NCBI GenBank assembly: GCA_043822705.1
Contig: JBDRBK010000055.1
Span: 1 to 64,000 of the forward strand
DNA from: Fidelibacterota bacterium
GTDB taxonomy: Bacteria; Fidelibacterota; Marinisomatia; Marinisomatales; TCS56
Reading direction: 5' to 3'
Length of the DNA stretch: 64,000 nucleotides
The notes below the pieces were generated by a model that did not search any database, had not been told where the DNA came from, and saw nothing but the letters and a program-made list of their open reading frames with translations. Position numbers and translations under genes: made by a program. Positions within the stretch are counted from its first letter, which is position 1. Every line of letters starts with the position of its first letter. Positions 1 through 64,000 of this stretch are shown one piece after another.

Positions 1-490
1 CCAGCCCGAGGCGGACAGCCTGGGAATCCTGCCGGTTCAGCCGCTGCTGTTCAGTTCGAACCGCTCGGCCCTGATGCAGGGCTTTTTCCAGTTAACGCCG
101 ATCCAGAATCCGGTATTCAGCCAGTTGAATCAACCGGGCAAACTGCTGGCGGCTCTGGCAACCGTTCCGGCGGCGGTCGGCGGCGGCTTGGGACAGGTGC
201 TGCTGATCAGCGACTCGGAATTTTTCGCCGATGACGCCGGCGCCGCAATTCAGGAGAATTTCATCTTTGTGCACAACGCTGTCGATTATTTGCTGGGTGA
301 CAGCGAGCTGGTGATGCTGCGCTCGCGGGAAATCACCACCCGTCCACTGGAAGAATTGGACGACAGCGCCCGGGTGCGTCTGAAATGGATCAATATCCTG
401 CTGCCTTCCCTACTGATTATCGGCCTGGGTGGCATGCGCTGGAAAATGGAAGCCAAACGCGCCAAATCGATCGAGGAAATCTATGGGTAA
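1..490 (+). CDS. C-terminal part of a GldG-like / ABC-type uncharacterized transport auxiliary protein (5' partial)
   Basis: Motif ISDSEF...NxxFxxNAVDYLLGD..L..LRSR....RPL followed by a C-terminal TM helix (WINILLPSLLIIGLG); the frame probably begins before the window; followed by a DUF4340-like gene, the usual neighbour. Confidence 0.7.
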   Translation, partial: QPEADSLGILPVQPLLFSSNRSALMQGFFQLTPIQNPVFSQLNQPGKLLAALATVPAAVGGGLGQVLLISDSEFFADDAGAAIQENFIFVHNAVDYLLGDSELVMLRSREITTRPLEELDDSARVRLKWINILLPSLLIIGLGGMRWKMEAKRAKSIEEIYG

Positions 491-1061
491 AAACACACGT
501 ACTTTTCTAATCGTGGCGGCCGTGCTGGTCGCGGCTTTTCTGTTCAACAATTATCTGCAGGACCGCTACACCACCAGTTCCAAGGCGATTTTTTCCGGCG
601 ATAAAGCAGACATCGTCGGGATCACCATCAGTAAGACCGGTGAAGCGATCCGGCTGGAAAAGAGCGGCGATAACTGGTCGATCAGCGGACACGACAGCCT
701 GGTGGTCCGGCAACCGCGCCTCGATAATCTTTTCGATAAGGTTCTGACCGTCGAACATGAGACTCTGGTTTCCCGAAATCCCGAAAAATGGCCGGTTTAC
801 GCGGTGGATGACAGTCTCGGTTTGCGTCTGCAGTTGTTCGATGCCCGGGAAAAAACACTGGGCGATTTCTATTTCGGGCGCTCGAAGTCCGACTGGTCCC
901 ATAATTATTTCCGGCAGGCCGGTAAAAATGAGGTCTTCCTCACCAATACCAATGTGCTCTATCAGCTCAACACGACAGTGGCATATTGGGGGGAGAAACC
1001 CAAACCGCCGGAGCCGGACAGTACAGCGGTCGATCAGGGCGCACTACCAGTCATCGAGTAA
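483..1061 (+). CDS. DUF4340-like exported/membrane-anchored protein
   Basis: ATG at 483 overlaps the upstream gene end; N-terminal hydrophobic anchor (FLIVAAVLVAAFLF); typical partner of GldG-like genes. Confidence 0.65.
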   Translation: MGKNTRTFLIVAAVLVAAFLFNNYLQDRYTTSSKAIFSGDKADIVGITISKTGEAIRLEKSGDNWSISGHDSLVVRQPRLDNLFDKVLTVEHETLVSRNPEKWPVYAVDDSLGLRLQLFDAREKTLGDFYFGRSKSDWSHNYFRQAGKNEVFLTNTNVLYQLNTTVAYWGEKPKPPEPDSTAVDQGALPVIE

Positions 1062-1075
1062 CCCTTTGTTCAGCT

Positions 1076-1110
1076 AAAAGGCGCCGGTTCAATCCGGCGC
1101 CTTTTTTTTT
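1076..1110 (+). terminator. Rho-independent terminator (possibly bidirectional)
   Basis: AAAAGGCGCCGG-TTCAAT-CCGGCGCC followed by a long T run, just after the stop at 1061. Confidence 0.9.
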
Positions 1111-1139
1111 GATAATTTCCTGCCGGGCCTGACATTCGC

Positions 1140-1155
1140 TGGCATTAATATTGCA
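1140..1155 (+). promoter_or_regulatory. sigma54 (-24/-12) promoter
   Basis: TGGCAT-TAATA-TTGCA has the GG-N10-GC spacing and is near consensus; about 50 bp upstream of the ORF at 1207. Confidence 0.7.
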
Positions 1156-1206
1156 CTGATTCACAACCGTAACATCTGACTACGGAAACTACTGAAAGAC
1201 GGGATT

Positions 1207-1575
1207 ATGATTACATTTGCGATTGATGAAAAGGGGAAATTCACTCGTGCGGAAATCTGCGGGGAAGTGACGCATCTGGATATTTTCAAATTACGCAACG
1301 ATGTGCTGGTCCAGCCCGGGTACCGGGATGATCTGAACGGCCTGTGTCTGATCGATCGCGAGGCAATTATCAGCCTTTCGAAGCATTTATTCATTTTGAA
1401 AGATCTGGTGGTAGATATCGATAGTACCAAAACACGGGCTAAATGGGCGATCGTAATGCCGCATTTCTTTCTGGCAGCGGCTTTTGTCGCAATAATCCGT
1501 GAGTTTAACCTCAAGTATGTCACCCTGCGCTTTTTTCAAAGCGAGGAACAGGCACTGGAATGGCTGCGAGAATGA
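1207..1575 (+). CDS. Small SpoIIAA-like (STAS/SEC14-like) protein
   Basis: 122 aa; KWAIV and C-terminal RFFQSEEQALEWL pattern typical of this fold. Confidence 0.55.
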   Translation: MITFAIDEKGKFTRAEICGEVTHLDIFKLRNDVLVQPGYRDDLNGLCLIDREAIISLSKHLFILKDLVVDIDSTKTRAKWAIVMPHFFLAAAFVAIIREFNLKYVTLRFFQSEEQALEWLRE

Positions 1576-1700
1576 CGATGATCAGTCCGCGATGATTCAA
1601 ATCGCGATCGGAACCGGCGCATTCTCTTTTGAAAGTGCCGAATGCCACCTGTAACTTCAGCCTGCAATAACTTTCAACACTTGGGAAGGATATTGATAGC

Positions 1701-3443
1701 TTGAATTATCACTTCAATATACTGAGTTGGATTCTCGCCGCTGCGACCTTCGCCGGTCTGTACGTGGCTTTCGCCGCCTGGAAACGGCGCACCGCACTGA
1801 ACAATATTTATTTCACCCTGCTGGAATTCTCCGCTTCGTTGTGGGCCTTTGCCGCCATCTTCGAGGCTGCCGCCACCACCGTTGCTCTCAAATTATTCTG
1901 GACGCAAATATCCTACCTGGGTATCGGCACCGTGCCGTTATTTTATTTCCTGTTCGCTTTGGCTTACAACCAACGTTATCATTACCTGACAAAAACCAAT
2001 ATCCTGTTATTATCGATCATTCCCGCTTTGACCTTCATATTCGTCCTGACCAACGATTTTCATAATCTGTACTATCCCACTATTTCAATTAATCCTGATA
2101 ATATCGGTCTATACTCCCATGGACCGCTGTTCTGGCTGTACACGACATATGCCTATATTCTGCTGCTGGTCAGCATAATTATTTTTTTTCAGGCAATCTT
2201 CCGTTCGCATTCCTACTTTAAAATCCGACTGGTAATTCTGCTGCTGGGATCGGCATTGCCGATGATCGGTAATCTCATGTATGTATTCAACCTCAACCCG
2301 ATTCCCGGGTTGGATTGGACCCCGATATCATTTGTCATATCGGGAATCATCCTGAGCTGGGGCATTGACCGCTTCCAGATGTTTGATCTGGTTCCGGTGG
2401 CCCGCAACAAACTGGTCGATCTGATGGGCGATGGCGTGCTGGTGATTGATTTCATGGGAAGGATCGCCGATGTAAATCCGGCCATGGCAGAAATCCTGGG
2501 TACAACGGTCAACAAAGTCGTCGGCTGCTCCGCCTTTGAGGCACTGGCGGACTGGCCAGAGTTAATGGAACAGTTGCATAACAATCAGTCCGAGCTGAAA
2601 GAAGTCCGGCGCACGAATGACAGTGGCGAACGCTATTTCGATTTACGTCGATCCGTTCTGCTGGATCATCTGGGCCAGTTCTCCGGGCAATTACTGATTC
2701 TCCGCGATATCAGCCGGCGCAAACAGGCCGAAAACACTCTGCGTCAGTCGGAGGCGCGTCACCGGCGGCTGTCGGAAGAGCTGGGGCAGGCTAATTCCAT
2801 GAAGGAACTGCTGCTGGATGTAATCACCCACGACTTGAAAAACCCCGCCGGCGTGATCCGCGGATTCGCCGAAGTCCTGCTGGAAAACGGGTCGGACCGG
2901 GAAACGCTGGAATATATTTATCAGAGCAGCAACAATCTTTTGAAAGTAATTGATAACGCCAGTATCCTCTCGGGTGTTACAATCGGTGATGAAATCCGGA
3001 AAGAGAAGCTGGATCTGAGTGAGTTGATCAGTGCAGAGATCGAGGAACTGAAGTCGACGTTTGCGAACAGTGGTATCACGGTGGATTTTCAGATTGCCAA
3101 ACCGATTCCGGTCATCGCCAACCCGATTATCGCCGAAGTATTCAAGAATTATTTCAGCAACGCCCTGAAGTATGCCGGATCGGGGAAAAAAATCATCGTG
3201 GACTGCGAACGGGAAGATGATTTTGTAACGATCAATGTCAAAGATTTTGGTCAGCCGATTCCCCGCAAGGAATATGATCACATTTTCACCCGCCGCTACC
3301 AGATGCAGTCGCAGCGGGGCATGGGGCTGGGACTGGCAATCGCCAAGAAAATCGCCGAGGCCCATTCCGCCGTAGTCGGCGTGAAACCGAACCAGCCCAC
3401 CGGTAACATTTTTTATTTGAAAATAGCCGTGATAGAAAATTGA
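1701..3443 (+). CDS. Membrane sensor histidine kinase (7TM input, PAS, HisKA, HATPase)
   Basis: About seven hydrophobic helices, PAS (DGVLVID...NPAM), H-box ITHDLKNP, N-box NYFSNALKY, G2 GMGLGLAI; TTG start with GGAAGG upstream. Confidence 0.9.
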   Translation: MNYHFNILSWILAAATFAGLYVAFAAWKRRTALNNIYFTLLEFSASLWAFAAIFEAAATTVALKLFWTQISYLGIGTVPLFYFLFALAYNQRYHYLTKTNILLLSIIPALTFIFVLTNDFHNLYYPTISINPDNIGLYSHGPLFWLYTTYAYILLLVSIIIFFQAIFRSHSYFKIRLVILLLGSALPMIGNLMYVFNLNPIPGLDWTPISFVISGIILSWGIDRFQMFDLVPVARNKLVDLMGDGVLVIDFMGRIADVNPAMAEILGTTVNKVVGCSAFEALADWPELMEQLHNNQSELKEVRRTNDSGERYFDLRRSVLLDHLGQFSGQLLILRDISRRKQAENTLRQSEARHRRLSEELGQANSMKELLLDVITHDLKNPAGVIRGFAEVLLENGSDRETLEYIYQSSNNLLKVIDNASILSGVTIGDEIRKEKLDLSELISAEIEELKSTFANSGITVDFQIAKPIPVIANPIIAEVFKNYFSNALKYAGSGKKIIVDCEREDDFVTINVKDFGQPIPRKEYDHIFTRRYQMQSQRGMGLGLAIAKKIAEAHSAVVGVKPNQPTGNIFYLKIAVIEN

Positions 3444-3473
3444 CCGGTCATTTCGACCAATTTATTTTACTCC

Positions 3474-3803
3474 TCAATCCTCGCCGGGTGTTGCCGCTGT
3501 TATTTCAAACACCTCACTGCGGTACAAATGATACCCGATGAATTTGACTGTCAGGAAATAGTCGCCAGTCGCTATTCCGGATAGATAAAAATATCCATGC
3601 TGATCGGAGGTACAGCCAGTTACGATTGCACTATCCCGGGTACTATAAACAACAATATTCGTGTATTCAACCACCGTGCCGGTTACATCATCAAATATTT
3701 TACCGCTAATGATACCCTTGTTGAATTTACCTGGTTGGGCCGTCAGGCAGCCGGTAGCAATCAAAATAGCTGCTAACATAATTGGAATACATGGTGTTCG
3801 CAT
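3474..3803 (-). CDS. Exported carboxypeptidase-regulatory-like domain protein (resembles the N-terminus of a TonB-dependent receptor; possibly truncated)
   Basis: Signal peptide, then ISGKIFD...TSDQHGYF...G.Y.LTVKFIGY; ends immediately after the domain. Confidence 0.6.
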   Translation of the reverse strand: MRTPCIPIMLAAILIATGCLTAQPGKFNKGIISGKIFDDVTGTVVEYTNIVVYSTRDSAIVTGCTSDQHGYFYLSGIATGDYFLTVKFIGYHLYRSEVFEITAATPGED

Positions 3804-3861
3804 TCAGCCCCCGAATCGAATTATCGAAACACTCTTTGCACGAATGACTGGCTGGTAATTA

Positions 3862-4914
3862 TTACTGGCGCGTGGCCCACCAATCAGCTTTTGCCGATGC
3901 GGTCGGCCAGCCGTCTTTCTCAAGTTTTATTCCATACGATCCCTCCGACATCCCGGAATCAAGGAAAACTCCGTCCAGCGTGCCGGTGATCACAAAACCA
4001 TCCTGTTCTTTGCTCAGGCTGGCGGAAATCGTTCCATCGGAATTGATTAATCCGGCAATAACAATGTCCCGGATCTCCTTGGAACCACCCAATAAGGTGA
4101 AATCCACGGTGAGGGTGCCATCGATTATATAAACCCCCAGCAACTCATAAATATCGAAGCTGAAAGGCCGGGTCAGTGTTTCCCCCTCCCAGAGACCGGT
4201 GATACCGGCGGTGGCAATCGGTAGAAATATTATTCGCTTGGACTTGGTTACGCTCAGACCATTTTGATTGTTGATGGCCGTAATCGAGAAATTATTATCA
4301 CCGATCACTAAATTGACCACCCGACCGAAGCGACCGGCAGTATCGTAGTCGGTAGTATCACTGTTTATTTTTAGGGTAGCATCCAGTCCGGCGGTTATTC
4401 GACCGGATACGGTGACGCTGTCCTGAAAGATCAGTTGGACCGGCGGTGGATCGATGATCAGTTCGGGCGGTAATTCGGGAGAGCTGACAACCACGGTCAG
4501 GCGGTTACTGACTACATCTCCGGCAGCGGCCCAGATCAAGGCCATGCCGGCCGCTTTAGCTTTAATTTTGCCAGCCGCCACTGAAGCTACCACCAGATCG
4601 CTGGAAAACCAGTCAAGCTGACTGGCCTTGATTGATTTGGTGAGGGTATCGGTGGTTTCATAGATGAAACTGGTATCAGCCAGGACACCGGTGTTGGTCA
4701 CTAAATGTTCACTGGTTTCGGTAAAAACTCCGCGGGCGGATATGCTGGCAGTGTTTTCCGTTAACAATAACAGTGTATCGGCGTCACTGATAAGATATAT
4801 TGCGATTGGGGTATCTTCCAGCCCATCATCGGGACCGGTCGTATCTTCGCAACCTACGATCAGCATTAATACAGGCAGCAACAATCGACAGCAAAATTTC
4901 AAATTAATGTCCAC
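3862..4914 (-). CDS. Lipoprotein with Ig-like beta-sandwich domains
   Basis: Lipobox-like LIVG-C; WFSSDLVVASV (Big_2-like); LVIGDNNFSITAIN (Ig-like). Confidence 0.6.
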   Translation of the reverse strand: MDINLKFCCRLLLPVLMLIVGCEDTTGPDDGLEDTPIAIYLISDADTLLLLTENTASISARGVFTETSEHLVTNTGVLADTSFIYETTDTLTKSIKASQLDWFSSDLVVASVAAGKIKAKAAGMALIWAAAGDVVSNRLTVVVSSPELPPELIIDPPPVQLIFQDSVTVSGRITAGLDATLKINSDTTDYDTAGRFGRVVNLVIGDNNFSITAINNQNGLSVTKSKRIIFLPIATAGITGLWEGETLTRPFSFDIYELLGVYIIDGTLTVDFTLLGGSKEIRDIVIAGLINSDGTISASLSKEQDGFVITGTLDGVFLDSGMSEGSYGIKLEKDGWPTASAKADWWATRQ

Positions 4915-4917
4915 GAC

Positions 4918-5517
4918 TCATAACGCCCAACTGATCCCGAGACTGTAAATCCAGCCACCGATATTGATTTTCTTATCGCTGGCGGGAGCCGCTATTGGTA
5001 AATAAATATACTCGGCTTCGCCACTGAACTGGAAGCCCAGTAAAAGTGGAATATTCAAACCGACGGCCGCGATAGCACCACGATTATCCATTGAAGAAAA
5101 ACTTGAGTTAAGGGCTGTGTACTCGCGCTCCTCGGAATAAATATTTTCCTCAACATTGCCGATCGCATAGGCTAATTCAAAATAAAACGGTGCACTATCG
5201 TAGCTGCGAATCCCAATCGACAATATCTCTTCCCGCCATTTGGCAATTCCATGCAAGGCAACCCCGGTAATTATTGATCGCCCCCATTCCTCATATAGCA
5301 GGTAGCGTACCAGTAAATAATTCCCGTTGTAACCCAAACCAAAAGCAACAGTTGGGAATTCCTCATCAAGACCATAGATTTTCTCAAAGTTGGCTGCTTC
5401 AGGATTAAAATAGCCCAAGCGGAACTCCGCCAACAGCGATGGACCAATGTCTCCGATCTTTCCCTGCAGGCTAGTCAGTAGAAAAATGAAAATAATTAAG
5501 TATTTGATTTTAAACAT
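4918..5517 (-). CDS. Small outer-membrane beta-barrel protein
   Basis: Signal peptide, amphipathic strands, C-terminal GGWIYSLGISWAL. Confidence 0.55.
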   Translation of the reverse strand: MFKIKYLIIFIFLLTSLQGKIGDIGPSLLAEFRLGYFNPEAANFEKIYGLDEEFPTVAFGLGYNGNYLLVRYLLYEEWGRSIITGVALHGIAKWREEILSIGIRSYDSAPFYFELAYAIGNVEENIYSEEREYTALNSSFSSMDNRGAIAAVGLNIPLLLGFQFSGEAEYIYLPIAAPASDKKINIGGWIYSLGISWAL

Positions 5518-5693
5518 ATGAAATGTTTTCAGTATTTTACTTCAAGAAAAATAAATTATCAAATCATTTAGCAGATCTGGGCAAATGTAAATGATCACTT
5601 GTTGGGAGCTAACACATGAATTTTTTGGACAGCATTTAATTTGGGAAATCGCCCGACAAGGGATAATTTCGGCACGCTTTTTAGAAGCCAAAT

Positions 5694-5766
<73 letters not shown>

Positions 5767-5773
5767 CTTACAG

Positions 5774-5813
5774 AAACAAGGACTTATGAATTTTCGTAAG
5801 TCCTTTTGTTTTT
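5774..5813 (+). terminator. Long hairpin terminator after tRNA-Lys
   Basis: AAACAAGGACTTATGAA-TT-TTCGTAAGTCCTTTTGTTT followed by Ts. Confidence 0.75.
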
Positions 5814-6135
5814 ACTACCCTCTGTCGATAGTACAATATATCAGATATAGAGTTACTATATTATTTACTACCCATGACTATTTAGTCATTATTTACGATA
5901 TAGTTAATAATGCTAAGTGTTGTAGCCCGTCAGAACAAGTTGGAGAGATCTGTTTTAAGAATTAATAGAGACTCTGGGTACATTAGTGGAAGTGGAACGA
6001 TTAAAAAATGAGCTTCAGGCCAGGCGGGGAAAAACGGGAAAGCGGTCCAAACGGAAACGAGGAATTCAACGCTGATTTTTAACTGATCGGCAGAGCCGTC
6101 ATAAGGGACCGGCCATCGGGCCTGACCTGGCGTGA

Positions 6136-8280
6136 TCAGGTAAGAGGAATCTGCAGATAGAATATATTGCCGCGGGGTTTATTGGGCAGCACACCGACTT
6201 TTCCGTCGTGTGCTTCAGCGATTCTTTTAACGATCGCCAGTCCCAGTCCCCGACCGAGTTTCGCTCCGGCCGATAATTGAACGCCACGGTTAAAAATAAG
6301 CGGACGTTTTTCCTCCGGAATGGTGGGACCGAAATCGATGAAATCAACGGTGACCGAATCGGTGTCCTTGCGGATATTGACCTCAATCTTTTTTCCGTCC
6401 CGTGAATATTTGATGGCGTTACTGATGTAATTCTTGAATATTTCGACGATAATCGGATTCACGCAGATCGGCAGCGGCTCATCGTAGGAAAAAAGCAGTT
6501 CCATGTCGGCACTTGCGAGCGTCGATTTCATCTCGTTAGCTACCTGCCTGATCAATTCCGCCAGATCCATTGCTTCCTTTGAAATTTCCTCACCCAGCGT
6601 CAGCTTGGATAGAATCACCGCATTATCGATGACCTTCAGCAGGTTACCGCAGCTTTCGTTGATCAGAGCGATGTTTTCATTATCAAACTCTTCATCCAGC
6701 AGGATTTCGCTCATTCCCTGAATTACTCCAGCCGGATTTTTCAGATCATGGGTGATAACATCCAGCAGCAGTTCCTTCATATTGTTGGCTTCGGTCAGCT
6801 CGATCGACAGGCGGCGGTATTTTTCCTCGGATTCGATAATCGCATCCTGATCCTGTTTATGATGAATCACATCGGCGATTTCATTCGATACGAATTCCAG
6901 TATCTCCAGGTCTTTGGTCGTAAATTTTCGGGAATTATTATAACTCTGAATGACAACGGCACCCACCACCTGCTCGTCTACTCGCAATGGAACGCCCAAC
7001 CAGTATTCCGACGGTGTGCCCAGACGTTCAACGATTCCCCTGGCAACCAAACCCAGGATATCTTCTTTGGTAAAGATCAGCGGCCGTTGTACTTTCAACA
7101 GATAACCGGTCAGGCCTGCATCAGCTGAGATCGGGCTGGCATCGTCATCCATTTCATCCACCCAATAAGGAAAGTGCACCAGTTTACGATCCCGGCTGAG
7201 CAGGGCAATATAAAAATTACTGGTGTCGATAACGTCGTGCAGAATGTTGCGGATTTGGATGAACAGGTTTTTAAGGTTATCAGCGCCACGGGCCGCATTG
7301 GCAATTTGATAAATAATTTCCTGCAGCCGGTTGGCCTGGTGCAGGGCATCCTCGACCCGTTTTCTTTCACTGATTTCCCCCTGCAGGTGTTTGGTTTTTT
7401 CATTGACCCGGCCCCGCATCGAGTACCCCCAGCCGATTGCCACCAGAAACAGGATCAGCAGTATCACTCCAATCCAGATCGTATATTTTATCCATTTTTC
7501 ATTGACCGTTTCCTGCTTCTGGTAGCGATCGATCCATTTGCGGTGGAGCTGGTCGAACTGGCCTGAATTCTTAATTATCCGTAATCCCTGATTCAGTGCC
7601 AGCAGCAGTTCCGGGTTGCCCTTGGCGACGGCAAAACTCAAATTTCGCGGCAGCAAATTCGGGCCGACCGCTTTCAGATTTTGCAGTCCATAACGACGAA
7701 CAAAATATTGACCCTGGACCTCCGGCACGATACTGCAGTCGTAGTTTCCCGCAGATAGTAGTCTCAGGGCGTCGACCGAAGATGCTACTTGGTAAATCGC
7801 TTGGGTCAGGTTGCGATTATTGATAAAGTTAATACTACTACCTCCCTGAACCAGAACGATCGCTTTATCATGCAAGTCATCCAGTTGGGACATTGATGAT
7901 TCTTTCCGGACAAACAATGAATAGGATACAGTTTCATAGGGTATCGTGAAATCGAATTTTTCAGCCCGCTCAGGCGAATAATATACGCCAATCAGAGCAT
8001 CGATAGTACCCGATTCCAGTGCCGTTGTGATTTCCTCCCAGGGACCTAACTCCAGGTTTATTTCGAGTCCCATGATTTTGGCGACGGCCTGAATAACTTC
8101 CACATTAAACCCTGTCGCATTACCGGTATCATCCAGGAATTCATACGGCGGGTAATTGTAGTGCCCGCGGACCTGAATGGTATCCTGACCTGCTTCGGCC
8201 ATTCCTCCTATCATGGAGAATAACACGATCAATACTTGAGTAAGCAACTCTCTCCAATTATGCTGTAGTTTTATTGTCAT
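6136..8280 (-). CDS. Sensor histidine kinase with periplasmic amino-acid-binding (SBP family 3) domain, TM, GAF, HisKA, HATPase
   Basis: NYPPYEF...GFNVEV...SPERAEKFDFT; TM helix; GAF (WLGVPLRVDEQVVGAVVIQSY); ITHDLKNP; GRGLGLAI. Confidence 0.9.
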   Translation of the reverse strand: MTIKLQHNWRELLTQVLIVLFSMIGGMAEAGQDTIQVRGHYNYPPYEFLDDTGNATGFNVEVIQAVAKIMGLEINLELGPWEEITTALESGTIDALIGVYYSPERAEKFDFTIPYETVSYSLFVRKESSMSQLDDLHDKAIVLVQGGSSINFINNRNLTQAIYQVASSVDALRLLSAGNYDCSIVPEVQGQYFVRRYGLQNLKAVGPNLLPRNLSFAVAKGNPELLLALNQGLRIIKNSGQFDQLHRKWIDRYQKQETVNEKWIKYTIWIGVILLILFLVAIGWGYSMRGRVNEKTKHLQGEISERKRVEDALHQANRLQEIIYQIANAARGADNLKNLFIQIRNILHDVIDTSNFYIALLSRDRKLVHFPYWVDEMDDDASPISADAGLTGYLLKVQRPLIFTKEDILGLVARGIVERLGTPSEYWLGVPLRVDEQVVGAVVIQSYNNSRKFTTKDLEILEFVSNEIADVIHHKQDQDAIIESEEKYRRLSIELTEANNMKELLLDVITHDLKNPAGVIQGMSEILLDEEFDNENIALINESCGNLLKVIDNAVILSKLTLGEEISKEAMDLAELIRQVANEMKSTLASADMELLFSYDEPLPICVNPIIVEIFKNYISNAIKYSRDGKKIEVNIRKDTDSVTVDFIDFGPTIPEEKRPLIFNRGVQLSAGAKLGRGLGLAIVKRIAEAHDGKVGVLPNKPRGNIFYLQIPLT

Positions 8281-8358
8281 CCCGATAGCTTGACTTGAGA
8301 AAATCTCACCTCGATTTTAATGAATTTGTACTCACGGTAGCGATACCCGGGCAATTAT

Positions 8359-8374
8359 TACAAATAACGTGCCT
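8359..8374 (-). promoter_or_regulatory. Possible sigma54 promoter (non-consensus -12)
   Basis: Minus strand AGGCACG-TTAT-TTGTA, about 80 bp upstream of the kinase start at 8280; GT instead of GC at -12. Confidence 0.4.
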
Positions 8375-8394
8375 GCGATAATGCAATCTTCCGA

Positions 8395-9123
8395 TTACTC
8401 CTCATTGATCTTATCCACCAGATAGCCGGCAAACAGATTTTCAAAAGCGGATAAAGTCGAATCAATGGACATCGGAACCATCTTAGCGAAAACATCCAGC
8501 ACTATCACCGCGTTCAGACTTGCATCCTTATTCGTTGCCGCCAGTAATCGTTTGCAGATTCGGGCATTGACCATATCAATATTTTCGTAAATCTTTGTTA
8601 ATCCAGTAAGTTCATGATCGAAATCCAGATTTTTCCGGCTACGAAAATACTGGGCCAGCAGATACATGGACGCCGACCGATAAATGGTCTCTTCAACCGA
8701 TGCAAACGGTAAATGAAATTTCACCATCGGTCGGAGTTTGTCGAGATAAACACAGCCGCTGGTAACCATAATTATACCCAGCAGTGAACTTAATGCCACC
8801 TGAATCGGGATTTTTTCCCGAAGATAGGTTCTTTCGCCGGTTGTGACCTTACAGTCAACGACTTCGTACGACAAAGTATCCTTGAAAGCCACGACCACAT
8901 CGGCTAGGTTAACCATCAGGGGACAATACGTATGCTGATAGTTTGTTAGTATGCAGTCCACGCAACGCGGTTCATAGTCCAGCCGCGTCCAATCCGGTAA
9001 AGATTTCTTCGGTACCGGGATATAATCAAGCGTCTGTGAATCTAGATTAACCGTAAACGTAATCTGACGCTGCTCTTCCATTATAAAATCGTAGGTAATC
9101 CGGACTACCGGTGTTTCTTTCAT
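8395..9123 (-). CDS. DUF6901-like conserved hypothetical protein (Cys-containing)
   Basis: LPDWTRL..CxxC...CP, SLLGIIMVTSGC, LRPMVKFHLPFAS.EET.YR motifs recognised from memory; ATG at 9123 has GGGAG upstream (the ORF track starts at TTG 9189). Confidence 0.6.
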   Translation of the reverse strand: MKETPVVRITYDFIMEEQRQITFTVNLDSQTLDYIPVPKKSLPDWTRLDYEPRCVDCILTNYQHTYCPLMVNLADVVVAFKDTLSYEVVDCKVTTGERTYLREKIPIQVALSSLLGIIMVTSGCVYLDKLRPMVKFHLPFASVEETIYRSASMYLLAQYFRSRKNLDFDHELTGLTKIYENIDMVNARICKRLLAATNKDASLNAVIVLDVFAKMVPMSIDSTLSAFENLFAGYLVDKINEE

Positions 9124-9233
9124 GAATAGCTGCTCCCAAAGTTTGCTGTGATCGCCTTCAAAATTATTGTAAATCTTGCTGGTATTCAAATCAAATGGGT
9201 GTCGGCCAGCTACTGTTGGCGCCCCGGATTAAA

Positions 9234-9249
9234 TGGTATGGTTATTGCG
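9234..9249 (+). promoter_or_regulatory. sigma54 (-24/-12) promoter
   Basis: TGGTATG-GTTA-TTGCG (GG-N10-GC) in the divergent intergenic region upstream of the kinase at 9464. Confidence 0.55.
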
Positions 9250-9463
9250 AATGTATAGTACACTGAATTCGACCGGATTTCGAATCGGGAAAAGAACTGA
9301 GGGGCTTCGAATTGGAATATCAGAAAGTACCTGGAAATATGCAGATTTTTCCGCTGACACCGGAATCATTTTCCTCCGGAGGGAAAATATTGCCGGTCAT
9401 CATAGCACTAACATACTGCCGGAAACGCTGCTGAATTGAGTAACATTTTTCGGGGGATAATCT

Positions 9464-12313
9464 ATGAAAAGTAAACAAAAATCTGGCGAACCGGGAAAAA
9501 ATTCCGGTGATTCTATTGTGAAATATCATTTTGCCCTCGAAGAAACCGTATCCCGGGTGTCGCGGCATTTGGTTGTCGGCGACGAACCGGACCTGAGCCG
9601 GATATTACAACAGATTGCCGAGACGATATCAGCCGATCTGGCTTTCATCTGCCATTATCACCGTAACACTGAACAAATGGAACTGAAACATGAATGGCGC
9701 GCTACAGGGACCGATCCGGTTAATAATGATCCGGCAATCAATGATCCCGCGGCCAATTCCTGGTGGCATTCACAAATCAAGGACGGCCAGGCCATTCTGA
9801 TATCCGATACGGACAAGTTGCCTGCCGGAATGCAGACCGGACGGCATTTCTTCTTAGAAAACCGTATCAAAGCACTGGCGGCTTTTCCCCTGGCAACCGG
9901 CAACGGAACGATCGGGTTTATCGGATTTGGCTGTTCCGACAAAGAACGAATCTGGCAGGAATATGAGACTAAAACGCTACGCGTGTTGAGCGAAATAATC
10001 GCCAGCGATTTTGAGCGCCGACAGACGCGCCAAGCGCTGGAAATCATGACCGGCCAGCAGCAGCTTTTGCTGGAAACTGCCCGCCATCTTACCGGCAGTC
10101 TTGATGTCAAAGAGGTACTCACCCGGATCGGCCACCAGGCCAAGGAAATGCTCGCCGCCCGGGATTGCATTATCTTCAATCTGGAACCTGATAAAATATC
10201 ACTGATACCGGTTGTCGTGGTGGGGATCCCGGAGCAGGACAAGGTATTCGCCCAGACCATCAACATCAACAATAGCATGACCGGTGAATCGGTCCGGGAA
10301 AAACGCGGTATGATATTCAATTTTGCCGCCGAATCCAAGAGCGCCTTTCACGTTCCCGGCACCCCCAAGGATGAGGGTGAGCACGTGATCGTGGCACCGT
10401 TCATCGTCGATGACCAGGTTTTAGGCGCAATGTGTATCAGCCGTCTGGACCGGATTTTCAGCGTTGACAATCTGGTTTTGACTGAATCGTTTGCGACTTA
10501 TGCCGCCACTGCCTTGAAGAATGCCCGCCTGCACCATGACCTGCTGTTAGAAGTGGAGGAACGTAAACAAGCCCAGCAAAAAGAGCAGGAATTGGCTTCC
10601 GACCTGGCTTTTTTGTCCCGGACCGCCTTGAATTTTGTCGAAATATCCGGTGGTGCCGATATTTATGATTTTATCGGCCGGAAACTACTGCATCTGATTG
10701 CCGGAAGTTTCACCGTCATTTACTCATTCGACTCCAGTGCCAGACGGTTCCGGATCGAAAGTATTCACGGCTTGGACGACCGGTCCGCCCAACTGGAAAA
10801 GCTTGTCGGTCGTAATCCGGTCGGTATCCGCGGGAAAATCGTCCCGGATATAATTCCCACCCTCCTGCATGGAGAACTGATTCCCAGTCCGGACATTGTC
10901 ACCGTTCTATATGGAACCAAACTGAATGACCGGTCGCTGAAAAATCTGGTGGCGACGATCGGGTGCCATGAATCTTATTCCATCGGTTTTACTTATGACG
11001 GTCAATTGCTGGCCGCCGCCACAATCGGCGTCACGGCAGCGGATCAGATTAAAAACCCGACCCTGGTAAATGCTTTCGTGCGTCAGGCCGCCGTGGCCCT
11101 GCAACGGCAACGGGCCGAACGGGAATTATTGGAAAGTGAACAGCGCTACCGCACCATTTTTCAGACTACGGCCGTCGCCATTATCGAGCAGGACCAGCGC
11201 CAACTGGAAACTCATATCCAGGAATTGAAAAACGCCGGCATTTCTGATATCCAGCGGTACCTGGATGAAAATCCGGTGAAACGGAATGAATTTATTGAAC
11301 GGATCAAAGTAATCGATGCCAACGATTTCGCCATCAAGATGCTGGAGGCGACCGATAAACAAGAGCTATTGGCGAAATTTCCGGAAATTTTTAAACCGGT
11401 AATTCTGAAAATAATCGAGCAATTGTATCTGCTTCCGGTCATAGACCAGGTCCGCTACACCGATGAAGCCGGTCTGGTAACGCTGAAAAATAATAAAATT
11501 CACGTCCTGGTAAAATATTCCCGCCCTAATCAGGATGCTCAGCGGGAACACTTACTGGTTAGTATTACTGATATCACGGAATTGAAAAAGACCCAGCATC
11601 AACTGCAGGAATATGCCACGGAGCTGGAACGCAGTAACCAGGAACTGGAACAATTCGCTTATGCCGCCTCCCATGATCTGCAGGAACCATTGCGGATGGT
11701 GACCAGCTACGTGCAACTGCTGGCCCGCGAATACAGCGGTCGACTCGACGATGAAGCCGATCTGATGATTCACTTCGCAGTGGACGGCGCCAAACGTATG
11801 CAGGGTCTGATTCACGGTCTCCTGTTATATTCACGGGTCGGCACCCAGGGGAAAACATTTGCTGTCTGCAACAGCGGCATTGTCCTGGACAACACCATGA
11901 AAAATCTGCAACTGGTCATTGAAGAATCCGGTGCCCGCATCTCCAGCAAAAAATTACCAGAAATAATCGCCGATGATGTCCAGTTGGGACAAGTCTTTCA
12001 GAATTTAATTGGAAATGCGATTAAATTCAGGGGCAATGAACCGCCGCTGATTCATATTTCCGCTACCAAAGAAACCGCGCACTGGGTCTTCTCCGTACGG
12101 GATAACGGAATCGGGTTCGCACCTGAACACAGTGACCGTATATTTGAGATTTTTCAGCGTTTGCACCCCCGCGACAAATACCCGGGGACCGGAATAGGAC
12201 TATCAATCTGCAAACGAATCGTGGAACGGCATGGTGGAGAATTCAGAGTGGAATCCGCTCCCGGCGAGGGATCTACTTTTTCTTTTTCAATTAGCGAGGG
12301 ACTGAATGAATAA
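9464..12313 (+). CDS. Cytoplasmic multi-GAF/PAS histidine kinase (Cph1-like transmitter subfamily)
   Basis: Several GAF-like segments, PAS, LERSNQELEQFAYAASHDLQEPLR, NLIGNAIKF, DNGIG, GTGIGLSIC. Confidence 0.9.
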   Translation: MKSKQKSGEPGKNSGDSIVKYHFALEETVSRVSRHLVVGDEPDLSRILQQIAETISADLAFICHYHRNTEQMELKHEWRATGTDPVNNDPAINDPAANSWWHSQIKDGQAILISDTDKLPAGMQTGRHFFLENRIKALAAFPLATGNGTIGFIGFGCSDKERIWQEYETKTLRVLSEIIASDFERRQTRQALEIMTGQQQLLLETARHLTGSLDVKEVLTRIGHQAKEMLAARDCIIFNLEPDKISLIPVVVVGIPEQDKVFAQTININNSMTGESVREKRGMIFNFAAESKSAFHVPGTPKDEGEHVIVAPFIVDDQVLGAMCISRLDRIFSVDNLVLTESFATYAATALKNARLHHDLLLEVEERKQAQQKEQELASDLAFLSRTALNFVEISGGADIYDFIGRKLLHLIAGSFTVIYSFDSSARRFRIESIHGLDDRSAQLEKLVGRNPVGIRGKIVPDIIPTLLHGELIPSPDIVTVLYGTKLNDRSLKNLVATIGCHESYSIGFTYDGQLLAAATIGVTAADQIKNPTLVNAFVRQAAVALQRQRAERELLESEQRYRTIFQTTAVAIIEQDQRQLETHIQELKNAGISDIQRYLDENPVKRNEFIERIKVIDANDFAIKMLEATDKQELLAKFPEIFKPVILKIIEQLYLLPVIDQVRYTDEAGLVTLKNNKIHVLVKYSRPNQDAQREHLLVSITDITELKKTQHQLQEYATELERSNQELEQFAYAASHDLQEPLRMVTSYVQLLAREYSGRLDDEADLMIHFAVDGAKRMQGLIHGLLLYSRVGTQGKTFAVCNSGIVLDNTMKNLQLVIEESGARISSKKLPEIIADDVQLGQVFQNLIGNAIKFRGNEPPLIHISATKETAHWVFSVRDNGIGFAPEHSDRIFEIFQRLHPRDKYPGTGIGLSICKRIVERHGGEFRVESAPGEGSTFSFSISEGLNE

Positions 12314-12749
12314 TCTGAACGAAAGACCGCTGGAAGTACTTCTGGTAGAAGATAATCCCGGCGATGTGCTGCTGGTACAGAAAGCCCTGAAAAAGAGTAC
12401 AATCAATGTTAACTTGCACATAGTTAACGACGGTACGGAAGCAATGATTTATTTAAAGAACAATGATCCGCAATCAACCGGCAACATTCCCAATCTGATT
12501 CTGCTGGATCTGAACCTGCCGACCAAGGGCGGGCACGAAGTGCTGAAGGAAGTTAAAGGCGACCTGCGCCTGAAGCAGATTCCGATTGTCATCGTCACCA
12601 CTTCACAAGACCAATCTGATATCCACAACTGCTATCAGAACCATGCCAATTGTTATATCACCAAGCCGATCGAAGTCGATGACTACTTCACCATGATTGA
12701 TGAAGTCACCCGCTTCTGGGGATCATTCGTAAATCTGCCGGCCAATTAG
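12306..12749 (+). CDS. Single-domain response regulator (Rcp1-like)
   Basis: LLVEDNPGD, LILLDLNLP, ANCYITKP; overlaps the kinase stop. Confidence 0.9.
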   Translation: MNNLNERPLEVLLVEDNPGDVLLVQKALKKSTINVNLHIVNDGTEAMIYLKNNDPQSTGNIPNLILLDLNLPTKGGHEVLKEVKGDLRLKQIPIVIVTTSQDQSDIHNCYQNHANCYITKPIEVDDYFTMIDEVTRFWGSFVNLPAN

Positions 12750-12779
12750 GAATTCCATAACTCAACAATTCCTTATCGA

Positions 12780-15272
12780 ATGACAACGGATAATATTACG
12801 TTGACGCCTCTTTCCAGGGATAGCAGTCCGGCCCGCCAGGCGGAAATCAGGATTCTACTGGTTGAGGATAATCCCGGCGATGTCAACCTGATCAACTGGA
12901 TGTTGAATCGCAAAAACCCCCGGGATGGCGCCGCCACGAACTATTCCATCACAACCGTCGATGAATTCAGGCTGGCCCTGGAAAAACTGGATACCGAACG
13001 ATATGATGTAATCCTGCTGGATCTGCTTTTGCCGGACAGCCAGGGGATGGACACCTTTACCAGAATGCAGGCTCAGGCGCCGCTGATACCGATCATCGTA
13101 CTGTCGGGATTCGATGACGAAGCCATGGCGGTGCAGGCCGTTCGCGAAGGCGCCCAGGACTACCTGACCAAAGGTCATGTCGACAGCAATATCCTGAAAC
13201 GCTCGATTCACTACGCTATCGAGCGTAAACTGCTCGAGGAAGAACGCTCCTGGGAGACCAGCATCAACGCCGCTCTAACCGATCTGTCGGAAGCGATAAT
13301 CATCTCAAAATCACTGGAGGATATATCGCGACTGTTTTCGGAGCAGGCAAAATTTTTCACCGGCAGCACTCTGTGTATCGCTGCCCATAACGATCTGTCC
13401 AACGATCATATCAATTGCAGTTTTTCGGACGACCAGCCCATCGATCTCAACACGATGGACGAATCAACGGTGCGACTGGAACCAGTCGACAGTATCTGGC
13501 AGTACCTGGTCCGTCATAATCAACCGCGGCTGGGCAATAAACCTGATTTTGACCATCTGGCGACCGGCACGATTCTGGACCGCTATAAAATCGACCGCTA
13601 TCTGGCCGTACCGGCGCTGATCGGTGATTTTGTCGCCGGTTACCTGTTCGTGGCCAATTCCCCCGGAGATTATACGATTACCGACCTGCGGTTCATCGAA
13701 CGGCTGACGGCACTATATGCCCTGGCCCTCCAGCGCCAGCACAGCCTGGAAGCGCTCAAGACCAGCGAGGAACGCTTTCGCGCCGTTACCCAATCCGCCA
13801 ATGATGCCATCATTACCGTCGATCAAGACGGGCGAATAATCTCCTGGAATAACGGCGCTACCGCTATTTTCGGCCATTCGGAACTGGAAATAATCCAGGC
13901 CAAACTGACCGATCTGATTCCGCCTGCCAAGGATGGGGATGAAGTTAATTTATTCAGGCAGTCAGCCCGTGCACATTCTTTGTCACGCAGCAACCGTACG
14001 ATTGAAGCAAGCGGGTACCGGAAGGACGGGACTGAGTTCCCGATCGAACTTTCGGCGGCTCGCTGGGAAACCGGCGACGGTTCATTTTATACCGGCATCG
14101 TCCGGGATATTTCACGGCGCAAACGCCTGGAAAAACAGTACCGCCAAGCCCAGAAAATGGAGGCGGTGGGACAGCTTGCCGGCGGCATCGCCCACGATTT
14201 CAATAATATTCTGACCGGTATTATCGGTTTTGCCGAACTGGCGATCGATTCGATCGAGCCGGGAATTCCCGCCGTCGATTATATTCGTTCGATCATTCGC
14301 AAATCCGATCATGCGGCGACCCTGGTACGCCAGATTCTGGCATTCAGCCGCAAACAGATTCTCGATCTGAAACAGATGGACCTTAACGAAGCGATTCAGT
14401 CCGTGTGCAATTTTATCGAGCGGGTGATCGGCGAACACATCGATATCACCACCGCTCTGGCAGGCGACCTGCAATACATCAAGGCCGATCCCACGGCGGT
14501 GGAACAGATAATCACCAATCTCTGTGTCAATGCCCGCGATGCCATGCACGACGGCGGACAATTCGTCATCACCACCAAAAATTTAAATCTATCAGACGAG
14601 GAAGCCCTGCGCCTGGGTGATATTAGTCCGGGCCAGTACTGTGCCCTGTCGATCAGTGACACCGGACATGGAATCGACGGCGAGACACTGCAACATATTT
14701 ACGAACCGTTTTTTACCACCAAAGAGGTCGGGCAGGGTAGTGGCTTGGGCCTGGCCATGGTCTATGGCCTGGTCAAGCAGCACAGCGGCCTGATCACCTG
14801 CAACAGTACCCGTCATGTCGGTACTACCTTTCAGGTATTATTCCCGGCGATCGCCGTACAGCAGTCACACCGGGAAGAAGTCATTATCGATCAGATCAAG
14901 GGCGGCGATGAAACCGTACTCATGGTCGAAGATGAAGTCGACCTGATTATCCTCACCAAATCCCTGCTGGAACAATACGGTTACACGGTGTTGACCGCTG
15001 CCAATGGTGTGGACGGCTACAAGGTTTATCAGGAAAATAAATCCCGGATCAAACTGATTATCACTGATATCGTTATGCCCAAGGAAGGTGGAATCGAGCT
15101 CTACAAGCGTGTTCATGCCGATAATGCGGCAGTTAAATTTCTATTTATAACCGGATACGCTTCCGGCTTGGCCGACAAGAACATGGTTATCGGCGAGAAG
15201 GTCGAGATTCTCTCCAAGCCCTATAAAAATGCTCAACTGGCGCAGAGAATCCGCCGGATACTTGATTTTTAA
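12780..15272 (+). CDS. Hybrid histidine kinase REC-GAF-PAS-HisKA-HATPase-REC
   Basis: N-terminal receiver (GAQDYLTK), PAS, QAQKMEAVGQLAGGIAHDFNNIL, NARDAM, EPFFTTK, C-terminal receiver (ITDIVMP). Confidence 0.92.
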   Translation: MTTDNITLTPLSRDSSPARQAEIRILLVEDNPGDVNLINWMLNRKNPRDGAATNYSITTVDEFRLALEKLDTERYDVILLDLLLPDSQGMDTFTRMQAQAPLIPIIVLSGFDDEAMAVQAVREGAQDYLTKGHVDSNILKRSIHYAIERKLLEEERSWETSINAALTDLSEAIIISKSLEDISRLFSEQAKFFTGSTLCIAAHNDLSNDHINCSFSDDQPIDLNTMDESTVRLEPVDSIWQYLVRHNQPRLGNKPDFDHLATGTILDRYKIDRYLAVPALIGDFVAGYLFVANSPGDYTITDLRFIERLTALYALALQRQHSLEALKTSEERFRAVTQSANDAIITVDQDGRIISWNNGATAIFGHSELEIIQAKLTDLIPPAKDGDEVNLFRQSARAHSLSRSNRTIEASGYRKDGTEFPIELSAARWETGDGSFYTGIVRDISRRKRLEKQYRQAQKMEAVGQLAGGIAHDFNNILTGIIGFAELAIDSIEPGIPAVDYIRSIIRKSDHAATLVRQILAFSRKQILDLKQMDLNEAIQSVCNFIERVIGEHIDITTALAGDLQYIKADPTAVEQIITNLCVNARDAMHDGGQFVITTKNLNLSDEEALRLGDISPGQYCALSISDTGHGIDGETLQHIYEPFFTTKEVGQGSGLGLAMVYGLVKQHSGLITCNSTRHVGTTFQVLFPAIAVQQSHREEVIIDQIKGGDETVLMVEDEVDLIILTKSLLEQYGYTVLTAANGVDGYKVYQENKSRIKLIITDIVMPKEGGIELYKRVHADNAAVKFLFITGYASGLADKNMVIGEKVEILSKPYKNAQLAQRIRRILDF

Positions 15273-15342
15273 GAACTGTCGGAGAACATAATTCCAAATC
15301 ACAGGCTGGACTTAGCCGGCCTCAGCCACTACCGCTTAAATC

Positions 15343-16896
15343 TCAATCGTGAATGACTGCGATCTGCTCGTTGAACAGCAGGAACGGATTCTGATAACGG
15401 GCGCTCTCACGGATTTCCAGATGCAGGTGGGCATAGCCGTATTGATCCGAGTCTTCGGGAATGTTTCCGGTCATGCCGACACTGGCAATCGGTTCGTTTT
15501 TACTTACCCAGAATGGTCCCTCGGCGCTGAACCGATTGCTGATCCGTTTCCAGATCTTATCATTATCCAGGTGTGCATATACTGAAGTGATATTGGAATC
15601 ATGCCAGATTTCAATAATATTGCCGCCGTTGGCCGAGCTCTCGATAATGGTTACAAAACCATCCTGCACCGGGTAGACCGGTGTGCCCTTTTCCGCAACC
15701 AGGTCGATGCCACGGTGTTCGTAATAGTCACCGGTATCGGTCTTGCGGCGGGAACCATACAGGCCCACATCCTTGACCTTCAGACCAATACGGATAGGAT
15801 TATTGATTTGCAGGTGCCAGTCCGCCAGATTGATCTGATCATAGACCTGCCGCACCTGTTTAAGGCCTTCGTGGTAGGCCGTCAGATCGGTCAACAGACT
15901 GGCGAAATAGGATGCGTATTTATCAGGAGCTTTGCGCTCGGCCATGAAAGTCTTACCCTTGTATCCGGCCACCAGCCAGCCGAAATTCTGGTTGTCGCCG
16001 CGAACACTGTAATCCTGTCCGATCGCCAGATACAATAAGCCCAGCCGGATATCCATTTCCTGCTGCAGCTCATTAATTTTCCGTGAATAATAGACGGCTT
16101 CCGCCATGGCCTGCGGATTTTCCCGGCAGAATTCAATGGCAGTATCGACGACCGGATCCTCATGGCTGGTGTCAAGTCGCTGGTGTACGGCTGCTTTTCG
16201 CATCGCCCGCAGGGAATTTCTGTTGAATGGTTTCCGAATGGCGTTATCCAATTCACCCTGATAGAGTGTAATTGTCCGTCGAATCTCATCGATCACCGGA
16301 TTAAAATAATCCGACCTCTGGTTGCCCTCATACACCTTCTCAAGGATGAAGGTTCGCAAAGTATGCAGGGAATCATCGAGCATTTTCCGATCCAGATTCA
16401 GCAGATCCGAGCCATTGAACTCACGGAATGCCAGATAAGCCAGCAGGCGTTGCTCGTATTGATCGGTCAGACCATACACTTTGCCATAAAAATCATTATT
16501 GAAGCGGTTGATCAGAATGGCGTATTTCTCAACTTCCGACGGTCTCTTATTGTCATCAATTTCGTAATCGGCAAAGGTTGCCAGCGGAAACTGAGTAAGG
16601 GCGCCAAGCTTGATAACGTAGGCATTCTTCTGCACCAGCCGGCCCATCCGCTGGGTTGCGGTATAACGTATTCCGAAGATAACCGTCCGGACCAGTCCCG
16701 GCAGATAAAGATAACTCAGCAGAATTATCCCCAGCGCCGCCAGTCCACGGATACTGTAAGTAACAATCCGCCTGCGAATGGCCAGTTTCCGGGCCAGGTA
16801 CCGGTTCAGTTCGTCCCGGATCAGGAATTGCGGATCATCCAGTGCGATACTGGCGGATTTAAGCTGTCTCGACGAGTGAGGATTTTTCCTGTTCAT
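15343..16896 (-). CDS. Membrane-anchored M23 family metallopeptidase
   Basis: N-terminal TM helix, long helical region, Zn motifs HRGIDL, YAHL, HLHLEIR. Confidence 0.85.
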   Translation of the reverse strand: MNRKNPHSSRQLKSASIALDDPQFLIRDELNRYLARKLAIRRRIVTYSIRGLAALGIILLSYLYLPGLVRTVIFGIRYTATQRMGRLVQKNAYVIKLGALTQFPLATFADYEIDDNKRPSEVEKYAILINRFNNDFYGKVYGLTDQYEQRLLAYLAFREFNGSDLLNLDRKMLDDSLHTLRTFILEKVYEGNQRSDYFNPVIDEIRRTITLYQGELDNAIRKPFNRNSLRAMRKAAVHQRLDTSHEDPVVDTAIEFCRENPQAMAEAVYYSRKINELQQEMDIRLGLLYLAIGQDYSVRGDNQNFGWLVAGYKGKTFMAERKAPDKYASYFASLLTDLTAYHEGLKQVRQVYDQINLADWHLQINNPIRIGLKVKDVGLYGSRRKTDTGDYYEHRGIDLVAEKGTPVYPVQDGFVTIIESSANGGNIIEIWHDSNITSVYAHLDNDKIWKRISNRFSAEGPFWVSKNEPIASVGMTGNIPEDSDQYGYAHLHLEIRESARYQNPFLLFNEQIAVIHD

Positions 16897-17761
16897 AACG
16901 GAATAATTTTATTATTTTTTCCAGAGGTGTGGTTTTTTTATCGAGCTGATTCTCATCATCATGTCTGGTGATATTCAGGGCAATACTGCGGTAGGCCTGA
17001 CTGATCCTCGATCCCGGGAACAACTCGCTGATCGGTGTATGCTGACGTAAATACGCTTTGGACACCAGACGATATTCTTCCGGCACGGCGCCAATGAGAT
17101 CAGGATAGATGGCAATATTTTCCCGTTGCCGGGTGATCTCGGTGGCACGTTTGATGCCATTAAAAATATTTTCAGCTAATTGCGTGGTCGATTTATTGAA
17201 AACAAACTTCGGCTCAAAACGCTCCCTGATGATCATCGCCGGGTCTTTCTGCAGCAATTTTTCGTTCAATTCCTGCAGGCGCACGGCAGCTGCTTTGGCG
17301 CAACCATACCCGCTCTGAATATCTTCCGGTGTCGTGATGATGATCGGGTAATCGGCCGCTAATCCGAAATCCAGGGTGGTGCGTTCGATGCCGGCCCCCA
17401 GATCCAGAATGGTATAATCATAATCCTGGGATATTTCCTTAAATGCCTTGATAAACTTCATCTTCTGGAAATAATTCAGGTTGGCGAACTTGAAATTACC
17501 ACCCGATCCCGGAATTAAATCAAAATTGAACTTCTCAATTATCAGGTTGGACAGGTCGGACTCGCTACGCTCAAAAAAATCCAGCAACGTACTGTCGAGC
17601 CGCAGGTCCAGTTTGATGGCGACATCCCCGGTATTGATGTCGGTATCGATCAACAGTACATCATTACCCAACGCCCCCAGGATGTTCGCCGTTTCAATCG
17701 CGAATAGCGTTTTTCCGACGCCACCCTTATTGGAAATTATACTGATTATTTTACCCGGCAT
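16859..17761 (-). CDS. flhG: MinD/ParA family ATPase, FlhG/FleN-like
   Basis: SNKGGVGKT deviant Walker A, LIDTD, LIPGSGG, ILDLGAG, IITTPE; flagellar genes in the same window. Confidence 0.7.
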   Translation of the reverse strand: MPGKIISIISNKGGVGKTLFAIETANILGALGNDVLLIDTDINTGDVAIKLDLRLDSTLLDFFERSESDLSNLIIEKFNFDLIPGSGGNFKFANLNYFQKMKFIKAFKEISQDYDYTILDLGAGIERTTLDFGLAADYPIIITTPEDIQSGYGCAKAAAVRLQELNEKLLQKDPAMIIRERFEPKFVFNKSTTQLAENIFNGIKRATEITRQRENIAIYPDLIGAVPEEYRLVSKAYLRQHTPISELFPGSRISQAYRSIALNITRHDDENQLDKKTTPLEKIIKLFRYEQEKSSLVETA

Positions 17762-17843
17762 CTAATCCCATTTCTGATTCCATGAATCCTGTAAGCGTTG
17801 ATTGATTCTGTAATACCATGCATACCAAAACACCGTTTGATAA

Positions 17844-17859
17844 TTCAATTACCATGCCA
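17844..17859 (-). promoter_or_regulatory. Possible sigma54 promoter (non-consensus -12)
   Basis: Minus strand TGGCATG-GTAA-TTGAA, about 85 bp upstream of the flhG-like start; GA instead of GC at -12. Confidence 0.45.
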
Positions 17860-18059
17860 TCAGCGTCAAGCAGCAGGAGCCGACACAAATTATCACTTCC
17901 GGTGGATATCCGGTGGCGTTGACACTCGAAAAAATTTCCCCCGCCCGCAAATTTTTCCGCTAACCGGAATTACCGGCCCGCCACCAAGCCGCCCGGATAA
18001 TTACCGGCGGACACGACGAATCCGGTGTGATTCCGACCCCGCCGGCGATCCGCTGCTGC

Positions 18060-18075
18060 GGGTACGGAATTTGCA
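18060..18075 (+). promoter_or_regulatory. sigma54 (-24/-12) promoter
   Basis: GGGTACG-GAAT-TTGCA (GG-N10-GC), about 55 bp upstream of ATG 18130. Confidence 0.6.
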
Positions 18076-18129
18076 TCGTTCAATTCATTAATTAATCGTA
18101 TAACGCTAAGCGATGGTAAAATACTGAAT

Positions 18130-19554
18130 ATGGCACGCATTCTGATTGTTGATGATAATATATCGGTAGTAGACATGCTGGATGATCTGCTCAAAATCCA
18201 GGGACATGAAACCTTTTCCGCCGGTAACGGCACCGCGGCCATTGAAGTGGCCACAAAAATCATTCCCGACCTGATCCTGCTGGATGTGGAAATGCCGGGA
18301 ATGGACGGTATCAGCGTGTGCCGCGAGTTGCGGGCGCAGAAATCCACCCAGTTGATCCCGATTGTCATCGTCACTGGAAAAACCGATACCACCACCCTGA
18401 TGAATGCCATCCGGGCCGGCTGCGACGATTTCCTGACCAAGCCGGCCGACCTGCCGATCCTGAAAGCGCGGGTCGACTCGCTGCTGAAAATGAGTCACCT
18501 GCGCAACCAGTTGGCCGAAAAGGAAAAATTCGAGACAACGATCAATCACATCCAGAACGGCATCGTGATCACCGACGCCAGCGGTATGATCCGGAACTAT
18601 AATCTGACCGCTCAGCAGATGTTTTCACTGGATGAAAAAGCGATCCAGGCCCAGCCGTTCCTGTTTATGATTACCCGCAATTTCAAGTCCAAGGTCCAGA
18701 GTTGGGAAAACCTGATTCGGCAGAAGGAAGGTTCGTTCATCATTTATCGCGTCGAGGATGACTTCAAGCTGCGTTACGCCCTGGAATTGAAATACAACGT
18801 AATCCGGAACCCCCTGGGCGAAGTTGATGAAGTCGTTTTCGTAGCCAATGAGGAAACCGACCGGATCAACGAGGATCGCCGCAAGGATCTGTTTCTGACC
18901 ATGCTCAAACATAAATTCGCCACGGTGGAGACGATCACCCAGCTCAGCCTGGAATCGCTGGAAATTCTGGTCGAGTCCCATGACCCGGCCCTGGAAAAGG
19001 CGGCCATGGACGGGTTGCAGCGCGCATCCAATACCCTTAACACGATCATGCGCAAGCTGATCAAATACGTGCGCCTGTCTGACCAGCCGGAAGCAATCGA
19101 CCGGATCGTGATTACCCGGAACTGGCTGGACGCGACGATCGAGTCGATCGCTACATCACTGGGGATCTCCCCCGGAATCATCATAGTCGACTGGAATGAC
19201 ACCCCGGCTATTCCCATGATTGCGGAAGGCCTGAACAGCATCCTGTTCGAACTAATCGAAAACGCCGTCAAATTCGGCGACCCGGTGGAGCCGCTGGTTA
19301 ATCTTTCAATCGACTCGAAGAACCAGGCGGTCGAGCTGGTCGTCGCCAATAACGGGCCGAAAATCCCCCAGGAAGAATTGAACCGGATCTGGGACCGGTT
19401 TTACCAGATCGATAAAGATATAACCGGTCAGGTCAAAGGAATCGGGCTGGGCATGAGCATTGTTAAATATATTATGAACCTGGTCGGCGGCAAAACGGCA
19501 ATCACTTCCGGCGAAAACGGCACCAAGATCAAACTGACGATACCGGTCGCATAG
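18130..19554 (+). CDS. REC-PAS-histidine kinase-like protein with degenerate H-box
   Basis: Receiver (LLDVEMP, DDFLTKP), PAS, MLKHKFAT, ELIENAVKF, DRFYQ, GIGLGMSIV. Confidence 0.85.
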   Translation: MARILIVDDNISVVDMLDDLLKIQGHETFSAGNGTAAIEVATKIIPDLILLDVEMPGMDGISVCRELRAQKSTQLIPIVIVTGKTDTTTLMNAIRAGCDDFLTKPADLPILKARVDSLLKMSHLRNQLAEKEKFETTINHIQNGIVITDASGMIRNYNLTAQQMFSLDEKAIQAQPFLFMITRNFKSKVQSWENLIRQKEGSFIIYRVEDDFKLRYALELKYNVIRNPLGEVDEVVFVANEETDRINEDRRKDLFLTMLKHKFATVETITQLSLESLEILVESHDPALEKAAMDGLQRASNTLNTIMRKLIKYVRLSDQPEAIDRIVITRNWLDATIESIATSLGISPGIIIVDWNDTPAIPMIAEGLNSILFELIENAVKFGDPVEPLVNLSIDSKNQAVELVVANNGPKIPQEELNRIWDRFYQIDKDITGQVKGIGLGMSIVKYIMNLVGGKTAITSGENGTKIKLTIPVA

Positions 19555-19569
19555 ACCGACCCGGCTAAA

Positions 19570-21429
19570 TCAGGTGGTCTGCCGCGCCTGATTCAGAACC
19601 GCCCGCAACTGTTTTATGTTAAACGGTTTGCGGATCATCAATTCGACCTGCGACCCACGGGTCTTTTCCTGATAGACATGGTCGTCCAGGCCGCTGCTGA
19701 GAATAATATGCACGCCGGGATGCTGAACCCGGATGCGCTCGGTGAATTCATTATCGACCACCGTGGCAAGATTAACATCAGAAATTATTATTTCCGGCTG
19801 AATCCCCGGCAACTCGTCCAGTGCGGCCGCACCGCTGTCAAAACAATGGACCTCATGACCGTCCATTTCCAGAATATCCTTCATCAGGTTGCGGACGTTG
19901 TCGACTTCTTCGACGATCATGATCCGAGCCGGAGTAATCGCGGTTTCGGTTTTCTTTTCCGCCGGCGCATCGGCTAAAATCCTGGCTACCGGAAAGGATA
20001 ACTGAAAGAGCGCTCCTTCACCTGGTTCGCTCTCGACACTGATTTCACCTTCATGACGCTGGACGATATTCTTGGCAACACTCAGGCCCAGACCAATTCC
20101 ATTGGCGCCTTTGGTTGAGAAAAACGGGGCAAATATTTTCCGGTGCAACGCTGACGGTATGCCGACACCACTGTCTCTGACGCCGATCACGACCTGGTCC
20201 TCGATCAGCTCGGAGCGAATCCTGATCGAGCCCTTCTCGCGGATCGAATCGATGGCGTTATTAATCAGGTTGGTCAGCACTTCCCGTAGTTCGACTTCAT
20301 TCCCGCGGATGCGCGGCACCGGTCCCAGCTCGGTCAGCATGTCGATATGCACCTGCCGGCCCAGGGCCTGATTGCGCCAGCGCGGCCGCATCATGTCGAC
20401 TACGTCACGGATAATGCTGTTGATATCCACGGGTGCGAAATCGCCGGCACTGCGCGACCGGGTAAAGACCTGGATGCGTTTGACGACTTCGGCCCCGTCA
20501 TGGGCGATTTTTTCAATCGTCTGCAGGTCCTTCATCAGGTTTTCGGGCACATCCATGAACTGCAGCAACTGGGCGCGACCGAGAATACCGGTCAGCACAT
20601 TATTAAAATCATGGGCAACCCCACTGGCCATCTCGCCCATCGCCACCATTCGCTCCGACTGCAACAGTTTTTCATCGGTCCGTCGCTTCTCGCTGACATC
20701 GAAAATCATACCCACCAGGTTCAAAAACGCACCCCGCTCGTCGTGCAAAGCCCGACCGATTTCATGGACATATTTAACTTCCCCGGACTTGGTAGTGATC
20801 CGGTAATCGATCTCAAACGGCCGTCGCAGGTCGATGCCGGCCCGGACGCTGTCACACACCAGATCGCGGTCCGAGGCAATCACCAGATCCTCGAAACAGA
20901 CCGGGTCGGGTCCCATCAGTTCTTCGAAATTATAGCCGGTCAGTCTTTCCGTTTCCAGGCTCAGGAATTCCAGCGAACGGTTATGGTCGGGACCGCAGCG
21001 ATAGACCAGTGACGGCATGTTGCTGATCAGGACCTGCTGGCTGCGCTGGGCCGTCCGCAGTTCCAATTCCCGGCGTTTCCAGTCGGTAATTTCACTCACA
21101 ACACCGATCACCGTTTCCTGTTCCTGCCAGGTATCCCGCCGGCCACGAAATTCCAGCCAGACCTCCCGGTCGGCTTTCCCTGCAAAATTGACCGATCGGT
21201 ATTCCAAGTGATCGCTGACGGTCAGGTGCTCGCATTCCCACAACACCCGTTCCAGCACTTCCGACTGGTCCGGTACGGCCAGTTCCCGAAAAGCCGAGCC
21301 GGTCAGTTCCATCGCCGGTCGCCCGATCAGAATTGCAATTCCGGGACCGATCTGTTTGATGATCCCACCCTGTACGACAACCGTCGCTACCGGCAGTTTG
21401 TGATCTAATTCGTTCATAATTTTTTCCAT
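19570..21429 (-). CDS. Hybrid histidine kinase PAS-PAS-HisKA-HATPase-REC
   Basis: GEMASGVAHDFNNVL, NLINNAIDS, PFFSTK, GLGLSV, C-terminal receiver (IISDVNL, KPF). Confidence 0.9.
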   Translation of the reverse strand: MEKIMNELDHKLPVATVVVQGGIIKQIGPGIAILIGRPAMELTGSAFRELAVPDQSEVLERVLWECEHLTVSDHLEYRSVNFAGKADREVWLEFRGRRDTWQEQETVIGVVSEITDWKRRELELRTAQRSQQVLISNMPSLVYRCGPDHNRSLEFLSLETERLTGYNFEELMGPDPVCFEDLVIASDRDLVCDSVRAGIDLRRPFEIDYRITTKSGEVKYVHEIGRALHDERGAFLNLVGMIFDVSEKRRTDEKLLQSERMVAMGEMASGVAHDFNNVLTGILGRAQLLQFMDVPENLMKDLQTIEKIAHDGAEVVKRIQVFTRSRSAGDFAPVDINSIIRDVVDMMRPRWRNQALGRQVHIDMLTELGPVPRIRGNEVELREVLTNLINNAIDSIREKGSIRIRSELIEDQVVIGVRDSGVGIPSALHRKIFAPFFSTKGANGIGLGLSVAKNIVQRHEGEISVESEPGEGALFQLSFPVARILADAPAEKKTETAITPARIMIVEEVDNVRNLMKDILEMDGHEVHCFDSGAAALDELPGIQPEIIISDVNLATVVDNEFTERIRVQHPGVHIILSSGLDDHVYQEKTRGSQVELMIRKPFNIKQLRAVLNQARQTT

Positions 21430-21432
21430 ATC

Positions 21433-22833
21433 CTACGCAGTCTCCGCCGGCGAACCGGCTTGCCCGCCGTTCAGCCGGGCCAATAATTGGATAGATTTTT
21501 CGGTTTCACCGACCAGACCGTACAGACCGGCCAGCCGTTTGACCACCCCAGCGGCATCCGGAATACGCTCCAGCAGATCGGAATAAATCCGGATCGCCGC
21601 CCGGAAATCTTTCTTTTTCGTAAAGACCAGTCCCAGGAGTTCCGTCAGACCGATGTCGCCGGGAGCCAGTTCCAGCAGGCGCACCAGCCAACGTTCCATT
21701 GCCTTTAAATCATTTTTCTGGCGAGCGATTTCCAGCAACTCTTCCAGGACCGCACGATCGTCCGGCCGCGCCTGCCGGACCAGCTCGAAGCAGTCGCAGG
21801 CCTGGTCCAGGCGGCCGGCCAGCAGATATTCACTACCAAGGGTAAAACGAATCCGGACCGGATCGATCATGATGTCATTTGTCAGCCGTGGTCCATCAGC
21901 AGACTCACTGGTGCAATGGTGCAGCATGATCTCCAGGTTACTGATCGATTCGGCCCGGTCCCCGCTTTCGGCAGCCACCTTGTGCAGCAGAAAATAACCG
22001 GCGACCTGGGCAGGGAATAACTTAATTGACTCCCGGGCGCAGTCCCCGGCCGCCGCCCAGTTTCCCTGCCGTCGATAGATATCGCCCAGGGAATTCAGGA
22101 GCGTCGCCGTCAGCGCCGAATCCAGTTGACCAAGTTCGCGGGCGATACGGTAGTGCTCGGCCGCCCGATCAAGTTGTTCCAGCAATCCGTAATTCTGCGC
22201 CAGCGTGTAATGCGCATAGGCGTTGTGCGGTTCATCCCGGACCAGTCGTTCCAGCAGACGGCCGTTACGGCGGAATTTCCCGGCCATCTGTTCCTCGGAA
22301 AAGCCGTAGCCGAGGTGCTCAATGATTATTCCGGATTCCCGCTCCTCGCCCTGCCGGGCGGCTGCGCTGGGAGAAACCTGCTCATGAATCCGGCCGGAAA
22401 ACCGAATACCCCGGTGATTATTGAACAGACGATGGGCGGTGGACAGATATTCATAACCGCCGGAGCGCATGCGGTTGCGAATCCGGACGCGGTAGATTAC
22501 CGGCCGAGCTTCTGGACGCAGCAGCCTGGTTATTTCCCGCCGCGATGCGGCCGTCAGCCGCTCATCCGCATCCAACCAGAGCACCCATTCGCCCCGGGCC
22601 TGATCCAGTGAAAAATTACGGGCCCGGGCGAAGTCGTCAACCCAGTCGAAATTGAATACTTCCGCCCCATAGGAGCTGGCGATTGAAGTCGTATCATCGG
22701 TCGAACCGGTATCCACCACGACGATTTGATCGACAACGCCCTGCACGCTATCCATACACCCGGCCAGATGGTCGGACTCATTTTTCACGATCATGCACAA
22801 GCTGAGCCGTGGTCCGCTATTGGGCCTGCTCAT
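21433..22833 (-). CDS. GT2 glycosyltransferase with C-terminal TPRs (type seen in flagellin glycosylation loci)
   Basis: LSLCMIVKNE, VDTGSTDDT, DDFARARN, LDADE, GRIHEQ, HLGY, then TPR helices. Confidence 0.9.
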   Translation of the reverse strand: MSRPNSGPRLSLCMIVKNESDHLAGCMDSVQGVVDQIVVVDTGSTDDTTSIASSYGAEVFNFDWVDDFARARNFSLDQARGEWVLWLDADERLTAASRREITRLLRPEARPVIYRVRIRNRMRSGGYEYLSTAHRLFNNHRGIRFSGRIHEQVSPSAAARQGEERESGIIIEHLGYGFSEEQMAGKFRRNGRLLERLVRDEPHNAYAHYTLAQNYGLLEQLDRAAEHYRIARELGQLDSALTATLLNSLGDIYRRQGNWAAAGDCARESIKLFPAQVAGYFLLHKVAAESGDRAESISNLEIMLHHCTSESADGPRLTNDIMIDPVRIRFTLGSEYLLAGRLDQACDCFELVRQARPDDRAVLEELLEIARQKNDLKAMERWLVRLLELAPGDIGLTELLGLVFTKKKDFRAAIRIYSDLLERIPDAAGVVKRLAGLYGLVGETEKSIQLLARLNGGQAGSPAETA

Positions 22834-23984
22834 TGTCCGATCTGCTCGATCTTGCGCTTCATGACGCCTTCGATCAGGTTAAAAAAATCGGGTTGATGCA
22901 GATTCAGAAACTGAAACAACGAACGGCCGTCGAACTCATGCTGCTGGGTCAGCACCTGGATATTCAACAGCGTATTAATCAGGTCGTCTTCAGCGCCGGT
23001 CGTCCGGACCAGGTCCAGCAGATCGACCACCGGCTCGATGAAATTATTGTAGTGGGTGAGCGTCCCGCAGACCGGCTGAAACGCCAACTGTACGGCTTCT
23101 TCCAGCAGAGCGCGCGCCTCATCCAGCCGGCCGCTCTGTCGCAGCAGGTGGGCCAGTGGGCGGTTCAGGCGCACATCGGCCGGCAGGTTCTGCTGCAGGT
23201 GCACCAGCGATTCAACCATCTGCGGTGTGTACTGGCCCTGCTTGATCAGCGAATCGGCATAGTATCCGAACAGACCGGCGGCGGCCGGCTCGGCAATGAC
23301 CTGCTCCGGTGGACAGGTGGTCATGCGGCGGATTCCATCCAGCACGGCATTCTGAAAATGGTCCGCCTGGCCAAGCTCCCGGTGATAAAATGCCTTATGA
23401 TAAAGATAATTGATATTTTCCGGTACCTGCCGGAGCCGTTCATCAATGACGGACAAGCGCTCAGTAACCCGCCGCAGATAGGAATCGATATTATTGCGGT
23501 AGATGCCCACACCCGCCAGAAACGAATGCCGGTCCGGCCGGAATTCATCCAGGACCGGATCATATTCCGGCAAATCCGATCGGTGAAACAGGGTCGGCCG
23601 GTAAAAAAAATCTTCCGGATTGTCGATCCGGTACTCCGCCGCCAGATAAGTTGTTGCCGGCCCGGTCGACAAACGCTGCCGCAATTTATCCTGGTCATCG
23701 ACCGTCAACCATTGATCCGGCTGCAGATACAGCAACCAATCGAAACGGGCGGCGGTGACGGCAGTCTGGCAGGCCATCGCTTTTCCGGTGGCGCCGGTCA
23801 GTTCGATGACAGTGGCATCAAATTCGCGCGCCACCCGGACGGTTCCATCGGACGAACCGCAGTCAACCAGCAGAATCTCCACCGCCACATCGGTCAGAGA
23901 ACTGAGGCACAGCGGCACCGTGGCCACGTCGTCCCGGGTGATCACGCAGACAGTAAGTTCGATCGGCTGGGTTAATTCATTCAT
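22830..23984 (-). CDS. Degenerate GT2-like protein with helical/TPR C-terminus
   Basis: LTVCVITRDD, VDCGSSDGT; DxD position reads LQPDQ. Confidence 0.7.
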   Translation of the reverse strand: MNELTQPIELTVCVITRDDVATVPLCLSSLTDVAVEILLVDCGSSDGTVRVAREFDATVIELTGATGKAMACQTAVTAARFDWLLYLQPDQWLTVDDQDKLRQRLSTGPATTYLAAEYRIDNPEDFFYRPTLFHRSDLPEYDPVLDEFRPDRHSFLAGVGIYRNNIDSYLRRVTERLSVIDERLRQVPENINYLYHKAFYHRELGQADHFQNAVLDGIRRMTTCPPEQVIAEPAAAGLFGYYADSLIKQGQYTPQMVESLVHLQQNLPADVRLNRPLAHLLRQSGRLDEARALLEEAVQLAFQPVCGTLTHYNNFIEPVVDLLDLVRTTGAEDDLINTLLNIQVLTQQHEFDGRSLFQFLNLHQPDFFNLIEGVMKRKIEQIGQ

Positions 23985-24013
23985 AATGGTTCACGGGGCG
24001 CCTGGGCGGTGCC

Positions 24014-24994
24014 CTATTTCAGTTTCGCCTCTAACGCTTCGTAGTAATCGGCGCGACCGGTCTGTTCCTCAATTTTCTTGATTACCTCGATATTCACGTC
24101 ATAAAATTTATGGCCGTCCTCATCCCGGCGCGGTTTGATAATCCCCCGGCGTACCAGGGCATCAAATTCCGGCTGAACCTCCTCGAAGAGCTTGCCAAGA
24201 TCAGTTTTACAGCGGCTCTTGAAATTATATTCCTCAAGATCGGGTGCACCGGCCTGTTCCTTGACCAGTTTATTGAGCAAATCCAATAACTCCTGCTCCC
24301 GCTGGGTGTAGCCCAGACTGTCGGATTCACTGCCGAATCCCAATTTTTCCAAAGACTTATTTTTGCAGTAATTTGTAAAGGCTTCAAATTCACCGGGATC
24401 CTCGATGATGAATTTGCGTCCGCCATAATTTATCTCGCTGCGGGCCAACGGCGTAAGCGTCAGTTTATTCAGTACTTTTTCGACGTACTCATGAGGAATA
24501 TTCAGCACCGTCGAAACTTCCTCCACGGTCTCTTTCCAGAGCAGGGCATTCATGCCGTGAACATTTTCACCGTTCTGCCGATTCAGGATCGCCAGCATGA
24601 TCATGATTTGGCGTCCGGTATCCTTGGTCACCGCCGACCCGATCTGCTTGTCCGATTCGCGCAGGCGATCGACCAGAATATGATAAAATGATTGCATCCA
24701 GGAGGGGAGATCATCCATGCGTTTCTGGAACATCATCTGGCTGATTTCGACACAGACGGTCTTGGTACGGGCAATTACCGAAGCCGAACGCGGCCGGCTG
24801 TCGATCAGGGCCATTTCACCGAAAATAGCGCCTTCGGTCAGAGTGGCGATTACCACCTGTTTATTACCGGAACGGACGGCCACGTCGACCATGCCGTTGC
24901 GAATAATGAACATGGATTTCCCGGGATCGTCTTCATGGAAGATCGTGTCGCCGGCATTGAATGTCCGCATACTGTGATTTTCAATGAAATTCAT
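24014..24994 (-). CDS. Cyclic-nucleotide-binding domain protein (Crp-like N-terminus, extended C-terminus)
   Basis: IFHEDDPG..MFII..G.V, FGEMALIDSRPRSASV. Confidence 0.85.
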   Translation of the reverse strand: MNFIENHSMRTFNAGDTIFHEDDPGKSMFIIRNGMVDVAVRSGNKQVVIATLTEGAIFGEMALIDSRPRSASVIARTKTVCVEISQMMFQKRMDDLPSWMQSFYHILVDRLRESDKQIGSAVTKDTGRQIMIMLAILNRQNGENVHGMNALLWKETVEEVSTVLNIPHEYVEKVLNKLTLTPLARSEINYGGRKFIIEDPGEFEAFTNYCKNKSLEKLGFGSESDSLGYTQREQELLDLLNKLVKEQAGAPDLEEYNFKSRCKTDLGKLFEEVQPEFDALVRRGIIKPRRDEDGHKFYDVNIEVIKKIEEQTGRADYYEALEAKLK

Positions 24995-25037
24995 GTCTCA
25001 GTCCTTCTTTTTAAACAATCTTGCGTTGGCAGGTGGC

Positions 25038-27983
25038 TCATCGTCCGGTACCCCGCAGCATCTGCCGCGCAAAAGCGTTCTCCGGCTCGAGCCGCAACAG
25101 CCGTTCGCAGCATAAAAGTGCTTCCGTGGCGCGCCCGGCCGCCTGTAGTAATTCCGCCAGCCGATTCAGCAGATCGACCCGGTCCGGTTCATCAGCCAGG
25201 ACGGCCTGATACAGTACGATCGCCTTTTCCGATCGGTCGGTCGCGACCAGTGCTTCGGCCAGATTGATCCGGGCAACGGCATTGTCCGGCTCCAGTTTGA
25301 CTGCTTTCACCAGAGTCGCCAGGGCGGCTGAATATTCACCCGCCTGCAACTGCAATGCACCCAGACTGTTATGCGCACCGGCAAATTCCGGCATCAGTTC
25401 GAGCACCCGGCCGAAAGCGGTCCGCGCGCCGGACAGGTTGCCCAGGAACTGATCCGCCAGACCGCGCCCGTACAAAGCCCGAACATCAATGGGATTGGTC
25501 ACCAGGATATCGCCATAGGCGCTCCGGGCCTGGTTATAATCGGCGGCCTCCAGGGCAGCCTGACCTTTGACCGCCAGATAATCGTTGAGCCGGACCAAGG
25601 TCTGATCCCGTTCCAGCAGATGATCGAGATCGATGTGCGGCCATTTCAGCCGGAAGAGCTGACGATTGTGGTCGATAGCAGCAGCATAGTCAATACTGTT
25701 GGCGGTGAACGAGGCGCTGCCGAAGTGATGAATGAACACATCCTCGGCCACCATTATTTTATAGCCGGCCGCTGTCGCCCGCAGACAATAATCGTCATCT
25801 TCATAATTACCGCTGCCGAAACGCTCATCCAGGCCGCCGATATGATCATAAAGCGAGCGCCTGATCAGCAAGGCAAAGCCGGCGATTCGGCGACGGGGAG
25901 TGTAGCGCCCGCGCTGCGCTTGGGCGATCCGCCGGGAATATTCGAACGAATCAGCAGGATCGGTATAGGGCACATCAGCCACCATCTGTAATCCTGATAT
26001 CCGGTTAGTCAGGGGACCGACCAGTCCGATCGACTGATCCAGCCGGGCACAGTTGACCAGCCGTTCCAGCCAGCCCTCCGGCACTAGCACATCATTATTC
26101 AACAGCACCAGGTAATCGCCCCGGGCGGCGGCCATTCCCTGGTTATTGCCGGCGGCAAAACCGTGGTTTCCAGCATTGGCTATCAATTGGAAATTCCGCT
26201 GCCCGGCCACCAGATCCGCGAGGTATTCCCGGGTACCATCGCTGGAGCCATTGTCGACAAAAATAATTTCGTAGGGATAGCGGGTATTGGTCCGGATTGA
26301 CTCGACACATTTCCGGGTATAATCGATCCCGTTCCAGGTCAAAATTATGATCGAAGCAAGCGGTGGTTTCTGCTGCGATCCTGTCGCTTCCACCTGCAGG
26401 GCAGCGGTTTCACGATGGTAATGGATTTCAATTTCACCATACATTTTCCGTTCCAGCACATATTCTGTGGCGACGAATTCACGGAACCGCTGATTGTCAT
26501 CGCTGCGGGCCGCAATCACGATATAACGCGGCGGGCGGGCTTGCAGTTGTCCGACAATGAACTGTTCCGCGGCGCGGGGATCGGTGGTAAATGAAACCTG
26601 CAACCGCGGACAGAACAGGTCCCAAGTCGGTGACGGCCGCCCAGCCCAGAGATATATTTCGTATTCACTGCCCCACTGGTAGATTTCATCTTCCGGTTCG
26701 GTGACAGATGCCAGATAGCGACCCACGCCTTCGCCGGCCAGGTAAAAGGTGCGTTCCTCGGGACTATTGGCATAGACTTGGCCACGCTGCTCCAATTCCC
26801 GCGCCAGGACGGCCTTGAGCGGTCGCCAGTAGATTCCGGCCAGAGCGGCCAGGAGCAGCACCGACAGCAGAATGACGCCGGCCGTTCCCAGATTGACAGA
26901 TACCAGATTAAAAATGGCGGCAAGTCCGGCGCCGGACAGGATCGCCAGCGGCAGGGCCAGGGGGATGAAATGATAGGGCATCAGATGGCGGTTCAGTAAA
27001 ACCGTAGCGACGGCGGCCAGCAGCCAGAACCAGATTGCCGGCGAACCCGATCCAGTACCTGTGACACCGATCCAGGAAAGAACCGGACCAAGCAGCGCCG
27101 CCAAAATGAACCAACCGGTCTGGTTGAAAAGACGCCGGTATAAATTGCCGGTCCAGATTTTCTGGGCCTGGTCGGACTCGGCCTTGAATGTAACGGCATC
27201 TTCACTATCTTTGACAGTCGCCGCTGGTGCTGTCGGGGCCGCCTGCACCCGCCGGGTGAAATGAATATTGTTCAAATGCTGGGTCAATGCCGCCCGGGAA
27301 AAACCGAAAGTATTAACGTAATAGGTATCGGGAATACCCTGCCGGCGGTAGAACAGGTAGGTGGCCAGAAAACCGGCAGTCAGGCCCAGGGCAATCCAGG
27401 CGGCACCGAACCAGAATTCCACGCTGCTGAAATAAAGCGACAAAAACACCACCGGCACGGTATTGATGTAAGCTGATTGTTTGAACAGAATCGCCAGAAA
27501 AGACACGAGACCGACCAGGACCAACAACCAGGCCCCAAAGGATCCGGCATTCAACAACAGCAGTAGCGCCAAACCGCTGAAAAATACCTGCTGGATTTCA
27601 TCATTGGACTGAATCCAGACGAAAACCGGTAACGATATCAGCACCGTGAACAACAGCGCTGCTGTAGCGCCGGCGACCGGTCCGTAGCTAAAATAAGCGA
27701 TATAAAATGCCACAATGCCAGTAAATGTGGCGAATACCAGGTTGGAATAGCGGAACAGGGCACGGGAAACCGGGAATAATTTCAACAGGGCGGCATACAA
27801 CAGCCAGCGCCCGGGGGGATGATTCTCATTGGTGTCCCGGTAGGGTGTCTTCCTTCCCTGCAACCAGAACAGGGCATGATAACCATAAATACCGTAATCA
27901 CGATCGAGAGGTGCGGATAAAAAGGGTAATTTGACCAAAATGCCCAGCAGCACGATCAGTGCCAGACTGATAGCGGTAATCAC
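25038..27983 (-). CDS. Fusion of multi-TM GT-C (ArnT/PMT-like) domain, GT2 domain and TPRs
   Basis: GTG start overlaps the upstream TGA (GTGA); LDRDYGIY...PYRD..ENHPP and many TM helices; then SIIILTWN, VDNGSSDG, LLNND, YEDDDYC; terminal TPRs. Confidence 0.8.
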   Translation of the reverse strand: MITAISLALIVLLGILVKLPFLSAPLDRDYGIYGYHALFWLQGRKTPYRDTNENHPPGRWLLYAALLKLFPVSRALFRYSNLVFATFTGIVAFYIAYFSYGPVAGATAALLFTVLISLPVFVWIQSNDEIQQVFFSGLALLLLLNAGSFGAWLLVLVGLVSFLAILFKQSAYINTVPVVFLSLYFSSVEFWFGAAWIALGLTAGFLATYLFYRRQGIPDTYYVNTFGFSRAALTQHLNNIHFTRRVQAAPTAPAATVKDSEDAVTFKAESDQAQKIWTGNLYRRLFNQTGWFILAALLGPVLSWIGVTGTGSGSPAIWFWLLAAVATVLLNRHLMPYHFIPLALPLAILSGAGLAAIFNLVSVNLGTAGVILLSVLLLAALAGIYWRPLKAVLARELEQRGQVYANSPEERTFYLAGEGVGRYLASVTEPEDEIYQWGSEYEIYLWAGRPSPTWDLFCPRLQVSFTTDPRAAEQFIVGQLQARPPRYIVIAARSDDNQRFREFVATEYVLERKMYGEIEIHYHRETAALQVEATGSQQKPPLASIIILTWNGIDYTRKCVESIRTNTRYPYEIIFVDNGSSDGTREYLADLVAGQRNFQLIANAGNHGFAAGNNQGMAAARGDYLVLLNNDVLVPEGWLERLVNCARLDQSIGLVGPLTNRISGLQMVADVPYTDPADSFEYSRRIAQAQRGRYTPRRRIAGFALLIRRSLYDHIGGLDERFGSGNYEDDDYCLRATAAGYKIMVAEDVFIHHFGSASFTANSIDYAAAIDHNRQLFRLKWPHIDLDHLLERDQTLVRLNDYLAVKGQAALEAADYNQARSAYGDILVTNPIDVRALYGRGLADQFLGNLSGARTAFGRVLELMPEFAGAHNSLGALQLQAGEYSAALATLVKAVKLEPDNAVARINLAEALVATDRSEKAIVLYQAVLADEPDRVDLLNRLAELLQAAGRATEALLCCERLLRLEPENAFARQMLRGTGR

Positions 27984-29068
27984 AATCGCCCCAGCAAGTT
28001 GCCGATGCCCTTGACCGGGTTCAGCCAGTTGATCGACCGCAATGCCAGCCGTAGCCGGCGGAATATCCAATTGAAAGGTGGCCGGATTCCTGTAAGGAGG
28101 ATGATGATTCCAAGTAACAGATACAGCAATCCGGCCATTTTTAACAACACGGACAACAACCAGTTGACCGGCGCCAGCCATTTTGACATCAGTTTCCGTG
28201 ATTTGTCGATCGTGGCATTCTGACGTTGCCAGAGATCGCCCCAGGCGGATAACGCCTGGCGGAAATGCGCTAATCGCAGCCATTTTCTGACATAAACTCG
28301 GGGAAATAAATTTTTATGCTGGCCGGTCATCAACACTTCAGCCCGGTTGATAATCGCCAGGGACTGCTCCCAATCGGCATAGACATTGGCCGAGTAACCA
28401 GCGCCCGTCCGGCGCCAGTCTGCCAACGCCTCCGGAATGAAGCAGGCGCCAGCGCGCAAGGCCATGGCCTGGTACGCAAAACCGTCGGCAAACGGACCAA
28501 GTTCAGTGTGAAATCCGCCGACGGCCGCCCAGGTCGAGCGCCGGTAGATCAGCGCATTGCCCATGAAACAGGGACCGTAATCCAGTAATTTTTCCACCAC
28601 CATACCGGGTGTGAAATAACATTGTTTCTGATTTACCACCGGTGACAAATAATTACCGATTATCCGGCCGTCCGCGGTAATCATTCCGGCCAGCCCGGAA
28701 CAGAGTCCGGCACTGGGAAATTTTTCCAGCAGTACCATGGATTTACGGAAAAAGCCCGGCCGAATCCGGTCATCGGCGGCGGCGAAATACAGGTAATCGC
28801 CCGAGGCCCGGTCCAGTAATTTTTGGATCGCCGCCAGACCGCCGGTATTTTCTTCATTGCGCAGGAAGATAATCCGGGGATAATCCCGGATAAATTCCCC
28901 GATTATCGCAACGCTGTCATCGGTGGAACCGTCATCGATCACCAGCAATTCGAAATCGTCGTAATCCTGACTGACTATCGCCGCCAGGCTTTCACGCAGG
29001 TAACGGCCGTGATTATAATTAGCCAGCATGACCGACAAACGGGGTTTCGATGAATCGGCGTTCGGCAT
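27980..29068 (-). CDS. GT2 family glycosyltransferase
   Basis: LSVMLANYNH, IDDGSTDDS, AADD; hydrophobic C-terminus. Confidence 0.9.
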   Translation of the reverse strand: MPNADSSKPRLSVMLANYNHGRYLRESLAAIVSQDYDDFELLVIDDGSTDDSVAIIGEFIRDYPRIIFLRNEENTGGLAAIQKLLDRASGDYLYFAAADDRIRPGFFRKSMVLLEKFPSAGLCSGLAGMITADGRIIGNYLSPVVNQKQCYFTPGMVVEKLLDYGPCFMGNALIYRRSTWAAVGGFHTELGPFADGFAYQAMALRAGACFIPEALADWRRTGAGYSANVYADWEQSLAIINRAEVLMTGQHKNLFPRVYVRKWLRLAHFRQALSAWGDLWQRQNATIDKSRKLMSKWLAPVNWLLSVLLKMAGLLYLLLGIIILLTGIRPPFNWIFRRLRLALRSINWLNPVKGIGNLLGRL

Positions 29069-29071
29069 CGG

Positions 29072-30874
29072 TCAGTCCCGCGAGACCTCCAGCGGTTCGA
29101 CGATCATCAGCCCCCGGAATTCCTCACGATCCAGATAGGGATACATATCCTCCAAGGGCCGGGCGAAGCCGGTGCCATCGGGACGTCGCACAAATCCCTG
29201 CCGGGGGATCAATTCCTGGCGGGGATCGATCATGATTTCGCAGATGGCCGGACCCGGCTGGTCCAGCGTCCAGCGGATTTTTTCCTGTAACTCGGCCTGC
29301 GATGCTACCCTGGTCGCGGGAATTTCATAGGCTGCCGCCACTTTCTGATAATCGGGCAGACTCATGCCGCCGGCAGTTGCGGAGCCGGCAAAATTGCCCT
29401 CCAGGAATTCGGCCTGGGTGTGGCGGATCGACAGGTAACCGTCGTTATTGAAGACAAATATTTTCACTAGCAGATTATGATGACGAATGGTCTGCAATTC
29501 CTGAATATTGAACTGGAAGCTGCCATCGCCCATCATGCAGATTGTGCGACCACCGGTGGAAGCAAAAGTAGCGCCCACACTTTCCGGCAGACCGCTGCCC
29601 ATGGCGCCGATTCCTCCGGAATAGAGAATCCGCTGGCCGGCTTTCATTTTCAGCGCCTGAAATGTAGTGTAGACCACTGTGCCGCCACCATCTACTACAA
29701 CGGTATCAGCGGCGGTGAGCTGGGCGTCCAGCGCTTGCAGGAATACGTACTGGTTGACCGGTCCCGACCGCTCAATCCACTCGGCCGGATAAGCATTGTA
29801 TTTCCGGTAAACGCGACATTGTTCCAACCAATCGTCACTAAGGCCGGAAATTAAATCGCTTTCTGTGATCTTTCTTAAAAAATCCCCGGCGTCGGCGGCA
29901 ATTCCCAGATCGACACGCACCGTCGGGTGAGCCAGTTCATTGTGGTCGATATCCACCACAATCCGTTTAGCCTCCCGGGCAAAATAGTCAAAATTGGTGC
30001 CGGTGAGCGGCACGCTCAGGTGCGAGCCAATCGCCAGCAGCAGGTCACAATTCTGTACCGCCAGGTTGGCGCCGCGCTGCCCGGCCAGTCCGCAACGACC
30101 AACATAGCCGGGATGATCGGTGGGCAGCAGATCGCAGGCGGCCCAACTGGATACGAATGGCACCTGCAATTCATCCACAAGTTGTGAGAATTCTTTTTCC
30201 GCACTGGCCAGCCGAATGCCGTAACCGGCCAGAATCAGCGGTCTTTTTGCAGCGGCCAGCAGGTCCCGGCATTCATTCACTAACCCGGTCAGATCGATCT
30301 CTCCGACAACTGCAAATTCACTGTCCGGATCGAAGCCGGTCATGGTTTCGGGATCGACCTCCGCCCATTGCAGGTCCAACGGAATATCCAGCCAGACCGG
30401 TCCCGGTCGCCCGGCGGTAGCCAGGAAGGCCGCTTTTTCCAGATGATAACGAATCGAGTCGGCACGCTCCACCAGGGCGGCGTAATTGGTTACCGGTTCC
30501 ACCAGCGCCAGAATGTCCAGTTCCTGCGAACCGACCTGCCGAACCGGTTTGCCACGCGAGGTGTGGGCCAGCCGGGTCTGACCGGAAATGTAGAAGCAGG
30601 GAACCGAATCCTGCCAGGCGCCGATGACGCCGGTCAGGGCGTTGGTACCGCCGGGACCGGTAGTGACGATACAGGCGCCGGGACTATTCCTGATTTTGGC
30701 ATAGGCCGGCGCCGCCAGTGCGGCAGCCTGTTCGTGGTGACAGAAAACCGGTTTCAGACCGGGATGTTTGGCGGCCGAGTCAAAGAAATGGACCACGGCG
30801 CCGCCGGTGAGCCCGAAAACAGTGTCTACACCCTGCCGGGTCAGAAAATCGATGATAAAATCAGTCAGTTTCAT
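29072..30874 (-). CDS. ThDP-dependent enzyme, acetolactate-synthase-like (YerE-type context)
   Basis: HHEQAA, TTGPGGTN, GRPGPVWLDIPLD, GDGSFQFNIQEL...NN; no small subunit gene nearby. Confidence 0.88.
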   Translation of the reverse strand: MKLTDFIIDFLTRQGVDTVFGLTGGAVVHFFDSAAKHPGLKPVFCHHEQAAALAAPAYAKIRNSPGACIVTTGPGGTNALTGVIGAWQDSVPCFYISGQTRLAHTSRGKPVRQVGSQELDILALVEPVTNYAALVERADSIRYHLEKAAFLATAGRPGPVWLDIPLDLQWAEVDPETMTGFDPDSEFAVVGEIDLTGLVNECRDLLAAAKRPLILAGYGIRLASAEKEFSQLVDELQVPFVSSWAACDLLPTDHPGYVGRCGLAGQRGANLAVQNCDLLLAIGSHLSVPLTGTNFDYFAREAKRIVVDIDHNELAHPTVRVDLGIAADAGDFLRKITESDLISGLSDDWLEQCRVYRKYNAYPAEWIERSGPVNQYVFLQALDAQLTAADTVVVDGGGTVVYTTFQALKMKAGQRILYSGGIGAMGSGLPESVGATFASTGGRTICMMGDGSFQFNIQELQTIRHHNLLVKIFVFNNDGYLSIRHTQAEFLEGNFAGSATAGGMSLPDYQKVAAAYEIPATRVASQAELQEKIRWTLDQPGPAICEIMIDPRQELIPRQGFVRRPDGTGFARPLEDMYPYLDREEFRGLMIVEPLEVSRD

Positions 30875-30894
30875 AATTTTACCTTTTATCACCA

Positions 30895-30949
30895 TTCGAC
30901 AAGCTCAGGGTGACAATCCAAATATTACTGTCATGGTGAGCTTGTCGAA
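30895..30949. repeat. REP-like palindromic element
   Basis: TTCGACAAGCTCAGGGTGACA (30895-30915) and TGTCATGGTGAGCTTGTCGAA (30929-30949): 21-bp inverted arms with 3 mismatches. Confidence 0.8.
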
Positions 30950-31018
30950 CCATGATTGGCCCAGTTGTATCATTCTTTGACGGGCTCATTGTGACATTTG
31001 TTTTATTGCTCACCAGCA

Positions 31019-31804
31019 TCACTGCCAGGGAAAATGAAAATAGTGCTTGGCCTGACCGCCGTCCACCGGCACGATGGCGCCCTGGCAGAAAGAAGCCTGT
31101 TCCGAGCACAACAGCGCCACCATGGGACTGATCTCATCAGGCGTGCCGAAACGTTTCAGGACGGTACGTTCCTGCAGGTATTTTTCAGCGTGTTCGGGAC
31201 GGGTTTTAATTACTTCCGCCCAGTGTCCGCGTTCGGTGAACACCACGCCCGGTTGCAGGGCCGACATGACGATCCCGCTTTCAGCCAGGACCCGCCCCAT
31301 ACTGCGGGAGTAGGCTGTGAGGGCGGCCTTGATCGAGCAGTAGGTCACGGGACCGTTATTCTCCATGGCCGAACCGGCGGAGATATTGACAATCCGCCCC
31401 CAACCCTGGGCGCGCATATGGGGAATCAGCAGGTTATTAAGCTCCACATGAACTTCGAGATTCATGCGGAACACTTTACGCCAGTCCGTAATCGGGCACT
31501 CCGGATCGGTAATGTCAAGGGTGCTGCCGACGTTGTTCACCAAGATGTCGATCTGGCCGAATTCTCGCCAGATTTCCTCCGCCAGACACCGGGAACCATC
31601 GTCTTCCAGCTGGTCAATTTTCACGGCATAATGCCCACTTCCGGGACCGCCAACTTCAGCCAGCAGGGCATCCAGATCATCCTGTCGCCGCGATGTGAAG
31701 GCCACCAGGACGCCTTCCTTGATCAGTTCCAATACAATCGCTTTACCGATTCCGGTGGCGCCGCCGGTCACCAGGGCGCGTTTTCCTTTGATTCCCAGTT
31801 CCAT
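31019..31804 (-). CDS. Classical SDR oxidoreductase
   Basis: TGGATGIG, DILVNNVG, YCSIK, VDGG. Confidence 0.9.
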   Translation of the reverse strand: MELGIKGKRALVTGGATGIGKAIVLELIKEGVLVAFTSRRQDDLDALLAEVGGPGSGHYAVKIDQLEDDGSRCLAEEIWREFGQIDILVNNVGSTLDITDPECPITDWRKVFRMNLEVHVELNNLLIPHMRAQGWGRIVNISAGSAMENNGPVTYCSIKAALTAYSRSMGRVLAESGIVMSALQPGVVFTERGHWAEVIKTRPEHAEKYLQERTVLKRFGTPDEISPMVALLCSEQASFCQGAIVPVDGGQAKHYFHFPWQ

Positions 31805-31823
31805 AATCTACTCCATGCAAAAA

Positions 31824-33041
31824 TCAGATCGTGTTCAAAGGCACAATAACATGTTTGGGGCGCAGTTTGAACAGGTTGGGCAGCATCGCCCGCACATTGT
31901 TCAGGGAGGCCACCGCCGTTAACAGGAACACCGCCTCGCGCTCGTTTGCGATCGCCGCCCGCCCCCGGATCGGTACCGGCAGGTTCAGATAGTACAAACC
32001 ATCCTTGCGGGGATCGTCATCGACGATGCATTCCAGCCCGGACAGATCGTTTTCCAGATAGTAACTCAGTACCGGCAGCATCAGGGCCGCCCCGTAGCCG
32101 TAAATTTTCTCGTCTGCGAAATATTTCAGACGGGCATTGACCGCGGCCATTCCCTGTTTAAAAACCTGGTAGCGCCGGGCAATTTCTGCCGGCGTTATTT
32201 GCCAGATGTCGTTGTCAAAGCGGCCACGGTACCGGCCTTTTCGGAACGCCACCAGCAGGGCGCCCCAGTGCTCGAAATTGAAGGTGTAATCAATCAATTC
32301 GCAACCCAGTTCATTCAGCAGGTGTATCACCGACTGCAGGGTGAAATAATTCAGGTGCTGGTGGAAAATCTGGTCGAAACGCAAATCCTTGAGCGTCGAT
32401 TCCAGGCAGGGGAACTGAAAATAAAACAGGGTATCGTCCGCGGCCCGGTCCACCAGGCGACGGGTAAAATTTTTGGGATCGGCCACATGCTCCAGCGTAT
32501 CCTTGCAGATCAGCAGGTCAAAATTCCGCTCCAGTTCCACATTCTCAAAAAAGTCACCGATGACGGTCAGGTTGGTACCTGCCAGGTCGTCATCAAAATC
32601 CTTGAGAATCGGATCGATACCGGTCAGATGATCGGCATGGCCCTGCAATTCCTTGAGCAGGTACAGGTCGTTGCAACCCACTTCCAGGATGTGCCGGAAA
32701 TGGCGGTCGCCGCTGGTGCGTTTCATGAAATCGCGAAAGAACTGCGCCGACGAACGGCCGGTGGCCGACTCGCTGGTGCGGAAAAAATAGGAGAATGTTT
32801 CGCCGTATTGCAGTCCCACATCGATCACGTTGCGTAATTGGGCGTGGCCGCAGGCAGGACAAAAATCAAGACCCTGATCGGCCCGACCCACCGGTTCATT
32901 CACTTTTTCGGCTACATAAATCTCGGTCATCGGCAACCGGGGCAGGTCGATCGCCGAAGGTTGTGAAGCCTGTCCGCAGATCATACAATTATCCCGCTTT
33001 GCAAATGCTACCGTACGGTATCTGGAAATATCTATCTTCAT
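31824..33041 (-). CDS. NDP-sugar C-methyltransferase-like protein
   Basis: Zn ligands CMIC/CPAC, LEVGCND, IFHQHLNYF, YGYGAA, VDDDPRKDG. Confidence 0.8.
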   Translation of the reverse strand: MKIDISRYRTVAFAKRDNCMICGQASQPSAIDLPRLPMTEIYVAEKVNEPVGRADQGLDFCPACGHAQLRNVIDVGLQYGETFSYFFRTSESATGRSSAQFFRDFMKRTSGDRHFRHILEVGCNDLYLLKELQGHADHLTGIDPILKDFDDDLAGTNLTVIGDFFENVELERNFDLLICKDTLEHVADPKNFTRRLVDRAADDTLFYFQFPCLESTLKDLRFDQIFHQHLNYFTLQSVIHLLNELGCELIDYTFNFEHWGALLVAFRKGRYRGRFDNDIWQITPAEIARRYQVFKQGMAAVNARLKYFADEKIYGYGAALMLPVLSYYLENDLSGLECIVDDDPRKDGLYYLNLPVPIRGRAAIANEREAVFLLTAVASLNNVRAMLPNLFKLRPKHVIVPLNTI

Positions 33042-33053
33042 ATTTTTCTCTGT

Positions 33054-33833
33054 TTAATAACCAGGCTGCAGTGACAACTGTTGTAATGATTGGATCATGT
33101 GACAGGGTTGCTGCATAAAATCACTGCGGCTGCCCAACCCGGTGAGCACGCCGATATTGCAGGGAATGGAGGCCCGGATGCCCATCTCAATATCCACCGG
33201 ATGATCGCCGATCGAGGCCGTCTTCCAGGCCGGAACATCACAAATCTGCATTGCCAGGCGGGCGGGATCAGCAGCCGGTTTGCCGTTCTCTACCTGATCG
33301 CCGCCGATTACGGCGGTGAAATAATGATCGATCCTCAGCGCCTGCAATGCCAGTTGAATTCGCTCCCGCTTGTCCGCCGAAACCAGCGCCACCTGCACCT
33401 GGTTTTGCCGACAAGTGTGCAGAAATTCTACCACACCGGGCAGTAGTCGCAGCAGCGGTTCCGGATCGACCGCCGTCACCCGGTCGACTTGTTGAAACAG
33501 GTCTTCCACCGCCGCGGCGTCAATTTTCACGCCATTATCAGTGATTATTCGCCGGGCCACATCGACAATAAAACGTCGCGGCATAACGCCCACCGGTCCG
33601 TCCGACTTCATGCGACCGTTGATCTGATCGAATCCCAGGGCGTCGATTAATGCATTGCCGACCTTTTCCCCGATTGGCTGGCCGGCGAATAACTGGTCGA
33701 CAATCGTGGCGGCCCGCCGCCGGATCATCGAGCCCCAGTAATGATGGATGTCGATCAGAGTGCCGTCCTTGTCCAGCAGGATCAGCTCCACACCCTGCAA
33801 AACCACCTGTCTGTTGGCCAGTAAATCAATCAT
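33054..33833 (-). CDS. HAD-superfamily phosphatase
   Basis: LDKDGTL, GKPAAD, IGDHPVD. Confidence 0.88.
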   Translation of the reverse strand: MIDLLANRQVVLQGVELILLDKDGTLIDIHHYWGSMIRRRAATIVDQLFAGQPIGEKVGNALIDALGFDQINGRMKSDGPVGVMPRRFIVDVARRIITDNGVKIDAAAVEDLFQQVDRVTAVDPEPLLRLLPGVVEFLHTCRQNQVQVALVSADKRERIQLALQALRIDHYFTAVIGGDQVENGKPAADPARLAMQICDVPAWKTASIGDHPVDIEMGIRASIPCNIGVLTGLGSRSDFMQQPCHMIQSLQQLSLQPGY

Positions 33834-34848
33834 GCTTCAGATTCCTGCGGATTAAATCACGGGCGATTACCACGGCTTCACCGATCTGCTGGGGATCATT
33901 TTCGAATCCCGGCTGATGGATAAAATCTTTGACGATTTTGCGGGCATGAGTACCGATGCTGACACCATGGAAAGGCACCGCACACTGGCGGGCCAGGTCA
34001 CCGGTAAAACCATTGGTACCGCCGGAGAGCAGAGTCGGGATATGGCGATAGCGTTTATCTTTTAACAGTAATTCTTTATTGATGATATCAGCGATCGCGA
34101 TCGCCTGCAACGTGGTGTTGAAATCATTGCTGCCGCCGCTCATGGGGACGCCGTCGGCCTGGATCATCAAACGCTCACCTGCCACCGCATAGGCCTGGCG
34201 TATCCGCTCAATCAGCTGCACGTTGGATAAATGATAACGATCGAGACAGAGTGAAACGAAATTATCCGGTTGGGCCGCCGCGACGATTTCCCATTCCTGC
34301 ATAATCGTATCGTTATCGGGAACGGCGGCGTGCAACTCAATATTCTCGGCCCCGGCAGCCAGGCATTCCGGCAGGATTTCGGCCAGTTCGCACTGATTGT
34401 GTTCATAACTGATAGCCGCTACCTTGGGCGGACAGACCGCCTCACAATTACCGCAGCCGATGCACAGGTCGCGAATCACCGTCAGTTCCGCCGGGATCGC
34501 GGCGGTGGGACAGACCGGAATGCAGCGGTTGCAGCCGACGCAGGCGTCGGTGATGATTGCCTTGCGAACGTGGTGATCGCCCCTCATTCCCACACTGACC
34601 TTGATGAACGGTCGCAACGGGATGGCGACCGTATAGCTGTCCGCCAACTCATAGGCCCGATCGATTCCGGCAACACCGGCCCGGACAATTTCCGGGCTGG
34701 CGGACACGTCGAACCCGGTGGCGCCGGCCAGGGTGTAAACCAGGGTTAATTTATAGACATCGTCAGAGTTCTCATTGCCGGCACCGCAGACCAGTTTGAA
34801 ATAGCGGCCCTCGTCGAGCAACTGGCGCAATTGTTCAAAACGGGTCAT
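33826..34848 (-). CDS. ldpA: LdpA-family 2x[4Fe-4S] protein
   Basis: FKLVCGAG, CVGCNRCIPVCP, CIGCGNCEAVCP, IELH, QADGVPMSGG...TT, LSGGTN. Confidence 0.75.
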   Translation of the reverse strand: MTRFEQLRQLLDEGRYFKLVCGAGNENSDDVYKLTLVYTLAGATGFDVSASPEIVRAGVAGIDRAYELADSYTVAIPLRPFIKVSVGMRGDHHVRKAIITDACVGCNRCIPVCPTAAIPAELTVIRDLCIGCGNCEAVCPPKVAAISYEHNQCELAEILPECLAAGAENIELHAAVPDNDTIMQEWEIVAAAQPDNFVSLCLDRYHLSNVQLIERIRQAYAVAGERLMIQADGVPMSGGSNDFNTTLQAIAIADIINKELLLKDKRYRHIPTLLSGGTNGFTGDLARQCAVPFHGVSIGTHARKIVKDFIHQPGFENDPQQIGEAVVIARDLIRRNLKHD

Positions 34849-36599
34849 ACCTGTGGCCCGACGGAGATGAAATTGGTAATGCTTTCGTAGTACAACCGAT
34901 GGGTGGTGGGCGTAATGATGATCAGATCATTCATTTCATTGGCCACCAGATAATCGTTGATCTGCTTCAGGGACGCCTCCACGTAGTTGTGCCACTCCAT
35001 CTGCTCCCGGTAGGTCCCTGAGCGACTGGAAATCCCGGCCTTGTCACCCGCGTTCACGTCGTCTGCGGAATCACCCAGCCCGGCATTGAAGAACGTCTCG
35101 AAATCCTTATAGCCGTCCATCCCGGCGATGAACACGCGCCGGGCACCCATCGCCAGGGCAGCGGCAATCGACAGGATCGGAATCGCCCGGTAATCGCCAC
35201 CAATGATTCCATCAGTCAGACTGAATTCAGCCATCGGCCCGGCGCCATGCTGAATCAGTTCATAGCTGCGGTCGGTGTGCCGGCGGATATAATCATACTC
35301 AAAACCGTTACAGAGCAGCAGACCGGAATCGGGGTGCACGCTGGTAACATGTTGCTCAAACAAACGGCGATTGTTAAAGGAATGATAGTGCGGCACGAAC
35401 AGGTCACCCAGATAATTGGACCCGATTACTACGGGCTGGTATTGTTCGATGAACCGTTGAATATCCATCCGGCATGTGGCCAGCGAGGAACCATTCGCCA
35501 GAATCAGAAAGTCGCTGCCCTGGTAGCGGTCCGTATAGTCGGGCTTGATCGGTATCACCGGCGCCCGGTCGTCTTCCTCTGCATGGCCGGTATCGGATTG
35601 ACGCCCGACGAAACCGGTCTGGACGATCTGCGGCACGATATTCTTGTCAAAGCCCACCGGGTTCATGCACTGGATCAACTGCAGCACCGACTGGATTTCA
35701 TCAATGGTGAATTCGCCACTATCGGTGAGCGCCTTGGCGTAGTTGGGATGAACCTCGTAGACGCCGGAAATCATATAAGGCAGGTTGTAACCCCAGGAAA
35801 AACGGGCTTTCAATTCCAGATACCAGCGCTGGATCAGATCGAGGACCGGCAGCATGTTGTAGCGGTTCTCGTCGATAGTCTTCTGAAAATAGGCAATCAG
35901 TGTTTCCAGTGGCAGGTTGCCGGCACCGCGGCCCATACCGAATACCGTACCGTCAACGATATCGATTTCCGCGGCGATGGCCGCCAATGAATTGGAAAAA
36001 GCCAGTTGCATATTGTTGTGGGGATGGAAGCCTAGTGGCTTGTCCACCGCTCGCAGAATATCGCAGTATTTGTAGATATCCTGGGGCAGCAACGAACCGT
36101 AACTGTCAGCAAAATAGACGTAGGTCAGTTGAGATTCTTTCAACGGCGTCAGAATCTGCTGGAAATCGGCAGCGGTATAGCCGACGATGCCCATCAGTTG
36201 AATAGCGGTCTCATAACCCTTGGCCGCCACCTGGTTGGCAAAATCGATGGCTTCGACCAGCCTGGTTTTGTGACTGGCGATCCGGTACAGCCGGACTGGC
36301 GATTCGGCCGCCGGTGGAATGTCCTCGATATCGGCCTTACCGTAGTCAACCATCAACGCCAGCGGCGCACCGGCCACATTGGACACGATGTCATTCACCA
36401 GGTTTTCCGGCGTGAAGCGCCACAGACCCACCCGAGCGGGATCGAAATATTTTGCCGTACTGCGAAAGCCGATCTCGATATAATCCACCCCGGTCTTGGA
36501 GACCGAGCGGTAGGTGTCCTTCACCAGTTCCCGGGAAAAATCCCAGTTGTTCAGATAGCCCCCGTCGCGGATTGTGCAATCCAGAATTTTTGTTTTCAT
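34845..36599 (-). CDS. DRE-TIM aldolase (4-hydroxy-2-oxovalerate aldolase-like) fused to a Maf/MptE-like Rossmann domain
   Basis: LDCTIRDGGY, YFADSYG, GFHPHNN, GMGRGAGN; C-terminal ILANGSSL...ALAMGARRVFIAGMDGY. Confidence 0.78.
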   Translation of the reverse strand: MKTKILDCTIRDGGYLNNWDFSRELVKDTYRSVSKTGVDYIEIGFRSTAKYFDPARVGLWRFTPENLVNDIVSNVAGAPLALMVDYGKADIEDIPPAAESPVRLYRIASHKTRLVEAIDFANQVAAKGYETAIQLMGIVGYTAADFQQILTPLKESQLTYVYFADSYGSLLPQDIYKYCDILRAVDKPLGFHPHNNMQLAFSNSLAAIAAEIDIVDGTVFGMGRGAGNLPLETLIAYFQKTIDENRYNMLPVLDLIQRWYLELKARFSWGYNLPYMISGVYEVHPNYAKALTDSGEFTIDEIQSVLQLIQCMNPVGFDKNIVPQIVQTGFVGRQSDTGHAEEDDRAPVIPIKPDYTDRYQGSDFLILANGSSLATCRMDIQRFIEQYQPVVIGSNYLGDLFVPHYHSFNNRRLFEQHVTSVHPDSGLLLCNGFEYDYIRRHTDRSYELIQHGAGPMAEFSLTDGIIGGDYRAIPILSIAAALAMGARRVFIAGMDGYKDFETFFNAGLGDSADDVNAGDKAGISSRSGTYREQMEWHNYVEASLKQINDYLVANEMNDLIIITPTTHRLYYESITNFISVGPQV

Positions 36600-36614
36600 G
36601 GTAATTCCAGACGG

Positions 36615-37658
36615 TTAATCATGTTCCAGTTTGACGATCGCCCGGCCGACCCGACCCTGCTCCAGTTCAGTGAAGGCGGCATTAATCTCAGACAAAGTAA
36701 ACTCATGGGTGATTAAGCGTTCCAGCGGCAGGTCCGCGGACAGGTATAATTCCACATATGCAGGGATATCGCGATCGGGATCGCTGGCGCCGCCCCAACT
36801 GCCGTAGATCCGCTTGCCTTTGATCAGGTCGAAGGGATCGAGACAGATTTTTTCACCGGCGGCGGGATTGCCGGCGATGATGCACTGGCCACTGTTCTTG
36901 ATCGACGCAAAGGCCGCCTCCATCACGGTAGTGCTGCCCGTGGCCTCAATTGCAAAATCGACGCCACCGGGAACGACAGCATGAATTTCCGCTGCTGCGC
37001 TGGTCGTTTTACCGTTGATGACATGGGTGGCACCCAGGGACCGGGCCTGTTCCAGCTTGTGATCGAAGACATCGACGGCTATGATCGGACCGGCACCCAG
37101 GGCGGCAGCGGTCATGATGGCGCTCAGACCGATCCCGCCGGCGCCGAATACCGCCAGACTATTGCCCGGTCCGACCTGCAAAGAATTTCGGACGATACCC
37201 ACCCCGGTGGGAATGGCGCAACCCAGCAGGGCGGCCTCCCGCAAAGGCATGCCGGCCGGAATCACCACCAGCCGGTTTTCCGAAATCACGGCATTGGTCA
37301 AAAAAGTTGAGATTGCCCCGGAATTGACTTTTGCGCCACGGTAAAAATATTGGGCTGACGGCACATCGGCACCGCTGCCTTTCAGCCAGGTACAAACCAC
37401 CCGATCGCCGGGAGCGACTTTAGCTACCTGGGCACCGGTGGCCACCACCCGGCCCGAACCTTCGTGTCCCAGGGTGTGGGGCAGGAATTTATCCGGACCT
37501 TTTTTGCCGCGGATTTCATTGAGCTGGGTATGGCAGATGCCGCTGTAGGCCATCTCCACCAGGACCTGTCCCGGGTGCAAATCCGGCAGGTCCAATTCCA
37601 GTATCTGTAACGGTTGGTTCAATTCGGTCAGCACGGCGGCAGTGGTTTTCATTGTCAT
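36615..37658 (-). CDS. Zinc-binding medium-chain alcohol dehydrogenase
   Basis: GICHTQ, GHEGSG, LLGCAIPTG, GAGGIG; no structural-Zn Cys cluster. Confidence 0.9.
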   Translation of the reverse strand: MTMKTTAAVLTELNQPLQILELDLPDLHPGQVLVEMAYSGICHTQLNEIRGKKGPDKFLPHTLGHEGSGRVVATGAQVAKVAPGDRVVCTWLKGSGADVPSAQYFYRGAKVNSGAISTFLTNAVISENRLVVIPAGMPLREAALLGCAIPTGVGIVRNSLQVGPGNSLAVFGAGGIGLSAIMTAAALGAGPIIAVDVFDHKLEQARSLGATHVINGKTTSAAAEIHAVVPGGVDFAIEATGSTTVMEAAFASIKNSGQCIIAGNPAAGEKICLDPFDLIKGKRIYGSWGGASDPDRDIPAYVELYLSADLPLERLITHEFTLSEINAAFTELEQGRVGRAIVKLEHD

Positions 37659-37674
37659 TGTCTGATTCTCAACA

Positions 37675-38733
37675 TTAAAAAGGTCCCTTGAACCAGTCCC
37701 CCGGCACATCGTGGGGCACGTCGCCGCGGTCGATCAATTCGCTGCCCGTCAGGTTTCGCTGCAGCATGGCGGCGGCGGTGTCGATAATATCCTCCGCCCG
37801 TTTATAGAAACCCTTGGTCAGAGCGGGACTGGTGGGGGTGGGGAAGTCCGGCAAAGCCAGCAGCCACGGAGCCTGTTTCAAATCGTCGAAACAATCACGG
37901 CTGACCCGGGATATTATTTCACTGGCGATCGATCCGAAGGCCACCCCGGTGTCCACCGCCAGCAGCCGACCGGTCCGGTGCACCGATTCGAAGATCGGCT
38001 GCCAGTTCAGCGGTTTGATCGTCCGCAGGTCGATCAGGTCGCATCCGATGCCGTTTTCGGCCAGAATTCGTACGGCATGGAGCGCTTCCACCGACATGTA
38101 GGACATGGATACGATCGTCAGGTCAGCACCACTGCTGAGCAGCGCCGGCTGGCCCAGCGGCAACCGGAAATCGCCTTCCGGCACTGCACCCACCTGATTA
38201 TGAAGCCAGCGGTGTTCCAGAAATATCACCGGGTTGTCATCGAAAATGCTGGACAGCAGCAGACCTTTGGCATCGGCAGCGGTGGAGGGCATCACCACTT
38301 TCAATCCCGGAATATGGGCGAATAACGCCTGTAAATTCTGTGAATGCGTCGGACCCTGCCCCCAGCCCCGCCCCAGCAGCAGGCGAATCGTGATCGGGAT
38401 GGCCGTCTGGCCATCGAACATGTAATGCCATTTGGCAGCGTTGTTAATCAACTGATCCAGGGCCAGCAGGAAGAAATCCAGGCGCTGGTGGGTCATTACC
38501 GGGCGTATACCGTTCATGGCGGCGCCGATGGCGACGCCGGTCAGGGCGTTTTCAGCGGTGGGCATATCGAACACCCGTTCCACCCCGAATTTTTCCTGCA
38601 AACCGACAGTGGTGCCGAATACCCCCCGGGGGTCGGGCACGCCCAGACCGTAACAGATCACATTCGGATCGTCGGTCATGGCCTGTTGCAGCGCTTCGTT
38701 AATCGCCTGGGCGTAAGTGATCTGCCGGTTCAT
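37675..38733 (-). CDS. 2-oxoacid dehydrogenase E1 beta-like subunit
   Basis: RVFDMPTAEN, GPTHSQ, PGLKVVMPS, PVIFLEH, IDLRTIKP. Confidence 0.9.
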   Translation of the reverse strand: MNRQITYAQAINEALQQAMTDDPNVICYGLGVPDPRGVFGTTVGLQEKFGVERVFDMPTAENALTGVAIGAAMNGIRPVMTHQRLDFFLLALDQLINNAAKWHYMFDGQTAIPITIRLLLGRGWGQGPTHSQNLQALFAHIPGLKVVMPSTAADAKGLLLSSIFDDNPVIFLEHRWLHNQVGAVPEGDFRLPLGQPALLSSGADLTIVSMSYMSVEALHAVRILAENGIGCDLIDLRTIKPLNWQPIFESVHRTGRLLAVDTGVAFGSIASEIISRVSRDCFDDLKQAPWLLALPDFPTPTSPALTKGFYKRAEDIIDTAAAMLQRNLTGSELIDRGDVPHDVPGDWFKGPF

Positions 38734-39719
38734 TTGACGACCTCTTCACCGGCATACAAATTTTCAAATGCCACGGACTGGTCCGGGAAGGGAGCCGCCT
38801 CCGCCTGCTCGAAGGCCCGGTCGATTTCGACCCTGGCCTGTTCCCACCAGCGGGCAAAATCGCCTTCACCGGCATAATTGGACTGCCACAGCTCCCGTTT
38901 CATTTGCGCCAGCGGATCCCGTTCCCGCCAGACGGCAAACTCCTCTTCGGTGCGGTAACCCAGATCATTGTCGTAATTCGGCCCGCAATGCTCGCGCCAG
39001 CGGTAGGTGGCAAATTCCAGGAATTCCGGTCCCTGTCCCGACCGAATACGTTCCGTCGCCAGATTGACCTTCTGGAAAACTTCAACGACGTTATTTCCAT
39101 CACCGGCACCGGTTTTAATACCCAATCCGGCCAGTGATTCATGGATTTTCCGGCCGGCCGGTTGACGCACCGACAGTGGAGAATAGACAGAATACAGGTT
39201 GTTTTCACAGATGAACAGGACCGGCAGGTTTTTCAGAACGGCAAAATTAATCGATTCATATAGTACGCCCTCCTCCACCGCCGCATCGCCGAAAAAGACC
39301 GTACTGATCTGGTCGGTTTTTTGCAGACTGATCGACAGGCCCAGCCCCACCGCCAGCGGAATCGTATTGCCGACGATCGAGGTGCTGCCCATGAATCCCA
39401 CCGCTTTGTCGATCAGATGCATCGAGCCGCCCTTGCCGGAATTGCAGCCGCTGGCCTTGCCGTAAATCTCGGCGATCATCCGCTCCAGGTCACCGCCTTT
39501 AGCCAGGTAGTGAGCATGGGCCCGGTGAGTACTGAGGACAAAATCGGTATCCCGGAGATTCTCGCAAACGCCGGCGGCCACCCCTTCCTGGCCGATCGAA
39601 AGATGGGTCGGGCAACGCATCTTCCATTCGGAATAGCGTTCGGCGATGGCTTCTTCGGTCAGACGGATTTTGAGCATCCGTCGATAGAGTGAGTGCGCTG
39701 TTTTGCGGTCGATCTGCAT
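38730..39719 (-). CDS. 2-oxoacid dehydrogenase E1 alpha-like subunit
   Basis: HLSIGQE, STHRAH, GKGGSMH, FGDAAVEEG...ENN, TYRWREH. Confidence 0.9.
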   Translation of the reverse strand: MQIDRKTAHSLYRRMLKIRLTEEAIAERYSEWKMRCPTHLSIGQEGVAAGVCENLRDTDFVLSTHRAHAHYLAKGGDLERMIAEIYGKASGCNSGKGGSMHLIDKAVGFMGSTSIVGNTIPLAVGLGLSISLQKTDQISTVFFGDAAVEEGVLYESINFAVLKNLPVLFICENNLYSVYSPLSVRQPAGRKIHESLAGLGIKTGAGDGNNVVEVFQKVNLATERIRSGQGPEFLEFATYRWREHCGPNYDNDLGYRTEEEFAVWRERDPLAQMKRELWQSNYAGEGDFARWWEQARVEIDRAFEQAEAAPFPDQSVAFENLYAGEEVVK

Positions 39720-39740
39720 CCGTGCAATAACCGTCCCGGC

Positions 39741-40400
39741 TCAGGGAATGAACCAGTAATAATCGCCGGTATAACCGATCTCCTTAAAAAACTGCTGCCA
39801 CTCTTCCACATGCATGATCGTTTTGGCGGTCAGGTTCCAGGCCAGCATTAATTCTTTTTCTTCATCGTCGCGGTAGGCATCCATGGTGACAAAGCTCTGG
39901 CCGCGGCTGACGCGCTCGATCTCCTGCAGGGCGCGGCCGCATTCTTCCCGTGCCAGATTATGGACGGTGTTAATCGAAATCACCACGTCGAAAGAGTCGT
40001 CGTCGAAAGGCAGGGATTTGGCGTCCGCCACCTGCACATGGGGCCGCATGTCGTCCATGGCATTTTCGATGGCATACTCGGAGATATCGATGCCCTTCAC
40101 GGTAATGCCGGGGATCAGCTCCGCCATATCATGCAGCATAAAACCTTTGCCACAACCCACATCCAGCAGGCTGCTGTCACCCCTAAGACCGAAATGCTGT
40201 TGAAGCGTTGGCACTACCGGTTGCCAGAAACGGGAGAAATAATTGTAACCACCGTAACCGTGTTTGCGATCGCCGTCAAAAAATTCCCGGCCGAATTGAC
40301 GGGCGATGGCCCGGTCGGCTGCGGTCTTCTCGGCCCCGCGCTCCTTCACGTTGCGCTTGGTCTTGGGGTAGTTCACTAATAAATCAATTTCACGACCCAT
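39741..40400 (-). CDS. Class I SAM-dependent methyltransferase
   Basis: LDVGCGKG, GIDIS, LPFDDDSFD; FFDGDRKHGYGGY. Confidence 0.88.
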   Translation of the reverse strand: MGREIDLLVNYPKTKRNVKERGAEKTAADRAIARQFGREFFDGDRKHGYGGYNYFSRFWQPVVPTLQQHFGLRGDSSLLDVGCGKGFMLHDMAELIPGITVKGIDISEYAIENAMDDMRPHVQVADAKSLPFDDDSFDVVISINTVHNLAREECGRALQEIERVSRGQSFVTMDAYRDDEEKELMLAWNLTAKTIMHVEEWQQFFKEIGYTGDYYWFIP

Positions 40401-40423
40401 GGCGTCCTCCTTGACTGGGTTGG

Positions 40424-41359
40424 TTATACGATTTGTTTCATGATCCGCATATTGTAATAACGGTCATCGTCCTGCAGTTGACCGGACCGGAAGGCATCGA
40501 TCACTTCGGCGATGCCGGCGGCCACACCGTACTGCGGCCGGAAGCCGGTAGCGAGCAATTTGTCGGAGTTGAGCCGGTACGAGCGGGGATCGTTGGATTC
40601 GGTCACCACGATTTCCGCCGGCACCGATTGGGTGGCCAGTCGGGCGATATCCAGAATCGCCAAATTTTCGAAGCCGGCATTGAATACTCCAGTCACGCTG
40701 CCACCCAGTTCCAGAAAATGGCGGTAGACGTTGACCATGTCACGAATATGGATATTGGGCCGGACCTGGTTACCGCCGAACACGGTGATGCGCCCCTTGG
40801 ACAGGGCCTGCATGGTGAGCATATTAACGCTCAGGTCCAGCCGCATCCGGGGTGAATAACCGCAGATCGTGGCCGGCCGGACAATCTGCAGGGCGATCCG
40901 GTCGGCATAGCTCAGCAGCACCCGTTCGCTGATCATTTTGGTCTTGTTGTAATCGCTGATCGGCACCAGTGACAATTCTTCCGTCACCTGCGGTTCTTCC
41001 TTCACACCGTAAACGCTGCCGGAACTGGCATAGATGAACTGCCGCACGTCGCTGGCGATGGCCTTTTCCACTAACTGCATCGAAGCCAGTGCGTTCACTT
41101 CCCAGGTCAGTTTGGAATCCAGATCACCGGTGGGATCGTTGGCGATATTGGCCAGGTGAATGATCGCATCGACGCCGGACATAGGGACAGTGTCGGTATC
41201 GCGGATGTCGGCCCGGAATACCGTCAAATTGGTGTGTGGTTCCAGAAAATTCCCAAACCACTGGGTATCCACTACCGTAACCTGCTGCCCGTCGGACAGT
41301 AATTGCCGGGTCAGTTGAGTGCCCACGTAGCCGCAACCGCCGGTGACTAAAATATGCAT
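40424..41359 (-). CDS. NAD-dependent nucleotide-sugar epimerase/dehydratase/reductase
   Basis: TGGCGYVG, ASSGSVYG, YNKTK. Confidence 0.9.
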   Translation of the reverse strand: MHILVTGGCGYVGTQLTRQLLSDGQQVTVVDTQWFGNFLEPHTNLTVFRADIRDTDTVPMSGVDAIIHLANIANDPTGDLDSKLTWEVNALASMQLVEKAIASDVRQFIYASSGSVYGVKEEPQVTEELSLVPISDYNKTKMISERVLLSYADRIALQIVRPATICGYSPRMRLDLSVNMLTMQALSKGRITVFGGNQVRPNIHIRDMVNVYRHFLELGGSVTGVFNAGFENLAILDIARLATQSVPAEIVVTESNDPRSYRLNSDKLLATGFRPQYGVAAGIAEVIDAFRSGQLQDDDRYYNMRIMKQIV

Positions 41360-41367
41360 CGTTTGTC

Positions 41368-42357
41368 CTATGCCTTGTGTATGTAATCGAATGGTTGGTT
41401 CTGTAAAGTATCCAGGTTGTCGCTGACCCAGGCGATGGTTTCAGCGATCCCCCGCTCCAAAGAAATTGTATCCTGCCAGCCCAATTGCCGGCGGGCTTTG
41501 CTGCTGTCCAGCAGATAGGCCGAATCCTTGCCGGGCCGGTCTCCCACCACCTCCACATTGTCAGCGAATGATTTGCCCAGCCGCTCGGCGATCAGTTCCA
41601 CCAGCGCCCGGATGGAAATATTCTCAGTAGTGGAAAAGTGAAAGATTTCACCAGGAGCGGACTGACGGGCAACCCGCAGCGTGCCGTCGGCCACATCCCT
41701 GATATGAATAAACGATCGCAGCGAATGACCGCCACCGTGCAATTGCAATTTTTTACCCAGCAGGAAGTACAGGATCGTCCGCGGTATGATCCGGTACAGC
41801 TGCTGACCGGGACCATAAACATTGGCCGCCCGGGTGAACACCACCGGAAAGCCGTAGACTTCCTTGAAGGTCATCAGGCTCATATCGGCGGCCGCCCGGG
41901 AAACGGCGTAGGGCGTGCTGGGATTGTATCTGGTGCTTTCAGTCACCAGACCGCTGCAACTGCCGTAAACCTCGGGGGTGGAGATGTGGACATATTTTTT
42001 GAAGCCACCGATTTTCCGCAGTTCATCGTGGAGCTTGATCGTGGCTACCACATTGGTCTGATACCAGTGCTCGGGGTTGAGCCAGCTCTCACCCACCATG
42101 CCCTGAACGGCAAAATTGACGATATAGTCGGGACCAAATTCCCGGACCAGGTGCAGAATCTGCGGCAGGTCGCGGTTCAGATCCAGTTGCTGAAATTGGA
42201 AATTTTGTGAACCAATTGATTTGTAGGGGAGAAACACCGGATCCGATTCAGCCGAACGGCTGATGCCGGTAACCTCCAATCCCTGCTCAAGGCAATGCCG
42301 GACGAACCAGGCGCCGGAAAAGGAATTGGATCCGATTACTAAAATTCGTTCGTTCAT
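41368..42357 (-). CDS. NDP-hexose 4,6-dehydratase-like extended SDR
   Basis: GSNSFSG, STPEVYG, PSTPYAVSR, NVYGPGQ, DRPGKD. Confidence 0.82.
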   Translation of the reverse strand: MNERILVIGSNSFSGAWFVRHCLEQGLEVTGISRSAESDPVFLPYKSIGSQNFQFQQLDLNRDLPQILHLVREFGPDYIVNFAVQGMVGESWLNPEHWYQTNVVATIKLHDELRKIGGFKKYVHISTPEVYGSCSGLVTESTRYNPSTPYAVSRAAADMSLMTFKEVYGFPVVFTRAANVYGPGQQLYRIIPRTILYFLLGKKLQLHGGGHSLRSFIHIRDVADGTLRVARQSAPGEIFHFSTTENISIRALVELIAERLGKSFADNVEVVGDRPGKDSAYLLDSSKARRQLGWQDTISLERGIAETIAWVSDNLDTLQNQPFDYIHKA

Positions 42358-42932
42358 CGCTCGCTGGTCGAATATTCGGTTTTACCGATGATCATGTCCA
42401 CCACCGCCAGCAGCCAGACCTGATGCACGCCTTCCACGTGGTTGTAGGCCTTGCTGTCCACCCACAGGTTGATATCACCCAACTGCTGCAAGGGATTATC
42501 GGCCTCGAATCCCGACAGGGTGATCACTTTGGAAAAATTCTTTTTTCGGGCGGCATGGCAACCATTCAAAATATTTTTCGATCGGCCACTGGATGAAATG
42601 GCAATCAGCACATCGCCGGGATGGCCGTAATGTTCGACCGCCTTTTCCACCCATTTTTCATAACCGTAGTCATTGGAAAAACAGGTGATCAGGTCCGATT
42701 CATTGAAATTGATGCAGCGGACGCCGGCATTCTTGGTGATATCCACGGAAACGTGACTGGCGATGGCGGCGCTGCCACCGTTACCGACGATCATGGCGGT
42801 GTGGCCCCAGTCCCGGGAATCTTCCAGCACCTTTTTAATGTCCACCAGCTGTGCCAGTAATTCGGGGGTCGGCACCAGCAGGGCCTGCAGATCGGTGAGA
42901 TAGGTGGATAAGAATTGTTTGGGTTCGGTCAT
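42354..42932 (-). CDS. gmhA: SIS-domain phosphosugar isomerase (GmhA-like)
   Basis: GNGGSAAIASH, NDYGY, ISSSGRSKNI, VE..H. Confidence 0.8.
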   Translation of the reverse strand: MTEPKQFLSTYLTDLQALLVPTPELLAQLVDIKKVLEDSRDWGHTAMIVGNGGSAAIASHVSVDITKNAGVRCINFNESDLITCFSNDYGYEKWVEKAVEHYGHPGDVLIAISSSGRSKNILNGCHAARKKNFSKVITLSGFEADNPLQQLGDINLWVDSKAYNHVEGVHQVWLLAVVDMIIGKTEYSTSER

Positions 42933-44452
42933 TATTTCAGGCAGGTGGTCAGTGTTTTTAGCATCTGGGTTTTACTCAAAGCGGTCTTGTTGCCGATCGT
43001 CGCAACGGCATGAGCGCCGGCCAGGTTGCCCAGCAGCAGGGTCAGGTCCATCGGCATGTTGACCGCACAGCATAGCGCAGCCATCGACAACAGGGTGTCG
43101 CCGGCACCGATCCGGTCTACGACTTTGTTGGCGAAAGCCGGACACTCGATGAAGCCATCGCCGTTGGCGAATGACAGGGAGCCGTGGCTGCCGCGGGTGA
43201 TGATCACATTTTTGCAGTTCAGCTCGGACTGCAGCGTCTGGGCCAGTTCGCGGATATCACGGGTGCGGCTGCGGTACTCCTGGCGCAGTTCACCTTCATG
43301 GATGGAAACAAAATCAGAGCGGCGGTACCGCGGAATGGTATAATAACCCACGTTAGCGGCATTGGATTGGGTATTCACCGCCAGGAATTTGGCCTTTTCA
43401 GTCAGCAGGTCCACCACTTTGGGGGTAACCAATCCATGGCCGTAATCGGTAACGATCACCACATCGTAATGCGGCAATGCTTTTTCCAGCCGGCGACAGA
43501 ATTCCGCCTCTTCCCGTTCGCTGATTAATTCATCGTTAATTTCATAGACGCCGAACTGCTTGGTGTTGGAATAGGCATCGACGTAGCGGCGCTTGACGAT
43601 AGTGGGCGAACCGGACTTACGAATGCAATCCAGGCCCACATTATCTTTGATATGATTTTTAATGAAATTGGAATAAGAGCCGTTCTCGCCGAGGTAGCTG
43701 AATAATTTGGCTTTTTTGGTAAAGCCGGAAACATGATTGGCCACCGCCAGGACGCCGCCGGCATACATTTCCTGGGATATTTTCTGGGTGGCGATGATCG
43801 GCTCTTTGCCCGATTTGCCGAGAGCAGTGCAATAGACATATTCATCCAGAATAATTTCACCCACCAGCAGAACTTTCAGATTAGTCATTTGCTCGAAATA
43901 ACTGAAAATTTCCGCTCCCGTATATTTAGCTTTGATCCGTCCAAGGTAAACCTGCTGTTCGGGATTAAAAACCGGCAGGTACTGGTTGATTAATTCGGAG
44001 GAACTGGAAGTAGGTGTATCGGTGAATTCAATATCGCCGCCAACGGACCGGACTGCATCCGCTTCCAGGTTGATATTGCCGGTGAGATCGTTCTTGGCCT
44101 GTTTATAATCGGGACCTTTAACATAAATATCCGGTTTGAGCTGTTTGATCGTTTCGATCGCCGTGGGCCAGTTGTTGAGGCCCACAAAGTCAACGATGTC
44201 CAGGGCCATCAGCGACTCACCCCGGAGCACTTCCGGGAAGGCCGGCCGGCTTGGTCCCTTGTTGACGAAGCGGTCCGGTGTCAACGTCACGATCAGCACG
44301 TCCCCCAACTGCTTGGCAGCCTGGAGATATTTGATATGGCCGATGTGCAGCAGATCGAAAACACCGTGGCAATGGACCACTTTTTTACCGGTTTCCTTAA
44401 TACTGCGGACAATCGGCGCCAGCTCATCGATGCTGTACAATTTGTTATTCAT
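42932..44452 (-). CDS. Bifunctional nucleotidyltransferase + PfkB sugar kinase (HldE-like, reversed domain order)
   Basis: N-terminal HGVFDLLHIGH, NKGPSRP, YVKGPDY; C-terminal TDYGHG, DRIGAGD. Confidence 0.88.
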   Translation of the reverse strand: MNNKLYSIDELAPIVRSIKETGKKVVHCHGVFDLLHIGHIKYLQAAKQLGDVLIVTLTPDRFVNKGPSRPAFPEVLRGESLMALDIVDFVGLNNWPTAIETIKQLKPDIYVKGPDYKQAKNDLTGNINLEADAVRSVGGDIEFTDTPTSSSSELINQYLPVFNPEQQVYLGRIKAKYTGAEIFSYFEQMTNLKVLLVGEIILDEYVYCTALGKSGKEPIIATQKISQEMYAGGVLAVANHVSGFTKKAKLFSYLGENGSYSNFIKNHIKDNVGLDCIRKSGSPTIVKRRYVDAYSNTKQFGVYEINDELISEREEAEFCRRLEKALPHYDVVIVTDYGHGLVTPKVVDLLTEKAKFLAVNTQSNAANVGYYTIPRYRRSDFVSIHEGELRQEYRSRTRDIRELAQTLQSELNCKNVIITRGSHGSLSFANGDGFIECPAFANKVVDRIGAGDTLLSMAALCCAVNMPMDLTLLLGNLAGAHAVATIGNKTALSKTQMLKTLTTCLK

Positions 44453-44732
44453 AAACGCACTCGGAATTAGTACCTGAAATCATCACTGGATTAAGTACAA
44501 ATACTATTCCACCATCCGGAAATGAATAAGGAACTGATTTTTTACTGGGAAAATAACCTGAAACAGGATATCTGATCAGCCATAGGTTTAGTAACAGGAA
44601 TCCTATGCCGGTACATTATAATCAATAAGGGGAAATTATTTCCCGGTCAACGGAAAGTTTCAGGTGGGAAGGATTGTGGAATTATTATTGCGGTGGGCTG
44701 AATTGAGACAGAATAATGAATCAACAATCAAT

Positions 44733-46058
44733 ATGATAATAACAAAATTTATAAAATCTTTTTGTAGTATGATTCCAAAACAGGTACAACGTGTAACGAG
44801 CCGATCAAATACTGTTCACGACCACAACCAACTTTTGGCCATTGCCAGAAAACATTATCATCTGGCTAATAATCTGGCAACGCAATTAAATAATCCGCAA
44901 ACCGAACGCTGGGATAATTACATCAACAAAATACAGCAGGCAATCAGCCAATTCAGCTCAACTCAGGAAGCAATTGAATTTGGCCAACGCTCCTGCGGAT
45001 TTGACCACCGTGATAATGCCAGCAATCAACAACATTTATTTGACCTCCATGAATCCACGATTATCAGCGAGTTTCCGGAATTCGCTGACTGTATCCCTGC
45101 AATTGGCGAATCAGATTTTTCCCACGCTGAAACAGTAATGGAGAAAAATGGCCATCAAGTCAGCAATGTTTTCTATGGACATCTGCATACAATGTTAAAA
45201 TGTCTACAAACCACCGGGAAACCGGAAGTGGTGGCAGAGATCGGCGGTGGTTATGGATCACTGACCAGGCTCTGGTTTACTAATCCGATTCATGCACCAA
45301 AATCGGTAGTGTTAATTGACTTTCCCGAAAGCCTGTTCTTTGCCGAATTATTCCTGCGACAAAATCTGCCGAAACATAACTTTATATATTTATACGACCC
45401 GGATCAGAAACTTGATCTGAAGGTTTCAATAAATTCAATTGTTTTCTGTCCAATTGAAAATGTACCAGCATTGGCCGAGCTCGAGTTTGACCTGATAATC
45501 AATACCGGTTCCATGCAGGAATTTTCCGAGGAATGGGTTGACTACTGGATGAATTGGTTGAATCAAACCCAGGTAAAATATTTTTATTCCATGAATTATT
45601 TCGCTCAGCCACTGAATTTTATGGCGGAAGGCGCCAATTGCTGGAGTCCCCGGTTATCGGAGCAGTGGACCATCATCTATCAACGAGCCAATCCAACTTT
45701 AATCCGCCAGCAGTCTGATCGCCATTTCGCCGAAATTGTGGCCCGAAAATCACCAGCTGATTTAACCGGATGGCAGCGACAATGGAAAATACTTAAATCA
45801 CGGATTATCGATGACCAGATTCTGCTGGAATACATGGATATGATCCGAATGAATCCGGATGAAACGCTGATCTGGGATCTAATAACCCGGACCGACCGGG
45901 AATTGTATTCACCACCGAAAGAGAGTCTCTGGCTGGTAGATTATCTGCGTGCACAAGGCAGTTCGGAATTCCTGAAATTACACGGTGTCAAGCTGGAGCA
46001 AATCGCAGGGCGGTTGCAGCAAATTCGCGCCGGGGGACGGGAAAGCATTTGGCAATAA
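44733..46058 (+). CDS. Putative sugar O-methyltransferase
   Basis: AEIGGGYG, LIDFPESL, DLIINTGSMQE; start uncertain (44664, 44733 or 44769). Confidence 0.75.
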   Translation: MIITKFIKSFCSMIPKQVQRVTSRSNTVHDHNQLLAIARKHYHLANNLATQLNNPQTERWDNYINKIQQAISQFSSTQEAIEFGQRSCGFDHRDNASNQQHLFDLHESTIISEFPEFADCIPAIGESDFSHAETVMEKNGHQVSNVFYGHLHTMLKCLQTTGKPEVVAEIGGGYGSLTRLWFTNPIHAPKSVVLIDFPESLFFAELFLRQNLPKHNFIYLYDPDQKLDLKVSINSIVFCPIENVPALAELEFDLIINTGSMQEFSEEWVDYWMNWLNQTQVKYFYSMNYFAQPLNFMAEGANCWSPRLSEQWTIIYQRANPTLIRQQSDRHFAEIVARKSPADLTGWQRQWKILKSRIIDDQILLEYMDMIRMNPDETLIWDLITRTDRELYSPPKESLWLVDYLRAQGSSEFLKLHGVKLEQIAGRLQQIRAGGRESIWQ

Positions 46059-46159
46059 ATTTTTGTTTAGGAGTTGCCATAAATCCACTTTCAAACAGCA
46101 AACATTTTTTAAAATCGTGGCGCCGGTTGCGCGCCATTGCAAATACGTTGGAGTAATTA

Positions 46160-47083
46160 ATGGGCATAGCAATACCCGCCGCCAGGCTACTAATGGATGA
46201 GCACTTTCGCCGTCCTTTTTCCGGGTCGGTGCTGGAACTGGGTAAACAGCATATCTGGTTTTCGTTGGAAGAACTACGTCGCTGGGCACCCAAGCATAAT
46301 GTCAACCTGATTGAACCGGACGCGGTAGCACTCTCGGATATAGATTTCCTGCGAAAAAAAGGCTGTATTGATGACGTGAGTTTTTTTAAAGCAATGGGAT
46401 TTCAAGCGGTTGAAAGTTGTGACGTCTCAGACTATGAAGGCGCCGATCATGTGCTGGATTTAAATCTACCCGTACCGGAAAAATTTCACAATTCATACGA
46501 TGTAATTGTCGACGGCGGCACCCTGGAACATATTTTCAATCTGCCTCAAGTGCTTAAAAATATTTTTAGCATGTTAAAGCCCGGAGGTCGAATAATTCAT
46601 CTTACACCTTCTTCAAATTTTGTTGATCACGGGTTTTACATGTTTTCACCAACGCTGTTTTTTGATTATTACACTGTTAATCGATGGAATATCGTTACGA
46701 ATTATTTGATAAATAATACGGTGGATCACGAAAAGGATCCCTGGAAAATTTATGCCTATACACCCGGCTGTATCGATCATCTCTCCTACGGTGGATTTGA
46801 TAAAGGCAATCTCACCGGATTATTTATTGTTGCGGAAAAATCTTCCAATTCTACTGCCGATAAAATTCCGCAACAATTTGATGGTAGAAAATCCGAGTAT
46901 AGTGTTGCAGCAGATACCGACTTTCCAGAAGGTGATCCGACATTACTATCTAAAATTGAAAAATTCTTACGAGTTTTCCCGCGCTTCCATGGCTTTGTGG
47001 AACATAATTACAATCGAATCTTGCGAACATTTAACAGTCTGTTTCGCAAAAACAGGATGCCTTCTCTGATAAAAAAATATTGA
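46160..47083 (+). CDS. Class I SAM-dependent methyltransferase
   Basis: VLELGKQ, DVSDYEGAD, YDVIVDGGTLEHIFN, DHGFYMFSP. Confidence 0.8.
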   Translation: MGIAIPAARLLMDEHFRRPFSGSVLELGKQHIWFSLEELRRWAPKHNVNLIEPDAVALSDIDFLRKKGCIDDVSFFKAMGFQAVESCDVSDYEGADHVLDLNLPVPEKFHNSYDVIVDGGTLEHIFNLPQVLKNIFSMLKPGGRIIHLTPSSNFVDHGFYMFSPTLFFDYYTVNRWNIVTNYLINNTVDHEKDPWKIYAYTPGCIDHLSYGGFDKGNLTGLFIVAEKSSNSTADKIPQQFDGRKSEYSVAADTDFPEGDPTLLSKIEKFLRVFPRFHGFVEHNYNRILRTFNSLFRKNRMPSLIKKY

Positions 47084-47125
47084 AGTGGCGATTGCCACAC
47101 CCCGTTCGGTTTTATCCGGCCCGGA

Positions 47126-47800
47126 TTATTTCCGCGGTCCAACAGCAATAGACCAGATATAATGGCTCATCGGCCCGTAACCGGTGTGCAGCACTTCATC
47201 ATTCATGCCGAACATGAATACATTATTGAACCAGGTTTCCATCAACTCTTTCAGTGAGTCCATACTTTTCAGATTGATATGCTGGACTGCACTGCAGGGA
47301 CTGGCATATTGAGAGGCAGTGATATTAGGAGTTCCAGTGATCAAAACACCATCGGCTGGCAAATTGGCCACCGTTTTTTCCATTACAACCTTTTCGTGGT
47401 TGGGGTCGATATGCTCAAGAAAATCGATGGAGAATATGGCATCCACAGGAATATCCAACTTGTCTTTGGTGACATCGGCGCAGACCGTACTCAAATTAAG
47501 GAAATATTTTCCCAAACGCCGCTGAATACTGTCCAGTGGCCGTTGCTCCCAATCGACACAATACAGTTTTTCGGCAACCTGAGCAATCAATGGAATCCCG
47601 ATCCCGTCGCCACAACCCAGCTCTAAAACCCGTTTTTTCCCGGCCAGCATTTTAGCTACAAATTTATAGCGCGAAAGAACAAAGGCCAGATGCTTGGGAT
47701 CGTGAGTCAGGCTATAGGAGCTGGGCGCACCCAATAAAATTTCATCGTGCTCAAATTGAAAATCGGCACCTTCACGATAAAGTTTTTTAACATCAACCAT
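47126..47800 (-). CDS. Class I SAM-dependent methyltransferase
   Basis: SRYKFV, VLELGCGDG, DFLEHI, GTPN; ATG 47800 overlaps the upstream gene end. Confidence 0.85.
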   Translation of the reverse strand: MVDVKKLYREGADFQFEHDEILLGAPSSYSLTHDPKHLAFVLSRYKFVAKMLAGKKRVLELGCGDGIGIPLIAQVAEKLYCVDWEQRPLDSIQRRLGKYFLNLSTVCADVTKDKLDIPVDAIFSIDFLEHIDPNHEKVVMEKTVANLPADGVLITGTPNITASQYASPCSAVQHINLKSMDSLKELMETWFNNVFMFGMNDEVLHTGYGPMSHYIWSIAVGPRK

Positions 47801-48626
47801 TGTCTCTGTCCTTCCAGTTATTTCGATTCCGGCGCAGTTTGTACATATCCGGATCATTCAATAATTCTTCTTTTAATTCGGCCGTTCCCCAATGATCGTG
47901 TACCACAGAGAAATTCCGGCCGCCGGCCACCGCCCGTCCCTGATCACAGAGCCAGCGCAGGCAGGAATAAATATCATCCATACTGGTACCAGATTCATTT
48001 TCCAGAAAATGTTTGGTCTCGGCAAATTTTTCAGCCGAAACATCTTTATGTTGCAAAATCACATTGTGGGCTTTGGTTTTAGTCCAGCCGGGACCCAAAA
48101 TAAAGGCATTTATAAACTGGTATTCAAGATTAAGAAGTTCACAGAATTTCAGCAGCATCAGCTTAGCTACCGTAAGAGCCGAAAAATTAGAGACGGCACC
48201 ATTGATCCCTGGGCCCCCCCAGAAAACAATATCACTCTTGATGGCGTTATTCCGGTAGGGGAATAATCCATGGAGAAATCGCAATTGTTCTACCGCATTG
48301 ACATGTATCGATTCTTTAAACTCATCAAAATCGCATTCGAAAAATTTGGTCAACGGTGTGGGGATCGAGGCACAAGAAATATATGTATCCCAGCGCAGTC
48401 CGGTGTCAGCAAATTCGGCTAGCGACTGTCGTTGCGATTCACGATCCAACAGGTCACAGTAAAACAGTTGGGAAGCGGGAATTGGTTGCAGTTGGTGCAG
48501 TAAAGCACGGCTGCGATATGTCCCGGCAACAGTAAATCCGTCACGCTGATAGCGCTGCGCCATGGCAATGCCGATATCACTGGAAATGGAGTGGATAAAT
48601 ACCACCGGTTTTTGATTATCGGTCAT
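47793..48626 (-). CDS. Atypical SDR oxidoreductase
   Basis: HSISSDIG, GPGWTKT, GRNFSVVHD; YxxxK position reads LTVAK. Confidence 0.75.
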   Translation of the reverse strand: MTDNQKPVVFIHSISSDIGIAMAQRYQRDGFTVAGTYRSRALLHQLQPIPASQLFYCDLLDRESQRQSLAEFADTGLRWDTYISCASIPTPLTKFFECDFDEFKESIHVNAVEQLRFLHGLFPYRNNAIKSDIVFWGGPGINGAVSNFSALTVAKLMLLKFCELLNLEYQFINAFILGPGWTKTKAHNVILQHKDVSAEKFAETKHFLENESGTSMDDIYSCLRWLCDQGRAVAGGRNFSVVHDHWGTAELKEELLNDPDMYKLRRNRNNWKDRDNG

Positions 48627-48637
48627 TGGCTTTCCAT

Positions 48638-49996
48638 CTAATCATTTAACATCGATTCGTAAAATTTTATTAGTCTTCCTACCTGATTATCCCCGCTCAA
48701 ATATTCACGTATCTCAGCAATCCGCGCTTCAGTCTCCGGATTCATCATTGCCAGTAATTCACTGCGGATATTGTGCAGGTTATCCGTAGTTAAATCAATC
48801 ATTATACCAAAGCGGAACAAAAACTGGAAAAAATACTGGCCACTTTGAGATATTACAGGTAACCCGGCTTCGATATAATCCGCCAGCCGACTGGAGCCGC
48901 CGACTTTGCGGGCAGTGATTTGATAATCGCGCAGGTCTTCGCCGAATAAATGAGCCCGCACTACGTGAATTCCGAAATCATATTGGCTGATTTCTTTGGT
49001 GATCTCCTCTACCCTCACTGGTTTGTGGATGTTGAAAAACGGGTTCTCCCGCTCCAGATTAATATAATCCTCAAAGATTCCATCAAACTTGTCGCCGTAA
49101 TAAACATCGTAGTAATACTGATGGGGATAGATATGAAAATGAATCCCCTGGGCGGTCAGCGCTTTGATTATATCCAGGTAACCGGTATCGATCGCTCCGG
49201 CCTTTTCGATGCCGAAATGACCGATGAGTACCACATGGGGGGCGCCATCAATTGAACTAAGTTTTTTAACAGGTTGCGACAATTCTTCATCCCAGCAGTA
49301 TTCCGGGAACAGGATCGCTTTCTTCGGCCGCTGGTACCGGCCTTCCCGGGCGGTAACCTGAATCTGCAGGTCGCGGCAACAAAAGCCGTCGGTGTGCTCG
49401 ATTATGTATTTTTCCAGTGGAATCAGGCTTTGGCGCCAGCCTTCCTGTTCCAGATATTCATCGGATAAAATGCCCACGATAGTATCAATAAAATCAACAA
49501 CGATTCGCCGTGGTTTGTAGCGGCAATAATTATAGGCGGTATTATGATCATTAGCGTCAGTAAAAACATGATACAATGCCGCCCGGTATTTTTTTGCCAG
49601 GCGCAGTGATTGATTAAAATCAGTATACTTATGATGGGTGGTGAAGTAGCCGGGTAAATCATAATTGGGCTCAAATTTATACAGCAGAACCACTTCCCAA
49701 CCGGCTTTCAGCAGGGCCGATCCGATTTTGGCTTCCCGAACCCGGGGTCGATCGCTAATAAATACTATTCGTTGTTGTCGGCGATTGGCGTGGACGATTA
49801 AGGGTCGCATAATTCGAAAATAGCAAATTGTAAACCAGCACCAGGCGGATTGGCGGAGTCGATAAATTGAATTGACCATATCCTTACCAGCGTAACAAAT
49901 GGCCTCGATGGTGCGCCGGGGAAGAGTTTGTAAGGGGAAAAAGGAGTATTCCAATCCAAAGAGATGAAATTTTCCCGATTTGATACCGCTGGCCAT
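48638..49996 (-). CDS. GT-B-like putative glycosyltransferase, paralog 3 of 3
   Basis: SDRPRVREAK, CCRDLQ, FPEYCW, GIHFHIYPH, ISQYDFG, RLADYIEAGLPVI. Confidence 0.6.
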   Translation of the reverse strand: MASGIKSGKFHLFGLEYSFFPLQTLPRRTIEAICYAGKDMVNSIYRLRQSAWCWFTICYFRIMRPLIVHANRRQQRIVFISDRPRVREAKIGSALLKAGWEVVLLYKFEPNYDLPGYFTTHHKYTDFNQSLRLAKKYRAALYHVFTDANDHNTAYNYCRYKPRRIVVDFIDTIVGILSDEYLEQEGWRQSLIPLEKYIIEHTDGFCCRDLQIQVTAREGRYQRPKKAILFPEYCWDEELSQPVKKLSSIDGAPHVVLIGHFGIEKAGAIDTGYLDIIKALTAQGIHFHIYPHQYYYDVYYGDKFDGIFEDYINLERENPFFNIHKPVRVEEITKEISQYDFGIHVVRAHLFGEDLRDYQITARKVGGSSRLADYIEAGLPVISQSGQYFFQFLFRFGIMIDLTTDNLHNIRSELLAMMNPETEARIAEIREYLSGDNQVGRLIKFYESMLND

Positions 49997-51346
49997 TCAG
50001 TTCAATCCAGCGATTTGATTATAAAAATTGATCAGTCGGGGAGAATGGTGCGCCAGCAGGTACCGGTTTTGAACGGCACTCAGATTACTTTGGGTATTCT
50101 CGTTCATCATTGCCAATAACAACGGCTTAAAATCATGAATATTGTCGCGGGTCAGCCCGACCATCACTCCATAACGGGACAGTAGCCGGTACATATAGGT
50201 CTCAGTGGTACCAATCACCGGTAAGCCGGCCTCCAGATAATCGGAAATACGAGCGGAAGTACAGATTTTCATCGCCTCGGCGGTGTAACGTTCATATGGT
50301 TCCCCAAAGAGCACAGAACGCAGTATATGAATTCCAAAATCATACTGGCTGATTTCTTTTACCACTGCTTCCATTGGCACTGATGAATGAATGTGGATAT
50401 GAGGATTATCATGTTCCAACTGAAAATATTCGTCAAAAATACCACGCACCCCGTCTTTGAAATACACCTTATTGTTATAAAACCAATGCGGATAAATATG
50501 AAAATGAATTCCCTGACCGGTCAAGATGCGAATTATGTCCAGATAGCCAGCCTCCTTTTCATCGCCCATGACCTTGTTACCGAAATGACCTATAAGGACA
50601 ACATGGGGATCGGGATCGCCACTTGGCCGGGATTTGGACGGTTGCTTCGTCTGCCACAGATATTCCGGGAAAAAAATAGTTTGCTTTGGTCGTTGGTAAC
50701 CGCCACTGCGGCAGGCATTTTGGACTTGCAGATCTCGGCAGCAAATTCCCGCAGCGTTTTCCAAAGCGTAACACTCTTGGATAATCAATTCGTTCAGCCA
50801 ATCCGCTTTATTAATATATCCGGTAGATGCGGTACCTACGATAGTATCATTGGTATCCAGCACAATCCGCCCAGGCTTATATCTTACAAACCTGTATGCC
50901 GTCTCGTAATACCAAAGAGTGAAAACATGATAAACCAGCGGTTGGTATTTCAGTGCCAACAGCAATGCCTGCCAGCTGTTTTTATAGCGACGGCATTCAT
51001 CAAAATAAGAGTTCGACTCATAGTTTGGCGCGGTGTTATACAAAAGCACAACACGTTTCCCTGACTTTCGAAGCGCAGTTGCCAACTTGGCTTCTCGAAC
51101 TCGCGGACGATCACTAACAAAGACAACCAGCGTATTGTCTACCATTCCCTGATTTGCAGAATAATGGATCACTTTATCGGTAAAAATAAATCTGATCCGA
51201 TCGACAGTTACTGCTAAAAACCTGATGAATCGGATTAAGTCATTGATTCGATAACCGACAAATTGCCAACCCCGCAGCGGTAAGGTACGCAGGGGAAAAA
51301 TCGTGTACGATGTACCAAACACAGTAAATTTACCGGAATAGTTCAT
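49997..51346 (-). CDS. GT-B-like putative glycosyltransferase, paralog 2 of 3
   Basis: Same motif set; RISDYLEAGLPVI. Confidence 0.6.
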   Translation of the reverse strand: MNYSGKFTVFGTSYTIFPLRTLPLRGWQFVGYRINDLIRFIRFLAVTVDRIRFIFTDKVIHYSANQGMVDNTLVVFVSDRPRVREAKLATALRKSGKRVVLLYNTAPNYESNSYFDECRRYKNSWQALLLALKYQPLVYHVFTLWYYETAYRFVRYKPGRIVLDTNDTIVGTASTGYINKADWLNELIIQECYALENAAGICCRDLQVQNACRSGGYQRPKQTIFFPEYLWQTKQPSKSRPSGDPDPHVVLIGHFGNKVMGDEKEAGYLDIIRILTGQGIHFHIYPHWFYNNKVYFKDGVRGIFDEYFQLEHDNPHIHIHSSVPMEAVVKEISQYDFGIHILRSVLFGEPYERYTAEAMKICTSARISDYLEAGLPVIGTTETYMYRLLSRYGVMVGLTRDNIHDFKPLLLAMMNENTQSNLSAVQNRYLLAHHSPRLINFYNQIAGLN

Positions 51347-51359
51347 TTCAGCCGGAGGT

Positions 51360-52649
51360 TCATAACTGTTGATAAAATACGGTTAATCTATTTGCCTGAT
51401 GCGTTAGACTCAACCGCTCCCGGGCCTGCGTCATACCCGTAGCCGCCTGCCGTTGATCAACGGCGTTCAGGAGCGCCGGCAGAGATTCCAGATCAGATTT
51501 ATCCATGGGCACCATTATTCCGAAGCGTTTTAAATATTGGTAAAAATATGTCCCCCGCGTGCAAATGATTGGTAAACCGGCGTCGATATAATCGGCAATT
51601 CGCGCTGAGGTACAGACCTTCATGGCCTCGACAGTATAACGCTCATATTGCTCTTCGAACAGCACCGCCCGCATCACGTGAATCCCGAAATCATACCGAC
51701 TTATTTCAGCGGCTACCACCGCCATCGGTACTGATTCGTGAATGTGGAAATAGGGGTTTTCATCGGCCAGCCGGTAATAATCGCCGAAAACTGTGTCGTA
51801 GATATTTCTGAAATAGACTTTTTTATAGAACCAGTGGGGATAGATGTGGAAATGTATCCCCTGGGCAGTGAAAGCCTTAATTATATCCCAGTAACCGGCT
51901 TCTTTTTCATCGCCCATCGATTTCAGGCCGAAATGGCCGATCAGAACGATATGCAGTTCCCCGTTTTCGGCTGAAAGTTTCGGCGTCTCCGGGACCTGCT
52001 CATCCCAACAATATTCCGGAAAAAATACTGAATTTTTTATTCGCTGATATCCTCCCAACCGAGCGGCATTTGGTACCTGAAAATCCCGGCAACAGAGTCC
52101 GTCGGCGTTTTCGATCAGGTATTTTTCCATGGGAACGAATTTCTGTATCCAGGAGCTGCTGGCGATATATTTTTCACTGGCAGTACCCTTGATGGTATCG
52201 TTTATATCGATCACTACTTTTCCGGGCTTGTGCCAGCCGAATAAATCGGCCGTGGAATAATCCCACAGGGTAAAAACATGAAATGCCAGCGGTGATAACT
52301 GCGCTGCCAGATACAGGGCCTGCCAACTTTGGTGGTAACGAATCGCTTTCGTAAAATAATCGTCCAGCGGGAAATTTGGCCTGACCTGGTACAGCAGGAT
52401 CACTTCCCAGCCCTGTGATTTTAACACCCCGGCCAGTTTAGCCTCGCGGCCGCGCGGTTTATCGGCCACGAAAACAATCTGCCGGTGGTTGACTGCAACG
52501 GAATTCGTTTTATCCCTGATTGCCGCCAGTGCTTTCGGCCGATAAATAAACCGGTCGAACAGCACGGTCGATATCTCCAATGCCCGGTTTCGCCAGTACT
52601 GCCAGGCCCGCTGGGGCAGGGTGCGGATCGGCCGGATGGCATAGCGCAT
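51360..52649 (-). CDS. GT-B-like putative glycosyltransferase, paralog 1 of 3
   Basis: Same motif set; RIADYIDAGLPII; ATG 52649 overlaps the upstream TAA. Confidence 0.6.
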   Translation of the reverse strand: MRYAIRPIRTLPQRAWQYWRNRALEISTVLFDRFIYRPKALAAIRDKTNSVAVNHRQIVFVADKPRGREAKLAGVLKSQGWEVILLYQVRPNFPLDDYFTKAIRYHQSWQALYLAAQLSPLAFHVFTLWDYSTADLFGWHKPGKVVIDINDTIKGTASEKYIASSSWIQKFVPMEKYLIENADGLCCRDFQVPNAARLGGYQRIKNSVFFPEYCWDEQVPETPKLSAENGELHIVLIGHFGLKSMGDEKEAGYWDIIKAFTAQGIHFHIYPHWFYKKVYFRNIYDTVFGDYYRLADENPYFHIHESVPMAVVAAEISRYDFGIHVMRAVLFEEQYERYTVEAMKVCTSARIADYIDAGLPIICTRGTYFYQYLKRFGIMVPMDKSDLESLPALLNAVDQRQAATGMTQARERLSLTHQANRLTVFYQQL

Positions 52650-53830
52650 TAGTTTTCCCTTCCCACAATTAATTTGATATAATCCGGGATCAGCTTTTCC
52701 CATCCGAGCTTGGTTAAAACCAGTTGTCGAATCAGTTCTGCATCCTGTTTAACCAGCTCAGGATTATTGACTGCACGCATTATTGCTGTCTGCCAGGTTT
52801 GGACATCCCGGCCATTTTCAATCAGCCAATTACTGTCTACTGAAAATTCAGCGGTGCAAATCTGAGCGGCCTTGGATCCGATCACCAGACAGCCGTAATT
52901 AATCGCTTCCAGGGCCGCATTGGGCATGCCTTCATCAAGCGACGGCAGTAATAATATGTCACTGGCCTGAAAAATGCCCGGCAACTCCTGACGGTCAACC
53001 CAGCTGTTGAACCGCACATTATCGGTAATTTTCAGCCGGCTGACCATTTGTTCGAGATGCTGTCGTTCGGGACCATCGCCAACAATGTTGAAAATCAACT
53101 GAGCGCGGTGTTCAGTATCCATTTGTGCGAGAGCTTTCAGCACTATCGACAGATTTTTCTGGGGCGAAAGCCGCCCCACAAACAACAGTTTCAAAGGTGA
53201 TTCGTATGTTGAATCAATCTTGGTAAGCGCAGGTTCGATGCCATTGGGTAGCAGGATAATTTCACCATTGGAAATAATCTGCCGGGTCAAATTTTGCAAA
53301 CGGAGGGAATTCACGTGGACCTGATCAGCCTGCCACAGCACCAGTTTGATCAGCGGACGCAGGATTGTATGAAACAAGCTCAGTCCTTTATCAAACTGGA
53401 ACCCGGGAATATCCGCCCCGCGAATTGAAACAATATAGGGTACACCGAACAGCCCTTTTTGCACCAGCGCCACCAGTCCGCCGGGAATGGAAAAAAAAGC
53501 AAACGCAATTGTCGGGCGAAATTCTTTCCTGATTCGGCACAGCAGGAATATGGACTTAAGGAAAAATCTGATAAATTCCCGATAAGTTCCTTCCCATGGT
53601 GATCGGCGGCGGGAATTGACTTGAAAAACCGGGAATTCGACCGTGATGGCTGAACAACTGCCGGTGATTGTACCGGTCAACAGCGCCACCGGATAGCCAG
53701 CCTGGTGCAGACGGGTCACCAACGTGCGCGTAACCGTGGCCGCTCCCCCACCCGTCGGCGGGTATTCATGATTGATAAATAAAATTCGTTCTGGCTTTTG
53801 GCGGCTGCTCATGGATGCATATCTTATCAA
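52649..53830 (-). CDS. GT4 family glycosyltransferase
   Basis: NHEYPPTGGG, FVGRLSPQKN, VGDGPE, PSLDEGMPNAALEA; alternative start 53812. Confidence 0.9.
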   Translation of the reverse strand: MIRYASMSSRQKPERILFINHEYPPTGGGAATVTRTLVTRLHQAGYPVALLTGTITGSCSAITVEFPVFQVNSRRRSPWEGTYREFIRFFLKSIFLLCRIRKEFRPTIAFAFFSIPGGLVALVQKGLFGVPYIVSIRGADIPGFQFDKGLSLFHTILRPLIKLVLWQADQVHVNSLRLQNLTRQIISNGEIILLPNGIEPALTKIDSTYESPLKLLFVGRLSPQKNLSIVLKALAQMDTEHRAQLIFNIVGDGPERQHLEQMVSRLKITDNVRFNSWVDRQELPGIFQASDILLLPSLDEGMPNAALEAINYGCLVIGSKAAQICTAEFSVDSNWLIENGRDVQTWQTAIMRAVNNPELVKQDAELIRQLVLTKLGWEKLIPDYIKLIVGREN

Positions 53831-55719
53831 TCACGCAAACAGACTTTTTCCAGCATCATCCGCGACCAGATTTCCTTACGGTAATCGGCACGCCCGGCCT
53901 GATGCCGGTTTACTAATCCATTCATTTCAGACCGGTCAAATATGCCCGGCAATATCAGCGCTAAATTGTCCAGGGAATAATATGCGGATTCAGCCAGAAT
54001 CGTTCGCAGCCACTTCGCCAGTGGAATTCCAAAACCTTTTTTGGGACGGTTCAGAACCAGATCCGGCAAATATCCCTGCAAGGCCCGCTTCATCAGGTAT
54101 TTGGTTTCCAATCCCCGCAGTTTGTAATTGACCGTCAATCGGGCGACAAACTCCACCAGTTCCGTATCCAGAAAGGGCGTGCGCACTTCCAGCGAATTCA
54201 TCATGCTGGCCCGGTCCACCTTGACCAGTATATCGTCATGCAGGTAGGTACTGATATAACTATTGGAGAGCCGGTCCACGGTGTGCAGATCAGTTCTGAT
54301 TTGGGCCAGTGTGGAAGAATAAATATCTTTTATCGTATGGGTGTGATTGTTTATTCCGGTGTCATAATGCAACGATCTGGCCCCTAACCAAACCTGATTC
54401 CGTAATTCGGGTCGGCCTTTGGTTTCCGGTGAAAAACCTTTCAGAAAATGGTGCAGGCGAAAGCCGATACTCATATTTTTGTCGGAGGCCGGCAGACGAT
54501 CAACCAGCCATAGCAATGTTCGCTGAAGCGCTGCCGGCAGGTATTCGATCAATGGAGCGAATTGAAGTGCCAGGAACGGATCGTACCCGGCGAACAGCTC
54601 GTCGCCGCCATCACCCCCCAGGGCCACCGTCACCTGCTCGCGGGTAAACTTAGACAGCAGAAATGTCGGCAGAATCGAGGCATCGGCAAACGGTTCGTCG
54701 AGTAAATCAGTGACTTCGGGCAGAACCCGGAGCAATTCCGCAATATCGAACGTTTTGTTATGGTGATCGGTGCCAAAAAATGCTGCGACCTGCCGGGCAT
54801 AACAAGACTCATCGAAGGACTGTTCCCTGAAACCAATCGAAAATGTTTTGATACTGGCCGCTTCCCGCACCTGTGTCAAGGCCCAGACGATGGCGCTGGA
54901 ATCAATTCCACCGGACAGAAACACCCCCAGCGGCACATCACTGATCAGGCGTTTTTCCACCGACCGGATCAATAATTCCCGGAATTGTCCGGCCGCGTCC
55001 TGTTCACTCAGCTCGAGTTTGGGTGTAAAATCCAACTGCCAATATTTTTGAGGTTGAAGCAGGTTATCGTCCAGTGAATCCAGCGGTATTTCCAAAAAGG
55101 AGGCCGCCACGAGTTTGTGAATATTTTTGTAGATAGTGCCGGGAGTCGGACAATATTCATAGGCCAGATAACGTTCGATCTCCAAATCTGAAATAGCAGT
55201 TTTGATGTCCGGGTGGCGGGCCAGCGCTTTGATTTCGGAGGCAAAAGCAAAAACTCCATTCTGTAACGTGTAATACAGCGGTTTTTTACCGAAACGATCC
55301 TTGGCAATAATCAATTTTTGTCGGCGCCGGTCATAGATAGCCACCGCCAGCATGCCATCAAACCGTTCAAAACAAGCGGTTCCCCATTCTTCGTAACCGT
55401 GAACGATTACTTCCGAATCGGTCCGGCTTTTGAATTGATGACCTTTAAATACCAGTTCCCGGCGCAATTCCTGGAAATTATACATTTCCCCGTTAAAAAC
55501 GATCTGGACGGTCCCGTCTTCATTACCGATGGGCTGGTTGGCCGAATCGGAGAGATCGATTATCGCGAGGCGCCGGTGCCCCAAGGCAAGATTACGATCA
55601 AGATAGAAATTTCCATGATCGGGTCCGCGGTGATGCAGGGAGTCGGTCATCGCCTGGATCAGCGACTGTTCCGCCAGGCACTCAGGCTGCTGGTAAAAAA
55701 AACCGACTATCCCGCACAT
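53827..55719 (-). CDS. asnB: Asparagine synthase (glutamine-hydrolysing)-like amidotransferase, probably for glycan amidation
   Basis: MCGIVG Ntn start, HRGPD, HRRLAIID, LSGGIDSS, GDGGDELF, KVDRASM, KKGF. Confidence 0.9.
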   Translation of the reverse strand: MCGIVGFFYQQPECLAEQSLIQAMTDSLHHRGPDHGNFYLDRNLALGHRRLAIIDLSDSANQPIGNEDGTVQIVFNGEMYNFQELRRELVFKGHQFKSRTDSEVIVHGYEEWGTACFERFDGMLAVAIYDRRRQKLIIAKDRFGKKPLYYTLQNGVFAFASEIKALARHPDIKTAISDLEIERYLAYEYCPTPGTIYKNIHKLVAASFLEIPLDSLDDNLLQPQKYWQLDFTPKLELSEQDAAGQFRELLIRSVEKRLISDVPLGVFLSGGIDSSAIVWALTQVREAASIKTFSIGFREQSFDESCYARQVAAFFGTDHHNKTFDIAELLRVLPEVTDLLDEPFADASILPTFLLSKFTREQVTVALGGDGGDELFAGYDPFLALQFAPLIEYLPAALQRTLLWLVDRLPASDKNMSIGFRLHHFLKGFSPETKGRPELRNQVWLGARSLHYDTGINNHTHTIKDIYSSTLAQIRTDLHTVDRLSNSYISTYLHDDILVKVDRASMMNSLEVRTPFLDTELVEFVARLTVNYKLRGLETKYLMKRALQGYLPDLVLNRPKKGFGIPLAKWLRTILAESAYYSLDNLALILPGIFDRSEMNGLVNRHQAGRADYRKEIWSRMMLEKVCLRD

Positions 55720-55723
55720 GGAA

Positions 55724-57667
55724 TTACTGTGCCGGCAGTGCTTCCTGATTGTAGATCGTTTCGACAACGTAGTCGTCGCGATCCTGGGCTTCCATGAAGC
55801 CGCGCATCATGATTTCACTGAGCAGACCGACGATAATGAACTGAAAACCGCCCATGATGGAAAACATGATAATCAGGATAAAGGTCTGGAAATCGACACC
55901 CCATTCGGAAATAAAACCCAGCGTCAGCAGCAGTGCCGACAGGATCATTCCGACGGCGGTTACAAACAGGGCGATCTTACCAAAAAATTGCAGCGGCCGT
56001 GTCTTGAAGCCGGTAAAAAAGCGCAGGGTGATCAGATCCAGAATCACCCGCCCGACCCGTTCCAGTCCGTACTTGGCTTTGCCATAGCGTCGCGGACGGT
56101 GATTAACCGGGATTTCCGCCACGCGGATTCCCAGCCAGGCGGCGTAGGCCGGTATGAAACGGTGCATTTCACCATAAATCTTGATATTCTTGACCACGCC
56201 TTTTTTGTAGGCTTTCAGGGAACAGCCGAAATCATGAATCTTGACCTGGGTGCCGGCAATCAATTTGTTGATGATCCGGTTGGCGAAAAAGGATGGGACT
56301 TTCCGTGACAGCGCCTTATCCTGGCGATCTTTGCGCCAGCCCGAAACCAGATCGTAGCCATCGGCCATCTTCTCCAGCAACCGCGGAATATCGGCGGGAT
56401 CGTTCTGCAGGTCGGCGTCCATGGTGATCACGACTTCACCCTGAGCGTACTTGAAACCAGCCGCGAAGGCGGCGGTCTGGCCGTAATTTTTCCGGAATTT
56501 GATTACCGATACCGTCGGGTCGTGGTCGGCGATGTCGGACATGATCTTCCAGGAATTATCATCACTGCCGTCATCCACCAGGATCAGCTCATAGCTGCGC
56601 TCCAGGTTTCCCAGCGTTTTTTTCAATTGTTCGTACAGGATTCGCAGCGAGCCCTCTTCATTCAATACCGGCACGACCACCGACAACTCCAGTGTTTGAC
56701 CACCGTTGTTTTTACCGTTGATATTGATATTTTCCAAGATGCGCACCGGCTGAATTTTCCGTGGTGAATTAGCTTTGGGCGCTTTCGGTTTCAGGTCCTG
56801 AAACAGCGGCAGAAACTCCTTCCAGGTATCAATGGAATCCTGGAATTTTCCCTCCAGTGTGAAACTGAGCGCCAGTAAACCTTTCACCTGCTCGGCATCC
56901 GGTTTAATTGCCAGGTAGGCTTCCAAATCGGCACGGGCCGCTTCAATCTGTGATAATTTGAGGTAACAATAGGCCCGGTCGAACAGGGCGTCGGTGTTGC
57001 CGGGATTCTGTTTCAGTATGGCCGCGAATGTGTCAATCGCCGCCTCGTACTGTCCCAAGTCTTCCTGAATCACACCCTTGTTAATCAGCAGGCGCTCGTC
57101 CGGTGGATTGGATTCCAGGTACAGATCGATCCAGCTCAGGGCGTCGGCGTGGCGCTGGTTGCAGACCAGTAGTCCCGACAAATTTATGATCGGCGCCACG
57201 AAATTCGGGTTACAGTCGATCGCCTGGTTGAAATACAGCTCCGCCTCCGCCGGATTGCCCAGTTCTTCGCTGATCGTGCCCAGATCGTTATAAACATCAG
57301 CCCGGTAGACTTCGTCCTTCAGCGTGGCCTTGAGATAACCGACGGCCTTGCGCGAATCGCCCTGCAGGTAGCTGGCCTTACCCAGTCCGTACAAAGCCTG
57401 GGTGTTGCCGGGATCGATGCCATTGGCCCGGGCAAAAAAACGGCAGGCCTCACGGTACTGGCGGATTGACAGATGAATCTCGGCAATCAGGATATTGAGA
57501 TGCAGATCATAGCGGTTACTGGCATAAATGCCGTCCAAAAGCTCCAGGGCGTTTTCATAATCATTCTGATCGATGAAGCGCTGCACCCGGTTGAGCCGGG
57601 CGACATAGGCCGCTTCATTATTACCTGTCTGCTGGGACGGCAACATTTTCTGGGCATGCATATTCAT
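55724..57667 (-). CDS. TPR domain fused to a polyprenol-phosphate glycosyltransferase (DPM1/ArnC-like GT2) with C-terminal TMs
   Basis: About 300 aa of TPRs; then VVVPVLNEE, NYGQTAA, MDADLQNDP, VSGWRKDR, DFGCSLKAY, GEMHRFIP and two TM helices. Confidence 0.88.
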   Translation of the reverse strand: MNMHAQKMLPSQQTGNNEAAYVARLNRVQRFIDQNDYENALELLDGIYASNRYDLHLNILIAEIHLSIRQYREACRFFARANGIDPGNTQALYGLGKASYLQGDSRKAVGYLKATLKDEVYRADVYNDLGTISEELGNPAEAELYFNQAIDCNPNFVAPIINLSGLLVCNQRHADALSWIDLYLESNPPDERLLINKGVIQEDLGQYEAAIDTFAAILKQNPGNTDALFDRAYCYLKLSQIEAARADLEAYLAIKPDAEQVKGLLALSFTLEGKFQDSIDTWKEFLPLFQDLKPKAPKANSPRKIQPVRILENININGKNNGGQTLELSVVVPVLNEEGSLRILYEQLKKTLGNLERSYELILVDDGSDDNSWKIMSDIADHDPTVSVIKFRKNYGQTAAFAAGFKYAQGEVVITMDADLQNDPADIPRLLEKMADGYDLVSGWRKDRQDKALSRKVPSFFANRIINKLIAGTQVKIHDFGCSLKAYKKGVVKNIKIYGEMHRFIPAYAAWLGIRVAEIPVNHRPRRYGKAKYGLERVGRVILDLITLRFFTGFKTRPLQFFGKIALFVTAVGMILSALLLTLGFISEWGVDFQTFILIIMFSIMGGFQFIIVGLLSEIMMRGFMEAQDRDDYVVETIYNQEALPAQ

Positions 57668-57709
57668 AAAATCAACACCCGGCCGGTAGCATTCCGGCAT
57701 CGGTCCGGT

Positions 57710-58309
57710 TCAGAGACTCCCTAAAATGATTGAATCGGTTAATTCGATGCTCGTCTGCAGGTTATCGAATATCTTTAGCGCCGCAGCGTTGGCAGGATTG
57801 TATTTCAGGGCCTGCCCCAGATACAGCAGGGCCGATTCATGCTTACCGATTTCGAAGTACAATTCGCTCATTCGCACCAGGGTCGGCACATGCTCGGGAT
57901 GCTGTTCCAGAATCTTGACCAAGACCGCGACACCGTTGTCATAATCCTCCAGGTCCAGCAGAATGTTGCCGTAATTGAACTGGGCCTCCACCAAAACCGG
58001 ACTCTTTTCGATCGCCAGGATAAAAAAACCCCGGGCGCCGACCAGGTCGCCCATATCCCGGGAAATCAGGCCGCAGAGATTGTAGACTTCGGCATAGTCG
58101 GGATCGTCTTCGACGAGATTCTGCAGTTGCATCAGCGAAAGCATGTAATCCTTGCGGGCATAGGCGCACAGCGCGATTCCCAGCCGTGCTTTCTTATTCT
58201 CATCGGAATCGACGACATTCGTAAATAATTGTTTAGCCCGATCGACTTCGCCCTGCTCCAGTAAGTCGTAGGCGGTCGTGACCATTCTCTGTACATCATC
58301 GCTGGTCAT
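57710..58309 (-). CDS. TPR protein
   Basis: Repeated TPR helices (AEVYNLCG, AQFNYG); AAGGAG Shine-Dalgarno. Confidence 0.85.
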   Translation of the reverse strand: MTSDDVQRMVTTAYDLLEQGEVDRAKQLFTNVVDSDENKKARLGIALCAYARKDYMLSLMQLQNLVEDDPDYAEVYNLCGLISRDMGDLVGARGFFILAIEKSPVLVEAQFNYGNILLDLEDYDNGVAVLVKILEQHPEHVPTLVRMSELYFEIGKHESALLYLGQALKYNPANAAALKIFDNLQTSIELTDSIILGSL

Positions 58310-58359
58310 ATTCTACTCCTTGTTCTCAATCGCCACTAATTTTTGGTCCGCTGACCCGG

Positions 58360-58590
58360 TCATTTCATTCTTTTCATCAGGCTTTCCAGCAGCTGCGGTT
58401 TGACGGCAGTCAGCGCCGCCGCCCGATTCTCCTCCCGGATGCGGTCATAGATTTCTTCGCGGTGGATCGGGATATCATCCGGGGCGGTGATGCCGACTTT
58501 GATCTGGCCGGCGCTGTTATCGAGAATCGTAACGACAATATTATTGCTGATACGAATGCTTTGTCCTGACTTCCTTGTCAATACTAACAT
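58360..58590 (-). CDS. csrA: Carbon storage regulator CsrA
   Basis: MLVLTRKSGQSIRI...GITAP...IHREEIY..I.EEN. Confidence 0.97.
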   Translation of the reverse strand: MLVLTRKSGQSIRISNNIVVTILDNSAGQIKVGITAPDDIPIHREEIYDRIREENRAAALTAVKPQLLESLMKRMK

Positions 58591-58596
58591 GGCTGA

Positions 58597-59058
58597 TTAC
58601 TCTTGGTTGGCTAAAAGGATCAATGGGTGAGCAACCGGCAGTGATTTGTCATCCAGGATCACCTGGCGTCCGGTTCCGGAATTTTCGTTGATTACCAGGG
58701 GGGCCCGCAGATTGGCCGTGAAAAGCCCTGTTTCCTGATCGATTTTCAGGATCACATAGATCTCCGCAGCCTCGGTTGGCCGGCAACCGACACTGAGCAG
58801 ATCGACCCGGGAAATCTGGATCGCCGCGCGGGATTTCAGGTACTGCAGATTAACCAGCAGCAGGGTGATCCGGGAATCATCGACCGCCTCCAACAGTACG
58901 AAAGGACGGTAATCAATTAATTTCAACAGCCGAAACGCGTGGATCGACTCAAATCCGGGAATTCCGAAAGGGAATTCGAGGGGAATTGTCTCGTCCTCGC
59001 TCAAATCAAGCAACGGCCGGGTTTCACGATAATTGGATGTATCAATCATTAATTTCAT
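58597..59058 (-). CDS. fliW: Flagellar assembly factor FliW
   Basis: FPFGIPGFE, TANLRAPLVIN, GRQVIL; adjacent to csrA. Confidence 0.92.
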   Translation of the reverse strand: MKLMIDTSNYRETRPLLDLSEDETIPLEFPFGIPGFESIHAFRLLKLIDYRPFVLLEAVDDSRITLLLVNLQYLKSRAAIQISRVDLLSVGCRPTEAAEIYVILKIDQETGLFTANLRAPLVINENSGTGRQVILDDKSLPVAHPLILLANQE

Positions 59059-59936
59059 TTCAAGAATTGCATTAGGTTCAGTTCCATGACATTGGATGCC
59101 GATTGCAGTGCGGCCTGGTAAGAAATTTCTTCGGCGTTGTACAGCGTTATCGCCTCGGCCATGTCAACATCTTCGTTCTGTGACAGAATCGATGTCAGGT
59201 TCAGATTAGCCGTTTCCAGGCGCTGCCGGGCAAACTCAATCTGGTTGCTGATGGAACCGACCGAGGTGAGCAGGATCAGGGTGTTGTCGGCCGCCGAGCG
59301 CAGAGCGGTAATCGAATCCCGGACGGCGGCGGCGTCATTGGTTTCCAGGGCGGTTTTCAGGTCGGCCGCAGCCGTAAAGGCGGTCGAATCAAGCAATTGC
59401 TGACCGTTGATGTTGATCGCCACCGAGTGGTTCTCGGTGATGCGTCTGGTGATATTGCCGCTATTACCGTTATAGCTGATCGTATCGCCGATACGGTCGA
59501 ACGGCAGATCATCCTGGGTTGCGGTGCCGCCGAACAGAAATTTATCCATGTAGGTCGTGTTGACCAGCGAAACCATTTCATCTATAATTCCGTTGACCTT
59601 GATTGCCATCGCCGCCCGGGACTCGGCCGAATTGGATTCATCGGCGCCTTGAGTGGCCAGTTCCTTGGCCGCTTCCAACTGCTGGTAAAACTGGTCCAGC
59701 GTATCGGTGGTAGTGGTCAGCCAGCCTTCGGAATCATTGATGGTGCGCAGGTATTGTTCGTTATTGCTGATCGCCGTCCGGAAACGCGAATTGCGGGTAA
59801 AATCCACCGGATCATTGGAGGGGCGCTGAATTTCCTTGCCGGTCGACATGGCCACCTGCAGGGTATTCAGATTTTCACGACTCTGGTTCATGCTCTGAAT
59901 GATATTGCGAGCGATCATTGATTGAGTGACACGCAT
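59055..59936 (-). CDS. flgL: Hook-associated protein 3 FlgL
   Basis: MRVTQSM, STGKEIQRPSNDP, FLFGG, EDVDMAEAI, YQAALQ. Confidence 0.93.
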   Translation of the reverse strand: MRVTQSMIARNIIQSMNQSRENLNTLQVAMSTGKEIQRPSNDPVDFTRNSRFRTAISNNEQYLRTINDSEGWLTTTTDTLDQFYQQLEAAKELATQGADESNSAESRAAMAIKVNGIIDEMVSLVNTTYMDKFLFGGTATQDDLPFDRIGDTISYNGNSGNITRRITENHSVAININGQQLLDSTAFTAAADLKTALETNDAAAVRDSITALRSAADNTLILLTSVGSISNQIEFARQRLETANLNLTSILSQNEDVDMAEAITLYNAEEISYQAALQSASNVMELNLMQFLK

Positions 59937-59982
59937 CTGGTTCAGTCCTTTGTTATCAAATTCTTTCGACTGGCATCGTCCA

Positions 59983-61338
59983 TCAGCCCATCATTGCCAG
60001 TACCTGGTCAAACATTTCATCAACAGTATTTATCAGCCGGGCGGCGGCATTGTATCCCTGCTCGAACTGAATCAGGCGCGCCATTTCTTCATCCAGCGAC
60101 ACCGCCGAAACGGCATCCCGCTGGTTCTGCAGATTTTGAACGACTTTTTCCTGGTTAAGTCGCAGGAAGGAACTGGATTGCTTGGCGTTGCCGATATCGC
60201 CGACCAGCGTGAAATAGGCCTCGCTGACGGTGTTACCGTTAACGATATCTTCATAACGCAGATCGGACAACTGCTGAGCCACTGAGCCATCACCCTTATC
60301 ACTGGCGCTGGCGGAGGCAGCGATGTACTGCGGATTATTGAGGATATCCGGATTGACGGCCATGTTTACAGCGCTGTCAATGCCGGGGACAAAGAAATTA
60401 ATCCCGGTGATTCCGCTCTGGTTATAACCGGAAGCATGGACGCGGTTGGACTGGGCCGTCAGGGCCTGGGCCATCTGATCCATTTTGGCTTGGTATTCCG
60501 GGATGACAGTATCATGAATTTCCGTCAAACTGCTCAATTCACCAGACTCCAGTTTCAGCACTCGCCCGCTCTCGGCATAGGTCAGGTGTGAGGTCATAGT
60601 ATTGCCGTCGGCAGTAGTCGTGGTGCCCAGCAGATGGGTCTCCGTGTTGGAAGCCAGCACCAGCCCGCCGGTCGATACGATCACACTGCCGCTTTCCTGC
60701 ACCAGGACATCGATCGGCAGTTTTTCCGCGAGTTGTTCCAACAACTGGTTGCGCTGGTCGATCAGGTCGAAACCTGGTTTACTTTCGATCTGGCTGTTCA
60801 GGGTGCCGATCTGGGTGATTAACTGGTTGGCTTCCCGGACCCGGATATCAATTTCCTTGCGCAGGTTATCGCGCAGGTTTTCCAGTTGAGTGTAGGTCTG
60901 ATTGAAAGACCGCGCCAGGATGATACCCTTGTTTTTGACTTCACTGCGGGCGGTCTGACTTTCGGGATTGTTGGCCAGATCGCTCCAGGAATCCCAGAAC
61001 TCGGACATGACATTCGACAATCCCGTGTCGGACGGCTCGGCAAATATTTCTTCAATCTGACTATATAAAAGTTCCGCCGTCTCATGCTTGCCCAAGTCCT
61101 GTCGTTCATAAAGGATCTGACTTTCGGCAAAGGACTGGCGCAGCTGGACCGCCCCCTCCAGCGTCAATCCCTGCTGCAACTGGTTCAGGCCGAGGCCGGT
61201 CACCGAGGTGAAATCGGGACACAGGCGGGTGTAGCCTTCGGTATTTACATTGGCAATATTCTTGGCCGTGGTGTTGATAGCCGCCTGGTGTTTCAGCAGC
61301 GACTGTTTACTGATCTCGAAGATACTAGTTATTGCCAC
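59983..61338 (-). CDS. flgK: Hook-associated protein 1 FlgK
   Basis: NIANVNTEGY, FWDSWSDLANNPES, DQRNQL, VSLDEEM...Y.AAAR. Confidence 0.95.
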   Translation of the reverse strand: MAITSIFEISKQSLLKHQAAINTTAKNIANVNTEGYTRLCPDFTSVTGLGLNQLQQGLTLEGAVQLRQSFAESQILYERQDLGKHETAELLYSQIEEIFAEPSDTGLSNVMSEFWDSWSDLANNPESQTARSEVKNKGIILARSFNQTYTQLENLRDNLRKEIDIRVREANQLITQIGTLNSQIESKPGFDLIDQRNQLLEQLAEKLPIDVLVQESGSVIVSTGGLVLASNTETHLLGTTTTADGNTMTSHLTYAESGRVLKLESGELSSLTEIHDTVIPEYQAKMDQMAQALTAQSNRVHASGYNQSGITGINFFVPGIDSAVNMAVNPDILNNPQYIAASASASDKGDGSVAQQLSDLRYEDIVNGNTVSEAYFTLVGDIGNAKQSSSFLRLNQEKVVQNLQNQRDAVSAVSLDEEMARLIQFEQGYNAAARLINTVDEMFDQVLAMMG

Positions 61339-61347
61339 GCTGTCACC

Positions 61348-61863
61348 TCAGATCTGGTAATCAAACATTTTATTGGTCGACGTGACACCATTCAGCATTC
61401 CGCTGGGTGTGTAAATACCCGGAGCGGCATTCTCGCGGTTCAGAAACAGGTTCACCAGACCGTGAATAAAATCGATCGATGAATTCAACAGGTAGCGATT
61501 CTCCTTGTTGATGCTCTGAATATCCTCGACGGCGACCTTTAACTGGTCCCGCAGATGCACCAGCCGCACCCGGTTATCGCGGGGGGCCAGGTCGATGATC
61601 TGCCGCAGCGTCAATTCACCGGTCAGACCGTGCTTGTTCATGATTTGCCGAACATGCTCGTTGCGTTTGCGGGAATAATTCATCGTCTTCTGAATACTGG
61701 CCTGCTCGCTGCCGATAATTTCCCTGAGATTGGGAACATCCGCTGCAACAATCGCTTTCTGTTTGCGCTTCAGCTCATTTAAAAGGGCCTGGTAGATAGC
61801 GTACTCTTCGTTCATCAATTCGATCAGCTTATCAAAGTCAGGATCAGTAATCGGTCTATTCAT
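61348..61863 (-). CDS. flgN: Flagellar export chaperone FlgN
   Basis: Helical protein with KQKAIV, IN..N..LL and a YTPSG tail; directly upstream of flgK. Confidence 0.8.
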   Translation of the reverse strand: MNRPITDPDFDKLIELMNEEYAIYQALLNELKRKQKAIVAADVPNLREIIGSEQASIQKTMNYSRKRNEHVRQIMNKHGLTGELTLRQIIDLAPRDNRVRLVHLRDQLKVAVEDIQSINKENRYLLNSSIDFIHGLVNLFLNRENAAPGIYTPSGMLNGVTSTNKMFDYQI

Positions 61864-62236
61864 TCCGGGGCCGCAAATATTGGATTTTACTTAACAGTTC
61901 GATCTCATCCAGCACCGGCGTGGGCAGTTCGCGACCGGCATTTTCCTGACTGGTCAGGGAGCGGTAAATCATGTCCGCCAGGCCGATGCCGCCCTGCTCC
62001 GCTACTGCTTTCCCCATTGTCGAGCTGAACATCATCGTCGAAAGATTATTATCCGATCCTTCCTCGGAACGGCGGTCGATGGTCTTTTCCATCGCCTTGA
62101 ATAACTGGCTGATGAAAACCGCTTCCAGATCACGGCTTTTCGCGCGCAGTTGCAGTTCCCGTGACTTCTCATTTTTCAGATCGCCACCGGTTTTAGTGGA
62201 ATCGACGGCCAGGGGCTGTTTGGTAACGATATCCAT
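61856..62236 (-). CDS. flgJ: FlgJ rod-binding domain only (no muramidase)
   Basis: DLEAVFISQLFKAMEKT, GGIGLADMIYRSL. Confidence 0.85.
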   Translation of the reverse strand: MDIVTKQPLAVDSTKTGGDLKNEKSRELQLRAKSRDLEAVFISQLFKAMEKTIDRRSEEGSDNNLSTMMFSSTMGKAVAEQGGIGLADMIYRSLTSQENAGRELPTPVLDEIELLSKIQYLRPRNE

Positions 62237-62237
62237 T

Positions 62238-63392
62238 TTACATGATGATCAGCCGGGCGTTCAGCGCGCCGGCCTGTTTAATGGCCTGAAAAATCGCCAC
62301 GATGTCCCGCGGGCGAACCCCCAGATCGTTCAAAGCGGCCGCCAGGTCGCTGACCGAGGTGGTCCGGGGAATGACGGCGATCTTGGCTTCCGCCTCATCG
62401 ATTTCGGTGTCGGTCACCTGTTCCACCAGCGTTTCACTGAAAGCCTGGGGATCGGAAAAGACCGGCTCCTGACGAGTATGAATGGTAATATTACCGTGTG
62501 TAATCATTATTTCATCGATGATCACCCGGCCACCGGCCACGACCGTGCCGGTCCGCTCGTTGATCACCACCCGCGCTTCCACATCGGGCTCGACCAGCAG
62601 TGTTTCGATGCTGGCCACGAAGGATACGGCCCGATCCAGGGAAATTTTCTTTTGGGGATAGGCCACCTCGACCACCCCGGCATTGAGGGCTTTTGCCAGT
62701 ACTACGGCATCTTTGTCAGTCAACACCAGCTCGGTCTCCGACACGCTCAGGTTAATGGCATCGGCGATCCGGTTGGCGGTGACGAAATCTGGTTCGGTCA
62801 GCAACAGCCGGATCGGTTGTTCCAGGTTGATTGACGGCAAATTGGTTGTCGTCCGGACAATCGCCCCGCCGGGAACCCGGCCTACGAGGGCATGATTCCG
62901 TCGCAGTTTTTCGCCGGCCTGAGTCTCAATGTTGAAGCCGCCGATCGAAATCGATCCCTGGGCCTGCCCGTAATATTCACCGTCGGGATCCAGCAGCGGC
63001 GTCATGATCAGCACACCGCCCTCCAGACTGGTGGCATCCCCCAGGGAAGAAACGACCACATCGAACCGCGATCCCTGCCGGGCGAATAACGGCGTGGTGG
63101 ATGTCACCATCACGGCGGCGGCGTTCCGGGTACGCAGTTGATCGGATGGCACGGAAATACCAAAATTCTCTAACATGTTACTGATACTCTGAACCGTGAA
63201 CATGGCACCGCGACTGCCGGTGGACCGATCGCCGGTCCCATTCAGACCGACCACCAGACCATAGCCGATCAGCGGTATGTCAAAATTATTTTCGAGCGAA
63301 ACGATATCCTTGATCCGCACACCGGCCGCCAGTAAATCCAGAGACAGGGATAAAACCAGTATCGTAGCTAAGATCGACGGACGGCGCATCAC
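62238..63392 (-). CDS. flgI: Flagellar P-ring protein FlgI
   Basis: RIKDI, LIGYGLVVGLNGTGD, GDATSLEGG, VVINERTGTVV, AIKQAGALNA. Confidence 0.97.
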   Translation of the reverse strand: MMRRPSILATILVLSLSLDLLAAGVRIKDIVSLENNFDIPLIGYGLVVGLNGTGDRSTGSRGAMFTVQSISNMLENFGISVPSDQLRTRNAAAVMVTSTTPLFARQGSRFDVVVSSLGDATSLEGGVLIMTPLLDPDGEYYGQAQGSISIGGFNIETQAGEKLRRNHALVGRVPGGAIVRTTTNLPSINLEQPIRLLLTEPDFVTANRIADAINLSVSETELVLTDKDAVVLAKALNAGVVEVAYPQKKISLDRAVSFVASIETLLVEPDVEARVVINERTGTVVAGGRVIIDEIMITHGNITIHTRQEPVFSDPQAFSETLVEQVTDTEIDEAEAKIAVIPRTTSVSDLAAALNDLGVRPRDIVAIFQAIKQAGALNARLIIM

Positions 63393-64000
63393 GAAACCCC
63401 GACTACGGCCACGGCCAGTAGTCCGACCCCCAGAATCCAGGTGCCCCAGCGCTGCATCGCGCCAGGCTTGGAAACGGCATTGGACAGACCGGTCTTGCGG
63501 TAGGTGATCTTGGCATCGGCGATATTGTAGGAATAAACGGAATTATTGGCCTGGATATCCTTGGCGCGTACCGAACCGCTCAATTTCATCAGGTTGGTTT
63601 CACCGTTCACTTCTAGCACCCGTTCGCCTTCGATCCGGAAATCACCGTTGGGCTTTTTCTTGGTGATCGTAGCGGTGATTTTGCCGGTGAGCCGTTCCTT
63701 CTGCTCGGTACCTTCGCTGCCTTTATGCGAGTTACCCATGGAGGCATCGGCGCCGAACAGCGGCAGAAAATTGGTCAGCGTGCCGGTCACGCCACCGCCC
63801 ACGGCCATATCACTCTCCATCGAACTGTTGACCTTGGATTCCCTGGTGGCATCGGCGGTCTCGACGATCAGGACCAATACCACATCCCCCACTTCGTGGG
63901 CCTTCACGTCACTGAAAAGACCCCGGCTGAGCCGATCCTGCGCCTGCACCAGTCCCGGAACCAGCAGCAGTAAAACTGCCAGTAATTTTATTTTTCCGGT
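63389..64000 (-). CDS. flgH: Flagellar L-ring protein FlgH (start codon just outside the window)
   Basis: LFSDVKAHEVGD, IEGER...VNGE, SGSVRAKDI..NNSV.S..IADAKITY; frame open to the window edge. Confidence 0.92.
   Translation of the reverse strand, partial: TGKIKLLAVLLLLVPGLVQAQDRLSRGLFSDVKAHEVGDVVLVLIVETADATRESKVNSSMESDMAVGGGVTGTLTNFLPLFGADASMGNSHKGSEGTEQKERLTGKITATITKKKPNGDFRIEGERVLEVNGETNLMKLSGSVRAKDIQANNSVYSYNIADAKITYRKTGLSNAVSKPGAMQRWGTWILGVGLLAVAVVGVS

Follow-up and report, generated by a model that had tools for sequence, protein, structure and literature searches.

The locus considered here, a 14-gene run within the 64,000-nucleotide stretch of Fidelibacterota DNA that was analysed (the window), raises the question of which sugar or sugars a set of heptose genes would make together with two ThDP enzymes, an aldolase and a C-methyltransferase. 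The tightly packed minus-strand run described in an earlier note stands with all its ORFs, their order and their family labels: between 44452 and 29072 the window sequence holds 14 intact ORFs (Table 1), spaced by -35 to +23 bp, with the exception of 123 bp upstream of the ALS-like gene. Pfam and NCBIfam are consistent with every label, the Pfam domains being CTP_transf_like N-terminal to PfkB, SIS_2, two extended SDRs, Methyltransf_11, E1_dh, Transket_pyr/C and Zn-ADH from HldE to ADH, and HMGL-like, LdpA_C with two Fer4, HAD, Methyltransf_13/14, adh_short and TPP_N/M/C from the aldolase to the ALS-like gene. The block consists of two modules, a sugar-building core and an aldolase/Fe-S/ThDP tail, and the catalytic motifs are intact in both (core: HIGH and GAGD, GDA..NN, CHT/GHE/C; tail: RDG and HxH, two CxxCxxCxxxC, DxDGT, YxxxK, HEQ and GDG..NN). 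In run X2, contigs from a relative span C-methyltransferase-HAD-LdpA (32428-34177) and MT-Epi-DH-SIS-HldE (40131-43492), which counts against an assembly artefact; among the pieces listed from this run, none bridges the ADH-aldolase junction. Many unrelated contigs join at the repeat element between the classical SDR and the ALS-like gene; because the ATG at 30895 falls inside this inverted repeat, the ALS-like enzyme probably starts at 30874. The probable start of the ADH is at about 37652.

Table 1. Features of the 14-gene block and its neighbourhood (window positions)
Feature	Position	Strand	Characteristics
GT2 glycosyltransferase, directly downstream of ALS-like gene	27980..29068	-	Glycos_transf_2; 3-bp gap
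YerE/JanthE-like ThDP carboligase, predicted	29072..30895	-	closest PDB match JanthE
Palindromic repeat element, SDR-ALS gap	30888..30956	.	two 28-nt arms (79% complementary) with a 13-nt spacer
Classical SDR, predicted YerF/ErwF-type branch ketoreductase	31019..31804	-	adh_short; YCSIK
Sugar C-methyltransferase-like protein (TcaB9/MtmC fold family)	31824..33041	-	PDB matches TcaB9 and MtmC-type C3'-methyltransferases, about 50 bits
HAD phosphatase (donor module)	33054..33833	-	Hydrolase/HAD_2
LdpA-like TIM barrel with 2x[4Fe-4S] insert (donor module)	33826..34848	-	LdpA_C, 2x Fer4
HMGL-like pyruvate aldolase fused to DUF115/MptE-like domain (donor module)	34845..36599	-	HMGL-like 3-239
Zn-dependent alcohol dehydrogenase (core)	36615..37709	-	ADH_N/ADH_zinc_N
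E2-less E1-beta	37675..38733	-	Transket_pyr/C
E2-less E1-alpha (ThDP)	38730..39719	-	E1_dh
Class I SAM methyltransferase (core), predicted C-methyltransferase	39741..40400	-	highly conserved
Extended SDR epimerase/reductase (core)	40424..41359	-	GGCGYVG and YNKTK; 61% to gdh-operon counterpart
4,6-dehydratase-like SDR, orthologue of Bradyrhizobium gdh (core)	41368..42357	-	55% identity, motifs STPEVYG and YAVSR
Divergent GmhA-like SIS isomerase (core)	42354..42932	-	SIS_2
Reversed HldE-like nucleotidyltransferase-kinase (core)	42932..44452	-	CTP_transf_like 29-155 and PfkB 193-491
Two inserted methyltransferases: NanM-like sugar O-MT (44664-46058), MT (46160-47083)	44664..47083	+	TIGR04371 above cut-off; Methyltransf_23
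Cassette-associated methyltransferase	47126..47857	-	homologue in 14/163 related loci
Second cassette-type SDR, probably inactive here	47793..48626	-	ALTVAK in place of YxxxK
Three paralogous GT-B-like proteins, candidate transferases	48638..52703	-	43-50% mutual identity

The core comprises eight genes: SIS, the reversed HldE, two SDRs, a methyltransferase, E1α/β and Zn-ADH. All eight occur in 27 of the 45 long related loci and at least seven in 35, and the cassette is found in 17 named phyla; it is very widespread, yet biochemically unstudied. Its opening genes depart from the canonical ADP-heptose pathway (GmhA, HldE) in that the HldE domain order is reversed and the NCBIfam scores are 174 bits to HldE (cut-off 521) and 86 bits to gmhA (cut-off 209). 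Contig C110 carries a gene that scores higher against gmhA (181 bits), and separate RfaE-I, RfaE-II, GmhA-like and GmhB-like genes are present elsewhere in the genome. The dehydratase-like SDR carries TPEVYG and YAVSR in place of RmlB's TDEVYG and YSSSK, xxPEVYG being the norm of its family (68 of 73 orthologues). In a search with the core methyltransferase, 7947 of 8000 scored candidates had E<=1e-40, the best 120 being 76-100% identical.

Among the closest known systems is the eleven-gene gdh operon of photosynthetic Bradyrhizobium, on which the bradyrhizose O-antigen depends (Busset 2016, PMC4743980). Bradyrhizose, a bicyclic sugar of ten carbons, is lost on gdh insertion, a mutation that may be polar; the genes behind it were identified without functions being given to them (PMC4743980). 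With 0 mismatches and a product of 381 bp, the published gdh primers map to G770:C1:1977600-1978583, where exactly 11 co-oriented genes lie; the rfaL primers map to a site at a distance of about 45 kb (about 44 kb in PMC4743980). Judged by sequence, the window core is homologous to this operon and shares its gene order. Six genes have counterparts in the window (HldE 25%, Epi 61%, SIS 33%, DH 55%, ADH 46% and MT 43% identical, the Bradyrhizobium MT being a long branch), and the dehydratase aligns over 328 aa with the primer-encoded motifs at the same positions. In both operons, a ThDP enzyme encoded by two genes lies between the dehydratase and the ADH, a split transketolase in the gdh operon and E1α/β in the window; in all 30 loci from Bradyrhizobium, the gene after the dehydratase encodes a transketolase. 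Missing from the window are the gdh operon's split transketolase, its separate nucleotidyltransferase, its small HAD-like gene and its APH-like kinase: among the 22 window proteins there are no counterparts bar a 26% TK-C/E1β fold match, and TK-N has no match. Conversely, the YerE-like enzyme, aldolase, LdpA-like protein and C-methyltransferase of the window are absent from the 11 genes of the gdh operon. A heptose, a C2 unit and a SAM methyl would fit the ten carbons of bradyrhizose. The claim that the full set matches no characterised pathway holds for the literature searched; the homologous gdh operon and the Coxiella reversed-HldE precedent discussed below had both escaped the earlier note. 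The literature searched contained no enzyme characterisation for the gdh operon and no description of a product structure or biochemistry for the 14-gene set.

Are the ThDP genes simply displaced housekeeping genes, IlvB and PDH E1, in an ordinary heptose locus? Their top NCBIfam matches are indeed acetolactate synthase and PDH E1 models, but all fall below cut-off, and elsewhere the genome has complete operons of its own for both, with ilvD-ilvB-ilvH-ilvC-leuB-like genes on contig C121 and the PDH set E1α-E1β-E2-E3 on contig C198. The ALS-like enzyme is only 30% identical to the genome's IlvB, and E1-alpha and E1-beta are 28% and 37% identical to its PDH subunits; E2, E3 and IlvH occur in none of the 163 related loci. 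A housekeeping role, which would have refuted the reading of the earlier note, is therefore extremely improbable. The best PDB matches of E1α/β are housekeeping E1 only; the ALS-like enzyme matches JanthE (8RPH, 433 bits) better than PpYerE (5AHK, 270) or E. coli IlvB (246), with a ThDP motif reading GDG here and CDG in JanthE. The co-occurrence of both ThDP strategies, previously taken as distinctive, turns out to be common: 29 of 40 long E1-bearing loci also contain an ALS-like gene, and E1, ALS, aldolase and C-methyltransferase recur together in 4 distinct other loci. In related loci, the neighbour of the classical SDR homologue is the ALS-like gene or else a split transketolase.

The tail appears to supply a donor. 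Its aldolase, in a predicted model, best matches BVU_2661 and DmpG; its homologues match PF01973 and, weakly and below cut-off, CST-I, and a Pfam search with the C-terminal part of the window aldolase itself gave no match. Judging from gene content, the HMGL-DUF115 aldolase, the LdpA-like Fe-S TIM barrel and the HAD here take the place of the DmpF/DmpG pair that usually provides the donor. Circadian LdpA was rejected as an identity for the LdpA-like protein (130 bits to NF045992, curated cut-off 450); its model (pLDDT 87) matches generic TIM barrels (best Z 17.4) that indicate no function. Of 29 phage loci with an LdpA-like gene, 28 have an aldolase gene next to it, and HAD homologues adjoin LdpA-like genes in L235, L236 and L242. 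LdpA-like and HAD homologues occur in none of the 163 core loci, so that the exact core-tail join is seen only here and partly in run X2. The C-methyltransferase-like protein keeps the Zn Cys, EVGCND and His, and has FDQIFHQH for FDxIYxEH (Tyr to Phe and Glu to Gln), FHQH being conserved in orthologues.

The evidence supports the earlier inference that the block is devoted to an unusual nucleotide sugar, branched or extended. As for the product, we give about even chances to one large nucleotide-activated sugar composed of an NDP-heptose, two carbons, a methyl and an aldolase-made acyl branch. Sedoheptulose 7-phosphate would be converted to NDP-heptose by SIS and the reversed HldE with a borrowed phosphatase; the gdh orthologue would form a 4-keto-6-deoxy sugar, and the Zn-ADH would oxidise C7 to the aldehyde. 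The E2-less E1α/β, in the split-transketolase position of the bradyrhizose operon, may then transfer a pyruvate-derived C2 unit, the conserved MT C-methylate the alpha-hydroxy ketone so formed, and the second SDR reduce it. The HMGL aldolase, LdpA-like Fe-S enzyme and HAD could turn pyruvate and an aldehyde (phosphate) into a 2-keto-3-deoxy acid, which the JanthE/ErwE-like enzyme would decarboxylate, passing the acyl group to a remaining sugar ketone. The branch may be reduced by the adjacent SDR, and one more methyl may come from the C-methyltransferase. The product would have at least 13 carbons and reach a surface glycan via neighbouring glycosyltransferases, among which the 49997-51346 protein has Gtf3_C/GT4 clusters as its Atlas look-alikes. 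The divergence of the SIS leaves room for an octose or a different heptose stereoisomer; the lack of RmlB's Asp in the dehydratase counts against the proposal. Upstream of the block lie two further cassette genes, an SDR and a methyltransferase; among 42 orthologues of this SDR, the six commonest motifs (32 sequences) are all YxxxK. The inserted methyltransferases have a GC content of 43-45%.

YerE-like and E1α/β sugar enzymes are known to attack ring ketones, so the block could instead make two sugars: the core would ring-close to a bicyclic deoxy-bradyrhizose-like C10 sugar, with E1α/β giving acetyl rather than glycolyl, and the tail would use a 4-keto-6-deoxy precursor, either shared or housekeeping, for a branched sugar of its own of the erwiniose/caryophyllose type. 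We regard this joint reading as a minor but serious possibility. The core can stand alone, since 6 of the 40 E1 loci lack ALS and transketolase within 10 kb; one LPS contains both caryose and caryophyllose (PMC9092360), and an RmlB-like gene exists on contig C86. However, in 34 of the 40 loci, across phyla, the core operon retains a second ThDP slot (ALS or transketolase, next to an SDR), which suggests a shared intermediate, and the window has no 3-dehydrase gene. The absence from the block of a second keto-deoxysugar source (no RfbH-like gene) likewise favours one product.

The tail might also make a Kdo-like acid through the aldolase, LdpA-like protein and HAD, CMP-activated by the synthetase encoded on contig C25, while the ALS adds acetyl from pyruvate like YerE. 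The trio does accompany a CMP-Kdo-synthetase-like gene in G029, distant aldolase kin lie beside such a gene on a Leisingera plasmid, and the C-terminal domain of aldolase homologues weakly resembles CST-I; however, the window contains ALS and no CMP synthetase, and its ALS joins three enzymes of DmpF/DmpG loci (SH-aLRT 96), apart from 39 aldolase-free ones. Across the 29 phage loci, YerE-like ALS occurs in 20, CMP-sugar synthetase in 8 and both in 0, an exclusivity with too few independent pairs for significance (4 pairs, of which 3 are opposite and 1 does not differ, p 0.25; some contigs are truncated). This alternative as a whole seems unlikely. A broader and quite tentative reading, which we rate as rather unlikely, makes LdpA-family proteins Fe-S TIM-barrel enzymes of 2-keto-3-deoxy-acid synthesis. 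With an interchangeable aldolase and a HAD they would form a mobile donor module that bacteria and phages have in common; its product would go to CMP activation or a YerE-like enzyme, and here the module would decorate a ring-closed, bradyrhizose-type carbocyclic core.

If this broader reading is true, the product would be an undescribed bicyclic, branched sugar of at least 13 carbons, and the core chemistry would explain bradyrhizose, possibly caryose, the biosynthesis of which was called unknown in 2022 (PMC9092360), and also the Coxiella reversed HldE. The gene-by-gene map of the 11-gene operon and the swap of transketolase for E1α/β provide a short, testable scheme for carbocyclic and bicyclic LPS sugars; the tail offers a first biochemical hypothesis for LdpA-like proteins and points to new ketone-accepting ThDP carboligases with long-chain donors, which are sought for biocatalysis (PMC12247030). 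Each enzyme logic has a precedent, and the cassette is common.

Among known systems, the acyl-branched sugar scheme comprises ErwI/ErwJ/ErwE/ErwF (erwiniose), MMAR_2331/2332 (caryophyllose), YerE/YerF and JanthE (PMC9306805, PMC12247030), its aldolase-ThDP-reductase logic having been demonstrated in vitro for ErwE (PMC9306805). The tail shares the pyruvate aldolase, YerE-like ThDP enzyme and adjacent reductase; of the three C-C-forming systems proposed earlier, all enzymes are present, but the aldolase and the ALS-like enzyme most likely act in succession within a single published scheme (PMC9306805) and not as independent systems. Unlike that scheme, the window lacks acetaldehyde dehydrogenase and CDP-3,6-dideoxy genes (RfbH-like and DmpF-like genes gave no match), its aldolase is an HMGL-DUF115 fusion accompanied by an LdpA-like protein and HAD, and its acceptor is probably heptose-derived. 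Cyanobacterial LdpA (NF045992) shares LdpA_C, the Fe-S domains and two CxxCxxCxxxC motifs with the window protein, the gene of which lies, in contrast, in a sugar locus with aldolase and HAD and no known clock context. E2-less E1α/β (alphaKADH2) sugar carboligases serve actinomycete antibiotics (for example aldgamycin, kosinostatin, KbDH; PMC12247030). By gene content, the window pair resembles them as an E1α/β without E2/E3 inside a nucleotide-sugar cluster, but its setting is a surface-glycan locus that also contains heptose genes and an ADH. AviB1/B2 we take to be E2-less E1α/β sugar carboligases as well. In Coxiella burnetii cbu0674-cbu0678, the reversed-domain HldE CBU0678 is needed for full-length LPS and, by published annotation, stands as in the window beside a phosphoheptose isomerase and two SDRs, whereas the known Coxiella sugars are C6/C7 branched monosaccharides (PMC5843353, PMC13552124).

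All 14 ORFs that the earlier note had read as one packed minus-strand run of sugar genes are open, Pfam and NCBIfam back each of their labels, and their catalytic motifs are intact. The intergenic gaps range from -35 to +23 bp, the exception being 123 bp ahead of the last, ALS-like gene, which encodes a YerE/JanthE-like ThDP carboligase; a palindromic element in this only long gap of the block is a joining point for contigs of other organisms. A tRNA in the gap was ruled out, promoter and terminator scans gave chance level only, and no RNA holder was listed. The surrounding glycan island (GT2, GT2-TPR, GT4, three GT-B-like paralogues, an asparagine-synthase-like gene and extra methyltransferases) sits downstream of flgK, flgL and fliW and is a mosaic, because GC is 54-59% across 29-42 kb versus 43-46% across 44-52 kb. 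Several gene junctions of the block are bridged by a relative's contigs in the sequencing run X2, the ADH-aldolase junction by none of the pieces listed from that run. Homologues of the methyltransferase (MT), the aldolase and the LdpA-like protein (79-81% identity) all report the same longest contig of 34,437 bases, which hints that the same gene arrangement exists elsewhere. That the island is linked to flagellar genes points to protein glycosylation; the sole Flagellin_N match in the assembly, which is 93% complete, is the FlgL of the window, and no flagellin gene was found.

Features of the window and of related loci (L-numbers), with coordinates where available
Feature	Location	Observation
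tRNA-Lys(CTT)	5694-5767	Amid several sensor histidine kinase genes
PMT_2-like ORF	25038-28283	Fusion of a membrane N-terminal part with GT2 and TPR; the membrane part matches PMT_2 (GT-C) weakly (17 bits against a cut-off of 26); true start probably further in, because the called start overlaps the GT2 gene by ~300 bp
14-gene block	44452 to 29072	Minus strand
ALS-like gene	29072-30895	Start probably 30874, because the palindrome supplies the first ATG
Palindrome	30888-30956	28-bp arms; in the SDR-ALS gap
SDR beside ALS-like gene	31019-31804	Predicted branch ketoreductase
Dehydratase-like SDR	41368-42357	Orthologue of Bradyrhizobium gdh
Cassette-type SDR	47793-48626	Without catalytic Tyr (ALTVAK here, an AYTVSK-like motif in orthologues); possibly a relic, its role taken over by the SDR at 31019-31804
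Flagellar run	57710-64000	flgH-flgI-flgN-flgK-flgL-fliW, then TPR and TPR-GT2 genes, without flagellin
Flagellin-like genes (by eye)	L038:3108-5774	Also in three other loci (cluster 40); Rhodopseudomonas-type loci; <10 kb from the E1-type core
Genes after 11-gene gdh operon	L199:3630-8708	Two TylF O-methyltransferases and a GSCFA-family gene
Row with LdpA-like gene	L242:9405-15110	Aldolase fusion, HAD, FNR-like (by eye), LdpA-like, HpcH-like aldolase, CMP synthetase; the FNR-like gene may provide the Fe-S protein with an electron partner
Phage contigs L209-L237		Compact set of LdpA-like, HpcH/HpaI aldolase(s), small HAD-like and JanthE-like ThDP enzyme, with RfbH-like PLP enzyme, SDRs and glycosyltransferases; in others, a CMP-sugar synthetase replaces the ThDP enzyme

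The core of the block comprises the SIS protein, reversed HldE, two SDRs, MT, E1α/β and Zn-ADH. The genome scan gave no match when reversed HldE was the single query, whereas the MT alignment retrieved loci; among 8000 scored candidates, at least 7947 are MT relatives. From these searches, 163 loci were fetched (the best 80 of 364 genome loci, the best 80 of 494 metagenome loci and three viral ones), a set biased to close relatives. MT and E1α occur together in 74 of the best 80 genome loci (of 364), and the loci carrying both span at least 17 named phyla, one of them archaeal. Among the 45 fetched loci of at least 20 kb, which include two duplicate pairs (L026/L092 and L048/L118), all eight core genes are present in 27 and at least seven in 35. 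A second ThDP slot adjoins an SDR: of the 40 long loci with E1α/β, 28 have just the ALS-like gene there, five have just a split transketolase, one has both and six have neither. Krug 2024 reportedly counted over 200 YerE-like clusters, and this cassette may be among them. The three C-C-forming systems named in the earlier note are not unique to the window: E1, ALS, aldolase and C-methyltransferase recur in L046, L068 (= L145), L107 and L129, each with a DmpF/DmpG pair. In L046, L107 and L129, a second, divergent MT copy (42-46%) follows the ALS-like gene and forms its own supported group. Among the relatives and phylum genomes searched, the block is patchy, since no close E1α (E<=1e-60) turned up in 40 relatives and one of 400 further genomes from the phylum has an LdpA-like gene. 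A plasmid search gave one partial match for MT, eight partial matches for the aldolase and none for the LdpA-like gene; the MT profile found nothing informative among solved structures.

The window dehydratase contains, at the corresponding positions, the peptides that the published primers for the Bradyrhizobium gene gdh encode. A gdh orthologue (54-56% identity) occurs in 31 genomes of a 401-genome sample (large nodulating genus), and the forward gdh primer matched none of 401 genomes in a family-wide sample. In one of the 31 genomes with the orthologue (G770), both gdh primers match without mismatches, giving 381 bp, and both rfaL primers match ~45 kb from gdh. Its gdh region consists of exactly eleven co-oriented genes, in the order reversed HldE, nucleotidyltransferase, SDR, SIS, gdh, transketolase N, transketolase C, Zn-ADH, small HAD-like (called by eye, without Pfam match), APH-like kinase and MT. 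Six of the eleven have counterparts in the window (25-61% identity); in all 30 loci checked, the transketolase comes after gdh, and its place, between dehydratase/MT and ADH, is occupied in the window by E1α/β. The full name of bradyrhizose is 4,9-cyclo-6-deoxy-8-C-methyl-nonose. This bicyclic, inositol-fused sugar has ten carbons and carries hydroxyls on positions 4, 5 and 9 (PMC9912281, PMC9042403); gdh is one of eleven genes conserved across six photosynthetic Bradyrhizobium strains, and a gdh insertion, possibly with a polar effect, abolishes the bradyrhizose O-antigen (Busset 2016, PMC4743980). The ten carbons may derive from a heptose (7), a transketolase glycolyl unit (2) and a SAM methyl (1), and an ADH-made aldehyde at C7 would offer the point from which the chain is extended or the ring closed. 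C2 addition to keto sugars has been proposed or shown for split transketolases and E2-less E1 pairs (PMC12247030), and Coxiella CBU0678, a reversed HldE beside an isomerase and two SDRs, is a precedent by annotation (PMC5843353, PMC13552124).

For the tail of the block, Steitz 2022 (PMC9306805) demonstrated a route in which a pyruvate aldolase produces a 4-hydroxy-2-oxo acid, a YerE-like enzyme puts the acyl part of this acid on a keto sugar, and a reductase completes the resulting branch. A quick tree of ALS-like enzymes (70 rows, >=90% coverage, duplicates removed) places the window enzyme with those of L046, L060 and L068 (SH-aLRT 96), all DmpF/DmpG loci, and in a 30-row side with all 24 aldolase-linked rows, the 39 aldolase-free rows standing apart. 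DmpF is absent from the window; in its place are an HMGL aldolase fusion, whose fused domain has homologues scoring as PF01973 and weakly as CST-I, an LdpA-like protein and a HAD. In its structure model, the LdpA-like protein is a TIM barrel carrying a ferredoxin insert with two clusters, and fold searches with it returned generic TIM barrels only. Our best guess is that this putative Fe-S protein supplies or deoxygenates the aldehyde instead of DmpF.

Homologues of the LdpA-like and HAD proteins occur in none of the 163 fetched core loci. Elsewhere, the order LdpA-HAD-aldolase-ALS is found in L235 and L236, and another genome (G029) has the order aldolase-HAD-LdpA-aldolase-CMP synthetase. Of 29 LdpA-like phage loci, 28 carry an aldolase. 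An ALS-like gene is present in 20 (in 19 cases with an RfbH-like PLP enzyme as well) and a CMP-sugar synthetase in eight; one locus has neither and none has both. This exclusivity (naive Fisher p 2e-6, kinship ignored) is suggestive only, because the LdpA tree contains just four independent pairs (three opposite, one not differing; p 0.25) and some phage contigs end early. The pattern is consistent with a single 2-keto-3-deoxy acid that can go two ways, the window having the ALS route; a CMP-acid role for the trio of aldolase, LdpA-like protein and HAD, as the synthetase-bearing loci might suggest, is rather improbable here.

Whether the ThDP genes could be displaced housekeeping IlvB and PDH E1 can be judged from the rest of the genome. 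Contig C121 carries ilvB with neighbours ilvH, ilvC, ilvD and leuB-like, contig C198 an E1α-E1β-E2-E3 run (on both contigs the genes were named by inspecting translations, except E2, which Pfam recognised), and these sets share 28-37% identity with the window enzymes, which upholds the earlier note's non-housekeeping reading. The ALS-like protein has as best solved relatives 8RPH (433 bits) and 5AHK (270), which we take to be PpYerE, followed by IlvB (246). 8RPH is JanthE (PMC12188165). E2, E3 and IlvH occur in none of the 163 core loci fetched with the MT alignment, the genome also has separate RfaE-I, RfaE-II, GmhA-like and GmhB-like genes, and displacement appears very improbable. The favoured reading, given even chances, is one large sugar product: an NDP-heptose would lose water, be oxidised at C7 and gain carbons through E1α/β; after methylation and reduction, the JanthE-like enzyme would attach an acyl group made by the aldolase as a branch. 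The main alternative, somewhat unlikely, is a pair of sugars, a deoxy-bradyrhizose-like bicyclic one and one of the erwiniose/caryophyllose type; in its favour, caryose and caryophyllose occur together in one LPS, according to a paper that called caryose biosynthesis unknown (PMC9092360). No description of this gene set was found in the open-access literature, and the accessible part of the Steitz 2022 supplement has no match for the cluster terms. The block is predicted to work like the bradyrhizose operon and the acyl-branch scheme, although it is a member of neither system, since the defining genes of each are missing.

Follow-up and report, generated by a model that had tools for sequence, protein, structure and literature searches.

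An LdpA-family iron-sulfur barrel protein in a bacterial surface-glycan operon, a candidate enzyme of ulosonate synthesis

For two decades LdpA has been seen as feeding redox information into the circadian clock of cyanobacteria. In the accessible text of a 2026 review, how it acts is given as unresolved (PMC13421787), and the accessible part of a survey of 11,264 genomes calls it exclusive to cyanobacteria (PMC5520375). What, then, does a gene of this family do in the surface-glycan operon of a Fidelibacterota bacterium? The locus lies in a stretch of 64,000 nucleotides (contig JBDRBK010000055.1), hereafter the window, and contradicts the cyanobacteria-only claim as worded in that part of the survey. 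Among the papers listed by a literature search mostly outside subscription journals, none treated LdpA as an enzyme or described it beyond cyanobacteria. The gene most likely encodes an enzyme contributing to the synthesis of an acidic or a branched surface sugar. We further consider it fairly probable that the protein acts as an enzyme built on a TIM barrel with an integral two-cluster ferredoxin, making an ulosonate together with a HAD phosphatase and a pyruvate aldolase, and that clock LdpA likely has the same activity.

The LdpA-like gene and its operon

The gene (33826..34848; all operon genes given here lie on the minus strand) encodes a 340-residue protein that was placed in a glycan-cassette clade of the LdpA family using Pfam matches, an NCBIfam score below cut-off, an AF2 model, fold searches, conservation and a tree. 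The sequence-only reading had the gene overlapping both neighbors, and this was borne out: the aldolase frame ends and the LdpA-like frame begins within one ATGA (34848-34845), and the last 8 nt of the LdpA-like gene (33826-33833) also belong to the start of the HAD gene. Overlaps by themselves are common in operons; it is the conserved neighborhood described below that makes chance alone insufficient to explain the locus. The gene is real, since 1582 homolog clusters were found at E≤0.001, the best 120 of which share at least 61% identity with it and are mostly 338–345 aa long. The motifs picked out earlier are likewise in place, namely two ferredoxin motifs (C103/106/109/113-P114 and C129/132/135/139-P140), with all eight cysteines invariant in 54 close relatives, and the LdpA-type motifs KLVCGA (18-23), IELH (170-173), QADGxPMSG (230-238) and GGTN (276-279).

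The preceding gene (34845..36599) encodes a DRE-TIM pyruvate-aldolase-like protein of 584 aa, HMGL-like and 4-hydroxy-2-oxovalerate-aldolase-like, with R11-D12-G13 and H192-x-H194. Its fused C-terminal domain has a Maf/CstII/MptE fold (model pLDDT 87; Z 15.0, rmsd 3.6 and 195 aligned residues against Maf 5MU5; Z 12.2 against archaeal HPPK; Z 11.2 against a Campylobacter sialyltransferase; MptE-like in an Atlas match), and an aldolase carrying such a domain was counted in favor of the preferred reading. The following gene encodes a HAD phosphatase of 259 aa (33054..33833), of the DKDGT type and phosphoglycolate-phosphatase-like. Further downstream lie genes for a sugar C-methyltransferase-like protein (31824..33041; Methyltransf_13/23/14), a short-chain dehydrogenase/reductase (31019..31804) that is a candidate YerF-like side-chain reductase by comparison with PMC9306805, a YerE/JanthE-like ThDP-dependent carboligase (29072..30895; GDG...NN motif at 456), and glycosyltransferases (25038..29068) of the GT2 (27980-29068) and GT2-TPR (25038-28283) types. 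The top solved relative of the carboligase is 8RPH (E 1.3e-128), which is JanthE (PMC12188165), and the enzyme is the likely consumer of a 2-keto acid. Upstream of the aldolase are a Zn-dependent alcohol dehydrogenase identified by profile matches (36615..37709) and a second ThDP system (37675..39719), a PDH E1 beta-like (37675-38733) and alpha-like (38730-39719) pair that is possibly an acetyl-branching enzyme by analogy with the accessible text of PMC12247030. These are preceded by genes for a methyltransferase, an NAD epimerase, a 4,6-dehydratase-like SDR, a GmhA-like SIS protein and an HldE-like nucleotidyltransferase-kinase (39741..44452). The window also contains more GT2-TPR genes and flgH/I/N/K/L-fliW-like flagellar genes.

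The earlier description of the protein as an LdpA homolog stood at the level of the family. It matched both Pfam models (LdpA_C, PF12617, 31.3 bits against a cut-off of 22.2, residues 167-333; LdpA_Fe-S-bd, PF25160, 39 bits against 27.6), but it falls outside the clock equivalog, in a sister clade at ~27% identity. With the NCBIfam model CircClkLdpA (NF045992) it scored 129.8 bits, where the cut-off is 450; this threshold is strict, since native copies of the Prochlorococcus family score no higher than 338 bits, still far over 130. A quick LG+G4 tree resolved a separate 60-row clade (SH-aLRT 99) from a 21-row native clade (SH-aLRT 99), and the native-type ndhN/ycf45 context is absent at the locus, with the glycan cassette in its place. 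LdpA of Synechococcus elongatus PCC 7942 has both Pfam models and the barrel-plus-ferredoxin layout in common with the window protein, whereas native LdpA of oxygenic cyanobacteria lacks C103 and the window protein has two complete CxxCxxCxxxC motifs. The window had been noted as free of kai genes; the host genome (93% complete) gave no match to KaiB and only partial matches to the KaiC-family model PF06745, and with no KaiB match a clock component in this host was rejected. KaiB was also absent from 4/4 small LdpA-bearing genomes tested. Annotated plasmids and GenBank phages gave no match to the LdpA-like protein at E≤1e-12.

Fold, conserved residues and Ycf23 kinship

The AF2 model (pLDDT 86, pTM 0.87) is a (beta/alpha)8 TIM barrel in which strand 3 is followed by an inserted 2x[4Fe-4S] ferredoxin (~residues 95-148); polar residues on the catalytic face of the barrel are conserved. 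The putative active site comprises K18, D47, S85, D91, H93, E171, H173, Q230 and D232, and G276-G277, G299 and R303 form a putative end of the phosphate-binding type. Invariant at strand ends in 90 diverse members are D47, S85, H93, E171, H173, Q230, G233, G276 and G299; C113, C129 and C135 are invariant in the same set. Conservation of the barrel in the model and in these members led us to reject a plain ferredoxin. The original suggestion was of an Fe-S enzyme or an electron carrier, and the first option is now favored: conservation of the barrel residues matches that of the cysteines, and in some relatives the barrel motifs persist although the ferredoxin is missing, which makes pure electron transport the less convincing role.

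It is the least probable of the alternatives, and a quite remote one, that the protein is a redox sensor or electron carrier, as proposed for clock LdpA, whose barrel holds a ligand but catalyzes nothing while the clusters regulate or serve neighbors such as an RfbH-like dehydrase. LdpA is described solely as a redox sensor in the accessible texts of PMC13421787 and PMC6378743, and many phage loci of the ThDP type have DegT/RfbH-like genes alongside; however, the polar pocket is conserved residue by residue across 27% identity, a natural LdpA-like::HAD fusion exists (one case, P0125), and KaiB is missing from the host and the four small genomes. Among the ORFs of the window operon there is no RfbH-like dehydrase or DegT-family gene (one distant DegT match lies on another contig, C81), so electron donation to RfbH was rejected as a general role.

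An enzyme of the same pathway working without redox chemistry is unlikely, though less so. It would isomerize, epimerize or dehydrate a sugar phosphate, or work through a Schiff base; its clusters would be structural or redox-tuning, and the putative catalytic groups would be K18 together with D47/E171, or else a metal bound by H93/E171/H173/D232. The nearest folds are indeed sugar-phosphate aldolases, epimerases and isomerases, and many barrels tied at Z 15-17.7 (KDPG aldolase, hexulose-phosphate synthase, DERA, NeuB/PseI), so that the fold search names no function. Two relatives, P0152 and P0174, retain the barrel motifs without the ferredoxin; the fused clusters are thus possibly not essential. 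A Fpr-type reductase gene overlaps the start of the LdpA-like gene at locus L124; such a partner occurred in 1/116 clade loci and none in the window operon. The eight invariant cysteines of the close relatives, the three of the diverse ones and the overlap at L124 speak against a non-redox enzyme, and the kept cysteines and the overlap were counted for the preferred redox reading. The tied folds, the rarity of the reductase partner and the ferredoxin-less relatives were counted against it, as was the strand-5 lysine of FMN barrels, in whose place the window protein has S199/C201. The phosphate-binding glycine motifs of strands 7 and 8 (G276-G277 and G299) are conserved; they are not FMN-specific, since they also occur in non-flavin barrels. 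A PEP-dependent ulosonate synthase (KdsA, NeuB, DAHP synthase) was rejected, with no family HMM match and a likeness in fold alone (Z 16.5, tied).

Ycf23/DUF561 (PF04481) is a homologous barrel without clusters, which again fits a non-redox enzyme. Profile-profile comparison gave a probability of 98.7 and E 2.3e-16 over 223 columns, matching K18, D47, S85, E171, Q230 and G233 of the window protein; Ycf23 lacks the ferredoxin, the D91/H93 loop, H173 and R303. The homology holds at the family level, with PF04481 matched by 45/90 LdpA-family members at E≤0.05 and not among the 16 families matched by the window protein itself at that threshold. Ycf23 was present in 10/10 genomes of the cyanobacterial phylum tested. 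Its best weak matches include the FMN enzymes NMO (E 4e-5) and FabK, which were counted for the redox reading, and also non-flavin enzymes, which were counted against it. No functional study of Ycf23 was found in literature mostly outside subscription journals. A PDB sequence search with the LdpA family profile gave solely ferredoxin domains among the best 60 matches listed, and one with the ferredoxin-less alignment gave nothing significant. The clusters of ten distant family members bore no informative names.

Gene neighborhoods and a proposed pathway

The neighborhoods of 116 loci of the window protein's clade, 50 with full flanks, were examined within 4 kb, revealing LdpA homologs enriched beside aldolase, HAD and nucleotide-sugar genes. 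A HAD gene was present in 47/50 fully flanked loci and a pyruvate-aldolase-type gene also in 47/50. Across all 116 loci these belonged to three HAD families (62, 26 and 5, the first being that of the window HAD) and three aldolase families (HpcH 58, CitE-like 47, DRE-TIM 33). The output gene was either a KdsB-like CMP transferase (27 of the 50; 54 of the 116) or a YerE-like ThDP enzyme (20; 28), never both, with neither in 3 and 34 loci, respectively. For the 81 loci having either, a tree implied at least nine switches of output; an independent-pairs test gave 7/7, and because loci with neither gene were left out, it tests the absence of 'both' only. Fisher values computed for loci and genomes count each one as independent, although related ones are not. 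KdsB acts on 2-keto acids. ErwE, MMAR_2332 and MyGE, which are ThDP enzymes, also take 2-keto acids (PMC9306805). The frequency of HAD and aldolase genes and the either/or output suggest that the module probably makes a 3-deoxy-2-keto sugar acid.

We propose that the substrate of the LdpA-like protein would be a small sugar or sugar acid bearing a phosphate, that the reaction is most likely a redox one, possibly with an FMN or metal cofactor, and that together with the HAD phosphatase and pyruvate aldolase the protein would yield the 3-deoxy-2-keto sugar acid (ulosonate). In the simplest order, the LdpA-like protein and the HAD would supply the aldehyde, a task that in the erwiniose cluster falls to ErwJ, an aldehyde dehydrogenase; alternatively, the LdpA-like step may come after the aldol step. 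In other loci, the KdsB-like enzyme would CMP-activate the acid, whereas in the window the JanthE/YerE-like ThDP enzyme and the SDR would decarboxylate it and add a long branch to an NDP-4-keto sugar, destined for a flagellar or surface glycan. The acceptor there is probably another NDP-keto sugar, not CDP-4-keto-3,6-dideoxyglucose. With the aldolase, HAD and ThDP enzyme as neighbors, the candidate substrates would come down to small sugar phosphates, and the locus points to a new way for bacteria and phages to make ulosonic acids and long-branched sugars. Dha (heptulosaric acid) is a possible product; nothing relevant on heptulosaric acid was found in literature mostly outside subscription journals.

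Two known types of pathway resemble the module. CMP-Kdo and CMP-Kdn are made by KdsA-KdsC-KdsB and by a NeuB-type synthase, a HAD and a CMP synthetase. A barrel enzyme, a HAD and a CMP-ulosonate synthetase likewise co-occur in 54/116 clade loci; by contrast, the window protein has no KdsA/NeuB family match, clade loci carry pyruvate aldolases instead (a NeuB gene in 4/116), and the window operon has no KdsB. Acyl-branched sugar clusters (YerE/YerF; ErwE/F/I/J; MMAR_2331/2332; MyGE; JanthE) combine a pyruvate aldolase, a YerE-like ThDP enzyme and a reductase, according to the accessible parts of PMC9306805 and PMC12247030, and all three are present in the window operon; there, an ErwJ-like acylating aldehyde dehydrogenase is absent, and the Fe-S barrel and HAD genes adjoin the aldolase gene. 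The searchable supplement text of the acyl-branched-sugar paper, figures aside, contained no Fe-S or phosphatase term.

Native ldpA and its displacement in cyanobacteria

In the cyanobacterial phylum, the LdpA family is near-universal as a single copy (248/251). None of 20 core-type loci of this phylum, examined as a control, had HAD, aldolase, KdsB or ThDP profile matches, and 17/20 adjoin ycf45. The product of the core copies must therefore have another use, a point counted against the preferred reading. In the Prochlorococcus family, the window clade's gene was present in 8/401 genomes, and the native ldpA site was empty in all eight, compared with native ldpA present in 194/201; the displaced low-light Prochlorococcus genomes may reflect one common ancestral loss. 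Genome G601, with an empty native site and no LdpA-family member found, was also counted against. The window protein is identical to ten native-clade copies at 22 putative active-site barrel positions, despite ~27% identity to Prochlorococcus-family native copies overall. Displacement together with these identical residues suggests that LdpA itself is an unrecognized metabolic enzyme, lending support to the metabolic role first proposed for the family, and the replacement of native ldpA by the window clade argues that clock LdpA probably has the same activity. A foreign sugar-cassette copy in place of native ldpA also makes the mode of action of LdpA testable. Also counted against the preferred reading is the report, in the accessible text of PMC12000584, that knocking out ldpA leaves cells viable and alters the period slightly. 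It is conceivable, if a little short of probable, that LdpA represents a new class of Fe-S TIM-barrel enzyme whose activity belongs to core metabolism throughout the cyanobacterial phylum and in homologs from plants and algae, and is the committed step of a 3-deoxy-2-ulosonate route, independent of PEP, to CMP-sugars and branched sugars in bacteria and phages. The clock phenotype of LdpA would then be a side effect of metabolism, and the operon would name the partner enzymes through which its substrate can be found.

Near-universality is also what a housekeeping or metabolite-repair enzyme would show, one that with the HAD clears or recycles a phosphorylated by-product and in cassettes copes with aldolase side reactions. 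The phosphoglycolate-phosphatase-like character of the HAD, a locus (L207) pairing the LdpA-like gene with a DKDGT HAD outside any glycan locus, and two genomes (G912 and G940) in which the LdpA-like gene is kept alone after cassette decay are in keeping with this. We nevertheless regard it as improbable: outside cyanobacteria the gene is sporadic, occurring in 2/301 genomes of the window's phylum, both copies in cassettes, and in phage glycan clusters it sits tightly between the aldolase and HAD genes.

The LdpA-like protein and its locus

All three open reading frames (ORFs), both overlaps and every motif quoted in the sequence-only reading were confirmed in the window sequence: the LdpA-like gene (340 aa; 33826-34848, minus strand) overlaps genes for a DRE-TIM aldolase (34845-36599, minus strand) and a HAD phosphatase (33054-33833, minus strand). 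The assignment to LdpA also held, the 340-aa protein passing both Pfam LdpA_C and LdpA_Fe-S-bd; its score with the NCBIfam clock-LdpA equivalog (CircClkLdpA, NF045992) was 129.8 bits versus a cut-off of 450. Homologs formed 1582 clusters at E ≤ 0.001. One copy of the gene is present in the 3.34-Mb host genome (93% complete, with 6% contamination), and the lack of kai genes reported for the window was matched there by the absence of KaiB from this 93% complete assembly, with partial KaiC-family matches only. It occurs in 2 of 301 genomes of the host phylum and is therefore accessory. In published work, LdpA is described as an Fe-S redox sensor of unknown mechanism (PMC13421787, PMC6378743), its knockout as having mild effects (PMC12000584), and the protein as conserved (PMC5464585) and exclusive to cyanobacteria (PMC5520375); a further paper mentions LdpA by citation only (PMC9659335).

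The window aldolase carries a C-terminal domain whose predicted fold resembled Maf (Z 15.0), archaeal HPPK (12.2) and a Campylobacter sialyltransferase (11.2). Three genes downstream of the HAD, a ThDP enzyme (29072..30895, minus strand) was closest to JanthE, a YerE-like ketone-accepting carboligase (8RPH, E 1e-128; PMC12188165). Pfam analysis of the remaining locus identified SDR, C-methyltransferase-like, Zn-ADH, GmhA- and HldE-like genes, a PDH-E1-like pair, GT2-TPR transferases and flagellar genes, and a large part of this arrangement is shared by two relatives' loci (L005, L083). The sole KdsB-like match of the host genome lies on a different contig, and no HpcH or CitE-like match was found in that genome. 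The HldE-like gene (42932-44452, minus strand), adjoining the GmhA-like gene, encodes a nucleotidyltransferase domain followed by a PfkB kinase, the opposite of the domain order of HldE. Two plus-strand ORFs (44664-47083; 464 aa with no Pfam match, and a 307-aa methyltransferase) interrupt the minus-strand glycan locus. Three tandem paralogous ORFs (48638-52703, minus strand; 447-452 aa, 43-50% identical, no Pfam match at 1e-4), flanked by GT4 and SDR genes in the glycosylation locus, are possibly divergent glycosyltransferases.

Recurring partners and the probable product of the cassette

The gene neighborhoods of relatives were examined in 116 loci, comprising four genome matches, 80 metagenome matches (the best of 521), 29 viral matches, L124, L163, L173 and the window, with a fragment (L114) left out. 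The aldolase-LdpA-HAD module proposed from the sequence recurred, with a HAD gene within 4 kb in 92 and an aldolase-type gene in 91 of the 116 loci; many loci without either neighbor are short contigs, and among the 50 loci with 4 kb on both sides each partner was present in 47. Partner families interchange across loci (three HAD and three aldolase families), one natural fusion joins an LdpA-like domain and a BT0820-type HAD in a single protein, and in one locus an Fpr-type reductase gene overlaps the LdpA-like gene. None of 20 core-type control loci of the cyanobacterial phylum contained these partners; a gene we take to be ycf45 (Pfam R3H and Spore_III_AA) adjoins in 17 of them. The LdpA family itself is already known; the cassette is a real, conserved and uncharacterised module.

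Substrates activated by KdsB-type enzymes are 3-deoxy-2-ulosonates. For YerE-like enzymes of branched-sugar clusters, one study names C4-C8 4-hydroxy-2-oxo acids produced by an aldolase as the donors, with the aldolase of the erwiniose cluster supplied by an aldehyde dehydrogenase (PMC9306805). A shared 2-keto acid product of the cassette predicts that KdsB-like and ThDP genes occur as alternatives. Within 4 kb, 54 of the 116 loci have a KdsB-like gene, 28 a YerE-like ThDP gene and none both; the 50 fully flanked loci divide into 27, 20 and none, with three having neither. In L105 a KdsB-like gene lies 7.8 kb from the LdpA-like gene, outside the 4-kb limit. The state switched at least nine times on the gene tree. 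A phosphorylated substrate is indicated, since the HAD is fixed and the barrel has a phosphate-binding end; beyond this pointer and the either/or pattern, we infer the rest of the cassette's role. The LdpA-like protein is probably an enzyme that contributes to the supply of keto-acid sugars, whether or not its step is a redox one, and its action as a redox step on a phosphorylated substrate is somewhat favored.

In phage-type glycan clusters on viral contigs (L086-L113), a CitE-like aldolase, the LdpA-like gene and a HAD of 120-140 aa occur in fixed order, accompanied by a CMP synthetase in some clusters and by a ThDP enzyme in the others. A degenerate LdpA paralog of ~280 aa adjoins the intact gene in 36 of 84 loci (L001-L084; e.g. 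L003:11113-11979, L083:5158-6045) and is absent from the window; it has neither the ferredoxin nor D91/H93, is mostly without G299/R303, retains S85, E171, H173 and usually D47, and is possibly a pseudo-enzyme subunit.

Displacement of native ldpA in cyanobacteria

In the phylum of Prochlorococcus genome G303, an LdpA-family member was found in 248 of 251 genomes, as a single match in 245. The 248 include many genomes of 1.7-2.2 Mb, presumably non-photosynthetic Gastranaerophilales, and KaiB was absent from all four of these small LdpA-bearing genomes tested. A quick family tree, with long branches flagged near the root, grouped the window protein with cassette, phage and small-genome copies (60 rows, support 99) and placed native ycf45-linked and plant-like copies in a separate group (21 rows, support 99). 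In the small genomes, the usual upstream neighbor of the core copy is a gene for a beta-lactamase-family serine hydrolase (35 loci; L125-L161, L174), and two genomes (G385, G518) have two LdpA copies each. In one small-genome locus LdpA is paired with a DKDGT-type HAD outside any glycan cluster (L207:5373-6218). A HAD of this type also lies among the housekeeping genes of a picocyanobacterial genome (L204:2728-3519); it is a homolog of the cassette HAD (111 bits) and could serve as partner to native LdpA.

In a first draw of 201 Prochlorococcus-family genomes, native ldpA was present in 194 and a cassette-clade gene in three, all among the seven that lack native ldpA (Fisher 2.6e-5; 7.5e-4 when the center genome is left out; kin are not independent). 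The other four had no LdpA-family member, and in three of them an assembly gap is probable because ndhN is also missing; in G601 the native site is empty and no family member was found. In a wider draw of 401, eight genomes carried a cassette-clade gene. In all eight it is the only family copy found (116-126 bits), and the assembly covers the native site and shows no gene there, ndhN being directly followed by HAD-recA (G545, G570, G566, G302, G304) or ycf45 (G303, G912, G940); tblastn detected no ldpA remnant at any of the eight sites. Five controls (G473, G463, G555, G556, G557) have native ldpA there, and G545 and G570 are apparently single-contig genomes. Gene names (rplC, ndhN, recA, RpaA) are our presumed assignments from the sequences.

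The foreign gene lies in full cassettes in G545 and G570, with only a CitE-like pair in G566 and G302, and by itself, flanked by holB and an OmpR-type regulator that we take to be RpaA-like, in G912 and G940. This solitary arrangement, with holB on one side and an RpaA-like response regulator on the other, is that of high-GC picocyanobacteria (L080-L082, L084, L240, L241); the proximity to a clock output regulator could be coincidental. Three more genomes of the phylum (G320, G356, G377) have a cassette-clade copy only, and G320 has no ldpA upstream of ycf45. Equal function is the best explanation for two patterns: the native gene is lost wherever the foreign one occurs, and the foreign one is kept after its partners are gone. 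At least two independent displacements occurred within the Prochlorococcus family. An activity common to the cassette-clade protein and clock LdpA is moderately likely.

Barrel fold and conserved residues

The AlphaFold model of the window protein (pLDDT 86, pTM 0.87; pLDDT 56-78 in the ferredoxin part) predicts an eight-stranded barrel with the ferredoxin inserted after strand 3. Foldseek returned class II aldolases among many barrels with tied scores, and a fold search likewise gave tied barrels, including KDPG aldolase at Z 17.7 (rmsd 2.9 over 210 aligned residues), hexulose-phosphate synthase and DERA at Z 17.0 and NeuB/PseI at Z 16.5; these searches pointed to no one function.

Across 90 diverse family members there is no variation at D47, S85, H93, E171, H173, Q230, G233, G276 and G299, and little at K18, D91, D232 and R303. 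Most of these residues lie on or just past strands of the predicted model, and it is there that barrel active sites sit. The window protein is 27-28% identical to three Prochlorococcus-family native copies, and 22 listed positions are identical between it and ten native-clade copies (K18, G22, D47, S85, D91, H93, R95, K96, E171, H173, Q230, D232, G233, M236, S237, G238, G276, G277, N279, G295, G299 and R303). Two representatives (P0152, P0174) have the ferredoxin deleted and the barrel motifs kept.

The family barrel is homologous to that of Ycf23/DUF561, which gave weak sequence matches to nitronate monooxygenase (4e-5), hexulose-phosphate synthase, HisF and FabK. Ycf23/DUF561 was present in all ten cyanobacterial-phylum genomes tested (L175-L184), kaiB-less small genomes included, and two homologous orphan barrels are therefore core in this phylum.
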